Shown here: one piece after another, positions 1 through 64,000 of the stretch | How the letters are laid out: each line of letters starts with the position of its first letter | Position numbering within the stretch: the stretch's first letter is position 1 | Source: Bacteroidia bacterium | Lineage (GTDB): Bacteria; Bacteroidota; Bacteroidia; M30B66 | Direction: 5' to 3' | NCBI GenBank assembly: GCA_965279035.1 | Contig: OZ257142.1 | Location: 3,584,001-3,648,000, forward strand | DNA length: 64,000 bases | Notes under the pieces: generated by a model | Seen by the model: only the letters and a program-made list of their open reading frames with translations | Databases searched by the model: none | What the model was told of the DNA's origin: nothing | Translations under genes and position numbers: made by a program

Positions 1-768
1 AAGGCGCGTTTCGAACAACAACTCGTTAGTCGCGTCGATATTAACCGCAGCGAAAACCTAAAAAATAGCAACCTGCAACAAACTTTATCGCTTCGATCAA
101 ATTTGCAAGTGGCTCGACAAAACCTCTGCATCATATTGGGACTTTCACCCAATACAGATATTCAAATAGATGATCAACTCAGTAAATATGCAGAACTCAA
201 CTTAGCAAACTTGCCCGAAATAAAACCTGAAAATCGACCTTCCTATCTAGCAACAATGAAAGCCGAAGAAGCCGCTCGTTGGAAAATGCGTCAAAATGCA
301 TATGCTGCTTTACCAAAACTTTCAATAAATTCGAAATATACATTTGCCAATCAAACCAACCGATTATTCAGTGGCGCAGGTACCAATTTCGATTATGGAA
401 CAGTAGGAATGAGTTTAAATGTTCCCCTTTTTAAAGGTCGTAGTACCGCTTTACAAACGCGCAAATCGCGCATTCAACTTGATCTTGCACGGATTCAAAA
501 AGAACAACAGTTGCTCAGCTCAAATTCCGAAATTATGGAATGGCAAACGCGACTTCGTGAAAAAGAACAAGCACGTTCGCTCGCTGCTTCTCGCGATGCC
601 AATGCTGCACAAAATCTTGATCTTTCCTTTCAATCATATGATCAAGGTGTAATTACACTCGATCAATTATTTACCATTTATAACGAATATGTTCAAGCCC
701 GCAATAGTTATTTGCAGGCTATGAGCGATGGGGCGCTATATCGAACGTATTTGGAATTAGAAAAATAA
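1..768 (+). CDS. TolC-family outer membrane efflux protein, 5'-truncated by the window edge
   Basis: Frame is open from base 1 (KARFEQQLVSRVD...). TolC-like segments 'ALPKLSINSKY', 'GMSLNVPLFKG', 'SYDQGVITLDQL'. Confidence 0.85.
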   Translation, partial: KARFEQQLVSRVDINRSENLKNSNLQQTLSLRSNLQVARQNLCIILGLSPNTDIQIDDQLSKYAELNLANLPEIKPENRPSYLATMKAEEAARWKMRQNAYAALPKLSINSKYTFANQTNRLFSGAGTNFDYGTVGMSLNVPLFKGRSTALQTRKSRIQLDLARIQKEQQLLSSNSEIMEWQTRLREKEQARSLAASRDANAAQNLDLSFQSYDQGVITLDQLFTIYNEYVQARNSYLQAMSDGALYRTYLELEK

Positions 769-791
769 TTCAAACTATCAATCAAAGAATC

Positions 792-2216
792 TTATTTATC
801 AGTTGATTTTCTATCCACCGAAAACCAAGAATATTCTTCCTCCCCTTTTCTAGCTTTGTCATAATCGGGTGGTGTTACCAACGATACTGGCGCTCCACCC
901 ATATTCAAAAATTGTGATTTATAGAGCGTATAATTCATTCCATCCCAATGCAAAGCCCCTCGCCAATATTGTACACTCTGGAATAAATTCAATAAAATGA
1001 ACATGGTAATAAGAGAGACAAACGAATAACGGATGGTATTTTTAAATGCTAAAATTTTCTCCAACATCACAGCTAAAGGGAAAGCCCACAATGCATACAT
1101 ATCGATATATGCTCTTAATCCAAATGAGCCACCATACCACCAACACCACCAGGAGCTTACGATATAAATATTCAACATAGTAAATACCCAAATGGTCCAT
1201 TTTAAACCAGGCAATCGATTTCTAAGAAAGAATAAACCTATAAATGACATTGCCATTAATGGTGTATAAATAAATAATCCTTTTCGAAAACTAAATAAAG
1301 TCTCAAGCACTCGTGGATGTTGAAAAAAGAATGACTCTGATTCACCATAGGAATAATATAACCATTCACCTGTTACCCCCTTCCAATAAATTAACTGCGG
1401 AATCCAAACTATTAGAATGCATATTCCAACTATGAATACTCGAGATAAATGAGTACGTATATACTGAATTTTAGCACACAAGCTTTCCGAATCATGTACC
1501 GAAAATAATAATGGTACTAAACCTATAAGGACGTTGGATGGCCGAATTAATGTAACCAATCCTATTGTCAAACCCAATAAAATACTAGTATTCCAACTTG
1601 CATTCTTATGCCACTTAATTGTTAAATAAATAATGAATGTGAATAAAAAGAAATTCGCTGCATGGGGCATTGCCGCTTCATGCACCGAATAATAAAACAA
1701 ATTGGTTCCCAAGGCAAGAATGAATATCGTTGCAGAAGTAACTTGTTCATTGAAATATTCTAGCAGTATTTTCCGAAGAAAATAAATGCCTAATAGCATG
1801 TAAACAAATCCACTCAACGACAGGAAAAATAAATAGGGTTCACTAAAACCATCTACAGGATAATCGAATAGTTTGGCTACAATATGTCCTAAAATAAAAA
1901 ATGGGAAATAAAGAAAACTCATCCCCATACTCATTTTAAAAACATGTCCACCATTGGGTGAAATTAGAAACCAATAATGTCGTGAATACTGCACATTAGG
2001 ATGATAAACAAATTTCAATTCAGGATCATGATCTATAATGATTGCTGGCAGATAACCGTAGTAATAATGAATGTCGTTATTTAGAATATCCGGGCTACGA
2101 TGAAACAGCTTGGGCGCTAGAATAAACAACAAGCAAACAAGTGCACACAGTAGAATCGTAAAATAACTCAAGCTGAATTTAGATGCCATTGTTGTGGAAC
2201 TTCGAATGAAAATCAA
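792..2216 (-). CDS. Polytopic membrane GT-C-fold (GT39/PMT-like) glycosyltransferase
   Basis: About 10-12 hydrophobic segments, 'DIHYYYGYLP' after the first TM, 'LIRPSN', 'WWYGGSFGLR'. Alternative ATG at 2189. Confidence 0.7.
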   Translation of the reverse strand: MIFIRSSTTMASKFSLSYFTILLCALVCLLFILAPKLFHRSPDILNNDIHYYYGYLPAIIIDHDPELKFVYHPNVQYSRHYWFLISPNGGHVFKMSMGMSFLYFPFFILGHIVAKLFDYPVDGFSEPYLFFLSLSGFVYMLLGIYFLRKILLEYFNEQVTSATIFILALGTNLFYYSVHEAAMPHAANFFLFTFIIYLTIKWHKNASWNTSILLGLTIGLVTLIRPSNVLIGLVPLLFSVHDSESLCAKIQYIRTHLSRVFIVGICILIVWIPQLIYWKGVTGEWLYYSYGESESFFFQHPRVLETLFSFRKGLFIYTPLMAMSFIGLFFLRNRLPGLKWTIWVFTMLNIYIVSSWWCWWYGGSFGLRAYIDMYALWAFPLAVMLEKILAFKNTIRYSFVSLITMFILLNLFQSVQYWRGALHWDGMNYTLYKSQFLNMGGAPVSLVTPPDYDKARKGEEEYSWFSVDRKSTDK

Positions 2217-3457
2217 CCAAAAAATACATACGCCAACACAATGGAAGTGATAATTCCAATCAAATCGGCCAGCAACATGGCTGGAATCGCATAGCGTGTA
2301 TTACGAATACTTACCGCACCGAAATAAACTGCTACCACATAAAACGTTGTATCCGAAGAACCTTGCAGAATGCAGGACAATCTTCCCGGAAAAGAATCAG
2401 GACCGAAAACAGTCATTGAATCGATCATCATTCCACGTGCACCACTACCGCTCAAAGGTTTAATTAAAGCCGTTGGCAAACCATCAACAAAGCGAGTGTC
2501 GGCTCCCAACATCCCAAAAAGACTTTTCATTCCATGAATAACGGCATCAAATGTTCCGCTAGTTCTGAGCATACTAATCGCCACTAAAATCCCAACCAAA
2601 TAAGGAATAATGCGGATTGAGGTTTCAAAACCACCTTTTGCTCCATCCACAAATGCATCAAAAATGTTGATCTTTTTATACAATCCTCCACCAACAATGA
2701 GCACAAAAATGAGGAGAATAATCCCATTACTCAACATAGCTGAGAATCCTTGCACAGCCATCGAATCCAGTGAATGAATATAAATTACAAGCAAGGTTAT
2801 AAGTGATGAAATTCCTCCTATCCAAGCTAAAATAATTGGCTGTAGTATCCGTATTTTTTGCTTCCACGAAACAATCAACATCGCCGAAATGGTTGCGATG
2901 AACGTAGCAATCATGCATGGAACAAATATGTCGGTTGGACTTTGAGCATGAAGTGCCGCGCGTGCCGCAATAATACTTACCGGGATTAAAGTTAAACCCG
3001 ATGCATGCAAACACAGAAACATGATTTGAGCATTGCTAGCAGTGGTTTTATCAGGATTTATTTCTTGCAAACTCTCCATCGACTTAATACCAAATGGAGT
3101 AGCTGCATTGTCGAGCCCTAACAGATTCGCCGAAAAATTCATCATCATATGTCCCATCGCTGGATGTCCTTTGGGAATCTCAGGAAACAGTCGACTGAAA
3201 AAAGGACCAATGAAGCGTGAAAGCAAACGAATTCCTCCAGCTTTTTCGGCTATACTCATCAATCCCATGAATAGAGCCATGATTCCAATGAGTCCGATAG
3301 CAATGCTGATTGCTGTTTTACAGGTATCGATAATGCCTATATCTGCACCCGTAACCATGCGACTGAATATCTCGGTATCTCCACCAAAGAAGCCTTTCCA
3401 TGCGGCAACCGAAATGGCAATGAGGATAAATGCTGACCAAATTCTACTTAAAGCCAT
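2213..3457 (-). CDS. Fused SpmA/SpmB nucleoside-recognition (Gate) domain membrane protein
   Basis: 'ANLLGLDNAATPFG' (SpmA-like) and 'PLSGSGARG', 'GSSDTTFYVVAVYFG' (SpmB-like) in one ORF. Confidence 0.85.
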   Translation of the reverse strand: MALSRIWSAFILIAISVAAWKGFFGGDTEIFSRMVTGADIGIIDTCKTAISIAIGLIGIMALFMGLMSIAEKAGGIRLLSRFIGPFFSRLFPEIPKGHPAMGHMMMNFSANLLGLDNAATPFGIKSMESLQEINPDKTTASNAQIMFLCLHASGLTLIPVSIIAARAALHAQSPTDIFVPCMIATFIATISAMLIVSWKQKIRILQPIILAWIGGISSLITLLVIYIHSLDSMAVQGFSAMLSNGIILLIFVLIVGGGLYKKINIFDAFVDGAKGGFETSIRIIPYLVGILVAISMLRTSGTFDAVIHGMKSLFGMLGADTRFVDGLPTALIKPLSGSGARGMMIDSMTVFGPDSFPGRLSCILQGSSDTTFYVVAVYFGAVSIRNTRYAIPAMLLADLIGIITSIVLAYVFFG

Positions 3458-3610
3458 TGAAAAACCTTTGGGCTAATGTAGAAAATCGATTCTTTCGATC
3501 AGGGGAGAGTTTTACACATCCAATTGCTAACAATGCATGGGCATACCAATGAAATTCACTTATTTTGCAGCCCGTTAAACGAATTTAAAACACGAATTCC
3601 CTTCAATGCC

Positions 3611-4267
3611 ATGATGAAACTCCTGCGTTTCTATATTATATATCGCCCATTCTTTATTCTTGGACTGATTGCTTTTGGTGTGATATCGCACATTTACTTG
3701 GATACTGTTCTCGCTTGGCTATGTTATATAGCTGCACTCATTTCCATTGTATTGTATTTTATGATGGGTACCATGCGACTAGTTCAAGAATCAGTAGCAA
3801 GTGGAGATGTAGATGCTGCTTTAGCATATATCCAACATATTAAATTCCCTAAACTACTTTTCAAGCCTATTCGGATGGCGTATTACATGCTTCAAAGCAA
3901 TTTAGCGCTCGCAAGCGATGATTTAGGTAAAGCTGAAGATAATATTCGTAAGAGCTTGAAGACAAATTCAACCCTTGCCGGCGATATGAAAGGGAGCAAT
4001 CTAATGCAACTTGGATTTATCGAACTCAGAAAAGGAAATGCGAAACAAGCCCGATTGCATTTGATTGAAGCTGTGAAAATTGGAATTCCAGATAACGATA
4101 GTCTTGCTGCAACTTATCTTCAACTTTGTTCCATGGAAATTCAACGCCAAAACTATCGTGTGGCAAAGGAATATTTCAAGAAAGCAAAACAAGCTAAACC
4201 TAAAAACGAAGAAGTAATCAAACAAATTCAGCAATTGGAAAAACAAATTCCTCGACTGCCCGGTTAA
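3611..4267 (+). CDS. Membrane-anchored TPR-repeat protein
   Basis: Two N-terminal TM helices followed by TPR-like helical repeats. ATG at 3611 preferred over TTG at 3524. Confidence 0.7.
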   Translation: MMKLLRFYIIYRPFFILGLIAFGVISHIYLDTVLAWLCYIAALISIVLYFMMGTMRLVQESVASGDVDAALAYIQHIKFPKLLFKPIRMAYYMLQSNLALASDDLGKAEDNIRKSLKTNSTLAGDMKGSNLMQLGFIELRKGNAKQARLHLIEAVKIGIPDNDSLAATYLQLCSMEIQRQNYRVAKEYFKKAKQAKPKNEEVIKQIQQLEKQIPRLPG

Positions 4268-4297
4268 AATTTCACTACTTATTTCTTTCCTTCATAA

Positions 4298-4332
4298 TAA
4301 ATCCTCCTACTATTTTTAGGGGGATTTTTTTT
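4298..4332 (+). terminator. Probable intrinsic terminator
   Basis: AATCCTCCTA...TAGGGGGATT stem (one G-U pair) followed by a T run, just after the stop at 4267. Confidence 0.6.
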
Positions 4333-4561
4333 GAACTCTTATCATTTTTATAGTTAAATGAAATCAACATAGGTTAAAATCAATTTTTATGATTTTTTAT
4401 AATTCCTTTATATTAAGCTAGAATTACCGTCAATAATAGCATTCATACATTCGGCTAAACCAATTTCATGCAATTTTTCAGCAGTTTTTCATGAATTTTC
4501 ACCCGTAAGTATAGAGGTTGATTTTAAGTAATGCAAATTTGTCCTGACTTAATATTCTACT

Positions 4562-5401
4562 ATGAAAAATTCATTTAAAACAAAACTAGTTCTTCTCACA
4601 TTTCTACTGGTTTCATTGAATAAAGTAACTGGTCAAAGTATTACACTCCCCTATTCTACCGGGTTTGATACCCAAGAAGAAAAAGCAGGTTGGCAAACAT
4701 TTCATACTGGAACATTAGGCACTTCCTCTTGGGGCTATCAATCGTTTGGAGCATTTTCAGCACCTAGTTGCGTGTATCATGATTATAACGTTGGCGGTAG
4801 TGAATTGGATACCGTTGTAGATTGGTTCGTTTCTCCAGCGATTAATTTTACGCCCAATGCAACTATTACACTTTTTATTCAAAATGCTGGATTTAGCAGT
4901 CCATTTCCCGACAGTTTCGAATTGTGGTTTAGTAGTACTAATCCCAATCCTTCAAGTTCCAGTTATGAATTGATAGGAAATCTTTCCTATATGCTTCCTT
5001 TAAACCAATGGCTCGACACCACTTTTACTATTCCATTTTCTAGTCAAAACGGCTATATTGCATTGAAATACAAAACGATTGGAGCAAGTTGGTTTACACC
5101 GTCTTTTGATAATATCATCATTGAACCTGATGCATCTCAATCGATCGAAAAATCACCTATTCATTCTGAATTAAAATTATTTCCTAACCCAGCAAGTTCC
5201 CATTTTCAATTGTTCAATATACCAGTTAATTCAACAGATATAAGAATTATTGATTGTGCTGGTCGTGAAATTTGCCATATCCCAACTGAAAATAAATCAA
5301 CTATTACAATTCCAAGAAATAACACTCCTGCTGGAATTTATTTCGTTCAAGTTTATTCGTCCAATCAAAGAATTAAAACACAAAAACTAATTTTTTATTA
5401 A
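4562..5401 (+). CDS. Secreted protein with a cleaved-adhesin/choice-of-anchor-J-like domain and a T9SS type A sorting domain
   Basis: Signal peptide, 'TLPYSTGFD', 'DWFVSPAI', C-terminal 'LFPNPAS...AGIYFV...KLI'. Confidence 0.75.
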   Translation: MKNSFKTKLVLLTFLLVSLNKVTGQSITLPYSTGFDTQEEKAGWQTFHTGTLGTSSWGYQSFGAFSAPSCVYHDYNVGGSELDTVVDWFVSPAINFTPNATITLFIQNAGFSSPFPDSFELWFSSTNPNPSSSSYELIGNLSYMLPLNQWLDTTFTIPFSSQNGYIALKYKTIGASWFTPSFDNIIIEPDASQSIEKSPIHSELKLFPNPASSHFQLFNIPVNSTDIRIIDCAGREICHIPTENKSTITIPRNNTPAGIYFVQVYSSNQRIKTQKLIFY

Positions 5402-5433
5402 TCATTTTAAAGATCATTCTCAATATAGATCAA

Positions 5434-8424
5434 TCAATGAAATGTTAACTCAAATCGTGTCCCATTATTTATAGCACTTTCAACTTCAATCGACCCTCCC
5501 AAAGCTTCTAATTGTGATTTAACAAGATATAAACCTAAACCTTTCCCATCAGGATGTTTATGAAAACGCTGGTACAAGCCAAAAACTCGATCTTTAAAGC
5601 GTAAAAGATCAAATCCAATTCCATTGTCCGAATAAAATAATCGAATTCCGTTCTTCACATTTTCAGTACTTATAGAAATTTTTAGCGGCCGTTCTTCTGA
5701 TCGATAACGCAAAGAATTCGTAACTAAATTTTGTATGATACTTTCTAAATATGTTTGGTTAAAACTTACTGAAGGTGCATGTGAAAAATCAATTCGAATT
5801 TCTGGTTGAATTAAATCAATTTTCATTTTCAATTGATCAATCACTTTATTAACTACATCATCAAACAGTAATACCTGCCTTTCCATCGAAGGATTATCCT
5901 TAATTATAAGAATTTTAATTAGGTCATTAATTGTTTCATTAAGTTGATTGGTTGATGTTTGAAAACCTTTAATCAGCTTTTCAATTTGAGGATCTTTAAA
6001 TTCGAAATCCTCCATCAAATTTAATATACCAATTAAATTCGACAATGGTGCTCTTAGATTATGCGAAGTGATGTATGAAAACTGCTTTAAATCATTATTG
6101 TTTTTAGTTAATTCTTGAATTAAGAGCTCTTTGTCATGTTCCGCTTTTTTACGTTCAGTTACATCACGTTCAATAGCAATCCAATGAGTAAACCATCCTC
6201 TGGAATCAGCTACAGGCGCGATTGCCATATTCACCCAATACTCTTCACCATTCTTTCTTTTATTGATAATCTCCAATTCACAAGGCTGCCATTTTTGGAG
6301 TGATTGCTTTAATTCATCCAACTTCTCTCTTGATGAATTTTCACTCTGTAAAAACCGAGGCGTTTTACCAATGACTTCCTCACTTGTATATCCTGTCATT
6401 TTAGTAAAAGCTTCATTCACATAAATAATCTGAGGTCCAATACCATCAATCGGTTCAGCATCCGTTATTAATATAGAATCACTCGTATTAGTAATAACAG
6501 ATTCCAATAAACGTAATCTACTTTCTTCCTCTTTTTGACGTGTAATATCTTGTATTGCTCCAACCATACGCACAGATTCTCCCTGCTCATTCTTTACTAA
6601 ATATCCACGGTCAAAAACATATTTATAATTACCATTGAAGCATAAAACACGGTATTCATCTTCCCATGTTACATACTGATATTTTAAATTCTCATAAAAA
6701 CGTAGTTCTACTCGTTCTCTGTCATCAGGATGTATAATGGATTTCCAAAATTCCAAGGCATTATTTTCATCAATAGAAGCATAACCAAATAACTTCTCCA
6801 TGCCTTTGTTCCATACAATGTTATTCGTTTTCAAATCCAAATCCCAAATAACATCACTCGTTGCATCGGCTACACGATCATAGCGTTCATTACTTTCTTG
6901 AATTTTAATATTAGCTGTTTTGATAGCTGTAATATCCCAGAAATTACAAACAATAGCTTTAATATCAATATCATCAAGCATATTGGTTATAATCTTTTCG
7001 CACCAAATATAATGTCCATTTTTATGCTTAATTCTTAATTCAATTGGTTGTACCAGTTCTTCATTATTTTGGATTTTCTGTATACTTGAATTTAAACGTT
7101 CAACATCTTCAGGATGAACAAAATCTGTTTCAAACTGTCCTGTAAATTCCTCAGGACTATACCCAAGTATTTTGGTAATTGATGGTGTTCCAAATAGAAT
7201 TTTCCCCTCAGGACTTATGAGGGTTTTCATGGTTGGACTTTTCTCAATCAATACTTTAAATTGAGCACTTTGTTTCCTTAATTTCTCTTCATATTGATAT
7301 CGTTCAGTAACATTTCTATTATTCGAAACAATTCCTAAAATAGCAGGATCCTGAATCAAATTTGTTAATGTTGATTCAAACCAAACCCAAGAGCCATCAG
7401 CAGCTAAAAAACGATATGGCTTAATGACAATTTTTTTCTCATTATTTATTTTCTCCATGGATGATTTAATACGTTCTATATCATCTGGATGAATAAAATC
7501 AAATGGAGATTTTCCTAAAAAAGAATTTAATGGGTATCCGATCGAGGATTCACTATTTGGACTTATGTAGGTGAAAACACCATTTTCGTCCATGATAGAT
7601 ACAAGATCTGAACCTTCTTGTACAAGTGATTTAAATCGACTTTCACTTTCAAATAATGCCTTTTGAGTTTTTAATTGTTCGGTGATGTCATTGATTTGAA
7701 CCAATCGACCTGATTTACCATCAAAATCAAACTGATTACTTTGTACTTCTACAAAAATGATCTCTCCATTTTTCTTCAAATGACGAAAAACACCATGAAA
7801 ATAAATTTCCTTTCCCGCTGTCCGTTGAACAACATTTTCAACAAAATGTATATCTTCAGGCAATCGAATATCCCTTAAAGTCATATTGAGAAATTCGTTG
7901 CGCGAATACCCATAATGACGAATAGCCGATTTATTGACATCTAAAAATTTAAAGGTCGCAGTATCAAATACCCATAAAGGTTTAGGACTATTTAGAAACA
8001 GATTTTTATATTTCTGCTCCGATAAACGAATTTTCTCATTGATATTATTTCGCTCAATGCTATAGCGAATTGTCTTCTCCAATATCGAAGCCGACAATTC
8101 ATCCTTTAATATATAATCTGAAACACCAAGTGATACAGCCTGAATTCCAAATTTACTATTCGAATATCCAGTAAGAACAATTACAGGAATATTGGATGAA
8201 ATGGCCATGATATCTTTTACTAGCTCAACACCGCTATGATCAGGCAATGTTAAATCCAAAAGAATACACGAAAAACTCATTGGAGCAGTCATTAATTCTT
8301 TTGCTTCCTCAAATGTTATTGCCCGAATAATTTCAACATCCGGTGCAAATTCTTCAAAATAATCAACAATCAAAGTATAGTCACCTGTATTGTCTTCAAT
8401 AATTAATATCGACTTTCCTTTCAT
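5434..8424 (-). CDS. Hybrid sensor kinase: N-terminal receiver, about five PAS/PAC domains, HisKA and HATPase
   Basis: 'ILIIEDN..D', 'LLDLTLPD', repeated PAS/PAC motifs, H-box 'SHNLRAPL', 'DNGIG', 'GKGLGLYLV'. Confidence 0.92.
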   Translation of the reverse strand: MKGKSILIIEDNTGDYTLIVDYFEEFAPDVEIIRAITFEEAKELMTAPMSFSCILLDLTLPDHSGVELVKDIMAISSNIPVIVLTGYSNSKFGIQAVSLGVSDYILKDELSASILEKTIRYSIERNNINEKIRLSEQKYKNLFLNSPKPLWVFDTATFKFLDVNKSAIRHYGYSRNEFLNMTLRDIRLPEDIHFVENVVQRTAGKEIYFHGVFRHLKKNGEIIFVEVQSNQFDFDGKSGRLVQINDITEQLKTQKALFESESRFKSLVQEGSDLVSIMDENGVFTYISPNSESSIGYPLNSFLGKSPFDFIHPDDIERIKSSMEKINNEKKIVIKPYRFLAADGSWVWFESTLTNLIQDPAILGIVSNNRNVTERYQYEEKLRKQSAQFKVLIEKSPTMKTLISPEGKILFGTPSITKILGYSPEEFTGQFETDFVHPEDVERLNSSIQKIQNNEELVQPIELRIKHKNGHYIWCEKIITNMLDDIDIKAIVCNFWDITAIKTANIKIQESNERYDRVADATSDVIWDLDLKTNNIVWNKGMEKLFGYASIDENNALEFWKSIIHPDDRERVELRFYENLKYQYVTWEDEYRVLCFNGNYKYVFDRGYLVKNEQGESVRMVGAIQDITRQKEEESRLRLLESVITNTSDSILITDAEPIDGIGPQIIYVNEAFTKMTGYTSEEVIGKTPRFLQSENSSREKLDELKQSLQKWQPCELEIINKRKNGEEYWVNMAIAPVADSRGWFTHWIAIERDVTERKKAEHDKELLIQELTKNNNDLKQFSYITSHNLRAPLSNLIGILNLMEDFEFKDPQIEKLIKGFQTSTNQLNETINDLIKILIIKDNPSMERQVLLFDDVVNKVIDQLKMKIDLIQPEIRIDFSHAPSVSFNQTYLESIIQNLVTNSLRYRSEERPLKISISTENVKNGIRLFYSDNGIGFDLLRFKDRVFGLYQRFHKHPDGKGLGLYLVKSQLEALGGSIEVESAINNGTRFELTFH

Positions 8425-8430
8425 TCGGGT

Positions 8431-8862
8431 TTATTTTTTTGAAGGAAGATGAACTATAGAAATCCAGAAATCTTCAATTGAATTTACAACTTTTAAAAAA
8501 TCATCAGCATCAACAGGTTTTGTGATAAAACAATTCGCGTGATTTTTATAGGCTTCTAATATATCTTTTTCAGAAGAGGATGTAGTTAATATGATCACTG
8601 GTATATGCTTAATTTCATTATTCTTTTTAATGGAATTCAATACCTCATGCCCATTCATTTTCGGAAGATTAACATCCAATAAAATGATATCTGGTAAGAT
8701 TACATTAAAATATTGACCATTCTTTTCTAAATACTGAATTGCTTCCCAACCATTCTTTACAACAGTTACATTGTTTGCAATCTTACCTTCTGTAAGTGCT
8801 TCCAAGGTTAAAACAATGTCTCCTTCATTGTCCTCAACTAACAAAATATTGATTGGTCTCAT
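8431..8862 (-). CDS. Single-domain response regulator (Rcp1-like)
   Basis: 'ILLVEDNEGD', 'ILLDVNLPKMNGHEVL', 'IILTTSS', 'ANCFITKP', 'FW' near the C-terminus. Confidence 0.92.
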   Translation of the reverse strand: MRPINILLVEDNEGDIVLTLEALTEGKIANNVTVVKNGWEAIQYLEKNGQYFNVILPDIILLDVNLPKMNGHEVLNSIKKNNEIKHIPVIILTTSSSEKDILEAYKNHANCFITKPVDADDFLKVVNSIEDFWISIVHLPSKK

Positions 8863-11800
8863 ACGTCTATTGTTTTATGATTGTCAATTCCCTTCGGGAT
8901 AGAGAAATAAAATATAGCTCCTTTTCCTTCCTCAGAATTTACCCAAATTTTACCACCATAATTTTCTATTATCTTTTTACAAATAGCTAATCCGATTCCT
9001 GTTCCAGAATACTCATCCCGATTATGCAAGCGTTGAAATAAAATAAATATTTTATCGAAAAACTGTTCGTGAATACCAATCCCATTGTCCTTGACAGAAA
9101 AAATCCACCGATCTTTTTCTTCCACAATTCCAATATGAATGATTGGATGCGCATTATTCTGAATGTACTTTAATGAATTTCCAAGTAAATTTTGAAACAC
9201 TTGTAATAATGGTGTTCGTTGTATTTTCAATATGGGTAATGTATCATAGGTTATTATAGCTTGCTTTTCATCTATTAAATTCTTGTTCAATTTTATAGCT
9301 TCCAATAACAACTCATTTATATCAACATCTTCATATTCAAATTCCGATTTTCCTATTCGTGAAAATTCAAGTAAATCCAGAATGATTTTTCGCATTCTCA
9401 CTGCCCCATCTGTTGCAAAATAAATATATTGCTTTGCTTTATCATCGAGCTTTTCTGCATATTTTTTCTCCAACTGTGTGAGAAAACTCGTTACCATGCG
9501 CAATGGCTCCTGCAAATCATGCGATGCGATATAAGCAAACTGCTCTAATTCCGAATTCGAAATGGCAAGCTCTTTTGCACGCATCTGTAATTGACTATTT
9601 AATTTACGCAATTCCTTTTCTGTCTTTTTCAATTGCGTAATATCTTGCAATGTCCCTTCAATAAGCAGCGGACGTCCTTGTTGATCTTGCACTAAATTAC
9701 CTGTACTTAAAACTACTTTTTGCTTTTTATTCCGAAGCACCATCCGGTATTCAGCCTTAAATGGGGTTCCCGTTTTAAATAATTTTTCATGATTCTCAAT
9801 AAAACGATCAATATCTTTTGGACTTATTAAAGCCTTAAATTCTTCAAATGAAAATGAACTTTCAGTTGAAGTCAATTCACAAATAGTGTATATCTCATCC
9901 GACAAGAAATTATCTCCTCCCTGCAAATGAATTTCCCAATAACCAAGTGATGCAATTTCTTGTGCCGATTTTAATTTAGTATTCAGTTTTATTATTTCTT
10001 GCTCTGTTTTCTTACGAAACGTTATATCGCGAAATGTATTGACAATGGATGCCACCAGTGAATCATTTAATTGATTTTGAAAATTGGTTTCTATCCAATG
10101 AATTTGCCCATCAGGATGCAAATAACGATACTCATAACGAACTACTCTTTCTGGATTTTGAAGTACTTCATTAAATGCATTTCCTAATCCTTGAATATCT
10201 TCTTCATGTATTAAATCTGGCCTTACTTTTCCTTCAAATTCAGAGATATCATAACCCAAAATACGTTTACCTGAAGGACTCATATAAATCAAAGTACCGT
10301 CGGAAGCAAGTTGACATATCCCATCATGACTATTTAAAATCAAGGCTTTAAATCGAGCTTCACTTTTAGCAAGATTTTCTTCTGCTTCCTTATTAAAAGT
10401 ATGATCTTGAGTAATCATTACGACCTCAGTAATTATATTTTCTTTATTAATTAAAGGATATATAATTAATTGAATCCATCTCTTTTTCCCAGATTTACCA
10501 ATCATTTTTGGATCATACTCAAATACAGGTGTTGTAGCTACTTCTCCCGAATATGCTTTATCAACGAATACAGAAAGTCCTGAACGAATAAGAATTTCAT
10601 CCTTACGAATATTATAATCAAGAACATTTTCAATCTTATCTTCCCACAGTACTTCCCATGCAGAATTAGTACTTAAAAATTTGCCTTGTGAATCATACAT
10701 GGCAACAGGCATAGGATATTGCTCAATCATCGATCGGAATCGGTTTTCACTTTCTTGAATTTTTTTCTCCGATTTTACACGATTTGTTATATCGCGGAAG
10801 TTCGTTACGATGGATTTAATTTCCGGGATATGTAATAAATTAACTGTAGTTCCTTCTACCCATTTTAATTCACCACTTATACATTGAATTTGAAATTTTA
10901 AATCAAACACTTTTCCCGGATTAGATAGCATATCCTTCGAAATTCGATTTACCTCATCTTGAAATTCCGGTTGAACAATAGTCAATCCTCTCTTACCTAA
11001 AATCTCTAAAACAGGGATTCCTGTAATACTCTCAAATGCTGGACTTACATAGGAGAATCCTAAACTTTCATCCGAAAGAAATAACATCTCTCGACTATTC
11101 TCAAATAAATACCGGAATTTAATTTCACTGGCTTTAATTCTTTCCTCTGCCTCTTTCTTATCCGTATAATCTTGGGTTATTTGTATAACCTCTGTAATTT
11201 GATCTTGATCATTTTTTAAAGGATATAGTATTATTTGAATCCATCTTCTTTTATTAGATTTAACTGTAAGCCTTGGATTATATTCAAAAACAGGTGTAGT
11301 AACAACCTCACCAGAAAATGCCTTTTCAATATATTCCGACATTCCAGCTTCCTGCATTTTCTTATCATTTCGAATATTGTATTTTCCTTCACTCGGAGCA
11401 AGGGAATTTCCCCAAAATGTACTCAATGCAGCATTTGCACTCGTAAACACGCCAGTAGGGGTATACGTAATAACGGGCAAGGGATACTGTTCTACAATAT
11501 CTCGAAATCGTTTTTCACTCTCTTTTATTTTAATTTCAGCAAGCCTACTCTCTGTTATATCACGATAATTTGAAACAATCCCTTGGACATTCTTATCATG
11601 CAATAAATTAGTAATTGTTCCATCCAACCAAGCTAAACTTCCATTTTTACATTTTATTTTTGATAAACACCTAAATGTTTTACCTGGATTCTGAATTAAA
11701 TCCTGAAATAATTGATTCGCATTTTCAATAAAATCTGGAACAAGAAACTCTGTAACATGCCTACCAACCGATTCCTCAATTTTATATCCTGTAATTCGTT

Positions 11801-12368
11801 CAAACGAAGGACTTAAATAGGTCAATTTTCCTTCGTTGTTCGATAATACAATCATCTCCGAAGAATTCTCAATCAATGCTCTAAATCTAGCCTCACTCTC
11901 TTGAAGTAAACGATCCGATTTGATTTTTTTTGTAATATTATTCGAGATGACAAAAACCCCAATGATTTTTCCAAATTCATCTATGGCTGGCTTATACTTA
12001 TTTTCAAATACAATAAAATCATTTTCTTCTAACTCAATTTCAATATGAGCTTGCTGTGTTTCACCATTTAAAACTTTTTCATAAATTAACTTCAAATCTT
12101 CTTGACTCTTTTCATGAGAATATTCTAATATAGACGCACCAACTACAACTTCTTTATGAAGATATTGTGAATATAAATCATGAAATAATTTATTAAAAGA
12201 AACAATCTTTAAATTCCTATCTAAAAGAATAAAACTTTCTTCCGTATTTTCTTTGAAAATATTTAACTTCCTCTGAAGAAATAATAAACGTTCATGCTCA
12301 TATCCACTCGTTGGATTAATCATGTTTTTTTTAATCTTAGGAGAATTTAATATGTCAACTTTTTTCAT
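8859..12368 (-). CDS. Cytoplasmic multi-PAS sensor histidine kinase
   Basis: About seven PAS domains, 'ELEQFAYIASHDLQEPLR', 'FQRLH', 'GTGIGLAICKKI'. No TM segments seen. Confidence 0.92.
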   Translation of the reverse strand: MKKVDILNSPKIKKNMINPTSGYEHERLLFLQRKLNIFKENTEESFILLDRNLKIVSFNKLFHDLYSQYLHKEVVVGASILEYSHEKSQEDLKLIYEKVLNGETQQAHIEIELEENDFIVFENKYKPAIDEFGKIIGVFVISNNITKKIKSDRLLQESEARFRALIENSSEMIVLSNNEGKLTYLSPSFERITGYKIEESVGRHVTEFLVPDFIENANQLFQDLIQNPGKTFRCLSKIKCKNGSLAWLDGTITNLLHDKNVQGIVSNYRDITESRLAEIKIKESEKRFRDIVEQYPLPVITYTPTGVFTSANAALSTFWGNSLAPSEGKYNIRNDKKMQEAGMSEYIEKAFSGEVVTTPVFEYNPRLTVKSNKRRWIQIILYPLKNDQDQITEVIQITQDYTDKKEAEERIKASEIKFRYLFENSREMLFLSDESLGFSYVSPAFESITGIPVLEILGKRGLTIVQPEFQDEVNRISKDMLSNPGKVFDLKFQIQCISGELKWVEGTTVNLLHIPEIKSIVTNFRDITNRVKSEKKIQESENRFRSMIEQYPMPVAMYDSQGKFLSTNSAWEVLWEDKIENVLDYNIRKDEILIRSGLSVFVDKAYSGEVATTPVFEYDPKMIGKSGKKRWIQLIIYPLINKENIITEVVMITQDHTFNKEAEENLAKSEARFKALILNSHDGICQLASDGTLIYMSPSGKRILGYDISEFEGKVRPDLIHEEDIQGLGNAFNEVLQNPERVVRYEYRYLHPDGQIHWIETNFQNQLNDSLVASIVNTFRDITFRKKTEQEIIKLNTKLKSAQEIASLGYWEIHLQGGDNFLSDEIYTICELTSTESSFSFEEFKALISPKDIDRFIENHEKLFKTGTPFKAEYRMVLRNKKQKVVLSTGNLVQDQQGRPLLIEGTLQDITQLKKTEKELRKLNSQLQMRAKELAISNSELEQFAYIASHDLQEPLRMVTSFLTQLEKKYAEKLDDKAKQYIYFATDGAVRMRKIILDLLEFSRIGKSEFEYEDVDINELLLEAIKLNKNLIDEKQAIITYDTLPILKIQRTPLLQVFQNLLGNSLKYIQNNAHPIIHIGIVEEKDRWIFSVKDNGIGIHEQFFDKIFILFQRLHNRDEYSGTGIGLAICKKIIENYGGKIWVNSEEGKGAIFYFSIPKGIDNHKTIDV

Positions 12369-12594
12369 ATTTCAATCAATTTAATTATTTATTCCCACTC
12401 ATAATTATTTCATTTCCATAAACCCAAAACGAAAAATTATCCAAAAATCATTTAGCTAATAACATGTTCTTTTAAGAATGAAATATCAGTACTTTCTATT
12501 CCACCAAGGTATATATTTACTCTTTACGTTTGGATTAAACTTCGTTAATTTTAGGATTCAGCATCTAGGTATTCGCCCTCATTTTCTTAACTAA

Positions 12595-13248
12595 ATGGAC
12601 AATCACCAAATCATTCTTAAAACCATTGAATTCGTAAAAAATGAACTTCGTCAAGCAGAAGCTGGACATGATTGGCAACATATCAATCGCGTATGGATAA
12701 ATGCTAAACAAATTGCTCAGTTTGAACAAGTAAATTTGCTTGTTGTAGAACTTGCTGCGCTTTTACACGATATCGCGGATTCCAAATTTCATCAAGGTGA
12801 CGAAACTATCGGGCCTAAAAAAGCAAGACAATTTCTTGAATCCATACAAGTAGAAGAAGATATTATTCAACACGTTATTTTAATTATTCAACACATTTCA
12901 TTCAAAGGAGGAAATTTCAATCAAGAATTTATTTCACCCGAATTCATGGTTGTTCAAGATGCCGATCGAATCGATGCGCTTGGAGCCATTGGGATTGCAC
13001 GTGCATTTCATTATGGTGGATTTAAAAACAGAGAAATTTATAATCCAGCAATTCAGCCGAAACTAACTATGAATCGAGAAGAGTATAAAAATGACTCCGG
13101 TCCTACGATCAATCACTTTTATGAGAAATTGCTATTATTGAAAGACCGAATGAATACGCAAGCAGGGAAAGAACTTGCCGAACAGCGTCATCAATTTATG
13201 CAGAACTTTTTGGATCAATTTCATGATGAAATGGAGGGAAAACGATAG
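12595..13248 (+). CDS. HD-domain phosphohydrolase (YpgQ/YedJ-like)
   Basis: 'GHDWQHINRV', 'ALLHDIAD', 'VQDADRIDALGAIGIAR', 'HFYEKLL'. Confidence 0.88.
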   Translation: MDNHQIILKTIEFVKNELRQAEAGHDWQHINRVWINAKQIAQFEQVNLLVVELAALLHDIADSKFHQGDETIGPKKARQFLESIQVEEDIIQHVILIIQHISFKGGNFNQEFISPEFMVVQDADRIDALGAIGIARAFHYGGFKNREIYNPAIQPKLTMNREEYKNDSGPTINHFYEKLLLLKDRMNTQAGKELAEQRHQFMQNFLDQFHDEMEGKR

Positions 13249-13260
13249 TACTTTTACACC

Positions 13261-14043
13261 GTGCGCTATTTCTTCCACATAGGTTATCACGGAATCAATT
13301 ACCGAGGCTGGCAACGTCAACCTAATATCATTGGAGTTCAAACGATTTTAGAAGAAGTACTTTCTAAAATACTCAAAGATAACATCACTGTAATTGGCTG
13401 CGGTAGAACCGATGCGCAGGTTCATGCCTCTCAATATTTTTTCCACATTGATGTAAAAGAACCCTGGGATTTCGATCTCAAATTTCGACTCAATCACACT
13501 TTGCCCGATGATATTGCGGTATTCGACATTCTAGAAGTTGGACCAGATCAACACGCCCGATTTGATGCGATTCAACGTGATTACGATTATTTTCTGCATT
13601 TCTATAAAGACCCTTTCCTCGCCAAACACAGTTCCTATTACCGCGATGAAAATTTAAATATCCCCGAAATGCAACGTGCAGCAGCACTTTTACCTAACTA
13701 CTCGGATTATTTCGCATTTTGCCGATCACCCGAAAAATACGAACACACACTTTGTTTCGTCAAATCGTCCGAGCTTATCAGTAATACCAAAGGTGACCGA
13801 CTTCGCTTTCACATTAGTTCTAATCGCTATTTAGGAAGCATGATCCGAATTCTTGTTGGGAAATTCCTAGAAATTGGACGCGGAGAAATTTCGGTAGATG
13901 AGTTTGAAAGCTATTTTCATCAACGTAAGTCAGCACCACTCGTCATTCCGGCTCATCCACAAGGACTTTATCTATCTAAAGTCACGTATCCTTATTTAGA
14001 TCTCAAACCCAAGGCTATATTCTCGTTTCTGGATTTCGATTAA
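13261..14043 (+). CDS. truA: tRNA pseudouridine synthase A family
   Basis: 'YHGINYRGWQRQ', catalytic 'GCGRTDAQVHA', 'HARFDA', 'PQGLYL'. Confidence 0.88.
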   Translation: MRYFFHIGYHGINYRGWQRQPNIIGVQTILEEVLSKILKDNITVIGCGRTDAQVHASQYFFHIDVKEPWDFDLKFRLNHTLPDDIAVFDILEVGPDQHARFDAIQRDYDYFLHFYKDPFLAKHSSYYRDENLNIPEMQRAAALLPNYSDYFAFCRSPEKYEHTLCFVKSSELISNTKGDRLRFHISSNRYLGSMIRILVGKFLEIGRGEISVDEFESYFHQRKSAPLVIPAHPQGLYLSKVTYPYLDLKPKAIFSFLDFD

Positions 14044-14075
14044 AGATTGAAAATTTGAATTTAATTTGCAAACTA

Positions 14076-14089
14076 ACTTATTAGTAAGT
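14076..14089. promoter_or_regulatory. Imperfect palindrome, candidate TetR operator
   Basis: ACTTATTAGTAAGT (12/14 palindromic) just upstream of the TetR start and abutting a TAAGTTTA -7-like box. Confidence 0.55.
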
Positions 14090-14100
14090 AAGTTTACGTC

Positions 14101-14670
14101 GTGAAAATTGCTCAAGAACGCTTGCTTGAATTAGGCGAAACACTCATCCGTACCAGAGGTTTCAATGCTATCAGCTATGCCGATTTGAGTAAGAAACTGC
14201 AGGTGAAAAATGCAGCTATTCACTATCATTATCCTAGCAAAGAAGATTTAGGCATTGCCATTATTCACTTCAATAGGGAAAAATTTGCTCGCTTTTGCGA
14301 ACACATGATCAAACGGGAATTCAAACCCGACGAACAAATCCGACGATACATCCGAATTTATTCCTCCAGCCTTCAGGATGAAAAAGTGTGTCTCGTTGGT
14401 TCGCTCGGCCCTGATTATGCGACTTTTGGCCCGGCCATGCAGCATGAACTCAAAATCCTTACTTCCGAAATTCTCGATTGGTTTACTCATGTCCTTGAAA
14501 AGGGAAGAAATGAGGGGATTTTCCAATTCACAACCGAACCTCAAACGCAGGCTTTGCTTATCATTACCAATCTTACTTCAGCTCTCATCTTGTCTAAAAT
14601 AATGGGACCGACTGCATTTCATCAAATCACCGATTCGGTCATGTCTTCCCTTCTAAAAACCCAACCCTAA
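14101..14670 (+). CDS. TetR/AcrR-family transcriptional regulator
   Basis: N-terminal HTH 'RGFNAISYADLSKKLQVKNAAIHYHYPSKEDL', 'CLVG' in the C-domain. Confidence 0.92.
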   Translation: MKIAQERLLELGETLIRTRGFNAISYADLSKKLQVKNAAIHYHYPSKEDLGIAIIHFNREKFARFCEHMIKREFKPDEQIRRYIRIYSSSLQDEKVCLVGSLGPDYATFGPAMQHELKILTSEILDWFTHVLEKGRNEGIFQFTTEPQTQALLIITNLTSALILSKIMGPTAFHQITDSVMSSLLKTQP

Positions 14671-14673
14671 TTT

Positions 14674-15918
14674 ATGGAACGTGTTGTCATTACTGGCACT
14701 GGCGCTATAACACCGCTAGGCAATTCTACCGAATCTTTTTTGAATAATGTGTTTGCTGGCGTTTCAGGTGCTGGTCCAATCACGCGATTTGATGCTTCTG
14801 CTTTTAAAACGCGTTTTGCTTGTGAGGTAAAAGATTTCGATCCAACTCAGTATTTCGAACGCAACGAAAGTCGCAAATACGACCGTTTCTCTTGGTATGC
14901 TGTTGCTGCTGCTGATGAAGCCTTAAAAATGGCTGGAATTTCTCGCGATAACATTGATGTTCACTGTGCTGGAGTAATCTTCGGTTCCGGAAATGGTGGC
15001 ATCGAAACCTTCGATCAACAACTCATCGAATTCGCTGCAAATCCTTCCAATCCTCGATTCAATCCCTATTTCATCCCCAAAATGCTGGTGAACATGCCTT
15101 CGGGTGTTGTTTCGATTCGTACCGGTTTTCGGGGAATTGTTTATACACCCGTTTCTGCTTGTGCAACAGGGAATACAGCCATTATGGATGCTGCTAATTA
15201 CATACGTTGGGGCAAAGCCGATGTGATGATCGCTGGAGCATGTGAAGCTCCAATTACCTACTCCGCCATTGGTGGATTTGGTGCCATGAAAGCACTTTCC
15301 ACCCGTAATGATGATCCTCAAAAAGCTTCTCGTCCATTCGATAAAGACCGCGATGGATTTGTGATGGGCGAAGGTGCCGGAGCACTTATATTAGAATCAC
15401 TTTCTCATGCCTTGGCTCGTGGAGCGAATATCTTGGGTGAAGTGGCTGGAACTGCCATGACTGCCGATGCCTATCACTTGAGTTCTGGTTTACCTGACGG
15501 TGATGGTGCTCGTCGTTGCATGCTACTCGCCCTCGAAGAAGCTGGTTTAAGTCCCGATCAGGTTGATTATATCAATGTACACGCAACCTCCACTCCAGTG
15601 GGCGATCCAGGCGAGATGAAAGCAGTTTGGAGCGCCTTTGGCGAACGAAGCAGTTTGCTCATATCTTCCACTAAATCCATGACCGGACATCTCCTAGGTG
15701 CCGCTGGTGCCGCCGAAGCAATTATCAGCTTAGGTGCAATTCAACGTCAGGCTGCTCCTCCTACCATCAACCTCGAAAACCGTGATCCGGAAATTCCTAC
15801 AGGTTTGAATATCGTTTCCGGAAAAGCAAAATCACATCCTATCCGTGTTGTATTAAGCAATACGTTTGGTTTCGGCGGACATAATTCCAGTGTTGTACTT
15901 AAAGCTTTTACCGCATGA
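14674..15918 (+). CDS. fabF: Beta-ketoacyl-ACP synthase II
   Basis: 'RVVITGTG', catalytic Cys 'SACATG', His 'HATSTP' and 'GHLLGAAG', 'SNTFGFGGHN'. Confidence 0.93.
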   Translation: MERVVITGTGAITPLGNSTESFLNNVFAGVSGAGPITRFDASAFKTRFACEVKDFDPTQYFERNESRKYDRFSWYAVAAADEALKMAGISRDNIDVHCAGVIFGSGNGGIETFDQQLIEFAANPSNPRFNPYFIPKMLVNMPSGVVSIRTGFRGIVYTPVSACATGNTAIMDAANYIRWGKADVMIAGACEAPITYSAIGGFGAMKALSTRNDDPQKASRPFDKDRDGFVMGEGAGALILESLSHALARGANILGEVAGTAMTADAYHLSSGLPDGDGARRCMLLALEEAGLSPDQVDYINVHATSTPVGDPGEMKAVWSAFGERSSLLISSTKSMTGHLLGAAGAAEAIISLGAIQRQAAPPTINLENRDPEIPTGLNIVSGKAKSHPIRVVLSNTFGFGGHNSSVVLKAFTA

Positions 15919-16364
15919 TTCATACATCCAACGAGCTGTTCGTGTACTTTAAAAGTCATATCGGAAAAAGCTATCCCAAAGACATGATCACCTTTGGATG
16001 TTGGCTGCAACCAGTAATTAAAAAAGTGGAACGGGATGAATTACATCTCGAATTTTTCATGCGTCCTGAAGAAGGAAATCCTGCCGGAACGGTGCATGGT
16101 GGCGTTTTAGCATCTATCATTGATGAAACCATCGGTGCGATGATGTATTACACGGGTGAGCCACATTTCAAATCAACTATCAACTTAAGCGTCGATTACC
16201 TCAATTCCTGCCGCCCAGGTGATGTGATATTGTGTCGTGCTCGATTAGTCAAAGCAGGTAAAACACTACTTCACGCAACTGCCGACATTATTCGGGAAGA
16301 CGATGGGAAAATAATCGCTTCCGGTAGCTCGAGTTTGATTGTAATGGTAAAATCGGCTTCGTAA
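15915..16364 (+). CDS. PaaI-family hotdog-fold thioesterase
   Basis: 'NPAGTVHGGVLASIIDE', 'TINLSVDYL'. ATGA overlap with fabF. Confidence 0.88.
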   Translation: MIHTSNELFVYFKSHIGKSYPKDMITFGCWLQPVIKKVERDELHLEFFMRPEEGNPAGTVHGGVLASIIDETIGAMMYYTGEPHFKSTINLSVDYLNSCRPGDVILCRARLVKAGKTLLHATADIIREDDGKIIASGSSSLIVMVKSAS

Positions 16365-16497
16365 TTTTTTGACTTTGAACTGAAATAAAGAAGGAAAAAG
16401 CTTTAATACATTCAAACTCTTTTGCAAAATTGAGATGCATATTAGCATATCAATATTTTAATTAAGCGAGTATTTCTAATTCGTTAATCATACAATC

Positions 16498-16534
16498 CTC
16501 CCCTCTCCTCGTGGAGAGGGGTCGGGGCTGAGGT
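16498..16534. repeat. REP-like GC-rich palindrome, copy 1
   Basis: CTCCCCTCTCC-TCGT-GGAGAGGGG-TCGGGGCTGAGGT. Confidence 0.8.
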
Positions 16535-16786
16535 CAATGCAAAGCCAGAAAAACACGAGTCCACTCCATTGCCGATATCATCCGAGAAGACGATGGAAAA
16601 TCATCGTCTCAGGCAGCTCGAGTTTGATAGTAATGGTGAAATCGGTTTCGTAATTTTTTGACTTTGAACTGAAATAAAGAAGGAAAAAGCTTTAATACAT
16701 TCAAACTCTTTTGCAAAATTGAGATGCATATTAGCATATCAATATTTTAATTAAGCGAGTATTTCTAATTCGTTAATCATACAATT

Positions 16787-16823
16787 CTCCCCTCTCCTCG
16801 AGGAGAGGGGCCGGGGGTGAGGT
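16787..16823. repeat. REP-like GC-rich palindrome, copy 2
   Basis: CTCCCCTCTCC-TCGA-GGAGAGGGG-CCGGGGGTGAGGT, containing a perfect 22-bp palindrome. Confidence 0.8.
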
Positions 16824-17057
16824 AAATGCAAAGCCAGAAAAACACGAGTCCACTCCATTGCCGATATCATCCGAGAAGACGATGGGAAAATCATCGCTTC
16901 TGGTAGCTCGAGTTTGATTGTGATGGTGAAATCGGCTTCTTGATTTTTAAGATTAAAAAACTGAAATGTAGAAGGAAAAAGCAGTTGAGCATTCTTACTT
17001 TCTTCAGCAAAATTAATATGGAGTGTTGCTTATCTGTTGAATAATTAGGCGATTATT

Positions 17058-17561
17058 TCAAATTCGAAAATGGTGAAATTCTCCCCTCTCCTCGAGGAGA
17101 GGGGCCGGGGCTGAGGTAAATCGTTCATCCAACCTAAAATCCACACTGGATAGTATACGAACTTCTTTCATATCGGGATGTTTCGGGTTTATCAAGTAAT
17201 TGAATTCTTCCGGAACAACTGCCGATGGTACAGACAAGACCAATGTTTCTGATTTCAATAACCATTCATCACCCAATTTTCGTGAGGATAATGGATGCGG
17301 GAAATGATACCAATCCTTAGGTAATTCCTGAAATTGATATATCGAGCCTAAATCAGGGATTTCAATTTGCACCATGACTAAATCGCTTGGCAACCAAACA
17401 GATGGCGTATGCACAAGCCATTCCGTTAAACATAAAGCCCGATTGGAAGCAGTATAAAGCACCGGATTTCCTCTGCTGTTCCACCTTCCACCTAACTTCT
17501 CCGCTCCTATTCCACTCAAATCACGAGAAAATTCGCGACGTGTTAAACGGAATACAATCAT
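17058..17561 (-). CDS. RES-domain toxin of a type II TA system
   Basis: 'GGRWNSRG', 'LYTASNRALCLTE', 'VPSAVVPEEFNYLINPKHPD'. The conserved R, E and S residues are present. Confidence 0.9.
   Translation of the reverse strand: MIVFRLTRREFSRDLSGIGAEKLGGRWNSRGNPVLYTASNRALCLTEWLVHTPSVWLPSDLVMVQIEIPDLGSIYQFQELPKDWYHFPHPLSSRKLGDEWLLKSETLVLSVPSAVVPEEFNYLINPKHPDMKEVRILSSVDFRLDERFTSAPAPLLEERGEFHHFRI
17081..17117. repeat. REP-like GC-rich palindrome, copy 3, inside the RES toxin 3' end
   Basis: CTCCCCTCTCC-TCGA-GGAGAGGGG-CCGGGGCTGAGGT, translated on the minus strand as TSAPAPLLEERG. Confidence 0.8.
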
Positions 17562-17986
17562 GAAACAATGCCGTATTCTAAGCGACCTAACTCGTCTTTA
17601 ATGAGTTGAATTCCCATGCTGCTATCTAATAAAGATTGCGGTGTAATTCCTCCCAAAGCAAGATTAGGCAGAGAAAGCCATTCTACCCAACGTTCATCCG
17701 AACCAAATAGTTCTTTACCATAATTACTCAACATCGTGATTTCGATAATGCGTTCCGATTGCATGGCATCAAATGCTTTTTGACCTTTTTGATAACGTTG
17801 CAGACTTCTTTCAGATAAATGAAGCACTCGTGCCCATTCTCGAAAACTAAAGTTCAATCGATTGCCTAAGCCAACAAAAAAATCGAAAGGTAATCCGCCT
17901 CGAATAAAATTAATAAGCCCATATGCCGCAGCGCTTTCAGCTACTGTATAAGAAATGGGAGTTTCGTTTATAGGATATGTTTTCAT
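17558..17986 (-). CDS. Xre/MbcA/ParS-type antitoxin (DUF2384-like)
   Basis: HTH 'LHLSERSLQRY', 'WLSLPNLALGGITP', 'ELGRLEYG'. Overlaps the RES gene by 4 nt. ATG at 17986 lies downstream of a TATCTTTG box. Confidence 0.9.
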   Translation of the reverse strand: MKTYPINETPISYTVAESAAAYGLINFIRGGLPFDFFVGLGNRLNFSFREWARVLHLSERSLQRYQKGQKAFDAMQSERIIEITMLSNYGKELFGSDERWVEWLSLPNLALGGITPQSLLDSSMGIQLIKDELGRLEYGIVS

Positions 17987-18002
17987 AATAAATATCTTTC
18001 CC

Positions 18003-18010
18003 CAAAGATA
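18003..18010 (-). promoter_or_regulatory. Bacteroidota -7 box (TATCTTTG) for the TA operon
   Basis: Perfect TAnnTTTG on the minus strand 16 nt upstream of the antitoxin ATG. TTTGAC direct repeats lie further upstream. Confidence 0.6.
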
Positions 18011-18048
18011 CATGTCTTTTTCAAAACGTCAAATGTCAAACATATTTT

Positions 18049-18915
18049 TCACAACAAATCTTCCACCGATTGCCGAATCGTTTTGGCAATTTCATCCGTC
18101 GGCAAATCATTCGCATCTTTCCCAAAAGGGTCTTCAATTTCCTCTGCAATTAATTCCAAACTCGCCAACACGTAAAAGATTATCGCAACCACTGGCATCA
18201 CCCAATAACCCAACGAAAAAACATATCCAAAAGGTAATGTCATCACATACAGAAAAATGAATTTTTTCAAAAACACACTGTATGAAAAGGGAATAGGCGT
18301 TTTCTTAATCCGCTCACAAGCGCCCACTGCATCTGTAAAATTGACCATTTCGTTATTCACTAAAAGCAAGTGCTCGGTTTTCAACTTTCCCTGTTGTTCC
18401 AACTCGGCTAATCGGCGATACATCATTTGAGCAATTTGATTGGGTACATGTTGATTTTCAACCAATTCGGAAGAAACAAAATCGTCACAATCAACCAATT
18501 CCTTATTCAAAAAAACACCGCGTAAATGATTCTTCATGGCAAAGGCGTAGTTAGGAATCATAGCTCGAAAAAAAGCTCGATCATCGTTAGCAAGTACGGA
18601 TAGTTTCATCGCCAAATTCCGACTCGAATTCACCAAACTTCCCCATACTTTCCTTCCTTCCCACCAGCGTTCATAAGCAGTATTGGTTCGAAAAACCAAC
18701 AATAACGAAATCACTAATCCTAAGGTACTATGAATGAGTGATAAGTTTCTAATGTGGCTTTTTTCACTTATTTGCCATACTTCAATCTCGAGCCAAGCTA
18801 TCACTCCAGCATACAATCCAATAAGGAAAATGAGTGGTGCTAACGTGCGAAATGTGTCGGCTTTGTGAAAGCGAAAAATGAAGGTGAACCAGTCTTTCGG
18901 ATTGTATCGAATCAT
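18049..18915 (-). CDS. Bestrophin-family (YneE-like) ion channel
   Basis: 'LLVFRTNTAYERWWEGR', 'CERIKKTPIP', 'EIEDPFGKDANDLP'. Confidence 0.92.
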   Translation of the reverse strand: MIRYNPKDWFTFIFRFHKADTFRTLAPLIFLIGLYAGVIAWLEIEVWQISEKSHIRNLSLIHSTLGLVISLLLVFRTNTAYERWWEGRKVWGSLVNSSRNLAMKLSVLANDDRAFFRAMIPNYAFAMKNHLRGVFLNKELVDCDDFVSSELVENQHVPNQIAQMMYRRLAELEQQGKLKTEHLLLVNNEMVNFTDAVGACERIKKTPIPFSYSVFLKKFIFLYVMTLPFGYVFSLGYWVMPVVAIIFYVLASLELIAEEIEDPFGKDANDLPTDEIAKTIRQSVEDLL

Positions 18916-18922
18916 AGTTTTG

Positions 18923-18930
18923 CAAACCTA
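18923..18930 (-). promoter_or_regulatory. -7 box (TAGGTTTG) for the bestrophin gene
   Basis: Perfect TAnnTTTG 7 nt upstream of the ATG. Confidence 0.55.
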
Positions 18931-18976
18931 CGAAGCAGATTGCAACTATCGAATACACTTTCATTACCTTCGCCGC

Positions 18977-20017
18977 ATGATCATTTATTCATCCGCTTCG
19001 CTGCACCAAACCGCTGTTCACTTTGTTGGAAATCCTTCTAACGATGATCCGCTCACACTTTCCGAAAGTCTCCTCGAAATTCAGGACGATGATCAGGAAC
19101 CGATTCTTAACTACCTTATGCGCGCTTTCAAACCCGAAGCGTTCTACCATTTTACCACCAACGGCAACCTCGTTTATGATGCTGTAAAAGAACTTTTCGA
19201 CGAAAAAGGAAATTTCCTAGAAGCTTCTCAAACCATTGCCAGTCACTTATATGATGTGTCTACTCATCCACGCATTTTGGCTGGTGATTTATTTGTAGCA
19301 CGCATTCGCGAAGTAAGTCTGCACAACGAATACGCCGATTGTATTGTGCTCCTCAAAGCCGAGGTAGAAGATAAATTCGCACAAGTAGAATGGGCCGATA
19401 AACACAGTCAGGTGAAGCTTTCTAACGGCTATCGCCTCGATCGTATCGACAAAGCCTGTCTCATTTTCAGTTTAGAACCTGGCGATGGTTATCGTGTGCT
19501 CGTAGTTGATAAAACCAATGGTAATTCTGCCGAAGCGCAATATTGGACAGATGCTTTTCTTGAGCTCGAAACACTCGAAGACAGCTACCATTTTACCCAA
19601 CAATACATGCAGCTCACGAAGGAATTTGTGAAAGAACAACTTCCCGAAAATTTTGAGGTGAATCCTGCCGAACAAATTGCATTATTAAACCGCAGCTCTA
19701 AGTACTTCAAAGAAAAGCAACAGTTCGATTTCGATAATTTTGCCGATGAAGTCATGCAGCAGCCCGAAGTGGTTAGCGCATTCCGCAAATTCACCGAATC
19801 GTATTCCGAAGATCCCGACCACAGCATTAGCGAGAATTTCGACATATCTCAAGCAGCTGTAAAGAAACATGCGGGCATGTTCAAGAGCGTCCTCAAACTC
19901 GATAAAAACTTCCACATCTACGTCCACGGAAACCGCCAACTCATCGAACGTGGCTACGACGACGAAAAAGGAATGAATTACTACAAGGTGTTTTTCAGCA
20001 ACGAACAGACCACGTAG
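18977..20017 (+). CDS. Nucleoid-associated protein (YejK/NdpA-like, Bacteroidota type)
   Basis: 'VHFVGN', 'HLYDVSTHPRI', 'IDKACLIF', 'YWTDAFL', 'KSVLKLDKNFHIYVHG'. ATG at 18977 preferred. Confidence 0.8.
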   Translation: MIIYSSASLHQTAVHFVGNPSNDDPLTLSESLLEIQDDDQEPILNYLMRAFKPEAFYHFTTNGNLVYDAVKELFDEKGNFLEASQTIASHLYDVSTHPRILAGDLFVARIREVSLHNEYADCIVLLKAEVEDKFAQVEWADKHSQVKLSNGYRLDRIDKACLIFSLEPGDGYRVLVVDKTNGNSAEAQYWTDAFLELETLEDSYHFTQQYMQLTKEFVKEQLPENFEVNPAEQIALLNRSSKYFKEKQQFDFDNFADEVMQQPEVVSAFRKFTESYSEDPDHSISENFDISQAAVKKHAGMFKSVLKLDKNFHIYVHGNRQLIERGYDDEKGMNYYKVFFSNEQTT

Positions 20018-20022
20018 TGGTC

Positions 20023-20325
20023 GCACCCCCGGACTTCAGTCCGGGGATTTCTCTAATTAGCAATCCTCATCATTTTCAGTCCGAGGCTTTCTCAAATAAA
20101 TTCCAATCCCTCTAGCACCCCCGGACTTCAGTCCGGGGATTTCTCTAATTAGCAATCCTCATCATTTTCAGTCCGAGGCTTTCTCAAATAAATTCCAATC
20201 CCTCTAGCACCCCCGGACTTCAGTCCGGGGATTTTTCTAATTAGCAATCCGCATCATTTTCAGTCCGAGGCTTTCTCAAATAAATACCAATCTCTCTAGC
20301 ACCCGCGGACTTCAGTCCGTGGATT
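20023..20325. repeat. Tandem 92-bp repeat (three full units plus a fourth hairpin) built on CCCCGGAC-TTCA-GTCCGGGG
   Basis: Hairpin units start at 20023, 20115, 20207 and 20299. Intervening sequence is nearly identical between units. Confidence 0.92.
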
Positions 20326-20348
20326 CCCTTGAGAAGCATTAAACCTAA

Positions 20349-20446
20349 TTGGGCGGCCGAGCAGGCTATCCATTACAAGTCCTCTCACATGCCGTCGCTT
20401 AAGCTATGGCATGTGCTGCGGGCTTTTCATTCCTATCCTTGCCGCG
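20349..20446. other. Structured GC-rich intergenic element, possibly a Bacteroidota repeat or ncRNA
   Basis: Outer GCGGC/GCCGC pairing, inner stem CACATGCCGT/ATGGCATGTG, and 'GGCTATCC...CAAGTCCT...GGGCTTT...CTATCC' layout. Confidence 0.45.
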
Positions 20447-20559
20447 AGCGTATAAGGTGAAGCTTCCGTTATTAGTTAAGCATTGTAGTGGTACCTGGCA
20501 TAACAGATATGCCGCACTGATGGGGCTAATTGAATAATAGCAACTCTCGTAATTCGTAA

Positions 20560-21150
20560 TTATTTCCTAATCCTCACAAACACCTCTTTCCCTGCCCGTG
20601 GTGCAATAGAATTATAGCATGCTTCTATTTTCACTTCGCTGAAATAGCGCTCAAACAAATCTTGATAATCCTCTCTCCTTCCACCAAACGGCGGACGATC
20701 ATTATTCTTAGGATCATCAAACATCAAACCGACTAACTTTCCATTCGGCTTTAATAAACTGGACATTTTTTGCGCATAAGCATCCCGTAATTTTGGATCA
20801 AGCGCACAGAAAAAAGTCTGCTCAATGATGATATCAAACGCATCCTGCAATTGAAAAAAATCCACATGGAGCAATTGCGCTTCAGGGAAATCGGAATGAC
20901 GCTCTTGGAAACGAACTAAAGGTGCTGCCACGATATCGCAAATCCAAACGTTCTTAAATCCTTGCTCCCATAAATAAGCCGCTTCCCAAGCATTGCCTGC
21001 ACCGGGAATCAGAATCTTCAGGTTTTTATTCGTCAATTGATTAAAATATTCTTTCAGGGGTTGAGATACGCGCCCCATGTCCCAAGCCGTTTCGCCTGTT
21101 ACATAACGTTCTTCCCAAAAACCTGCATTTAATTCTAGTTCAGTTTTCAT
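20560..21150 (-). CDS. Thiopurine S-methyltransferase-like SAM-dependent methyltransferase
   Basis: 'FWEERY..GETAWD', 'ILIPGAG', 'EQTFFCALDP', 'PPFGG'. Start at 21150 (MKTELE). Confidence 0.88.
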   Translation of the reverse strand: MKTELELNAGFWEERYVTGETAWDMGRVSQPLKEYFNQLTNKNLKILIPGAGNAWEAAYLWEQGFKNVWICDIVAAPLVRFQERHSDFPEAQLLHVDFFQLQDAFDIIIEQTFFCALDPKLRDAYAQKMSSLLKPNGKLVGLMFDDPKNNDRPPFGGRREDYQDLFERYFSEVKIEACYNSIAPRAGKEVFVRIRK

Positions 21151-21532
21151 AAAATTCAATTGGTAATCCATCAGGATCATTAAAAAAGCAAAAACGCTTC
21201 CCCGTATATTCATCCACACGAATGGCTTCTGTTTCCCAATGGGCGGCATGTAAAAATCCTAGTGCTATTTCTAAATCTGCCACGGCAAAAGTTAAATGGC
21301 GCAATCCACAAGCTTCCGGGCGACTCATTCGGGCAGGTGATTCTGGAAAAGAAAACAATTCTAACACATACTGCTCACCCAATCCCAAATCGAGCTTCCA
21401 AGATTTTCTCTCTTCTCGGTAGTTTTCGGCAAGTATGTTCAGTCCGAGTAATTCAGTGTAAAACCATTTCGAGCGGGCATAATCAGAGCAGATTATGGCC
21501 ACATGATGAATGGATTTTAGCTGAATGCCCAT
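21140..21532 (-). CDS. VOC/glyoxalase family protein (YaeR-like)
   Basis: 'IHHVAIICSDY', 'ELFSFP', 'RPEACGLRHL', 'DPDGLPIEFYE'. Confidence 0.9.
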   Translation of the reverse strand: MGIQLKSIHHVAIICSDYARSKWFYTELLGLNILAENYREERKSWKLDLGLGEQYVLELFSFPESPARMSRPEACGLRHLTFAVADLEIALGFLHAAHWETEAIRVDEYTGKRFCFFNDPDGLPIEFYEN

Positions 21533-21535
21533 GCC

Positions 21536-22948
21536 TTAGTTTTTACGATCCAATACAACAATGTTTTCCACGTGGGTAGTTTGCGGAAACATATCTACCG
21601 GTTGAACAGATACCACTGAATACGCTTGATCGAGTAATATTAAATCGCGGGCTTGTGTGGCTGGATTACAACTCACATATACAATTCGTCTCGCTCCGCT
21701 TTCAATCAATCGCTTGGTTACATCATCATGCATTCCAGCTCGAGGTGGATCAGTTATAATAACATCCGGTTTTCCATGGGTTTCGAAAAATCCTTCTACC
21801 AACACATCTTTCATATCACCAGCAAAAAAGCTCACATTGTCCACGCCATTTACTTCAGCATTAATCTTCGCATCGGCAACCGCTTCTGGCACATACTCCA
21901 CACCGACTACCTTCTTAGCTAATCCAGCAACAAACAAAGCAATCGTTCCCGTTCCAGTATATAAGTCATATACCACATCGTCTTTAGTAATTCCAGCAAA
22001 AGCACGTGTATGCTTGTAGAGTTCGTATGCCTGCTCTGAATTAGTTTGATAAAACGATTTTGGTCCAATGCGGAATTTCAACCCTTCCATTTCTTCCTCA
22101 ATAAATCCAGCACCCGAATGCACAAAAATTTCGAGATCCGAAATAGTATCGTTTCGCTTGGTATTAATGGTATACAACAAGGAATGAATTTGCGGAAAGG
22201 CCTTTTTTAAATCATCTAACAAGGTAAAAACTTCGGGCAAAGCATCGGTTATACTCAAGCAAACCATCCATTCGCCTTTGCTATTGTTACGCAACAACAA
22301 ATTGCGCATCACACCCGTTTGCTCCATCAAATTGAAAAACGAAATCCCCAATTCTTTCGCGCGTTTCTCCACAAACAAACGCATCGCATTGCTCGGATCG
22401 GGCTGCAAATAACAGTTGTTGATTTTTAACACTTTATCAAAACGCCCCGGAATATGAAATCCCAAAGCTGCACGATCGCTGAATTCGTCTTTACTTCCAA
22501 TCTCTTCTTCTGTCAACCAACGACTCGCCGAAAAGGTGAACTCCAATTTATTACGGTAATAGTATTCAGTTGCTGAACCGTGAATCGGAGCAATTTCAGG
22601 AAGCGGTACTTTGGCAATCCGAGTGAGGGCATCTTTTACTTGTTTGGCTTTGTGTTTCAACTGATCAGCATAGGAAATCACCTGCCATTTACATCCACCA
22701 CAAATTCCAAAATGTTCACACTTAGGTTCAACACGGATAGCACTTCGTTGATGAAATTGAATCACTTTCCCCTGACGAAATCCGCTCTTCTTACGTGTGA
22801 TTTGAACATCTACAACATCGCCAGTTACCGCTTGTTCCACAAAAACCACCATGCCTTCGTGGCGTGCAACGCCCATTCCTTCAGAAGCCAAATCGGTGAT
22901 TTCTAGACTGTGATATACTTGTGGAGCCTGCGTTCGTGATCTTCCCAT
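21536..22948 (-). CDS. rlmD: 23S rRNA (uracil-1939-C5)-methyltransferase
   Basis: TRAM domain, 'CEHFGICGGC', 'SFYQTN', 'DLYTGTGTI', 'DPPRAG', 'YVSCNPAT', 'DMFPQTTHVE'. Confidence 0.95.
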   Translation of the reverse strand: MGRSRTQAPQVYHSLEITDLASEGMGVARHEGMVVFVEQAVTGDVVDVQITRKKSGFRQGKVIQFHQRSAIRVEPKCEHFGICGGCKWQVISYADQLKHKAKQVKDALTRIAKVPLPEIAPIHGSATEYYYRNKLEFTFSASRWLTEEEIGSKDEFSDRAALGFHIPGRFDKVLKINNCYLQPDPSNAMRLFVEKRAKELGISFFNLMEQTGVMRNLLLRNNSKGEWMVCLSITDALPEVFTLLDDLKKAFPQIHSLLYTINTKRNDTISDLEIFVHSGAGFIEEEMEGLKFRIGPKSFYQTNSEQAYELYKHTRAFAGITKDDVVYDLYTGTGTIALFVAGLAKKVVGVEYVPEAVADAKINAEVNGVDNVSFFAGDMKDVLVEGFFETHGKPDVIITDPPRAGMHDDVTKRLIESGARRIVYVSCNPATQARDLILLDQAYSVVSVQPVDMFPQTTHVENIVVLDRKN

Positions 22949-23001
22949 GAATCAAAATTTTTGCGCAAGTTCAGGAAATTGGGCGAATGGGCGTAATAAA
23001 C

Positions 23002-23009
23002 TAACTTTG
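23002..23009 (+). promoter_or_regulatory. -7 box (TAACTTTG) upstream of rocD
   Basis: Perfect TAnnTTTG in the rlmD/rocD divergent region. Confidence 0.55.
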
Positions 23010-23094
23010 TCGGGCTTTCTAATTTTCATTCTGCTTTCCCAAATCGTTGAAAAAAGGGAGGAACATCCTTTCGAAAGCACTCAAATTCAGCTAT

Positions 23095-24342
23095 ATGCAG
23101 CATTCATCCAAAACAAGTACACATCTATTAAACGGAAATCAACATTTCATTCAACTCGAAGAAGAACATTCTGCGCATAATTATCATCCAATTCCAGTTG
23201 TTCTCGAACGTGGCGAAGGTGTGTATGTATGGGATGTTGAAGGAAAACGATATTTCGACTTCCTTTCAGCTTATTCTGCTGTAAATCAGGGGCATTGCCA
23301 CCCAAAAATCCTAGCTGCACTTATACATCAAGCTCAAACATTATCCCTTACTTCTCGCGCATTTCATAATAAAGCCTTCGCCGAATTTTCAGAATATATA
23401 ACATCCTATTTTGACTATGATCGCTTCTTGCCCATGAACACCGGTGCCGAAGCAGTTGAAACCGCTCTCAAATTGTGTCGCAAATGGGCTTATCAGAAAA
23501 AAGGACTTCCTGAAAATGCCGCTAAAATTCTCGTCTGCTCTGGCAATTTCCATGGAAGAACCATTTCGATTGTTTCTGCATCTACCGATCCAGATGCACG
23601 CAAAGAATTTGGTCCTTACACTCCTGGTTTTGAAGTCATTGAATACAATAGCATTCCTTCATTAGAAAAAGCTCTTCAAGATCCACATGTGGCTGGTTTT
23701 CTTATCGAACCCATTCAAGGAGAAGCAGGTGTGATGGTTCCCGAAGAAGGATATTTGAAAGCGTGTTACGATCTCTGTCAAAAACACAATGTCTTATTCA
23801 TTGCCGACGAAATCCAAACAGGAATTGCTCGTACAGGAAAGCTTCTCGCCATTGATCACGAAAACATCCATGCTGATATTCTCATCCTAGGGAAAGCACT
23901 TTCGGGTGGAATGTATCCTGTATCTTGTGTTTTAGCGAGCGATGAAATCATGTTATGCATCAAACCGGGCGAACATGGTTCAACTTATGGCGGGAATCCA
24001 TTGGCATCTAAAATTGCGATGGCCGCTCTACAAGTTGTTCGCGATGAAAATCTTGCAGAAAATGCTCACAATCAAGGTGAAAAGTTAAGAGCTGCTCTTA
24101 GAGCAATTCCAAGTAGCCGAATACAACTAGTTCGTGGTAAAGGACTCCTTAACGCCATTGTGATTATAGAAAAAGAGGGAATTACAGCTTGGGATATTTG
24201 CATTCGCCTGATGGAAAATGGTTTATTGGCGAAACCTACGCATGGAAATATCATTCGATTTGCTCCTCCTTTAATTCTTAATGATGATCAATTACAAGCA
24301 TGTATCACAATCATCAATGATACAATTTGCTCATTTGATTAA
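23095..24342 (+). CDS. rocD: Ornithine aminotransferase
   Basis: '[10 protein letters not shown]', '[16 protein letters not shown]', 'EPIQGEAGV', 'DEIQTG', PLP lysine in 'LGKALSGG'. Confidence 0.95.
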
Positions 24343-24345
24343 GGA

Positions 24346-24840
24346 ATGAAACGTTCCAGATTCCTTATTTCCCTCTGCCTAATTGCTTTAATTGCTGGAG
24401 GAATTCATCTTTATTTTCGATATCAGGTTGCTCCATCATTTCTGCTCCCTGAAATTAAAATGACTGATTTAGAAGGCATTCCCGTTGTCCATACCCATGG
24501 ACAAAACACCATATTGCTGTTTTTTGGAACCTGGTGCCGCGATTGTCGCAAAGAACTTCCTATGCTGACTTTACTTGAGCAGCAAATCATTGAAAAAGAC
24601 ATTCGCGTTATTCTGGTAAGTGATGAAGATCCATCCAAATTGAAAGAATTTGGAAAAACTCTTCCATCTCGTTTTAGCTTACTTCATTTAACAAAGAAGT
24701 TTAGCGAAAACGGAATCTATACCTTGCCTACAAGCTATCTCTATTGCGCCGACGGATCCATATTCCTTAAAAAGACAGGCGCAATCGAATGGACTGAAAC
24801 ACTATTGAATGATTTTGTTTCTGACTGCCCCCAAAAGTAA
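24346..24840 (+). CDS. TlpA/ResA-like thioredoxin-fold protein
   Basis: N-terminal anchor, 'FFGTWCRDCRKELP' CXXC, 'LPTSY'. Confidence 0.85.
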   Translation: MKRSRFLISLCLIALIAGGIHLYFRYQVAPSFLLPEIKMTDLEGIPVVHTHGQNTILLFFGTWCRDCRKELPMLTLLEQQIIEKDIRVILVSDEDPSKLKEFGKTLPSRFSLLHLTKKFSENGIYTLPTSYLYCADGSIFLKKTGAIEWTETLLNDFVSDCPQK

Positions 24841-24841
24841 A

Positions 24842-24879
24842 ACGGCAAAAGCGATATCTAGGTAGATTGCTTTTGCCGT
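24842..24879. terminator. Strong hairpin, candidate terminator (T tract on the minus strand)
   Basis: ACGGCAAAAGCGAT / ATTGCTTTTGCCGT 14-bp stem. The minus strand continues ...GCCGTTTTACTTTT. Confidence 0.6.
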
Positions 24880-24988
24880 CTTTCGCCGAAGCGTATGTGA
24901 AGATGGTTTGTGATAGACATTACTCGAATGCCTGAGCAAGTATACACCCTAAAATTAATTTTGTGAAAATATACACATGTACAAATTG

Positions 24989-25028
24989 GGGGACAAGCCA
25001 CTATCACCGTGGTCAATTTCGTGGACAA
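24989..25028. promoter_or_regulatory. Three direct repeats of G(T/G)GG(A/T)CAA, candidate regulator binding sites
   Basis: GGGGACAA 24989-24996, GTGGTCAA 25009-25016 and GTGGACAA 25021-25028, in an AT-rich region upstream of the TPR/LuxR genes. Confidence 0.5.
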
Positions 25029-25102
25029 TAATTATATGTATCTAATATTCATTACTTTATGAATTAGCTTTTAGCTATTTTTTTTTGCAACTTGCGAAAG
25101 CG

Positions 25103-26938
25103 ATGAATAGAAAACACAGGGCATTATTATTAATTTATAGTTTTTTCACCCTATTAATTGCGTCTTGTAGCAATTCAGAATCTAAAAAAGAGGCTAAAAA
25201 TGATTTAATATCAATTCAAGAGGCTTTTAAAACAGATTCAATATTAACCGTAAGATATAGATCCATTGCATCTAGTATCGATTCCATTTCTGATATAAAT
25301 GCTCAAGATTCATTGCTAAGAGCCTATTATCTGAATCATGAACAAGAATACCAACCTCAAGAGTTGATAAAATCGATTGCTCTTTATGAGAAGCAATTTT
25401 CCAGTTCAAAAAGCGCTTTCGGTTTTGCCAATGAAGAACGAGCTATTGTTTTTTTACGAACGAGCCAATTGGATACAGCCGGTTTTTATGTGAATAAAGC
25501 CTTGATTGCTTATGAAGAATCTGGCGAACGTAAATCACTTGCTCGATGCTATAATGTTCAAGCTGGTATTCTTGGATTTCAAGGTCGATTGGATGATACG
25601 TTTGAAAGTCAATTCAAAGCACTCGACATATATAAAGCACTAGCAGATAGTAATGGAATTTATGAAACCATCCGTGAATTAGGAAATACCTGCTACCGTC
25701 AACACTTGTTTGATCGAGCTCTTTCACTTTTTCAAAAGAGCCTTACCTATTATATTGCCCAGCGCGACACGTTCATGCAGGCCGATTTATACAATGCCAT
25801 AGGAAATTCATACCATCAGCTCAACAAACAGAAAGAATCAGAACAAGCAGTTTATAAATCCATTGAGCTAAAGAAAAAAATTAAAGATGACTTTGGAATG
25901 GCCGAATCCTATGGAAGTCTTGCACTTATATCTATGGGACGCAATGATTGGCAAGAAGGCAAAGAGCTTTTAGAGAAGTCAATTGCGATATTTGAACAAA
26001 TTGGTGATACTCGGGGATTATATTCTATGATGTACAATCTCGGTGTATGTGAGATGGAATTGAATCATCTTCAATTAGCTGAAAAAATCTTTAATGAAGT
26101 TATTGAGACTTCTCAAAAAAATGGAATACAAGAAGAAAGTCTACAACGAACACTTCAAAGGAAATACAGTATCCTCAAAAAAGAAGGTCGTATACAAGAG
26201 GCTTCAGAATGCCTTGAAACTCTTTTAGCCATGAAAGACACATTATTTTCTCAAGAAAAGAACCGCTTTTTTGAAGAAATGAATGTGAAATATGAGACAC
26301 AACTGAAAGAAGAAAAACTGCAAAACATTCAAAATGAAAATGCTCGAATTCGAGAAAAACGATTCTTTCTTATTATCGGACTTGTAATCGTTATCTTATT
26401 AAGTATTGGATTATTCTATTTGCTTATCAAACGAAATCAACAAGCTCGACTTTTGCATTCTGCCGAAAGCATGCTTCACCAAAAACAATTGGATGAAACC
26501 TTGCGTGAACTTGCTTTTAATAGAAAACAACTCGATAATTTCACCCAACATCTAGTCGAGAAGAATAAATTTATCAATGACCTTGAATCGAAAATATCTA
26601 CAAAAACGGATACACCTACTGAAGTTCAGGATGATGAACTTGCGTTTTCTAACTTAATGCAACTTAAAATTCTTACCGAAGAAGATTGGATAAAATTTAA
26701 GCTCTATTTCGAAAAAGCCTTTCCAGGTTTTATTCTCAAATTAAGAACAGAATATTCCAATTTAACGGGTTCTGAACAAAGACTCTTCTTACTTATTAAA
26801 TTAAAAAATGACTCACGTGAGATGTCCGATATGCTAGGAATTTCAATGGAAAGTGTTCGTAAAAATAAATATCGCTTAAAGAAAAAATTATTACTCGATG
26901 AAAATCAAAGTCTAGAAGAGTTCATTATGAATTATTAA
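25103..26938 (+). CDS. Membrane one-component regulator: lipoprotein-like signal, TPR sensor, TM helix, LuxR-like HTH
   Basis: 'LLIASC', TPR repeats, TM 'FFLIIGLVIVILLSIGLFYLLI', 'LTGSEQRL...MLGISMESVRKNKYRLKKKL'. Confidence 0.82.
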   Translation: MNRKHRALLLIYSFFTLLIASCSNSESKKEAKNDLISIQEAFKTDSILTVRYRSIASSIDSISDINAQDSLLRAYYLNHEQEYQPQELIKSIALYEKQFSSSKSAFGFANEERAIVFLRTSQLDTAGFYVNKALIAYEESGERKSLARCYNVQAGILGFQGRLDDTFESQFKALDIYKALADSNGIYETIRELGNTCYRQHLFDRALSLFQKSLTYYIAQRDTFMQADLYNAIGNSYHQLNKQKESEQAVYKSIELKKKIKDDFGMAESYGSLALISMGRNDWQEGKELLEKSIAIFEQIGDTRGLYSMMYNLGVCEMELNHLQLAEKIFNEVIETSQKNGIQEESLQRTLQRKYSILKKEGRIQEASECLETLLAMKDTLFSQEKNRFFEEMNVKYETQLKEEKLQNIQNENARIREKRFFLIIGLVIVILLSIGLFYLLIKRNQQARLLHSAESMLHQKQLDETLRELAFNRKQLDNFTQHLVEKNKFINDLESKISTKTDTPTEVQDDELAFSNLMQLKILTEEDWIKFKLYFEKAFPGFILKLRTEYSNLTGSEQRLFLLIKLKNDSREMSDMLGISMESVRKNKYRLKKKLLLDENQSLEEFIMNY

Positions 26939-27012
26939 ATATTTTTTCGACTCCCCATTAAAACTGCGATTTCAAAACTAAAAGATTGGATATTTACACA
27001 TTCATGCTTTGA

Positions 27013-28797
27013 ATGGGGAAATTCACAACTATCTACCTACTTTTCATTTTATTAGGATTTTTATCGTGTAATCAATCTCACACGAAAGAAAATTCCGTTC
27101 AGTCTTCTTTTCCCTCTATCGACAGCCTATTCAACATTTTAATTCAAGAAAAATGTACAAATCCAAAGCATACTTTTCTTCCCGATTCAATTGAAAGAAA
27201 GCTCCAATCCTTTATTCTAGAAAAGGAGTATTTCCTTCAACCTGAACAACAATTCAATATAGCTAGGAACTACTCCATTTGGTGTGGGAATGATAATTTA
27301 TCACTAGCATTTTCGGCCGAAATGTTTGGGATGGCATGTTACAATTCCCAACATACTGATTCTTCTATTTCTGCATTTAATAAATCGTTAGATCTCTATG
27401 TAACAATTAAAGATACAGCTGGTATTGCTCGTTCATATAGCATGCTGGGAACTACAGCCGAATTGAATAGTGAATTTTCGATTGCAATTAAGAATCAAAT
27501 AATCGCATTAGGACTCTTCGAACAACTTGGCGATTCTTCCGAAATGATGGATTGCAAAATTGAACTTGCCTACTTGCTTGGAAAAAGAGACAATGTCGTA
27601 TTTGCTGATAAACTCATGTATGATGCCGAGCGCTATTTCATGCATAAGAAGGATTCCATTCAACTTGCAGCACTTTACTATTCTCTCGCCGAAATTCATG
27701 GAGACATTAAAGACTACGAAAATGCCTCCACTTTTGCCCAAAAAAGTTTGGAATATCGATTAGCACTAAAAGACAGCCTAAACCTATCGATTTGTTATAA
27801 TTATTTAGGATATGTGAGTATGGCGAACCATGACTGGGAAAAAGCCATCAAAAACATTCAATTGGCAGAATACATTCGTAAAATTTTAGGTAATTATGAT
27901 GAGCCGGTCATCAAATACAATTTGGCCATTTGTTTGTCCAAAACAGGTAGATCAACCGAGGCAATTGATCTTTTATTAAAATCAATTCAACTTGCCGAAA
28001 ATGACCCTGAATACCTCAACACCAAATCATTAGCTCATTTAGTCCTTTCAGAAATTTATGATGAAAATGGGTATACACATGAAGCTCTTGATTACAGAAA
28101 AAGCTATGAAGTATTGAAAGATTCTCTCGATAAAAAAAATAATGATCTTCAATTCCACGAACTAAGTCTTCGATTTCAAAATATAGAAAAGGAAAAACAA
28201 TTTGAAGACTCAATTCATCAAAATGAACAAACCAAAAAATACAATTTGCTGCTAATCACAGCTGCAGGAATTATTATCATTCTACTCTTATTGTCATTGT
28301 ATTTAGTGAGGCAGAGAAATATCAAAAACGTAGAACTAAAAGAAGAACAACTTCAAAATATCCGTAAAGAATTAGAATTACGCCAAGAACAGTTAATCTC
28401 TTTTACACATCAACTTGCCGATAGATCGAGAATTATTCAAGAATTTGAATCCAATACACAAGGTGATAAATCGGTTCCTGTTGAACACGAAGATGAAGCT
28501 GCTTTTGAACAACTTCTTCAAATGAAGATTTTAACGGAGGAAGATTGGCGAGTATTCCGGATTCAATTTGAACAAGCATTCCCTGGAGTAATGCTCCGAC
28601 TTCATGCACGTTATCCTTTCTTAACTGGTGCTGAACAACGGATTTTTCTGCTTATTCGACTTTGTTCCGATACCAAAGAAATAGCTGACTTACTTGGAAT
28701 TTCTACCGAAAGTGTGCGTAAAGCCAAATATCGTTTGAAAAAGAAACTCGGTCTCGGTGAAAACGTTGCTATCGATGAATATATCCGAAAGTTCTAA
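27013..28797 (+). CDS. Paralogous TPR/TM/LuxR-like HTH regulator
   Basis: 'LGFLSC', TPR repeats, TM helix, 'LTGAEQRI...LLGISTESVRKAKYRLKKKL'. Confidence 0.82.
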   Translation: MGKFTTIYLLFILLGFLSCNQSHTKENSVQSSFPSIDSLFNILIQEKCTNPKHTFLPDSIERKLQSFILEKEYFLQPEQQFNIARNYSIWCGNDNLSLAFSAEMFGMACYNSQHTDSSISAFNKSLDLYVTIKDTAGIARSYSMLGTTAELNSEFSIAIKNQIIALGLFEQLGDSSEMMDCKIELAYLLGKRDNVVFADKLMYDAERYFMHKKDSIQLAALYYSLAEIHGDIKDYENASTFAQKSLEYRLALKDSLNLSICYNYLGYVSMANHDWEKAIKNIQLAEYIRKILGNYDEPVIKYNLAICLSKTGRSTEAIDLLLKSIQLAENDPEYLNTKSLAHLVLSEIYDENGYTHEALDYRKSYEVLKDSLDKKNNDLQFHELSLRFQNIEKEKQFEDSIHQNEQTKKYNLLLITAAGIIIILLLLSLYLVRQRNIKNVELKEEQLQNIRKELELRQEQLISFTHQLADRSRIIQEFESNTQGDKSVPVEHEDEAAFEQLLQMKILTEEDWRVFRIQFEQAFPGVMLRLHARYPFLTGAEQRIFLLIRLCSDTKEIADLLGISTESVRKAKYRLKKKLGLGENVAIDEYIRKF

Positions 28798-28869
28798 TCG
28801 TCCGAACTCATTCAATATAGAACTCAATTGAATTCTTATTCTACATAAACCAATCTCCTCGAATTCTGA

Positions 28870-29127
28870 TTAAGTAAGGATTGTTGATTTGAAAACCATA
28901 TCGATTTTCTCAGCCAAATGACGGTCCTTCTCAGTTATCGTATTTTCTTCGTCATGTGTTGAAAGGTAAATCTCAACTACATTGTACAAAATTCTAATTT
29001 CAGGATGGTGATTGACTCTCTCTGCTAGCAACGCTACTTTAGTGACAAATGCAAATGCCTCAATGAAATTCTTAAATTCAAATTCACGATGAAGTTGTCC
29101 TTCTGAGCTGTTCCACATAGTTTTCAT
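28870..29127 (-). CDS. phhB: Pterin-4-alpha-carbinolamine dehydratase
   Basis: 'FEFKNFIEAFAF', 'AERVNHHPE', 'LSTHD', 'ITEKD'. TAAATTTG box upstream at 29141-29148. Confidence 0.9.
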   Translation of the reverse strand: MKTMWNSSEGQLHREFEFKNFIEAFAFVTKVALLAERVNHHPEIRILYNVVEIYLSTHDEENTITEKDRHLAEKIDMVFKSTILT

Positions 29128-29193
29128 TTTAGCAAGTCGACAAATTTAGACCGATTAATGGTTTGTGCTTATCTTTAATAATTTTTAAGAAAA

Positions 29194-31149
29194 ATGTTTC
29201 GACTATTTCCTTTTTCTTTCTTACTAATCTTTATTTTATTTAGCCCACAAAGCCTATTTAATCAAGAACTTGTAAATTCAAAATGCAAGTCAATTTCTAC
29301 ACTAGAAAAAAAAGGATTTCACAAACAAAAATTTTCACAACAAGCTACGCTCGATGGAATTCATTTGGTTTATGCTAGAGCAGAATGGTCTGTAAATCCT
29401 GAACAAATCTTCATTGAAGGAACGATAACCTATTATTTTAGAGCAATTTCATCATCAAGTGATTCGCTGTTTCTTGATTTAAGTTCGAATCTTTGGGTAA
29501 ATGCAATTCTGCAAGAAGGAAATACTATTTCATACATTCATCAACAAAACAAATTAAAAATCAAGCTGCATCATCCTGCAACAGATGCAATTGACTCACT
29601 TAGCATTTCCTATTTGGGTTCTCCATCACTATCAGGATTTGGTTCTTTCACTTCGGGTTTAAGTCCAGATTCATTACCGTTTTTATGGACACTGTCGGAA
29701 CCATATGGAGCCGCAGATTGGTGGCCAACACGTTTATCATTAGGCGAAAAGCTAGATTCGCTCGATATGATCATTTTCACTCAATCTGGGTATATCGCTT
29801 CTGGAAATGGTGTTTTACAAAGCATTACTCCCGGACAAAATGGAAATTACCATCATTGGAAACATCGTCATCCCATTGCTCCTTACCTCATTGGCTTTGG
29901 AGTTGGACCCTATATTTCATTTACCGATTGGGTTCAACTTAAAAATCAATTGATGCCTGTAGTAAACTATGTGTATCCCGAAAATGAATCCCAGTGGCGA
30001 GCTGCATTGCCTTATGAAACTCGAATGCTTCAATTTTATGATAGCTTATTAATTCCTTATCCTTTCGCAGATGAGAAATATGGACATGTCCAATTTGGAT
30101 GGGGAGGAGGAATGGAACACCAAACGATGAGCTCTATGTCTGATCCAGGTGAAGGATTAATGGCACATGAACTTGCTCATCAATGGTTTGGAGATCATGT
30201 AACGTGTGGAAGCTGGAGTGATATCTGGTTAAATGAAGGGTTTGCGACCTATTGCACAGGCATGTATTTCGAACGCTTTATGCCACAAGACTTCAACCAA
30301 TGGAAACTTAATCAATTGAATGATATCTTACAAGAACCTGGTGGATCTGTCTATGTTTACGATACCTCGAATGTCAACAACATTTTCAATGGCCGATTAA
30401 GCTATGCGAAAGGCGCTATGGTGCTACACATGCTCCGAAAACGAATTGGAGATGATGCTTTTTTTAGAGGCTTAAGGAATTACCTCTCCGACCAAAAACT
30501 TGCAGGGAAAAGTGTAAAAACATCCAATCTGAAAGATCATATTCAACTTACATCCAATGAACATTTAGACGATTTCTTTAAATCTTGGATTTATCAAGAA
30601 GGATATCCAATCATTCAATTATCTCAACAGCGATTTCCCGATGGAATTGTCCAATTAACTATTAATCAACACTCTTCGATTGGAAATCAAGAACTTTTCC
30701 CTATCCAACTCCCCATTTCACTTTCTTGGAATGGAAACGATACTTTAATTCAAGTAAGAATCGACAATGCCCAAATCAACTATTGGATTCAGTTACCTAT
30801 CGATGAAGCCGATTCTCTCCAAATAAATGTCGATACTAACCACGATTTAATTGCTCGATTTGAAATCATTACAAAGTCACAAACAACAGAAAATCAATCA
30901 CCTCACATTTTTCCTAATCCAACTTATGGAGAAATTCGCCTCGCATATTCTCTTTCTGAAGGCTTACCAAAGGAAATTCACTTGTACAATTCAATAGGAC
31001 AGGAAATTCAGTTAACCCAAGCTCAAATTAATTCCGAAGGATTTGTATTACTAAAACCCGAAATGCCCGTTAGTGATGGAGTTTATTACTTTTATTATCG
31101 TTTAAATTCAAAATCATATCAAGAGAAAATTATGTTTCTATCTGAATAA
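29194..31149 (+). CDS. M1-family zinc aminopeptidase with a T9SS type A sorting domain
   Basis: 'GGMEHQ', 'AHELAHQWFG', 'WLNEGFATY', 'YAKGA', C-terminal 'IFPNPT...GVYY'. Confidence 0.92.
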   Translation: MFRLFPFSFLLIFILFSPQSLFNQELVNSKCKSISTLEKKGFHKQKFSQQATLDGIHLVYARAEWSVNPEQIFIEGTITYYFRAISSSSDSLFLDLSSNLWVNAILQEGNTISYIHQQNKLKIKLHHPATDAIDSLSISYLGSPSLSGFGSFTSGLSPDSLPFLWTLSEPYGAADWWPTRLSLGEKLDSLDMIIFTQSGYIASGNGVLQSITPGQNGNYHHWKHRHPIAPYLIGFGVGPYISFTDWVQLKNQLMPVVNYVYPENESQWRAALPYETRMLQFYDSLLIPYPFADEKYGHVQFGWGGGMEHQTMSSMSDPGEGLMAHELAHQWFGDHVTCGSWSDIWLNEGFATYCTGMYFERFMPQDFNQWKLNQLNDILQEPGGSVYVYDTSNVNNIFNGRLSYAKGAMVLHMLRKRIGDDAFFRGLRNYLSDQKLAGKSVKTSNLKDHIQLTSNEHLDDFFKSWIYQEGYPIIQLSQQRFPDGIVQLTINQHSSIGNQELFPIQLPISLSWNGNDTLIQVRIDNAQINYWIQLPIDEADSLQINVDTNHDLIARFEIITKSQTTENQSPHIFPNPTYGEIRLAYSLSEGLPKEIHLYNSIGQEIQLTQAQINSEGFVLLKPEMPVSDGVYYFYYRLNSKSYQEKIMFLSE

Positions 31150-31639
31150 GGGTTATTTAACCCCCATAATTTTTAACATTTATTAATTTCGATGTAAGAT
31201 TTTTTAGTATTTTTGCGAATTAATAGCATGCAAAGATGGCTAAAGTCGGTTTTATTTCTAAAAAAATAACACGCAGTGAAAAAGCAATTAATCTATTGCG
31301 CTTCAAGTCATTACGCACTTTATTGCAATCTGATTTTAGACTTTTCTCACTAGACAACAATTCAACTAAACAGCATGTAACATTTGACATGTTTTCGAGC
31401 TTCTGTTTATTGAGTCCTACTATCCTTACTGTAAGAATAGTTTCTTTCATAACCTTTGAATGCAATGTTCGTTTAGTGGACTTGTTTAAAACAAGTTATA
31501 TTGAAAGATGTTACAATCACTTTTTAAGAAACAACCTGGAAAAAGTTCCAGTTTAATCAAAGCTCCTTTAATCAAGTCTTTGCTCGAAGCACTTGATTTT
31601 GGTTGCAATACACAAATAGCATTAACCAACCCTAACCCC

Positions 31640-34600
31640 ATGAAAACAAGCTCTACAACCTATAGTCCGGGCTTTACCTGTAAACCTTTCGGGTTTCTTC
31701 TGATATCCTTTCTTCTTTTAATGGGATGGTCAGCTCAAGCTCAGGTAGTAAAAACCTCAACAACTGCATCTAATTGGAGTACTGTTACATGGTCACCTGC
31801 TGGTGCTCCTGCTGCAATTGATGATGCAATTATTGCTACCAACGTAACGGTTAACCAAAACGTAACGGTAACCAATTTGACTATTAATGCGGGAAGCACC
31901 TTGACCATGTCGGGAGCTTTTACATTAACTGTTACTGGTGCTTTAAACGTAAATGGAACCTTAGCAGGAGGAGCTGGTACTGGGCTTATTGCTGTTACTG
32001 GCAATACGATCTTATCAGGTACTGGAGCTATCAACCTTGCAGCTGGAAGTTTCACTTCATCAGGAACGACTACGCTCAATGGAACTTCTACAATTACAGA
32101 TAACAATAACACCGGAACAAACACTTTCACAGGCTTGCTCACTGTAAATACTGGAACAAACTTCTCTACAGCAAACAACTCTGCGTATGTTTTTAGTGGA
32201 GGTATTTCAAATGCTGGAACTTTCAGTAAAACTGGAACAGGTGCTGTTACAATGAATAATACCATCACTGTTGGTGGAACATCAGCAATTACTATTGCAG
32301 GTGCTGTAACAATGAATGGAGCTACTACAATAAACAATACAGCTACAACTACTTTCTCAGGTGCTGTAACAGCAAGTTCAACCCTTACTTTGAACAGTGC
32401 TGGAGCGACTAATTTCTCAACAACACTTGCTTCAACTGGATTAGTGACCCTTTCTGGTTTAGGAATAACAACCGTTACAGGTACTTCAACTTTTACTGGT
32501 GGCGCAACAACTTCTACTAGCACATCAACAGTATTAACTGGAAATGTGACAGTTGGGTCAGCTCAAACGTTAACGAATAACGGAACAGTTAATATTGCTG
32601 GTACATTAAACGGAGCAGCAGGGACTTCTATTTGGGTGAATGCGGCAAATTCAACTTTGATTTATTCGAATGCGGCTGCTCCAATGGCAACCGGAACATT
32701 AACAGCAACAGCTTCTGGCAATACCGTTAATTACAGTACCGGAGCACAAACAATCAAAGGAACTAGCTACGATATTCTAACTTTAGGTGGAGCATCAGTT
32801 ACCAAAACTTTAAATGGAATTACTTCAGTTGCTACAACTTTAACTATTCCGGCAACTATCACTTTATCAAATTCAACATTTGCTTTAACTGTTCCAACAA
32901 TTACTGTAAATGGAATTTTATCTCTTGGCTCTGGAAGCTTCACAGCCTCTGGAGTGATAACAAATCCAGGATCAATAACAATTGGAGCTGGAAACTTCAC
33001 TGCTTCTAGCACAATTTCAAATAGCGGAACATTCAGTGATGCTAGCGCTACAGGAACAAATATTATTACTGGTTTATTCACCAATACAGGAACATTTTCT
33101 ACAACGAATAATCCGGCATTTGAATTCCAAGGTGGAATAACAAACAATGGTACAATGACAGCTACCGGAACAGGTACCTATTCATTCACTACCAATGCTC
33201 AAACAATCAGCGGAACAAATCCAATAACATTTGGAGGCGGATTTACTGTTACAGCCCCAGGTTCAGTCATCTTTGCTGGTGCTGGCGCAGTTACAATCAC
33301 AGGTGCAACAACAGCAAATGGAACGATCACTCTCAATAGCGGTTGTTCAATTACACATACTGGTAATGTGACTATTGGAAACGGAATCACATACAATGAT
33401 AACGGAAACGCAACCATTGCTGGTACAATGAATGGAACCAATGCTGGCTCAACTTTTTTGATTGGAGCTGGAATAACATTCTCCTATGCCAATGCTACTG
33501 CACCAATGGTTACTGGATCAGTTAACGCTTCGGCTGCAGGAACAACTTTTAATTATTCGGGTGCAAATCAAAGTATCAGTGCTGGAACTTATAACAACCT
33601 TGTTTTAAGTGGATCAGGTACTAAAACTCTAGTTGGAAACGTAACAGTGCTTAGTGCTCTCACAGTTCCAGCAACATTTACTCTTGCTAATAGCACTTTT
33701 TCTTTAACTGTTCCTAGTATTACCGTAAACGGAACTTTAACTCTTGGTTCTGGAAGTTTTACTTCAACAGGTGCTATTACAAACACTGGAACTATAACAA
33801 TTAGCACTGGTAATTTCACAGCTTCAAGTACTATTTCAAATAGCGGAACTTTTAGTGATGTGAATGGTCCTGGGACTAATATCATAACTGGTCTCTTTAC
33901 TAATACAGGTATTTTCACAACAAGCAATAATCCACCGTTTGAATTCCAAGGAGGGATCACAAACAATGGTACAATGACAGCTACCGGAACGGGTACCTAT
34001 TCATTTACTACCAATGCTCAAACAATCAGTGGAACAAATCCAATCACATTTGGTGGTGGATTTACGGTTACTGCTCCAGGTTCAGTCATTTTTGCTGGTG
34101 CTGGTAATGTTACCATCACAGGTGTAACAACAGTTAATGGTACAATCACGCTCAATAGCGGTTGTTCAATCACACATACTGGTGCTGTTACTATTGGCAA
34201 CGGAATTACATACAACGACAATGGGAATGCAACCATTGCAGGAACGTTAAACGGAACAAATGCGGGATCAACTTTCTTAATCGGTCCGGGATTAACATTC
34301 TCTTATTCCAATGCAACAGCTCCAATGGCTATCGGATTTGTTGATGCTTCAGCAGCTGGAACAACCTTTAATTATTCAGGGGCTGCTCAAAATATCAGCG
34401 CTGGAACATACAATAACCTTGTTTTAAGTGGATCAGGTGTCAAAACTTTGGTAGGAAACGTAACTGTTCTTAGTGCTTTAACAGTACCTGCAACGTTTAC
34501 ACTTGCAAACAGTACATTTTCATTAACTGTTCCAAGTATAACAGTTAATGGAACATTATCACTTGGAGCAGGAAGTTTCACTTCGAATGGTGCCATTACA

Positions 34601-37600
34601 AACACAGGTGCTATTACAATTGGTGCTGGTAACTTCACAGCTTCTAGCACAATTAGTAATAGCGGCACATTCAGTGATGCAGCCGCCGCTGGAACCAATA
34701 TTATTACTGGTCTCTTTACCAATACAGGAACATTTTCAAATACCAATAATCCTCCATTCGAATTCCAAGGAGGAATCACAAACAATGGTACAATGACAGC
34801 TACCGGAACAGGTAACTATTCATTCACTACCAATGCTCAAACCATTAGCGGTACAAATCCAATCACATTTGGTGGTGGATTTACAGTTACTGCTCCAGGT
34901 TCAGTCATTTTTGCTGGTGCTGGTGCGGTTACCATTACTGGAGCAACAACTGTTAATGGAACGATCACGCTAAACAGCGGTTGTTCAATCACTCATACTG
35001 GTAATGTGACAATTGGTAATGGAATCACATACAATGACAATGGGAATGCAACCATTGCAGGAACCTTAAACGGAACCAATGCAGGTTCAACCTTCTTAAT
35101 TGGTCCGGGATTAACATTCTCCTATTCCAATGCAACAGCTCCAATGGCTATCGGATTTGTTGATGCTTCGGCTGCTGGAACAACCTTTAATTATTCAGGG
35201 GCTGCACAAAATATCAGTGCTGGAACATATAACAACCTTGTTTTAAGTGGATCAGCTACTAAAACGCTTATAGGTAATATAACTGTAAACAGCGCTTTTA
35301 TAATCCCAGTTGGTATTACTTTCAATAGTGCTGGCTTTGATTTTACTTGTAATAGTACCGTTTCTGTATTAGGTACATATAACGACAATGCACTTGCAGG
35401 TACAAATACAATTGTTGGCTTACTTACCAATACTGGAACTCTTAACAATTCAGGAAATTCACCATTTGAACTCCGTAACGGCTTAACAAACAATGGTACC
35501 TTCACTCCTGGAACTGGGGCATTCTTGTTTTCTACAAACAATCAAATTATTTCTGGAACGAATGCAATCACTTTTGGTGGTTCCGTTTCTATTGGAGATA
35601 ATGTTCAGCTGACCAATAACAGTACATTATTAACGATAAATGGTGTATTAACTGGTTTATCGGCAACAGCATTTTTTAAAGCGGGTACAAGTTCCGTTTT
35701 AACATATGGTAATAATACATCACCAATGTCGGGTGGTGTTTTGGATGCTACGGCTTCTCCCAATACGTTTGTTTATTCATCTACAAGTGGGACTCAAAGT
35801 ATTAAAGAAACAACATACCATCATTTGAGTTTTACAGGAGGTGCGACTCACTCTGTCCCTAATATTACTGTCAATGGGAATTTTACTCGCACTACATCAC
35901 CTATTTCTTCTCCCAACTTTACTTGGACTTTTGAAACATCCAATGCTTCAACTATCAACTTAAATGGATCAGGTATTTCTCTTCCTAATATTGTGATAAA
36001 CAAAGCAGGAGGTTCAATTACATTCGTTCCATCAGCAGCTGCTCAAAGTAATACACTACTCAGTTTAACTGTAGGAGCTGGTTCATTTATTTTAGGAAAT
36101 GCTTTTGCAACCACACTAACCATAACTGAAAATCTATCTGGATTAGGAACATTGGATATGTCTACTATCGCAGGACATGTTCTCAACCTTGGTGGTCAAA
36201 CAAATTCTATTCAAACGTTCTTAACTCCTGCAGGTTCAGGTAGTGCGACCGTTAATTATACTCGTGTAAACGATCAAACAATTTTTGCGAGTGTAAACTA
36301 CCGGAATTTAGGAATTACCGGAAATGGTGATAAAACATTGAATGGTCCTGTATTCGTCGATGGAACATTAACAATGTCGGCTAATACTGGTCGAATTGTT
36401 TTAGGTTCATCTAATTTGAAGTTAAAATCTACTTCAACCATTGTTCCTACTGGTTTAGGCTTTAGTGGAACAAAAATGATCGTTACTGATGGAGCAGGTT
36501 CACTTTTGAAAGAAGCTTCAACTGTTCCTCAAATTTCTGGTTTCATTTTCCCAATTGGATCTAACGGAAATTACAATCCATTTCAAATAACAACATTAAC
36601 AGGTACTGTAACACCTATAGGATATGTCTCTGTTAGAGCAGTTCCTCTTCAACAACCAAATGTCCCTTATTATAACAACTCCCTCATAAAATATTGGGAT
36701 GTTCAAACAGCAAACATTGCTATTACTTCTGCCAGCATATCATACTTATATGTTAATAACGCTTCTGAAGTAATTGGCTCCAATGCACTTTATGTTCCTC
36801 GAGTTTGGAACGGAACTTCTTTAGTCGCTCCAGCAGGTGCTTCAGGTGGTGCTACAAACCCAATGACTAGTGTTGGAACGACTTTCTTAGCTGGACAATG
36901 GACTGGTGTTGACCCAACAATTCGTACAACTTTATACTCTTATCAATCGGGCGATTGGGCAAACCTCAACACGTGGACAACCGATCCATCTGGTTCAACA
37001 CTCGTTACTTCAATTATTCCAGGAGCTGGAGACCAAGTAGTAATCCTAAATGGTCGTACTGTTACCACAGCTATTGCAAGAACAGTTGGTTCAGTATTTA
37101 TCGAATCAGGTGCTACACTAGATTTGGGAACAACAACTGGTCATAATTTAGGAACTGTTGATGGACAAGGATTGCTTCGATTATCTTCTGTTAACTATCC
37201 TGGTGGTTCATTTACTCCATTTGTTTCAAGTACAGGTGGAACAATTGAATACTATGACCTTCCTGCTGGAGCGAATATTTTACCTAGTCTTCCTGCAACA
37301 GTTAATACTTACAATAATTTAATAGTAAGTAACTCTACTGCTAGTTCTTATTCTTTGAATCAAAATTCAACCATTATCATCAATGGGAATCTTTCACTTC
37401 TCAAATCAGGAAGTGGAACAACAACTTACAATTTAGGAAGTGCTGCAGGTAGTTTCACAACAACCGTTTCTAAAAATGTTACCATTGCACCTGCTTGTAC
37501 TTTAGGTGTGAGCAGCTATAATGCCGCACATACGTTAAATATCTATGGAAACTTAGATGTTTCGGGTAGAATCGATTTACAAAATGGTGCTCCTTATACA

Positions 37601-40600
37601 GTTCCAGTAAATGGTAGAGCAACGTTGAACTTTTTTGGAAGTGTTACCAATACTACTGCTACGTTTAATGCATCATCGCAGGCTGATCTTTACGATGTTA
37701 CTACTACCAAAAACGAAGGATTCGAATTATTAGTTAGCGCTTCACCTTCTTCAACAGTTGGTTTTAATGGTGGTGGAATTACGATTATTCCAAATTCTGG
37801 AATACTCCATTTAGGTCCGAACATCACAATTCCTTCTTTAGGAAATGTTGGAAATTACGATTTAGGTGGTCCTGGTGTTCTTCCAGTATTTTGGATTGAT
37901 GGCGCAAACGTTACCGATGGCGGAGTTAGTGGTGCCATTGTACCTTACGGTACTATGAAAATAACTGCTGGTAGTCTTACTTGTGTGAATGGTCAAGGTG
38001 CTGTTGTTCTTCGTGAATCTGGTTTATTACAGATCGATGGTGGTACTGTTCAAATGAAAATTTTCAGAACTTCTACTACAGCTGTTACACATCGTGGTTC
38101 ATTTGTAATGACTGGTGGATCATTGAATATCACTGGTAATAATGGTTCTGAAAGTTCATTTTATGCAAGCTTTACTTTGCCTTATCCAGAAAATGTATTT
38201 CAAATGAGTGGTGGTACAATTACCATTACCCGAACTGTTGGAGGAACTATCACTCCACGTGGAGGAATTTTAATTGCTTCTAATGCTCAGAATTACCTTG
38301 TAACTGGAGGAAAAGTGATTGTCAATGTATCTGGAAATCAGTTTTTCGATATTACATCTACTGCTCCATTTTATGATATGGATATTTCCAAAACAGTTGC
38401 TGGTACTGGAAATGTTCAGTTAAACCCAATAAGTTGGTCTTATGATGGTTCTGCAGGTAATACTGCAGTTGTTCCTGCTCAACCACTCCGCATCCTTAAC
38501 AATCTAAACTTCAATACTGCAATAGCAGTTGGATTCCTTGGAAATAACAATAACATTGAAGTTGGCGGTAATTTAACCGTTAATAATATTACAACACTTT
38601 CCACTGGAACAGGCTTATTGGTTTTCAATGGGAATGCTGCTCAAACTTTCACAATGAGTGGTATTATTGGTGTTCCGGGACTTGGTGGGCTTACAGTAAG
38701 TAAAGGCTCTGCTACTTCCTTATTAATTGCAGGAACAATTACCAATATCCCATTCTCAGGTGGATTGAATCTATTAAGTGGAACACTTGCCGACGGAGGA
38801 AAAGGGCTATTATTTGGTGGAAATGTGATTAATAATTCCTTGCATATTGGCGCTGGTCGCATTGTGCTAAACGGAACTTCAGCTCAAACAATTAGTAGTA
38901 ACGGAACTGGAGCATTCCAAAATCTTGAAATAGCTAGTACAGCTGGAGCAATTGGCTCTGTTCAAGTATCTGCAACAAACACGCTTCGTGTTAATGGAAA
39001 TATCACGCTTTCAACTGATAGAAAATTAAGCATTGGTATCTATAAATTAATCCTAACAGGAACATCTCAAATGTTATCGACTGCAGGATCATTTAGTATC
39101 AATCGCTTTATTCAAACAGATGGTTTCCTTTCTGACGGTGGTATTGTTAAAACGTTCTCTAATACAACTGCTGTTGTTTTCCCTTTCGGAACTGGAACAA
39201 ACTACACACCTGCAACAATCCAATTTAGTTCTGCTCCAACAACTTGGGGTACTTTGGACGTACGCCCTGTAACTGCTCGCCAGTTATATGTAACCGATCC
39301 TAATACATTTATCTATCATTGGAAAGTTCGTCAAACAGGATTTACTGGTGTTCCAGCTAACTCCATAAACTTGACTTTCAATTATGGAAATCTAACAGAT
39401 AATGCAGCATATATTCCTGCATTCTACGATTATCAAGCTATCGCTTACACACCAATTAATGATGTAACGAAAGTGGATGAAGTAACTAACAACATCTATT
39501 TTACAGGTGTAAGTTATTTCAACGGTGATTTTACTGCAGGTATTCCAGCAGCATTTGGTGTAGTAGTTCCTTACTACAGTCGCGCCAATGGATCTTGGAA
39601 CACTCCTTCAACTTGGTCGAATAATGCTATTTTGAAACATGCTGGAGCTGCATCTTTAACAATCCCTAGTTCGAATTCTCCAGTATTTATTGGAGATGGT
39701 ACAACCTATTTCCACACTGTAACAGTTCCTTCAAACAATACAGTTTCTGGTTCTCTTATCGTGGATGCCGGTTCTATTTTGGATTTAGGATCAACAACAG
39801 GAAATAACTTTGGTGCCTTACCATATTCAACAGCTGGTGGTGCTGGTAGGATTCGTATTTCTTCTGCAACTCCAACTGCCGAATTCCCTGCAGGTGACTT
39901 TGGAATTTTCTTTACTGTAGATGGTGGTACAACAGAATATTACTCAGGAGCAACAGCTTTTACGATTCCAATAATAAGTGCTGCTCCTACGAATATGCAA
40001 ATTCGTTCTTATCGGAACTTAATTCTTAATCCTTCGGTAAGTAGTTCGGTAACTCTACCTAATAGAGATTTAGAAGTATATGAAAATGTAACAATTAATG
40101 GTAATGCCGCTGGAATTGCAGCTTTGAATGATGTTTCATCGAAAGCGCTTACCATACACGGTAACCTTGATATTACTAGTGGTAATTTCCGTTTTGGTTC
40201 AGCTTTTTCTCAAAGTGCTTTGATTGAAGGAAATTTAACGGTTAGCACGAATGGTACTATGTCCGTTTTAAATGCTGGCTCTGCTGCTCATAGCATCAAT
40301 CTACTCGGTAATTTAACAAACAATGGTACTGTAAATCTGAATCAAGCGAGTGATGTAAATATCAGCTTTACAGGAATAAACAGTCGATCTATTACTGGAA
40401 CCAATGCTGCTGCAACTACTTCCTTAAGTCAAATTACAATCAATAAAGGGACTTCAAATGCAATTCTCGTAAATGTTGATGTCCTTGGTACCTTAATTAC
40501 GCCAACCAACAATTGGTTAAACTTGGTAAATGGTACGTTCAGATTATCGAAAGCGGCAACTATTACTTTAACTGATGCTGCTGGTGCAGATTTCATTATT

Positions 40601-43600
40601 CCAAATACAACTTCACTTTCATTAAATCACATTAGTGCGGTAGTGAATGCTTGTATGGCAAACGACAATGCCTCCGATTTTATCTTAGCCGGTAAACTTG
40701 AAATTTTGAATGGTACCTTGAACATTGGAAATACGTTATCCAACAATGTTCATAATGACTTGGAGTATTCAGCATCCGACGTTCCTGTTATTCTTGTTCA
40801 AGGAACAGGTGTATTGAATGTAAACGGACAAATTCGTCGAAGTGTTAGTGTACTTCTTGGTTCACTCGATTATACTCAGAAAAATAATAGTACTGTTCAC
40901 GTATTTGGTAAAAACCAAGAAGCTGCTTCTTCTTTTAACCTCAACCGTGCAAAATTTGAAATATTAAATCCGGGTAGTCAATTTACAATGCAAGACAATG
41001 CATTGCTCATTATCGACCGTAACGGACTTGCAAGTGGAACTTTCGGAGATTTCTATTTGAATCCAGCTTCTTTTGCAGTAACAGGTGGTGAGGTTCGTTT
41101 TGGAACATCAGATACTCCTCCATCAGCAACAGAAAGTACATTCTTATTAAATACTACGACTCCATTTTGGAATTTAACAGTTGATGGAACTACAACCAAT
41201 AAAACAGTTCGTTTAGCAACCGATGGAATTACTGTTCGAAGTAACTTATCTATTTTGGGTGGTTCTGTATTCGATGCCAATGGGTTAAATGTATCTATCG
41301 CTGGTGATATGACTAACATGAATTCTTCAGCTGCTGCTGGTGTTTCTTTAGGAGGATATCGCCCAGGTTCTTTATCTCAAGTAACTACGATAAATGGTTC
41401 TACAGCTGTTCAACAATTAACTGGAAATACAGGTAACCTAACCAATTTTGCAAATCTGGTAATTGATAATTCATTTGTAGGAGGTTCGCTTAATCTGCAA
41501 TCGAACACTGCAATTCGAGTGAATTCTAATTTAAGTATCCTCACTGGAAACTTAAATACAGCAGGTAATTTAGCTACTGTCCTTGGTAACGTTATCAACA
41601 ATAGAACGCATACATCAAGTGGAGCTGGATATTTAGTGATGGGAGGAAGCTCCAACCAAACAATCTCAGGAAACGGTTCTGGTGTATTTGGAAACCTTCG
41701 TATGAGTAATGCCGCAGGTATTGACTTGGATAATCCAATTACAATCAACGGAGATTTAAATTTTGTTGCTGGTTTATTCTACATCAATAACAATCAACTC
41801 ACATTAGGACTTACTTCTACTGTGACAGGAACCTTGAATGCTAGTTCAATGATTCGTATGAATGGTGTTGTGAGTGATGGTGGATTGAAAAAATTGTATC
41901 CAGCTTCAGCACATGATTTCACATTCCCTGTTGGTGTAACACTTAAATATACTCCAGCGAGAATCAATGTAACGTCCAATGGTGTTGCAGGAAGTGTAAC
42001 AATCAAATTGGGTAACATTAAGCATCCTGCTACTACAGATCCTGCTGATAAAGAATTGATGTATTACTGGAGTACTGCATCAACAGGATTTGATGCTTCA
42101 ACCCTTGTAAATCATACATACAATTACATAAATTCTGATGCAATCAATGGAGTAGAAGCAAATTACAGAACTGGTCGATATGTAAACAATGTTTGGACTC
42201 CACAATTTGGAATTGCAGGAACAGTGAATGCTGCAGCTAATACAATGACGCTTACTGGAGTTAATTACTTTAATGGTGATTATACAGCAGGTGAACAAAC
42301 CGAATTCGACCAATTACTTGTTTTCTATAGCCGCAATGCAACATTAGGTGGAAACTGGAATGATGTTAATTCTTGGTCTACCGATGCTATACTAACACAT
42401 GCTGGAGCTGCTGCTGCAACGCCACCAACATTTAACTCTGTTGTTATTGCTGCTGGTCATACCATTAATGCAACAGCAAACAATACTTCAGCTCCTACAG
42501 CTATAATCGATGGAACCTTAGATTTAAGCAACTTCATTGGAAATAACTTGGGAACAGTTACAGGTACTGGTACAATTCGCTTGGCTCCAACAGGATTAAA
42601 TCAATACATTTTCCCTGCTGGAACATTTGCGACATTTACATCTGCTGGCGGTGGTACAATCGAATACTACAATACTTCAGGAACGGCAACACTTCCTTCT
42701 CAAGGTATTTATAATCACCTCGTATTCTCAGGTGCAAGTACAAAAGCATTGTTTAATACTGATATCGTTGTGAATGGTAATTTAACCATCAATGCAGGTA
42801 CAGTTACAAATCCAAGCAATCGAATACTTTCTTTAAAAGGTAATTTGATTAATTCATCTGGATTAACAGCACTTCAAACAGGAACAACTGGTTCACTTCA
42901 ATTAACTGGTGGAGTTCAAAGCATCACTGGTGCAACATCTGTTGGTAAACTCATTTTGAACGGTGCTGGTTTTAAAACACTAAATAGCTCTTTTACGGTT
43001 ACCAATCAATTAACTTACACGAGTGGTATTATTCAAACTGGAGCCAATCAATTAATATTAGCACTTGGTGCATTAGGAACTGGAGCGTCCGCAAGTAGTT
43101 ATGTTTACGGAAATCTTCAGAAATACATTTCTGGTGGAACGGTTTCACGAAACTTCGAAGTTGGTGATGCCACTACCTATGCTCCTGTTAATTTCCAATT
43201 TACCGGAACAACAAATTCTGGAGGATCAATCACCGTTTCAACTGCTTCTGGCGATCATCCTGCTACAGCAACATCTGGAATTGATGGTTCTAAATCGGTA
43301 AATCGTAATTGGAGTATTTCTAATTCCGGTGTAGGAGGATTTACAGCGGCAAGTGTAACATTCAATTTTGTTAGTGGAGATCTTGATCCGGCTGTGAACA
43401 CTGGAAACCTATCAGCTGCTAAATACACAGCATCTTCATGGACTCAACAAACAGTTGGTACACGCACTAGTACTTCACTCCAAATAACAGGATTAACTTC
43501 TGTATCATTAGGAATCTCTAATCAATTTGAACTTGCAGAACCGTTTGCGGCTGGTATTACATGGACTGGTTTGGTTAATGTTGACTGGAATAATCCTGGA

Positions 43601-45766
43601 AACTGGAACCCGAATACAGTTCCTACAGGATCAGATAATATCACGATTCCAGTAGTACCAAACGAACCTTCTTTCTTAACTCCAGGAAATGGTATTGCAC
43701 GAAATATCGTTTTACAAACAGGTGCTATCGTGAACATTCCTGCTGGTTATCAAATTACAGTGAATGGAAACTGGATTAGCTCGAACGGAACAGTAACTGG
43801 ACCAGGAAATGTTCTTTTCACATCGCCAGTTGCAGTTCATTCAGGTACAACAACATTCAATGGAGTAGTTTCAGTTGCTACAGGAGCAAATCTAAATACA
43901 AGTAATTCTCTTGTAATGGCAAGTGGAGCTGCCTTCATGCATGGTACTGGAACTACTGGTGGTGGAGGTACAGTAACAGGGAATTTACGTATTCGTAGAT
44001 CAGGCGCGTTGAATTCTACTAGTTATAATTTCTGGTCATCACCAATAACCAATGCTACTCTCTCAGTATTGAGCGGTAATCGTTATATGTATGATCCTAA
44101 TTCTGCAACTGGTTCGGATGTAAATGGACTTAGAGCTGGATGGATTGCACCAGGTGCTACAATGACTCCAGGTAGAGGATATATTGCAACCGGTACTGGT
44201 AACGCTGCATTTATTGGAACTCCAAACAATGGTAACATTTCATTTGGTCCAATGGCTCTTGGTACTTATACCAATTTCAATTTGATTGGAAATCCTTATC
44301 CATGTGCAATTAGTGCGTCTGCATTTGTTTCGGCTAATCCTCAAATTTTAGGTGGAGCAATTTATTTCTGGGATGATGATAACTCAGCTGGTTCAGGCTA
44401 TGCAGCTTCGGATTATGGTGTTTATAATGGAATTGGTTTCGTTGGACCTAATAGTGGTAAAACATTCAATGGAAATATCGCTTCAGCTCAAGGATTCTTT
44501 ATTCAAGCTTCTAATACAGGTTCGATCAATTTCACCAATTCAATGCGTACTTCACAAAGCAGTACTTTCTTTGAAACAGAAATGTTAGAGCGTATTTGGG
44601 TAAGTGTTACTACTGCCAATGAAGATTACAATGAAACATTGATCGCATTTAAAGAAGATGCAACCGATGGCAACGATCCTCAATACGATGCTACTAAGCT
44701 TCGTGGAAATGCCGATATTGCTATGTATTCTAAAATCGGAAATGAAGATTTTGCCATCCAAGCACTTTCTCAATTAACGGTTGATAAAACAATTCAAATT
44801 GGTATTGAAGCTTCTTCAAATGGCACTCAAGTTTTCCGATTGAAACAAGTAGAGAATCTTCCTGAAACAGCTCAAATCATTCTTGAAGACCGGAAACTGG
44901 GTATATTCCATAATCTTCGGAATAATCCTGAATATTCTTACGATTATGTTGCTTCAACCGATACTTTACGTTTCAGCTTACACTTCAAACCAGAGGTGAT
45001 CATGTCTGCTTCTACCGAAAGTTGTGTTCAAAATGATGGTGAAATTATCATCAACAGTCCTTCTTCAACACCATGGACTTATCATGTAACAACACAATCG
45101 GGTGTGAATGTATCACAAGGTGAAAATTTCAGTGGAACTACAACAGTTCATAATCTTGCTGGTGGTATCTATTTTATTTCCTTGAACAATCAGTTTGGAA
45201 GCACAATCAATCAAGCAATTGAAGTGGCTAGCGGCTCTCCAGTTGTTGCAACAGCTTCTGCTATAACTCCAATGGTTGAATTAAGCAATGCAGAAGTATC
45301 ATTCACAGCTAGTATTCAAGGCGCAAATGAATCAACTTGGGACTTTGGAGATGGAACAATTGTAACAGGTATCTTAAACCCTGTTCACGTTTACACAGCT
45401 GCAGGATCCTATACTGTAACCTTCATTGCATCTAATTCAACGTGTATGGATGTTAAGACGATGGTTGTAACTGTTAGAGATCTAACAACAGGAATGAATT
45501 CAATTGGTTCAACAGCGTTCTCTATGTTCCCTAATCCGGCAGTAAATTCTACAACGGTTAGTTTACGTTTACCTGAGCGTCAAGCAGAACTTGTATTTAA
45601 TATTCTCGATGCAAGTGGAAAACTAGTTAAGAGTCAAACTTTCAAAAATGTGGATGCGACAGTAAGCCTCACTTTAAATGTTCTTGATTTAACTCCGGGA
45701 GTTTACCAAGTATTAATCAATGGTGGTACTTACAGTACTTCTGCTCGATTGAATGTGATTCGTTAA
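31640..45766 (+). CDS. Giant (~4,700 aa) Thr/Gly/Asn-rich repetitive surface protein with PKD and T9SS type A domains, probable adhesin
   Basis: Signal peptide ending 'SAQAQ', beta-helix-like repeats, G8-like W-x5-W modules, PKD 'WDFGDG...PVHVY..AGSYTV', CTD 'MFPNPA...GVYQV'. ATG at 31640 preferred over 31508. Confidence 0.88.
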   Translation: MKTSSTTYSPGFTCKPFGFLLISFLLLMGWSAQAQVVKTSTTASNWSTVTWSPAGAPAAIDDAIIATNVTVNQNVTVTNLTINAGSTLTMSGAFTLTVTGALNVNGTLAGGAGTGLIAVTGNTILSGTGAINLAAGSFTSSGTTTLNGTSTITDNNNTGTNTFTGLLTVNTGTNFSTANNSAYVFSGGISNAGTFSKTGTGAVTMNNTITVGGTSAITIAGAVTMNGATTINNTATTTFSGAVTASSTLTLNSAGATNFSTTLASTGLVTLSGLGITTVTGTSTFTGGATTSTSTSTVLTGNVTVGSAQTLTNNGTVNIAGTLNGAAGTSIWVNAANSTLIYSNAAAPMATGTLTATASGNTVNYSTGAQTIKGTSYDILTLGGASVTKTLNGITSVATTLTIPATITLSNSTFALTVPTITVNGILSLGSGSFTASGVITNPGSITIGAGNFTASSTISNSGTFSDASATGTNIITGLFTNTGTFSTTNNPAFEFQGGITNNGTMTATGTGTYSFTTNAQTISGTNPITFGGGFTVTAPGSVIFAGAGAVTITGATTANGTITLNSGCSITHTGNVTIGNGITYNDNGNATIAGTMNGTNAGSTFLIGAGITFSYANATAPMVTGSVNASAAGTTFNYSGANQSISAGTYNNLVLSGSGTKTLVGNVTVLSALTVPATFTLANSTFSLTVPSITVNGTLTLGSGSFTSTGAITNTGTITISTGNFTASSTISNSGTFSDVNGPGTNIITGLFTNTGIFTTSNNPPFEFQGGITNNGTMTATGTGTYSFTTNAQTISGTNPITFGGGFTVTAPGSVIFAGAGNVTITGVTTVNGTITLNSGCSITHTGAVTIGNGITYNDNGNATIAGTLNGTNAGSTFLIGPGLTFSYSNATAPMAIGFVDASAAGTTFNYSGAAQNISAGTYNNLVLSGSGVKTLVGNVTVLSALTVPATFTLANSTFSLTVPSITVNGTLSLGAGSFTSNGAITNTGAITIGAGNFTASSTISNSGTFSDAAAAGTNIITGLFTNTGTFSNTNNPPFEFQGGITNNGTMTATGTGNYSFTTNAQTISGTNPITFGGGFTVTAPGSVIFAGAGAVTITGATTVNGTITLNSGCSITHTGNVTIGNGITYNDNGNATIAGTLNGTNAGSTFLIGPGLTFSYSNATAPMAIGFVDASAAGTTFNYSGAAQNISAGTYNNLVLSGSATKTLIGNITVNSAFIIPVGITFNSAGFDFTCNSTVSVLGTYNDNALAGTNTIVGLLTNTGTLNNSGNSPFELRNGLTNNGTFTPGTGAFLFSTNNQIISGTNAITFGGSVSIGDNVQLTNNSTLLTINGVLTGLSATAFFKAGTSSVLTYGNNTSPMSGGVLDATASPNTFVYSSTSGTQSIKETTYHHLSFTGGATHSVPNITVNGNFTRTTSPISSPNFTWTFETSNASTINLNGSGISLPNIVINKAGGSITFVPSAAAQSNTLLSLTVGAGSFILGNAFATTLTITENLSGLGTLDMSTIAGHVLNLGGQTNSIQTFLTPAGSGSATVNYTRVNDQTIFASVNYRNLGITGNGDKTLNGPVFVDGTLTMSANTGRIVLGSSNLKLKSTSTIVPTGLGFSGTKMIVTDGAGSLLKEASTVPQISGFIFPIGSNGNYNPFQITTLTGTVTPIGYVSVRAVPLQQPNVPYYNNSLIKYWDVQTANIAITSASISYLYVNNASEVIGSNALYVPRVWNGTSLVAPAGASGGATNPMTSVGTTFLAGQWTGVDPTIRTTLYSYQSGDWANLNTWTTDPSGSTLVTSIIPGAGDQVVILNGRTVTTAIARTVGSVFIESGATLDLGTTTGHNLGTVDGQGLLRLSSVNYPGGSFTPFVSSTGGTIEYYDLPAGANILPSLPATVNTYNNLIVSNSTASSYSLNQNSTIIINGNLSLLKSGSGTTTYNLGSAAGSFTTTVSKNVTIAPACTLGVSSYNAAHTLNIYGNLDVSGRIDLQNGAPYTVPVNGRATLNFFGSVTNTTATFNASSQADLYDVTTTKNEGFELLVSASPSSTVGFNGGGITIIPNSGILHLGPNITIPSLGNVGNYDLGGPGVLPVFWIDGANVTDGGVSGAIVPYGTMKITAGSLTCVNGQGAVVLRESGLLQIDGGTVQMKIFRTSTTAVTHRGSFVMTGGSLNITGNNGSESSFYASFTLPYPENVFQMSGGTITITRTVGGTITPRGGILIASNAQNYLVTGGKVIVNVSGNQFFDITSTAPFYDMDISKTVAGTGNVQLNPISWSYDGSAGNTAVVPAQPLRILNNLNFNTAIAVGFLGNNNNIEVGGNLTVNNITTLSTGTGLLVFNGNAAQTFTMSGIIGVPGLGGLTVSKGSATSLLIAGTITNIPFSGGLNLLSGTLADGGKGLLFGGNVINNSLHIGAGRIVLNGTSAQTISSNGTGAFQNLEIASTAGAIGSVQVSATNTLRVNGNITLSTDRKLSIGIYKLILTGTSQMLSTAGSFSINRFIQTDGFLSDGGIVKTFSNTTAVVFPFGTGTNYTPATIQFSSAPTTWGTLDVRPVTARQLYVTDPNTFIYHWKVRQTGFTGVPANSINLTFNYGNLTDNAAYIPAFYDYQAIAYTPINDVTKVDEVTNNIYFTGVSYFNGDFTAGIPAAFGVVVPYYSRANGSWNTPSTWSNNAILKHAGAASLTIPSSNSPVFIGDGTTYFHTVTVPSNNTVSGSLIVDAGSILDLGSTTGNNFGALPYSTAGGAGRIRISSATPTAEFPAGDFGIFFTVDGGTTEYYSGATAFTIPIISAAPTNMQIRSYRNLILNPSVSSSVTLPNRDLEVYENVTINGNAAGIAALNDVSSKALTIHGNLDITSGNFRFGSAFSQSALIEGNLTVSTNGTMSVLNAGSAAHSINLLGNLTNNGTVNLNQASDVNISFTGINSRSITGTNAAATTSLSQITINKGTSNAILVNVDVLGTLITPTNNWLNLVNGTFRLSKAATITLTDAAGADFIIPNTTSLSLNHISAVVNACMANDNASDFILAGKLEILNGTLNIGNTLSNNVHNDLEYSASDVPVILVQGTGVLNVNGQIRRSVSVLLGSLDYTQKNNSTVHVFGKNQEAASSFNLNRAKFEILNPGSQFTMQDNALLIIDRNGLASGTFGDFYLNPASFAVTGGEVRFGTSDTPPSATESTFLLNTTTPFWNLTVDGTTTNKTVRLATDGITVRSNLSILGGSVFDANGLNVSIAGDMTNMNSSAAAGVSLGGYRPGSLSQVTTINGSTAVQQLTGNTGNLTNFANLVIDNSFVGGSLNLQSNTAIRVNSNLSILTGNLNTAGNLATVLGNVINNRTHTSSGAGYLVMGGSSNQTISGNGSGVFGNLRMSNAAGIDLDNPITINGDLNFVAGLFYINNNQLTLGLTSTVTGTLNASSMIRMNGVVSDGGLKKLYPASAHDFTFPVGVTLKYTPARINVTSNGVAGSVTIKLGNIKHPATTDPADKELMYYWSTASTGFDASTLVNHTYNYINSDAINGVEANYRTGRYVNNVWTPQFGIAGTVNAAANTMTLTGVNYFNGDYTAGEQTEFDQLLVFYSRNATLGGNWNDVNSWSTDAILTHAGAAAATPPTFNSVVIAAGHTINATANNTSAPTAIIDGTLDLSNFIGNNLGTVTGTGTIRLAPTGLNQYIFPAGTFATFTSAGGGTIEYYNTSGTATLPSQGIYNHLVFSGASTKALFNTDIVVNGNLTINAGTVTNPSNRILSLKGNLINSSGLTALQTGTTGSLQLTGGVQSITGATSVGKLILNGAGFKTLNSSFTVTNQLTYTSGIIQTGANQLILALGALGTGASASSYVYGNLQKYISGGTVSRNFEVGDATTYAPVNFQFTGTTNSGGSITVSTASGDHPATATSGIDGSKSVNRNWSISNSGVGGFTAASVTFNFVSGDLDPAVNTGNLSAAKYTASSWTQQTVGTRTSTSLQITGLTSVSLGISNQFELAEPFAAGITWTGLVNVDWNNPGNWNPNTVPTGSDNITIPVVPNEPSFLTPGNGIARNIVLQTGAIVNIPAGYQITVNGNWISSNGTVTGPGNVLFTSPVAVHSGTTTFNGVVSVATGANLNTSNSLVMASGAAFMHGTGTTGGGGTVTGNLRIRRSGALNSTSYNFWSSPITNATLSVLSGNRYMYDPNSATGSDVNGLRAGWIAPGATMTPGRGYIATGTGNAAFIGTPNNGNISFGPMALGTYTNFNLIGNPYPCAISASAFVSANPQILGGAIYFWDDDNSAGSGYAASDYGVYNGIGFVGPNSGKTFNGNIASAQGFFIQASNTGSINFTNSMRTSQSSTFFETEMLERIWVSVTTANEDYNETLIAFKEDATDGNDPQYDATKLRGNADIAMYSKIGNEDFAIQALSQLTVDKTIQIGIEASSNGTQVFRLKQVENLPETAQIILEDRKLGIFHNLRNNPEYSYDYVASTDTLRFSLHFKPEVIMSASTESCVQNDGEIIINSPSSTPWTYHVTTQSGVNVSQGENFSGTTTVHNLAGGIYFISLNNQFGSTINQAIEVASGSPVVATASAITPMVELSNAEVSFTASIQGANESTWDFGDGTIVTGILNPVHVYTAAGSYTVTFIASNSTCMDVKTMVVTVRDLTTGMNSIGSTAFSMFPNPAVNSTTVSLRLPERQAELVFNILDASGKLVKSQTFKNVDATVSLTLNVLDLTPGVYQVLINGGTYSTSARLNVIR
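32850..35280 (+). repeat. Intragenic tandem repeat, 819-bp (273-aa) period, about three copies
   Basis: 'GAATTCCAAGG' (FEFQGG) recurs at 33122, 33941 and 34760. Boundaries are approximate. Confidence 0.9.
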
Positions 45767-45786
45767 TTCTTATTGTTTCAGCAAAT

Positions 45787-45826
45787 AAAAAAGCCCCGTG
45801 AACTTTCAAATTCACGGGGCTTTCTA
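45787..45826. terminator. Bidirectional intrinsic terminator
   Basis: AAAAAAGCCCCGTGAA-CTTTCAAA-TTCACGGGGCTTT between convergent genes. Confidence 0.88.
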
Positions 45827-45837
45827 TTTTATTCCTT

Positions 45838-46665
45838 TTATTTCAAACTAAACTTAACTGGCAAATTATATCGAACTGGTACTTTTTGACCTCCTTGAAT
45901 ACCTGCTTTCCAGTTTGGCATTTTGCTAACAACTCTTATAACTTCTTCGGATAATCCAGTTGAAGGTGAACGATTGATCTTAATATCATCTATCACTCCA
46001 TTTACATTTACAACAAACGAAACATACACTACTCCACTTATTCCTATTTCACGATCTTGTCTAGGATACCTTATATTGTTTCGGAGGAAATTAAATAAGG
46101 CTTCCTCTCCTCCTGGAAATTCAGGCATAAACTCAGCCATATCTAATACCTTTTTTGAAGTTCCTGATCCACCTGATCCAACTTCTTTTTCTTTTCCTCC
46201 ACCGCCTTCAGGAATAATTGGCCCTTTAACTCCTTTTCCTCCAGGATTATATTCCAATGAATCCTTCTCCTCTTTCTTTTTATCATCTTGCTTAATAGGT
46301 TCCGTAACAGGAGTTGGTGCCTTATCCTCCATTTTTAATTTATCCGATCCTGCTGGTGGAATAACGCTTTTTTCTCCTCCTTTTGGTGGCTCCTGTTTTT
46401 CTGGTAATACTACTTCAATGATCTTAATATCATGTTTCTCTGCTGTTTTCTTTGTGATGTCGGACAAAGAAAGATGATGTGCCTCTCCTAAAATATACAT
46501 CGTAGAAACAATTGTAAGCACTAGGCCTGCAGAAAAGAAAAAGCCAGTTAGGATGTTTCTGTCGTATTCTTTACGAAGTTGGAATGCTCCGTATGCATGA
46601 TTGCGGTGTTCAAATACAATCTCGTCGAACGAGAGATTAGAACGGTTGGGGTTTGGACTCAGCAT
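45838..46665 (-). CDS. tonB: Energy transducer TonB
   Basis: 'FEHRNHAYGAFQLR' N-terminus, TM helix, Pro/Lys-rich linker, TonB-C 'MPEFPGG...YP...G.V.VSFVV...VPVRY.LPVKF'. Confidence 0.88.
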   Translation of the reverse strand: MLSPNPNRSNLSFDEIVFEHRNHAYGAFQLRKEYDRNILTGFFFSAGLVLTIVSTMYILGEAHHLSLSDITKKTAEKHDIKIIEVVLPEKQEPPKGGEKSVIPPAGSDKLKMEDKAPTPVTEPIKQDDKKKEEKDSLEYNPGGKGVKGPIIPEGGGGKEKEVGSGGSGTSKKVLDMAEFMPEFPGGEEALFNFLRNNIRYPRQDREIGISGVVYVSFVVNVNGVIDDIKINRSPSTGLSEEVIRVVSKMPNWKAGIQGGQKVPVRYNLPVKFSLK

Positions 46666-46755
46666 AACGTTTGGTTTTGTTGCGTATATGGGAGTTAACG
46701 CAGATGGTTCACCAAACGATATAGTTTCTTGGGGACAGATTTCCGTATTTATCGC

Positions 46756-47655
46756 TCAAGCTCTAGGATGAAATTCGGTAATCACTTGGCGGAGATATTC
46801 TCGATCGAGATGGGTATAAATCTCGGTAGTAGTTATCGACTCATGTCCCAACATTTCTTGTACAGCGCGCAAATCGGCTCCGCCCTCAACCAAAGACGTG
46901 GCAAAGGAATGACGGAATGTATGAGGACTAATCTTCTTCTTCAACCCAATCTTTTTTGCTAAATCTTTAATCATCAAAAAAACCATTACACGCGTTAAAC
47001 GTTTGCCTCTTCGGTTTAAAAAAACAATGTCCTCCTCACCCACTTTTACAGGAACATGAATTCGAACTTGTCCTAAATAATCTTCTAATCGTTTCCGAAC
47101 TTCCGAGCCTGCAGGGATAATGCGTTCTTTATTTCCTTTCCCAGTTACTTTTATAAATTCGGCTTGGAGATGCAAATCAGAAATTTTCAAATTGACCAAT
47201 TCAGAAACGCGTAAACCACAACTATACAAGGTTTCTAAAATTGCCCGATTTCGTTCTCCTTCGGCTTTGCTTAAGTCGATGGCTGCTATGAGTGCATCAA
47301 TATCTTGAATATCTAGTGTATCGGGAAGTTTGCGCCCTAATTTAGGAGAATCGAGTTGGTCGCAGGGATCGGTTTGGATGAGGTTTTCGAGGAGCAAAAA
47401 TTTATAAAATGCCTTCAATCCTGAAATCATACGTGCCTGAGAACGTGGTTGCATACCTAATTCGGCCACCCATTTGACTAAACCTTTCAGATGTTCGGGT
47501 TCCACATTTTCGGGTGAAACCGATAATCCATGAACCTCAAAAAATTGCCATAATTTCTCAACATCTCGTTCATACGCTTCTACCGAATTTGGCGAAAGCG
47601 AACGCTCAAGCTTGAGAAATGCTTTGAAGCCTTTTATCGAAGAGGACCAGTCCAT
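46756..47655 (-). CDS. xerD: Site-specific tyrosine recombinase XerD
   Basis: 'LERSLSPNSVEAY', 'LYSCGLRVSEL', 'GKGNKER', 'SPHTFRHSFAT', 'LGHESITTTEIYTH'. Confidence 0.9.
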   Translation of the reverse strand: MDWSSSIKGFKAFLKLERSLSPNSVEAYERDVEKLWQFFEVHGLSVSPENVEPEHLKGLVKWVAELGMQPRSQARMISGLKAFYKFLLLENLIQTDPCDQLDSPKLGRKLPDTLDIQDIDALIAAIDLSKAEGERNRAILETLYSCGLRVSELVNLKISDLHLQAEFIKVTGKGNKERIIPAGSEVRKRLEDYLGQVRIHVPVKVGEEDIVFLNRRGKRLTRVMVFLMIKDLAKKIGLKKKISPHTFRHSFATSLVEGGADLRAVQEMLGHESITTTEIYTHLDREYLRQVITEFHPRA

Positions 47656-47678
47656 TTCTTGTGTACTTTCGTTGCCGG

Positions 47679-48104
47679 ATGAAACTACATATCATCAACG
47701 GTCCAAATTTAAACCTTCTTGGAACGCGCGAACCTGAAATCTATGGCTCACGTGGTTTTGATTCATTTTTAGATGAATTGAAAGCGGAATTTCCATCTTT
47801 AGAATTGAGCTATTTCCAAAGCAATGTCGAAGGTGAAATCATCAATAACATACATGAACACGGCTTTTCAGTTGATGGCATTTTACTCAATGCAGGTGGA
47901 TACACACACACTTCTGTTGCCATTGGTGATGCTGTTGCTGCTATAAAATCACCTGTTATTGAAGTGCATATCAGTAATGTATTTGCACGTGAAAGTTTTC
48001 GTCATTTAAGTTACATTGCTCCTCACGCTTTGGGCGTTATTAGCGGATTTGGCTTGAATAGCTATCGTCTAGCAATAGAGCATTTTGCTCAAAATAACCG
48101 ATAG
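47679..48104 (+). CDS. aroQ: Type II 3-dehydroquinate dehydratase
   Basis: 'INGPNLNLLGTREPEIYG', 'QSNVEG', 'YTHTS', 'EVHISN...RE.FRH.S'. Confidence 0.96.
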   Translation: MKLHIINGPNLNLLGTREPEIYGSRGFDSFLDELKAEFPSLELSYFQSNVEGEIINNIHEHGFSVDGILLNAGGYTHTSVAIGDAVAAIKSPVIEVHISNVFARESFRHLSYIAPHALGVISGFGLNSYRLAIEHFAQNNR

Positions 48105-48129
48105 AATTAGCTACCGGAAATACTACAAC

Positions 48130-48741
48130 ATGAAACGTTATTTTATCACAGGAATTGGGACAGGTGTTGGCAAAACGGTGATGAGTGCCATTTTATGTGA
48201 AGCATTGAATGCTGATTATTGGAAACCAATTCAAGCAGGTGAACTTGAGAATTCCGATACTGTCTCAGTAAAGAAATTGATTTCTAATTCTCGTTCAGTT
48301 TTTCACCCAGAAGCCTATCAATTACCATATCCACTTTCACCACATGCATCAGCCGAAAAAGCTGGAATAACAATCGATCCAGCTACTATTGCAGTTCCTC
48401 AATCAACGAATCATTTAATTATTGAAGGTGCAGGTGGATTAATGGTTCCTATCAATCGTAAAACACTTTATATCGATTTAATTCCCGCTTTAAATTCTGA
48501 AGTAATTTTAGTTTCGAAGAATTATTTAGGCAGTATAAATCATACGCTAATGAGCGCCGAAAGCTTGATGTTACGTAATATTCCTGTTCGGGGAATTGTA
48601 TTTAACGGAGATGAAAATCCAGCCACGGAATCCATTATTCTGGAAATGACCGGATTTCAATTCTTGGGACGAATTCCTCAAGTGGATTTTATCGATTCTG
48701 TATTTATTCAACAACAAGCTGCTGCATTTGCAACCTTATGA
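48130..48741 (+). CDS. bioD: Dethiobiotin synthase
   Basis: 'FITGIGTGVGKT', 'YWKPIQAG', 'IEGAGG', 'LGSINHT'. Confidence 0.95.
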   Translation: MKRYFITGIGTGVGKTVMSAILCEALNADYWKPIQAGELENSDTVSVKKLISNSRSVFHPEAYQLPYPLSPHASAEKAGITIDPATIAVPQSTNHLIIEGAGGLMVPINRKTLYIDLIPALNSEVILVSKNYLGSINHTLMSAESLMLRNIPVRGIVFNGDENPATESIILEMTGFQFLGRIPQVDFIDSVFIQQQAAAFATL

Positions 48742-50021
48742 ATTGGAGTGAACGCGACCAGGCTGTAATCTGGCACCCATTTACACAAGCACAAACAGCA
48801 GCAGAGCCTATTGCCATTGTGAAAGCAGAAGGTATTTGGTTGTATGCCGAAGATGGAAAACGATATTTAGATGCAACATCTAGTTGGTGGGTGAATGCTC
48901 ATGGTCATGCTCACCCATACATTGCAGAACAAATTTTCAAACAAGCTTCCACTCTTGAACACATCATTTTCGCAGGTTTTACGCATGAACCAGCCATTCT
49001 GCTAGCCGAAAAACTGATACGACTTCTACCCGGTGACCAAGCTCGGATATTTTATTCCGACAATGGTTCTACTAGTGTAGAAGTTGCTTTAAAAATGGCC
49101 TTGCAGTATCATCATAACCGAGGGCAGAATAGAAGAAAAATCATTTCGTTTAGCAATGCCTATCATGGCGATACGTTTGGAGCGATGTCGGTTGGGGCGA
49201 GAAATGCTTTTAATGCGCCATTTGAACCCTTGTTGTTTGAGGTTTTAAGTATTCAACCTCCAGAAAAAGGTCTAGAAGAAAGTTGCATAGCACACATGGA
49301 AAAATTACTGGCAGATGATCAAATAGCTGCCTTTATTTTCGAGCCTTTGGTGCAAGGTGCAAATGGAATGCGCATGCATGATTCGGAATCACTGAGTCGC
49401 CTTATTGAATTATGTCGGTCCAAAGGAATAATTACCATAGCTGATGAGGTTTTTACAGGATTTTACCGAACGGGAAAACGCTTTGCCTGTGATCATCTTT
49501 CGGTTCAACCCGATATCATGTGTATGTCGAAGACACTAACTGGTGGTACTTTACCCTTAGGTGTTACTGCTGCTCCTGAATTTATTTATGAGGCTTTTTT
49601 AAGTGATGATAAATACAAAACATTCTTCCACGGACATTCCTTTACGGCTAATCCAATTGCATGTCGGTCAGCTTTGGCTTCGTTAGAATTATTTGATAAT
49701 TCAAGTTGTATAGAAAATATCCAACGCATTGTAGAGGCTCATTTAGAATTTGCAGAAGAGTTATACGGAAATAGTTCAATAGAAGAAATTCGAATCCTAG
49801 GAACGATACTCGCAATTGAATTAAAAACGGTTGATGAACGGGGTTATATGAATCCTATTTCGGAACGATTGACCCGTTTTTTCCTTGAACAAGGAATCTA
49901 TTTACGTCCATTGGGAAATGTGTTGTATGTAACACCACCTTATTGTATTCAAAAAGCTGAATTAGCTAGTATTTATTCTGCTATTCGTGAATGCTTGAAT
50001 AATTTTTTGGTAAACAGTTGA
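48738..50021 (+). CDS. bioA: Adenosylmethionine-8-amino-7-oxononanoate aminotransferase
   Basis: 'IWHPFTQ', 'SSWWVNAHGH', 'DNGSTSVEVALK', 'YHGDT', 'DEVFTGF.RTG', 'LRPLGN'. Confidence 0.95.
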   Translation: MNWSERDQAVIWHPFTQAQTAAEPIAIVKAEGIWLYAEDGKRYLDATSSWWVNAHGHAHPYIAEQIFKQASTLEHIIFAGFTHEPAILLAEKLIRLLPGDQARIFYSDNGSTSVEVALKMALQYHHNRGQNRRKIISFSNAYHGDTFGAMSVGARNAFNAPFEPLLFEVLSIQPPEKGLEESCIAHMEKLLADDQIAAFIFEPLVQGANGMRMHDSESLSRLIELCRSKGIITIADEVFTGFYRTGKRFACDHLSVQPDIMCMSKTLTGGTLPLGVTAAPEFIYEAFLSDDKYKTFFHGHSFTANPIACRSALASLELFDNSSCIENIQRIVEAHLEFAEELYGNSSIEEIRILGTILAIELKTVDERGYMNPISERLTRFFLEQGIYLRPLGNVLYVTPPYCIQKAELASIYSAIRECLNNFLVNS

Positions 50022-50040
50022 TTGAATTAATTTTGAATGC

Positions 50041-50601
50041 ATGAAAAAGGACCAATTCGAAAGCGAGCGAATCAGTGTAAATGAAAGCCCTGAACAACTC
50101 GAAATTGTTATCAGTGGCAAGGTTCCACAAAATCAATTTGTCATGCTGAGTGTTTGGCTTATAGCATGGACCTTTGCTGGTGGATATGTGATATCTCAAT
50201 TATTCTCGAATTTACCGGGCAATACACGTATTTTCATGTTTGTGTGGTTGGTGTTCTGGTTTTATTTTGAATTTAAAGTTGGCTCAGCTTGGCTTTGGAG
50301 AAAATATGGAAGAGAAGTTTTACGTATACGCGCAGATAAAACTGAACTTCGTTTTGAATTAGCCTATGGTGGCAGAGGTTTCGAATTTAATACACCTGAA
50401 ATTCGAAACCTGAGTAATATGGAGCAACAGAAAGGACTATTTGTAAAGAACTATTTTTCTTCATTTTGGGTGATTGGTGGAGAAACTATTGGGTTCTATT
50501 ATCAAGGGAAATTGCATTTATTGGGAAGACAGATCAGTCAGAAAGACACCGAACTATTAATGCAAAAAATTGGGCATCGATTAAAGAAATGGGCGCCATG
50601 A
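50041..50601 (+). CDS. Hypothetical membrane protein with two TM helices
   Basis: Two Trp/Phe-rich hydrophobic helices followed by a soluble domain. Co-oriented with bioA. Confidence 0.65.
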   Translation: MKKDQFESERISVNESPEQLEIVISGKVPQNQFVMLSVWLIAWTFAGGYVISQLFSNLPGNTRIFMFVWLVFWFYFEFKVGSAWLWRKYGREVLRIRADKTELRFELAYGGRGFEFNTPEIRNLSNMEQQKGLFVKNYFSSFWVIGGETIGFYYQGKLHLLGRQISQKDTELLMQKIGHRLKKWAP

Positions 50602-50742
50602 GTATTAATCTAATAGTATTAGGAATTAATTCTAAAAATGTCCTTGCCTAAAATAGGTTGACTTTTTATTATCACTTTCTACTTTGTTAAAGTAGTTTAT
50701 TGTTTGTTGTTTTAAGTTTCTTTTTTGGTTCTTTTTTCTTTG

Positions 50743-51609
50743 TTAAGAAGTTGTATTTCTGTTGATATTTCCTGAATTCCAGTTATATATGGTCATAGAA
50801 GGATTTTGATTTCTTTGGTTATTCACTTTTTCATATTCAGTAGGTGTTAGCATGCCTAATTCACTGTGTGGTCGTTCATTATTGTAAAGATCCATTGCCT
50901 TTTTTGCCATCTCATTGAGATTGCTTTTGGTTAGATTCCATTGAAGTAAGTACTCGTTTTTTATGATGCCATTTATTCGTTCAACATAAGCATTTTCTTG
51001 TGCTATTGACGCCATACTGATTCGTATTCCTTTGCTTTTTAGCATCTCTTTATGCATCGTGCTGATGTATTGTGAACCTCGATCAGAATGAAAAATGCAA
51101 TTATCTAAATCGTGCCCTTTCCTTATTTTAAAGGCTTTTCTAAGTGCTTTGATATTTTCCTCCGCTCTTAAGCTTGGAGACAGATGTAGAGCTAATAAGC
51201 GCCTTGAATAGACATCTTCAATACAGATTCCATAATGATGTGCATGCTCTACATCGAGATAAAATATGTCAGATTGCCAAAGCATATTCACATCATTAAT
51301 CGTTATTCCATTTATCAGATTGTCATATATCTCAACGCGTTGAGACCAAGTCGTTCGTATTGGATTTCTCTTCTTCTTAACCTTATATCCGTACCTAAAA
51401 CCAATCCGCTCAAAAGCATCCCTACCTATTGGATGGCGTTGTGGATCCATAAAATAGATCTTTCTACAACCCATTTGGCGATGATTATGACGCACTTTTG
51501 ATATGTAACGAACGATACTTTCTTCCACCTTTAATTGGTCGCGACTTCGTCTTTCACTCTTCCAAAGTGCTTGCTTACTAAGGCCTGCCACTTCTAACAG
51601 ACTCTTCAT
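50743..51609 (-). CDS. IS3-family transposase OrfB (DDE integrase core)
   Basis: 'WQSDIFY', 'DVYSR', 'FHSDRGSQY', 'ENAYVERINGIIKNE', 'YNNERPHSELG'. Confidence 0.92.
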   Translation of the reverse strand: MKSLLEVAGLSKQALWKSERRSRDQLKVEESIVRYISKVRHNHRQMGCRKIYFMDPQRHPIGRDAFERIGFRYGYKVKKKRNPIRTTWSQRVEIYDNLINGITINDVNMLWQSDIFYLDVEHAHHYGICIEDVYSRRLLALHLSPSLRAEENIKALRKAFKIRKGHDLDNCIFHSDRGSQYISTMHKEMLKSKGIRISMASIAQENAYVERINGIIKNEYLLQWNLTKSNLNEMAKKAMDLYNNERPHSELGMLTPTEYEKVNNQRNQNPSMTIYNWNSGNINRNTTS

Positions 51610-51679
51610 TTTGTACCCGTGCTTTTGTCCTTTTGTGGATCGGAACCAGAGTAAGGCTGGTTTAATAAATTTTTTTTTA

Positions 51680-52646
51680 TTGAATTAGTAGTTTAGTCAA
51701 TATTGATTTCTTTAATAATTTAGGGCAATCAAAAGATACAATATGAATGCACAATTTAAAAGCCTTTCATTATTTGATTTTCAGGCTCAGTTTCCAAATG
51801 AAGAAAGTTGCTACGCATATTTGGCAAATTTGAAATGGTCAAATGGTTATTCCTGTCGACGATGTAAGAACAAAAACTTTTGTAAAGGCGTTAGTCTTTA
51901 CGAGCGGCAATGCACTGTTTGCAGGCATTTAGAATCGCCAACATCTGGAACACTGTTTCACAAATGTAAATTTTCAATTCTGAAGGCTTTTTATATTGTT
52001 TTCTATGTATCAACTAGCAAGAAAGGAATAAGCAGTACTGAGCTAAGTAGAAAGCTTGATTTGGGGCAGAAGACTTGTTGGTTGTTTAAACAAAAGGTTA
52101 TGAATGCAATGAAAAGCAGTAAGAAAAATCCAATGAAAGGGAAAGTTGATGTTGATGAAACATATGTTGGAGGACAAGATGATAAATCCATTGGAAGAAA
52201 TGAAGGAAAGAAAAAAGTTGTAGTTCTAGCCATTGAAAAGAAATCAAGAGGTGTATCAAGATTCTATGGAAAAGTTGTGGCGACAGCTAACAGAAAGAAT
52301 TTGAGTGAATTTATGAGGGATCATATTGCTCCCAATGCGAATGTTAGAACTGATAAATGGGCTGGATATAAAGGCTTGGAGTCTGAATTTCCGAACCTAA
52401 TTCAAGAAAAGTCTGAGAAGAAAGGAAGGAATTTTAAAGAACTCCATCGAACAATAATGATGTTTAAAGCTTGGCTTAGAGGTGTCCATCATTCTGTTAG
52501 ACATTTACAGCCTTATATTGATGAGTATACATATCGATTTAACAGGCATAAAATGAATGAAGGAATCTTCGAAAATCTAATGATGAGAATGGTAAAAGCA
52601 GAACCATATACTTATAAAATGATTATTGCTTAAATGACTAATTCAA
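51680..52646 (+). mobile_element. IS1595-family insertion sequence (967 bp)
   Basis: IRs TTGAATTAGTAGTTTAGTCAATA / TATTGCTTAAATGACTAATTCAA (19/23 match). 8-bp target duplication TTTTTTTA at 51672-51679 and 52647-52654. Confidence 0.9.
51743..52633 (+). CDS. IS1595-family transposase
   Basis: Zn ribbon (CRRC...CTVC), 'KKGISSTELSR', 'VDVDETYVGG', 'VRTD', 'YIDEYTYRFNR'. Confidence 0.93.
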   Translation: MNAQFKSLSLFDFQAQFPNEESCYAYLANLKWSNGYSCRRCKNKNFCKGVSLYERQCTVCRHLESPTSGTLFHKCKFSILKAFYIVFYVSTSKKGISSTELSRKLDLGQKTCWLFKQKVMNAMKSSKKNPMKGKVDVDETYVGGQDDKSIGRNEGKKKVVVLAIEKKSRGVSRFYGKVVATANRKNLSEFMRDHIAPNANVRTDKWAGYKGLESEFPNLIQEKSEKKGRNFKELHRTIMMFKAWLRGVHHSVRHLQPYIDEYTYRFNRHKMNEGIFENLMMRMVKAEPYTYKMIIA

Positions 52647-53003
52647 TTTTTTTAAATCAGTTTGGAACTCCTCATTTGCTAACTCAATGACCTTGCTCAA
52701 TAAATCAAGTTCCATCTGTTTTCGGCCCAATGCGGCTTCCAATTCACGGATGCGCTGCTCAAGCTCTTTGCTTTTGTATGATTCGCTTTGCTCTTCCACT
52801 ACTAAGATTTTTCCTCTTTTCAAATATCGACTATATTGATAAATCCATCGATAAACTGAAGTTATTGTTACTCCTAGTTCCTGGGCTACTTTAGATACTG
52901 AAGCCACTCCGGATTCAATATCCTTAACTGTTTGACGCTTTAATTCTTCACTAAAAACTCTTCGTGGCCGAATTACTTCTTTGCGATTTAAATGCTTTTT
53001 CAT
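52638..53003 (-). pseudogene. IS3 OrfA (HTH plus leucine zipper), C-terminus displaced by the IS1595
   Basis: 'RRVFSEELK...VAQELGV...VYRWI', 'LEQRIRELEAALG'. The original tail NLLNQPYSGSDPQKDKSTGTK* lies at 51606-51671. Confidence 0.85.
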
Positions 53004-53358
53004 GTCCCGTTTTTTAAGTTGATTTTGGTCAACCTATTTCAGTCACGGACAAAAAAATTATGACTTAAATGCGCTACAAAACCCAAGTACCAATTGCTTT
53101 GGCATAGGATTGAATTCGATGTTAGTCAAATGACATTTTCTTATTTGATGATTAAAATATATAAAGGAAAATGATTGTAAAAATTATTAATCTAAGATTG
53201 AAAAGTCAAAACTGCTCTTGATGTTTAATTGAAAAAATAATTTTCTAAAAGTTTATAGAAAAACCTTGATTTTATATTTTCCGTGAAGTCCTTGAAGGAT
53301 TTATTACATTAATTAGATATTAAATTTCTATATTTAGAACCCTATTTAATCTACCAAC

Positions 53359-56300
53359 ATGGCTAAACGCTACTTATTAGTCGTATTTGTAATTTTATGT
53401 GCTTGTTTAGGAAGTACTGCTCAAACACCTTTTTGGTTAAAAAATGCAAACGGACCAGGAAATGATGAAATACTTGATATTGTTGAATCACAGAGTGATT
53501 ATTATGTAACTGGCTATTATTCTAATGTAGCAACTTTTGATGCTACAACATTATATCCACAAGATGGAGGAGAAGCTTTTGTTGCAAAATTAAACCAGAA
53601 TGGGAACTTCATTTGGGCTAAACGCATTGGAGGAACTAATACCGATCGAGGAATAGCAATTTCACTAATGCCCAATGGGAATGTTGTAGTTACAGGTCAT
53701 TTCGTTGGAGATATTTCAATAGACAATGTTTCATTATCATCGAGTGGAATTTCACAAGATATCTTCATTGCTTGTTTTAGCTCATCTGGAACTATTCTAT
53801 GGCTTAAGAAAATTGGTGGATTAGGAATCGATATAGTTTCTGATATTAAATGTGATAGCCTTAATAATGTATTGGTTACAGGTCAATTTATTGGAAAAAT
53901 AATTTTAGGTTCTGATACACTTATTTCCGGTATTAATCCAATAACAGAAGATTATTCTTACGATATTTTCATTGCAAAAATGAATTCTTCTGGAGTTGGT
54001 CTATGGTCAAAACACGCAAAAACTAAAAAGAATGATCGAAGCGGAAAAATTGCTGTTGGAGCAGATAACTCTGTCTTTGTTAGTGGCAATTTTACCGATA
54101 CTTTGACACTAGGTAATACCTATAATAATAACAGTTTGAATATGGGTTTCATTGTCCATTATTCTGATAGTGGAGAGCATCTTTGGTTTAGAAGAGTTCA
54201 GAGTTCAGTAACAGAAATTATGGATATTGCCTGTACAGATAGTTTACTTTATATGACAGGTAGTTATTCTGGAATTCAACGATTCGCAAATGATGAAACT
54301 ATTAGTAGTTGGCAAAATGTAAGTCCTAATTCTTATACAAATAAGTATTATGTAGCTGCATATAATTATCAAGGCATTTTACAATTCTCTTTATCAGAAG
54401 GCTCTGCGAATCTTGCAAAACCAAAAGCAATTTGTCCAATTTCGGGAGGTGGTTTTTATTTGACAGGAGAATTTGAATGTCAACATACTCTCTATCAATT
54501 TGCATATGGTACTGGCTTGTATATAAGTAGAGGCTATAAAGACTTATTTGTATCTGCTTTTTCATCATCAAATTCAAGAATTTGGGCCAAACAAATAGGA
54601 GGTGTAGGAGTTGATGAAGTAAATTCGATGGCAATTAATTCATATGGCAATCCTGTTTTTGCAGGAAGTTTCACCAATTCCATTGCAAGCCCAGCAAAAA
54701 ATTCATGGGGAAACAAACCTTGGTACAATCATTTTACGACGAATTACGGACCTGGAATTTATTATGAGGGGGGCCCAATTATGAGCTATTGTGATGATCC
54801 TCAGTATAATTTTTATGCTGTTATTAACAGTCAAGGAAGCAAGGACATTCTTATTGCAAACATAGCTGATACTTCTAGGTCAACGTTAGATATCTTTCGA
54901 CGTTCTCCAAGCGATTCGTGTGATTTATCACCAACTTACGGTTCAATAACAAGTTTTTCAATACAAAGCTGCCAAAATAAAAAGGCCAAAGCGTTAATTT
55001 CCACTGCATCAGCATATATCAGCGGAATTAATTACACCTATAATTGGAACGGAAGCTCTTCTTTATCAAACATATATTCTCCTACTTCATCTGGATATGT
55101 GATAGGAACAGTTTCTGGGGCTAATACGTGTTATCATTTCACAGATAGTGTTTTAATAAATCTTTATCCAATTATTCCTACACCTCAAGTAACAATTACG
55201 GGAGGGAACTTTACTTATACAAATCAATCTACTTTATGCAATAGGAGTTTATATGTAAATCCTGATTCAATAATAACTTTAACAGGAAATATTCCACCTC
55301 TCGATTTTAATTATTCTTGGCATTTACCAAATAATACCATTCAAACTTCGAATGTTTTAGTAATTACAGACACACCTCTTGGAACGTACTATTATGTAAT
55401 TACAGATACTTTAAGTGGATGTTCAAAAAGTTATTGCTTTACTCTTTTATACCCCGACACGACTACGGGCGGAGGCAGTGGCGGAAACCCTTACGTTTTT
55501 AAATTCAGACAAGGTTCAAGATTACTTGAAGAAGGAGATACATTATTCGGTTGCATAAATGATATACTTGAACTTACATTAGTTAATGCAATTGACACAA
55601 ACAATATAGTTGATGCGGTTGTTCCATTTTATGGAAATTGGGCATGTTCAAATGCTAATTCTATTATTGTTGATCCCGACATTAGTACTTTAAGCTCACA
55701 TTTTAAATCTATTCAACTGCTATCGGATACCTTATTAAACGGCATTCAAAGTATTGGAATAGATTTCCACCTTGGTAATTATCAAAACCCCGCTTTTAGT
55801 TTTAGCCAACAATATTATATTCATATTTATCCTCAGCCTACTTTTCCATATTCATTAACTGGAAATTTAGAAAGTATTTGTCCTGGCGATACTGCAACAT
55901 TTACTTTGGAAACTGACTTAAATTACGATTTAAATTTAATTCCATCTATAAATACAATTATTACTCAAGAGCCCTTTTCATTTTATACCGTTTTCCCTCA
56001 AGATTATTATATAACGTTTTATGATACTACTGATATGGGATGCTTTGCCACGAAAGGGCGAAATTTTTCAATGTCATTTTTTCAAGCACCTCCCATTACA
56101 GTAAATCCAAGCAATGGAGTTGTTTGCAATGATGAGAATGTACTACTTACAATTCCTGGAGCTACTGAAATTCTTTGGATAGGTCCATCTGGAGACACAC
56201 TTTCAAATGAACTACAGTACACCACAAATATTCCAGGACTTTATTTTGGGAAAATAGTTGATATTCATGGATGTGATTTAATTACAAATACAGTAAATAT

Positions 56301-59300
56301 TCGAAATCGAAGTTCATTCGGATATGAATTAAGTCCATTAAGCATTTGCCCTGGTGAAACGGCCGAAATTCGACTATTTGCGCTCGAAGGAGATAATATA
56401 AGTTGGTTACCACCATTTTCTGGAAGCAGCCTAATTCAAACTGCAAATGCACCAGGAATATACCGGTTTACTGCACCATTATGCGGCATAATTGATACAT
56501 TCGACGTAATTGTTCCGGGTCCATTAATTTACGCAGAAATTGATAGCACTGAAACCTCCATTTGTCCTGGTGAAACCATAACACTCTCTTCTGTGAATTC
56601 AAGTGGAGTAAACTTAACTTGGTTCTATAATTACTCTACTGATTCTGAAATTGAAGTCACTGAAGGAGGAGACTATATCTTACAATTAACAGATGAGAAC
56701 TCCTGCGCTACATATGATACAGTTACGATTATTCAATTAATAGCTCCTGAACCACCTATTTTACCTGCATACTCCTACTATTGTGGAATTGATTCAATTC
56801 AATTAATTAGTCCATCTGGAGATTCAATCGCTTGGTTTCTTGGAAATGAACAAGTTGCTTTTGGCACCGAATATAATTTGTATCAAGTACACTCAGATTC
56901 AACACTATTCATTGCCAATTACAGCAATATAACAGGTTGTAATAGCCAATTAATGGAATATCCAATTGATATGAGAAGGTATTTAGAGGTTCCACTTGAT
57001 GATTCACTTTTTACTATTTGTCAAGGAGATCAATTCAGTATTCAAGTGAATCCAAGTACATATGGTGCTGCTGTTTATCATTTATTAATTCAATTGCCTA
57101 GTGGTCAAATAAATATTTCTGATTCTCTTTATACTATTCCTCATGTAAATCTTAGTAATTCAGGTGAATATCTCTTGGTTTTCGAAGGAGATACAACTGA
57201 ATATTGTCGTCCAGATACTGTTCGATATACTTTAAATGTATTGCCTGTTCCTCAACTATCCATTTTATCAAGTAATGAGTTTTTGTGTTCCGATGAAACT
57301 GTAAGCTTCTGGGTAGAAACCGACTCGGCTATTGTAGATCGATTTTGGTCGTTTTCTAGTCTGCAGGAATATCAAGACACAATTACCATTGTGAATAGTT
57401 CATTATCTGGTCCAGAACTTATAATTCAATATCAAGCTTCATTACAAAATGGTTGTAGTATTAACTTAATAGATACAATTCTACGTGGTGTTAGGCCACC
57501 TGATCCATATTTTAATGATTCCCTTATTGCTTGTAGTGGTGATACAGTTTCACTGATTTTGCCTGATAACCAAACTGCTCTTTGGTTTATCGGACCAAAT
57601 CAAGTTACTCCAACACCAGTTAATACTTATCAATTTAATTCCTACGTAAATCATCCGGTAATAACTGTTTTCAATTCCGATTTAAATGGTGTTTGCCCTT
57701 CAACTAGTGATACAATCCCTGTTTTGGTAAAGCCAAGAGTTAACATACCCAATATCAACAATATTGAACTCTGTCCGGAAGTGCCTCATACATTTTATTT
57801 CAATCCCACCAACTATAATGTAGGAAGTTTCTATTGGAAAGACATGATTGCCGATACTATACTTGGTACTAACATAAATCAATTAACTGTGCCTCCTATT
57901 CAGACAACGATTGGTTTATTTGCATTTCCAAATCAAATTAGTTGTGGAGCTGATAGCACCATCTTTTCTGTTACTGTTCAAACTCTACCAATTGTTACTA
58001 TTAGCTCTTTTCAAAACGACACGATTTGTTTAAATAATGGAGCTCCTTATTCCTCTTCAACCTCAAGCTTAGTCTATAGTTCTTCGGTTTATTTAAATGG
58101 AAGCAACTCAACTATAAGTACTTGTTATAATTGTACTTCAAATAATTTTATACTAGCTAATTCATTAGTTAACGGACTACAAGTTGGACAAAATACCATA
58201 CGAACAAGGATCTATACTTCAGGTTTCTGTATAATTGAACAAATTGACACATTCGAGGTACTTTCACCCCCAATACCAAATTTTTCAATGGAGGATATAT
58301 GGGTTTGTGTTGGTGATACTATTCAATTACAACCCCCATCAACGGAACTTTTCGATTGGGTAGAAATGAATTTATTTAGTTATTTAACGAATTCGTTTTC
58401 GGGCTTGCCAATTCCATTTGAAGTATATGGTTCGGCTGTCAATTCAATTAGTTATATAGTTGAATCGAATAATCCAAGCATTTATATTAATTCAGTTGAT
58501 CCAATAAGTTTGTGTAGGAGTGATTTTTATCAAATTCCTATCTATGTAAAACCAACAATGGATTTGCCTCTTTTTACAGATCATTCTATTTGTGAAAATG
58601 ATTCTTTGCTTTTTGGGTTTTCACCTAACAATGAATTAATTGGAAATTACCAATGGACTTTACCTAATGGAAGTTTTTCACAAGACACCAATTTTGTAAT
58701 TCATGGCAATGATTCCCTAGCAATGGGACACTATGAACTACTTGCTTATGCTAGTGAAGCAAGCTGCGGTGTTGATTCAGCACAATTCACTTTGGTAAGT
58801 AATGAAATCCCAATTGTTGAATTTGTAATTGATTCCTTTCAAGTTTGTACGGATAGACCATGGATTATACAGGCCAACTTAACAACAAATGCTCAAATTG
58901 ATTGGAGCTATAATGGAAATACGAGTCAAAACAATCCACTAATAATTAATTTATCAAGTTTTGTAGAAGACAGCCTATTGATCTCTGGTGTTTTTACAAC
59001 ACCTCAAGGATGTGTGGTAAATAAATCAGTAAAAATTGCTGTTTATCCAAGCCCAGAAATTCCTTCTCTTACAATTCCAACTACAACTTGTGCTGAAGAC
59101 ACTATTTTTCTTACGTTGAATAATCTTCTTCAAGCCGATCAACAATTTTATTATGAATCGAATGTAGTTTTTGGAGAAAATGGAAATCAATATTCTTATA
59201 TAACTACGTGGTCTGATACCGCGATTAATTTACTCAGTTATATCTATACAGACCATTGTATTTCTGACACTTTAATAAATACATTTAAAGTGCATCAATT

Positions 59301-60000
59301 ACCCATATTCAATTTAGGTAATGATTCTTTATTGTTTTGTTTAGGAGTTGGGACTCAACTTGATGGTCCTTCTGGATATAGTTCCTACCTGTGGAATACG
59401 GGTCAAACTGATGAAGATATTCAAGCTCTTCAAACTGGAACATATTCGCTATTTGTTACGGATAATCAAGGTTGTTTATTTACGGATACCATTTTTGTTA
59501 TCGGTGAATGGCCATTTTTTGATTTACCAAATGATACGCTCGACTTTTGTTTTAGTAATCCTTTGTTAGTGAATGCCCCAAGTGGTTTCGATGCATATCA
59601 ATGGAGTAATGGTGATACTCTTAGCTCTATAAAAATTGCTGAAACAGGAGAGTATATTCTCATTATTACTGATGCAAACGGATGTTCTTTTTCTGATACA
59701 CTCTATGCGCTTGGTGGCGATTGTGAAGTGAAAAATCAGAATAATGTTTTTACTCCAAATGGAGATGGTATTAATGACAAATTCACCATAAATCCATTTG
59801 GAATGCACTCATATAAAATGGTGATTCATGATCGTTGGGGAAAATATATTAATACTGTTTACAGTACTGAATCTGGATGGGATGGTAAAGATCAGTATGG
59901 TCAAGACATGCTCGAGGGTGTTTACTATTTCGTTGCCACCGTTGAATATATTAATGTTACCAGCGAAGAAATAAAAGGAATGATTCAATTATTGAAGTAA
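53359..60000 (+). CDS. Large secreted protein: N-terminal beta-propeller (SBBP-like) repeats, Ig-like repeats, T9SS type B C-terminal domain
   Basis: 'YVTG', 'DIFIAK', 'WAKRIGG' repeats; 'ICPGET' and 'YLWNTG' Ig-like repeats; 'NVFTPNGDGIND.F...DRWG...WDG...GVYYF'. Confidence 0.88.
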   Translation: MAKRYLLVVFVILCACLGSTAQTPFWLKNANGPGNDEILDIVESQSDYYVTGYYSNVATFDATTLYPQDGGEAFVAKLNQNGNFIWAKRIGGTNTDRGIAISLMPNGNVVVTGHFVGDISIDNVSLSSSGISQDIFIACFSSSGTILWLKKIGGLGIDIVSDIKCDSLNNVLVTGQFIGKIILGSDTLISGINPITEDYSYDIFIAKMNSSGVGLWSKHAKTKKNDRSGKIAVGADNSVFVSGNFTDTLTLGNTYNNNSLNMGFIVHYSDSGEHLWFRRVQSSVTEIMDIACTDSLLYMTGSYSGIQRFANDETISSWQNVSPNSYTNKYYVAAYNYQGILQFSLSEGSANLAKPKAICPISGGGFYLTGEFECQHTLYQFAYGTGLYISRGYKDLFVSAFSSSNSRIWAKQIGGVGVDEVNSMAINSYGNPVFAGSFTNSIASPAKNSWGNKPWYNHFTTNYGPGIYYEGGPIMSYCDDPQYNFYAVINSQGSKDILIANIADTSRSTLDIFRRSPSDSCDLSPTYGSITSFSIQSCQNKKAKALISTASAYISGINYTYNWNGSSSLSNIYSPTSSGYVIGTVSGANTCYHFTDSVLINLYPIIPTPQVTITGGNFTYTNQSTLCNRSLYVNPDSIITLTGNIPPLDFNYSWHLPNNTIQTSNVLVITDTPLGTYYYVITDTLSGCSKSYCFTLLYPDTTTGGGSGGNPYVFKFRQGSRLLEEGDTLFGCINDILELTLVNAIDTNNIVDAVVPFYGNWACSNANSIIVDPDISTLSSHFKSIQLLSDTLLNGIQSIGIDFHLGNYQNPAFSFSQQYYIHIYPQPTFPYSLTGNLESICPGDTATFTLETDLNYDLNLIPSINTIITQEPFSFYTVFPQDYYITFYDTTDMGCFATKGRNFSMSFFQAPPITVNPSNGVVCNDENVLLTIPGATEILWIGPSGDTLSNELQYTTNIPGLYFGKIVDIHGCDLITNTVNIRNRSSFGYELSPLSICPGETAEIRLFALEGDNISWLPPFSGSSLIQTANAPGIYRFTAPLCGIIDTFDVIVPGPLIYAEIDSTETSICPGETITLSSVNSSGVNLTWFYNYSTDSEIEVTEGGDYILQLTDENSCATYDTVTIIQLIAPEPPILPAYSYYCGIDSIQLISPSGDSIAWFLGNEQVAFGTEYNLYQVHSDSTLFIANYSNITGCNSQLMEYPIDMRRYLEVPLDDSLFTICQGDQFSIQVNPSTYGAAVYHLLIQLPSGQINISDSLYTIPHVNLSNSGEYLLVFEGDTTEYCRPDTVRYTLNVLPVPQLSILSSNEFLCSDETVSFWVETDSAIVDRFWSFSSLQEYQDTITIVNSSLSGPELIIQYQASLQNGCSINLIDTILRGVRPPDPYFNDSLIACSGDTVSLILPDNQTALWFIGPNQVTPTPVNTYQFNSYVNHPVITVFNSDLNGVCPSTSDTIPVLVKPRVNIPNINNIELCPEVPHTFYFNPTNYNVGSFYWKDMIADTILGTNINQLTVPPIQTTIGLFAFPNQISCGADSTIFSVTVQTLPIVTISSFQNDTICLNNGAPYSSSTSSLVYSSSVYLNGSNSTISTCYNCTSNNFILANSLVNGLQVGQNTIRTRIYTSGFCIIEQIDTFEVLSPPIPNFSMEDIWVCVGDTIQLQPPSTELFDWVEMNLFSYLTNSFSGLPIPFEVYGSAVNSISYIVESNNPSIYINSVDPISLCRSDFYQIPIYVKPTMDLPLFTDHSICENDSLLFGFSPNNELIGNYQWTLPNGSFSQDTNFVIHGNDSLAMGHYELLAYASEASCGVDSAQFTLVSNEIPIVEFVIDSFQVCTDRPWIIQANLTTNAQIDWSYNGNTSQNNPLIINLSSFVEDSLLISGVFTTPQGCVVNKSVKIAVYPSPEIPSLTIPTTTCAEDTIFLTLNNLLQADQQFYYESNVVFGENGNQYSYITTWSDTAINLLSYIYTDHCISDTLINTFKVHQLPIFNLGNDSLLFCLGVGTQLDGPSGYSSYLWNTGQTDEDIQALQTGTYSLFVTDNQGCLFTDTIFVIGEWPFFDLPNDTLDFCFSNPLLVNAPSGFDAYQWSNGDTLSSIKIAETGEYILIITDANGCSFSDTLYALGGDCEVKNQNNVFTPNGDGINDKFTINPFGMHSYKMVIHDRWGKYINTVYSTESGWDGKDQYGQDMLEGVYYFVATVEYINVTSEEIKGMIQLLK

Positions 60001-60243
60001 AATTAAACTCAACTAATTGATTTTCACATTTCAAATTGCTTGATAATGATCTATTTGACGAAAAATAATATACTTTAAACAAGATCTGATAAATAGTTTG
60101 ATTGAATGAAATTGTTTAATCGCTTTCATTTAATTTATTAGTACAGATGTTTTTTGTTGAATGTATTTTCGCCATTAATAAAAACAATTACCAAGCTGTT
60201 TATCCATAAGTTTGATGGAAATTCATGTGATTGCATTTTTGAA

Positions 60244-61215
60244 ATGGCTGACGTTCGGATTGGATCAAAAGTACGTTTACTCAATGAAGTAGGCGAAGGT
60301 GTGGTGACAGGCTTCAACAAGCAAGGAATGGCGCTGGTGATGATGGATGATGGATTTGAAATTCCGTATTTTCCAAAACAACTAGTTGCTATTGGTGGAA
60401 TGGGAAGTTCAAATTCCGAACAAGCCAGCACGGGTAGTATTTCGATAAACGCGTCTTCCTTAAAAGAATCGCTGTATTTGGCTTTCGTACTCGAAGGAAT
60501 TTTGAAAGATCAACCCAAGATTTCGGTGCGTTTGCTCAATCAGATGCGGGAATCGATGTTGGTAGCCTTGTATAGTGAAACGGAGCGTGTATATACTTTA
60601 GTTGCAAGTGGAGAAATTCCTGCTGGTGCTGGAAAGACAGTACTAACTATGGTATTGCCCGAATTATTACAACTCGATCGATTCTTTATTCAAATTCAGC
60701 CCTTGATTGGGAATACAAAGATATTACCGGCTACTTGGAGTGGATACATTAAACATCAAACTCCTGCGATGATTGAGCCAGCTACTTGGCCACAACAGCT
60801 TGTTTTTACCGAACGAGCCTTGATGATTGAAGTATTTCCAGACAAAAGTGGCAATCAATCGAATGTTCCAAATAAAGATGCGGTTCCTCGTAAGATGACA
60901 ACTCTCCCACAAGACTGGCTATTGAAGCAAGGACGGGATGGGAATTACGAGGTGGATTTACACATTGAAGAATTATTGGAAGATACAGCCGGCATGGATA
61001 ATTCGGAAATTATTCGTCACCAATTGAGGCACTTTGAAAAATGTTTGGATGAAGCGCGTCGACGACCTGTGAAACGTTTCGTAGTGATTCACGGAGTGGG
61101 AAAAGGACGATTACGTGATGAAATTCGGAAGCTTTTAACTGCTGATAAAATGGAACATTACGATGCTGCTTTGTCGAAATACGGATATGGTGCAACCGAG
61201 ATTATTGTGAAATAA
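60244..61215 (+). CDS. Smr/MutS-domain protein (DUF2027-associated type)
   Basis: N-terminal 'IGSKVRLLNEVGEGVV...DGFEIP', C-terminal 'VDLHIEEL', 'VIHGVGKGRLR', 'YGYGATEI'. Confidence 0.85.
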   Translation: MADVRIGSKVRLLNEVGEGVVTGFNKQGMALVMMDDGFEIPYFPKQLVAIGGMGSSNSEQASTGSISINASSLKESLYLAFVLEGILKDQPKISVRLLNQMRESMLVALYSETERVYTLVASGEIPAGAGKTVLTMVLPELLQLDRFFIQIQPLIGNTKILPATWSGYIKHQTPAMIEPATWPQQLVFTERALMIEVFPDKSGNQSNVPNKDAVPRKMTTLPQDWLLKQGRDGNYEVDLHIEELLEDTAGMDNSEIIRHQLRHFEKCLDEARRRPVKRFVVIHGVGKGRLRDEIRKLLTADKMEHYDAALSKYGYGATEIIVK

Positions 61216-61254
61216 TTAGAACTACGTGTTGAAAATAAATGAAAAATCGGAAGT

Positions 61255-61280
61255 ATTGAATTCGAAATTGGGAATTCAAT
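61255..61280. terminator. AT-rich hairpin between convergent genes
   Basis: ATTGAATTC / GAATTCAAT 9-bp stem. Confidence 0.35.
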
Positions 61281-61290
61281 TAGTATCAAT

Positions 61291-63912
61291 TTATTGTTTC
61301 CATACTAAGTTAAGCCGCTGATAACAACGATCGTGTGATTCTTTGCAAAAGAAAAGTGGCTTTCCATTTGCGCCAATATTTGAACCCATATCCCATTTGC
61401 CTATGATGGCTAACGTGATATAATGTGCAAATCGAGGTGTCACAAAATAATGGGTATAACAATTCGGATCTCCTGTTGCCAACCAAGCAATACCTTGATT
61501 TTGGTTAGTACTTGATGGAATTGAAGATGAAAATGAAGGCAAAGATTCATCCACGTAAGGACGAACGTACTTATTACTTTCATTCTTAAATCGATTGTCA
61601 TCGCTGTGATGAATGATGTTACCGGCAATATGACAAAGCTCATGTGTTAAAGCATAAATCATTAATTGACGAGTTAAAGCATCTAATCTGGAATCAATTA
61701 AACTTGAAAGAGTATTCATATCAACATCTGTGTTGAATTCTCTTTTCAAAACTTTAACTGATTCATAAAACGCTTGAGAATATCTAAACTCGAGTTTAGA
61801 AGAATCACTAAAATCAATGGTAGGAGGCAGATATTTTTTTAGCTCTGTAAATGCTTCTGTTAAATCATCATAATTAATAATGACTGCCCAAAAATTATGA
61901 GGTGAAATTTTCTGATCGTTATATGAACTTTCGGGTTTTAATAAAACAGATTTTGCCAATACATTGGCTTTTTTAGGATAGTCGATTATTGAAATACAAC
62001 ATAATTCATGCTCCGAAGAATGTTTTCCATCATTGGTTCTATTGAAGTTAGCCCAACGATTTATCATGTGAGTTGCGTAAGGAGAAGATATATTTTCCCC
62101 TGGAACCAATTCTAACAATTGATCATCTCCAATATCAATTACATCGATATTGCTATTTTTCGAAAAATAAGAAACCGCTTTATCAACCTCTTCTTTATAC
62201 TTTGATTTTAAGCACAAAAGAAGCTCTTGACGTTTAATATTTAATTGAATTCGTTTTAACGCATTGTCTTTTTTAATGACAAACCCACGGTATTCTTCGT
62301 ACAAAGTAATTCCGTCGCCTCTATTCGTATTTGGACTTCCAATGGATTCATTGTCTTCATTGGGAGGATAATTTAGATCGAATATTCCTTGATTTTTCTC
62401 CCATTGATCTGCAATATCATTATAGTTCCCATCCAATGGGATTGAGATGGCTTGCTCACTTTCAATTTGATCAATTACATGGGTTTCGAGTTTTGTTCCA
62501 TCTTCTAAAGTAACATCTGCATTGAGTTTCCCATAGGAACCATAATCATAACTAATGACTGTGATTGTTTTATCTTGAACTGTATTTTTAGTTATAAGTT
62601 CTGTTTCATCAACATGCTCATAAATAGCATTGGGATCGGTTGAATTAAAACGTAAATCAGGCTTTTTATCACTTAATTTTTGTGAAGGATAATTCATACA
62701 CCAACCACTATTTTTACTTGCCTCCGTAAAGAAAAAGCGTGCTTTCCAAGGCATGACAGCAGGTTGATGCGTTTTCTTATCCCAAACCATTATCTGAAAA
62801 TCAAGTCTGTTACCGCAAGCTATTCCCTGCGCATCTTTTTCGACTTGTTCTTTTTCATTGATTTTAGGTCCTTCAGGTATCCAAGTTTTGTATTTGTTTT
62901 TATCGACAGGAAATAACACTGCTTCGTATTTGGATTCTTGCAAAAGGCTTACTGAAACATGATAGGTAATTGCAATGGATACATTTCCATTTTTATAATT
63001 TACGGTAGAGGATTTGTCAAGCGTAAATCCATTTTTAACTTTTTGAATGGAAGCATCTGAAGCTATCATTCTTGCTGCGCTTTCAGAAGTTATAGCATAC
63101 GTTTCAGTTCCTTTATTACTCAAATTCCCTTGGAGTGCATTATAATTTAAACCAGCCTGTAAAATGCCAGCTAAATAATTTTCCCGAGTAAATGATGCAT
63201 TAAAAGAATTTCCAATTAAATCTGTTCGATTTCCATCTTCTAATTTTTCCCCAGAGCCAACTGCCTTATTTATTACAAATGCGAAATCAAGTGCACCTTC
63301 AGCCTTGGGTTTTTCTTCTGTTATTTCATAAGTAAAATTAAATGTGGGATTTTGTTCAAAAGACACACTATTCAAATTCCATTTCTCATCTAAATTATGC
63401 TCTTTCTGATTATTGTATAAGACATAGTCACTATATGAATTGAGTGTTTCCGAGGATTGATAGTTAGCTCCTCCTGTAATGACAAATTTCTTGTCTTTAA
63501 ACTTCCCTTTCTCCTCATCATTCCAATTAAAATCGTAATAAATATCGTTTCCTACAGTACGAATTTGAGCATACATACTATCACATACAGCATTTACATT
63601 ACAGGTATAAGTAGATGATCCAAAACTATGTGACTTTTCATTTTCTTCTCCAACAATGGTGGTATCGTGCGAAGTAACAATAGTATATTTCAAATTCAAT
63701 TTCGCAGTATAGGGAACAAAGCTTTCCTTATTGGCATATTGAGCAATATTATCATTTGATTTTGCTGGAATTTTATCGCCCATTCCATGCGTTTTCATGT
63801 ATTCGAGCTTTTGTTGATTGGTAGCTCCAGGCGGTTGTGCAAAGGTATTTATTGAAAAGAGGAAGCTAAATAAGCATTGAAAATAGAATGTCCATTTTAA
63901 TTTTACTGTCAT
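61291..63912 (-). CDS. Secreted hypothetical protein with an HExxH motif, possible zinc metalloprotease
   Basis: Signal peptide ending 'TFAQ', 'IPLDGNYNDIADQWE', 'GDGITLYEEYRGF', 'LTHELCHIAGNIIHH'. Confidence 0.6.
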   Translation of the reverse strand: MTVKLKWTFYFQCLFSFLFSINTFAQPPGATNQQKLEYMKTHGMGDKIPAKSNDNIAQYANKESFVPYTAKLNLKYTIVTSHDTTIVGEENEKSHSFGSSTYTCNVNAVCDSMYAQIRTVGNDIYYDFNWNDEEKGKFKDKKFVITGGANYQSSETLNSYSDYVLYNNQKEHNLDEKWNLNSVSFEQNPTFNFTYEITEEKPKAEGALDFAFVINKAVGSGEKLEDGNRTDLIGNSFNASFTRENYLAGILQAGLNYNALQGNLSNKGTETYAITSESAARMIASDASIQKVKNGFTLDKSSTVNYKNGNVSIAITYHVSVSLLQESKYEAVLFPVDKNKYKTWIPEGPKINEKEQVEKDAQGIACGNRLDFQIMVWDKKTHQPAVMPWKARFFFTEASKNSGWCMNYPSQKLSDKKPDLRFNSTDPNAIYEHVDETELITKNTVQDKTITVISYDYGSYGKLNADVTLEDGTKLETHVIDQIESEQAISIPLDGNYNDIADQWEKNQGIFDLNYPPNEDNESIGSPNTNRGDGITLYEEYRGFVIKKDNALKRIQLNIKRQELLLCLKSKYKEEVDKAVSYFSKNSNIDVIDIGDDQLLELVPGENISSPYATHMINRWANFNRTNDGKHSSEHELCCISIIDYPKKANVLAKSVLLKPESSYNDQKISPHNFWAVIINYDDLTEAFTELKKYLPPTIDFSDSSKLEFRYSQAFYESVKVLKREFNTDVDMNTLSSLIDSRLDALTRQLMIYALTHELCHIAGNIIHHSDDNRFKNESNKYVRPYVDESLPSFSSSIPSSTNQNQGIAWLATGDPNCYTHYFVTPRFAHYITLAIIGKWDMGSNIGANGKPLFFCKESHDRCYQRLNLVWKQ

Positions 63913-64000
63913 AAAGAATTAAATTTCATCATGAATAAAAAGAGTATTCAATGCATGTATTTTAAACAAGCAAGGGTGAAAAAACCAAAAATTAAAAAAG

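Follow-up and report, generated by a model that had tools for sequence, protein, structure and literature searches.

Three copies of the 3' end of a thioesterase gene, each closed by a palindromic repeat, are stacked head to tail between two convergent operons in the window (the whole 64,000-nt stretch of DNA analysed here). The array most likely represents the scar of ordinary recombination between related strains, and no new gene-capture machine. The favoured account, to which we assign a probability of roughly 0.62, is an old duplication joined at a hairpin and reworked by out-of-register homologous recombination between lineages. Read in this way, the array would be a well-preserved fossil of exchange among lineages about 87–93% alike, with a dead part and a live part of a 38-codon tail serving as a clock.

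Layout and integrity of the array

The thioesterase belongs to a run of genes on the forward strand. A TetR regulator (14101–14670; ORF with Pfam TetR_N) lies upstream in the same run, followed by a FabF-type ketoacyl synthase (14674–15918, forward; ORF with Pfam ketoacyl-synt) and the PaaI-type (hotdog) thioesterase of 149 aa (15915–16364, forward; Pfam 4HBT, E 7e-16). Relatives of the thioesterase are 92–95% identical, and the records of the close ones are Flavobacteriales or Bacteroidota metagenome-assembled genomes (MAGs). On the reverse strand, a RES toxin gene (17058–17561; Pfam RES) and an Xre/MbcA antitoxin gene (17558–18013; Pfam Xre_MbcA_ParS_C) form a toxin–antitoxin pair that points towards the array, convergent with the thioesterase operon.

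The array consists of three forward-oriented, head-to-tail units with a period of 289/294 nt, each made up of 38 gene-end codons, roughly 130 nt of spacer and the repeat. Unit 1 (16251–16364) is formed by the final 38 codons of the thioesterase itself and is the sole translated end. It is followed by spacer A (16365–16496), of which all 132 nt are identical to 16654–16785, and by repeat end 1 (16497–16537), a 9-bp hairpin (16500–16521) with a G-rich arm. Unit 2 opens with ten apparently long-dead codons (16541–16570; five non-synonymous changes), continues with the partly decayed tail of copy 2 (16571–16653) and the second copy of spacer A (16654–16785), and closes with repeat end 2 (16786–16826), which has one difference from repeat 3. 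Unit 3 begins with the same ten dead codons as copy 2 (16830–16859). Its tail (16860–16943) comprises 27 sense codons, with nine synonymous and no non-synonymous changes, and a TGA stop; spacer B (16944–17080) differs from spacer A at 41 of 133 aligned sites, and repeat end 3 (17081–17120) occupies the position of the single repeat in a related locus, L001. A hairpin of 9 bp followed by the G-rich arm forms in all folds of the repeats; the spacer folds are unremarkable (z −0.7 and −0.2).

The initial annotation of this DNA was accurate in its description of these parts. A recount agrees with its coordinates and codon counts for copies 1–3, with the nine synonymous third positions plus TAA to TGA that separate copy 3 from the gene (16281–16364), with the nine synonymous changes, two Ala-to-Val codons and 1-nt deletion of copy 2, and with the identity of the ten upstream codons in copies 2 and 3. 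Every unit is indeed closed by a palindrome: three of 22 nt were located (16500–16521, 16789–16810 and 17083–17104), and two motif scans of the 64-kb window found the motif at those three places only. No integrase or insertion sequence had been noticed nearby, and the nearest integrase-family and transposase genes are 30–35 kb off. A tyrosine recombinase, presumably XerD, is encoded at 46756–47655, and an rve-domain transposase (50743–51609) adjoins an IS1595-family transposase (51743–52633). No Rfam family matched within the window. A terminator/promoter scan found no terminator, and four promoter-like sites against 2.1 expected. Other repetitive features of the window include tandem 92-nt units right after the stop of a nucleoid-associated protein gene (20020–20330; about 3.3 copies, 85–99% alike), each with a GC-rich palindrome of another family and no Rfam match, and a 4752-aa protein (31508–45766) with three 819-nt internal repeats 71–88% alike.

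Repeat 3 replaces the natural last codons and stop of the convergent RES gene. Because the repeat removed the natural stop, the RES protein has 167 aa instead of 151, the natural length found in 10 of 13 members of the RES cluster. One other member, encoded on a contig of 1139 nt, shares the 167-aa form of the window and ends in the peptide that repeat 3 and spacer B encode. A record from the same source, likewise of 1139 nt, carries an intact thioesterase end; if both records are one contig, as suggested by their equal lengths only, at most one spare unit fits. The RES form of L001 has 156 aa.

That the array is not a strain chimera is confirmed by sequencing depth. In run X3, the flanks have depths of 748 and 700, the unique pieces (the two junctions, copy 2 and copy 3) 617, 638, 621 and 646, and the shared pieces 1298 and 1295, with 0 differing letters throughout. 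Run X5 is noisier and similar (unique pieces 498–721, shared 900, flanks 643 and 508). The three units are stoichiometric, 1:1:1, in X3 and X5. The pieces from which these depths derive are contigs, not reads, and no single listed piece covers the entire array. Both runs may be the window's own source, and they therefore provide a test of the assembly, not independent sightings. One contig of 4,200,666 nt carries both window proteins that were looked up.

Two ages within the spare gene ends

The spare ends display two ages. The copies had been described as differing almost only at silent sites. This is correct for the 28 codons then chosen, and incorrect for the ten codons upstream, which belong to the tail by homology and contain five non-synonymous changes. 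Counted across the full 37 sense codons, copy 3 differs by 5 non-synonymous and 13 synonymous changes (P 0.005–0.018), and across codons 11–37 alone by 0 and 9 (P 0.0002–0.0006), under a conservative null in which mutations may strike any site of a dead copy and the live gene contributes silent ones. The non-synonymous deficit over 37 codons is present but far weaker than that for codons 11–37. The spacers, 31% diverged, provide a clock, which presumes that spacers A and B diverged in place. By this measure 4.0–4.3 non-synonymous changes are expected in codons 1–10 and five are seen, against 11.6–12.3 expected and none seen in codons 11–37 (P about 6e-6). All five lie inside an 8-codon span (P 0.007). 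Given in-place divergence of the spacers, the 5' part of copy 3 would have died at about the time when the spacers separated, and codons 11–37 would have been under selection until recently; no changes against about 12 expected therefore point to a stretch that was recently part of a working allele. The dead codons alter Gly115, which is kept in 12 of 13 homologues and is Arg in none. A working paralogue was considered as the source of the ten upstream codons and rejected: their residues occur in 0 of 13 homologues and 0 of 8 further cluster members.

As the array warns, a gene fragment with a low dN/dS is not necessarily expressed. Three-frame translation of the unit 1/2 junction places an in-frame stop four codons upstream of the dead codons of copy 3 and finds no ATG start, so copy 3 is not translated on its own. 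What it spells is the gene's own C-terminus. The phrase 'alternative thioesterase 3' ends' must thus be dropped, the identical peptide offering neither an alternative C-terminus nor an alternative protein. Copy 2 is intermediate in decay, with two amino-acid changes and a deletion. Its first eight codons follow copy 3 up to 16594, and its last codons and stop follow the gene. Between them (16595–16646) lie seven private changes within 52 nt, absent from both gene and copy 3, and the earlier view of copy 2 as a two-parent mosaic fails on these. Units 2 and 3 share 59 identical nt. Differences are patchy, with 5 of 39 sites in the repeat, 7 of 52 in copy 2 and 0 of about 200 between, for patch boundaries set after looking. 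An ATG at 16537 stands right after repeat 1, and the copy-2 deletion brings the tail end into its frame (38 codons); this frame is probably due to chance, as the same frame stops early in copy 3.

Relatives of the locus place these tails among living alleles. Two collection scans yielded four loci, whose proteins are 95% (L001), 93% (L002 and L004) and 72% (L003) identical to the window thioesterase. L002 and L004 have the same sequence where compared, and the allele comparison covers two distinct close DNA alleles and one distant. L002, L003 and L004 have a short empty gap between both stops. In L001 the spacer is longer, at about 510 nt; it ends in one repeat at the repeat-3 place and contains no spare tail. 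The first 54 nt of spacer B are 81% like this spacer behind the intact L001 gene. A different, AT-rich palindromic repeat lies within the longer spacer (L001 4780–4830). Unit number differs between lineages, a comparison that the initial annotation had proposed: the site is empty in L002 and L004, holds one repeat without a tail in L001 and carries the array in the window, which gives zero, one or three repeats among relatives at this one locus. Run X1 contributes an empty site, a weak hint, as X1 and X2 hold <10% of the words. A contig of X2 joins 17076 to 16783, with 69 letters on the short side, 34 ambiguous, and a depth of 4.3. This joint, on a single low-depth metagenome contig placed at 85% likeness, would place a spacer-B-like stretch, the repeat and the first of the dead codons in an arrangement unlike that of the window.

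The search for the tails in related genomes was partly successful. Five of the ten copy-3 variant states occur in intact L001 or L002, the other five being absent from the close alleles; at five of the ten sites the gene itself, not copy 3, departs from the relatives. The last 60 nt of copy 3 have four differences from L001 and six from its own gene. No allele matched copy 3 or copy 2 in full, with 7 and 13 differences per 84 nt from the two close alleles. The proposal that the tails came from functional alleles is accordingly retained for codons 11–37 of copy 3, and given up for the first ten codons, which are long dead. A DNA search of 24 family genomes (incomplete, one per species) found the tail once each in G001, G002 and G003, and no array; the junction motif was found at 0 of 204 loci. 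In about 5.5 kb of flanking genes, with 806 variable sites, the ancestry of window, L001 and L004 is clumped (permutation p 2e-4, two tests), as expected if the lineages recombine.

The repeat family and the origin of the array

Judged by its likeness to other copies, the window palindrome is a solo end of a DUF559-nuclease cassette family. The window repeats have 2–4 differences in 40 nt from family members. Of 400 genomes in the class to which G001 belongs, 71 contain the exact repeat pattern and none a reversed control. The initial annotation had suggested looking for a DUF559 nuclease gene linked to the palindrome, and at the level of the family such a link was found. At L007, a DUF559 domain lies between two inverted copies, in frame inside the leucyl-tRNA synthetase gene (leuS). 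Among the matches listed, 156 usable sites lie outside the window; a DUF559-like ORF is present within 900 nt at 15 of them, an inverted partner within 1.2 kb at 26 and a direct copy within 1.2 kb at 27. A DUF559 match is present in 212 of the 400 genomes. The 2x2 table, from which the unpublished genomes G190 and G115 of the 400-genome tallies are omitted, has DUF559 in 66 of 71 repeat-positive and 144 of 327 other genomes (p 2e-15, ignoring kinship and genome size); no other result depends on G190 or G115. An in-frame leuS cassette with the same repeat is seen in four family genomes (L007, L050, L051 and L064), and many of the top DUF559 matches in the class lie in open frames of >1000 aa. 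Neither the tie between repeat and DUF559 nor the in-frame leuS cassettes were found in the papers searched; a literature search covering few subscription journals returned no paper describing this family.

In the window itself there are three solo ends in one orientation, and no inverted pair enclosing DUF559. A tblastn search with one query found no DUF559 remnant in the window or the L001 spacer, and none was found in the incomplete genomes G001 and G002. A single Y1_Tnp query, which distant RAYTs can escape, found no Y1 transposase remnant in the window and matched 3 of 163 repeat loci, two of them overlapping. REP/RAYT systems feature a GTAG- or CGTC-type tetranucleotide 5' of the palindrome; it is absent before all three window hairpins. 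The term 'REP' used earlier is loose: a palindromic repeat does close the units, but it is a DUF559-cassette end. At L057 (G006:C61), a Y1 (IS200-like/RAYT) transposase stands beside a cluster of the repeat and other palindromes, in a region that includes an N run.

The tail join lies 4–7 nt past the repeat arm. Read with repeat 1, it has a 5-nt match to the gene at 16248–16252 and a short duplication; read with repeat 2, it has a 2-nt match and one extra base. Repeats 1 and 2, whose flanks are identical, differ at 5 of 39 sites; the repeat has thus changed as a patch, by exchange or by mutation.

An undescribed, repeat-delimited capture process had been proposed, and the wider family does not bear it out. 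Among the matches listed there were 162 distinct sites outside the window, of which six were dropped for short flanks; at the remaining 156, in 144 loci, a gene tail recopied behind the repeat was never found, which would put the rate below about 2% per site. ORF ends near repeats have a downstream copy in 6 of 227 cases. By inspection, five of these are repeat DNA in likely spurious ORFs and one is a retroelement template, which leaves no true case; control loci without the strict repeat gave 0 of 117, and the test recovered the window's own array. Tandem copies of non-coding flanks starting at the repeat end are present at L008, L057, L059, L064 and L115. Duplication at the repeats is thus not rare, whereas gene-end duplication is. 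The flanking genes are recombinant mosaics too, and ordinary homologous recombination therefore suffices. At L119 (G127:C82), an Lcl_C/Fib_succ_major-like ORF has a second copy of its last 176 nt lying 800 nt downstream, with differences at adenines of the downstream copy (by eye) and a repeat copy in between, which is likely a diversity-generating retroelement. For the array, such a retroelement was rejected: of the ten differences between gene and copy 3, one is at an A of copy 3 and four at an A of the gene.

The proposed course of events has two stages. (i) In stage 1, a solo DUF559-type repeat end would have come to lie in the gap that separates the RES gene from the thioesterase stop. 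(ii) A single illegitimate joining event, a few bases beyond the repeat end, would then have duplicated the preceding ~290 nt head to tail, a block made of the last 38 codons, spacer and repeat. This first join would be compatible with a nuclease cut as well as with template switching at the hairpin. (iii) In stage 2, which is partly shown, related lineages would swap DNA over the entire region by homologous recombination. (iv) Out-of-register pairing would align the dead tail with the live gene end of the other lineage, and this live end with its spacer would be left parked behind the repeat as copy 3. (v) Further unequal exchange would add a unit, copy 2 with the second spacer A. The ten codons by the join would keep decaying because they are seldom replaced. 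The array itself, the two ages, the variation among lineages, the mosaic flanks and the family of the repeat are established by the data; the order of the events, their dependence on RecA and the cause of the first join we infer. At least three exchanges within 600 nt are required, two of them at repeat edges, which may point to something active there. The longest perfect match between gene and copy 3 is about 20 nt (by eye), and identity of some 20 nt is short for RecA. The array leaves the protein unchanged throughout and is therefore probably neutral; if it acts at all, it would do so through mRNA 3' ends where the two operons converge.

Other origins have to be weighed against this two-stage scar. 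A DUF559 nuclease from elsewhere in the genome might cut its cognate repeat end, after which repair or strand transfer would repeatedly recopy or capture the adjacent gene end and the repeat would drive the stacking, a more specific form of the capture idea in the initial annotation. Such an origin is unlikely, and several observations nonetheless speak for it: all three units end at a repeat terminus, one of the two join readings has the 5-nt match, the family flanks DUF559 in frame inside leuS, the sites (among the matches listed) include 15 near DUF559-like ORFs and 27 with direct copies, the genome association is strong when kinship and genome size are ignored, and further repeat copies appear in deep runs (loose ends). 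It is opposed by the lack of a recopied gene tail at the 156 other sites among the matches listed, by the six ORF ends with copies, none a comparable case, by the missing remnant in the window and L001 spacer and in the incomplete G001 and G002, and by the alternative join reading with its 2-nt match only. A bolder extension, about as unlikely, holds that DUF559 (Vsr-like) and the hairpin repeat form an undescribed mobile system, whose solo ends stay cut sites that pull in foreign homologous DNA out of register. If this were true, the array would have logged one allele capture after another, and such repeats would drive gene-end exchange locally in genomes across Bacteroidota.

It is improbable that everything happened in a single lineage, with gene conversion from the lineage's own gene occasionally renewing the 3' part of an old duplicate, unequal crossing over amplifying it later and no foreign allele involved. 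Exchange within the array does occur, as the identity of spacer A in units 1 and 2 and of 59 nt in units 2 and 3 attests; the gene is the one to depart from its relatives at five of ten sites, and the amino-acid deficit over 37 codons is modest. Own-gene conversion would give likeness, yet copy 3 differs at ten sites without amino-acid change, is followed by a spacer 31% different, and the end of spacer B stands beside a different RES allele elsewhere. Integration of an element into the gene's 3' end, with replacement of the host end and deletion of cargo between repeats, twice, would yield the outcome seen in icd/icdC, a displaced and mostly synonymous 3' end according to the available portion of PMC13626634, and would suit the fairly sharp live/dead boundary at codon 10/11. 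This e14-like course is decidedly improbable, given that no cargo or integrase lies between or beside the units, which hold only 130-nt spacers, that no match was found in viral contigs (one exact degenerate pattern), phages or plasmids, and that copies 2 and 3 have different breakpoints. An assembly chimera of co-occurring strains could appeal to the fact that the data are contigs, none of those listed covering the array. In X3, however, the unique pieces are at flank depth and the shared pieces at double that depth without a difference, the junction pieces are present, and the contig spans 4.2 Mb, so this prospect is very faint.

Comparison with known systems

In insertion-duplication, or homology-facilitated illegitimate recombination, foreign DNA is gained via one homologous and one illegitimate or out-of-register join. 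The array is alike in that a spare gene end is left. It differs in gaining no new gene, the 'insert' consisting of tail, spacer and repeat. A literature search covering few subscription journals found no paper describing a case of unequal recombination with transferred gene fragments. Tandem duplications at REP palindromes were reportedly described by Shyamala et al. in 1990. Microhomology-joined tandem duplications, which expand by unequal recombination and offer a precedent for the proposed origin, resemble the array in their head-to-tail units and in a short-homology join at a palindromic repeat. In the accessible part of PMC1428787, REP sequences lie at 4 of 28 junctions and are judged not preferred, which counts against a special role of palindromes; REP clusters are cited as recombination hot spots in the part of PMC11708052 at hand. 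In contrast to these duplications, the array involves only 290 nt, was kept until its spacers were 31% diverged and has units from different alleles.

The icd/icdC pair of E. coli (e14) is a related paradigm. As the available text of PMC13626634 has it, a displaced 3' gene end with mainly synonymous differences is able to recombine back into the gene. The array differs in having no prophage, integrase or cargo, and in its two spare ends, each with a long-dead 5' part, within hairpin-closed units.

A likeness in form to the window repeat itself is offered by the BoxC/PIT/TMECO repeats of E. coli. These share a C-rich block, a short loop, a G-rich block and a second G-rich block, are dispersed and lie at loci that vary between relatives, according to the accessible portion of PMC4666352; the same portion reports higher variability around BoxC-type repeats by a mechanism called unclear. 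The three-block layout, a hairpin plus a third purine-rich block, is present in the window repeats. The TMECO consensus (Holder et al. 2015) has no match among them at ≤4 substitutions, and only repeat 2 matches with 5. In that text of PMC4666352, every TMECO is intergenic and no tie to mobile elements was found; the family of the window repeat, by contrast, also flanks DUF559 in frame inside genes. If a DUF559 nuclease cuts the repeat ends, it would provide a mechanism for the kind of instability known from BoxC-like repeats.
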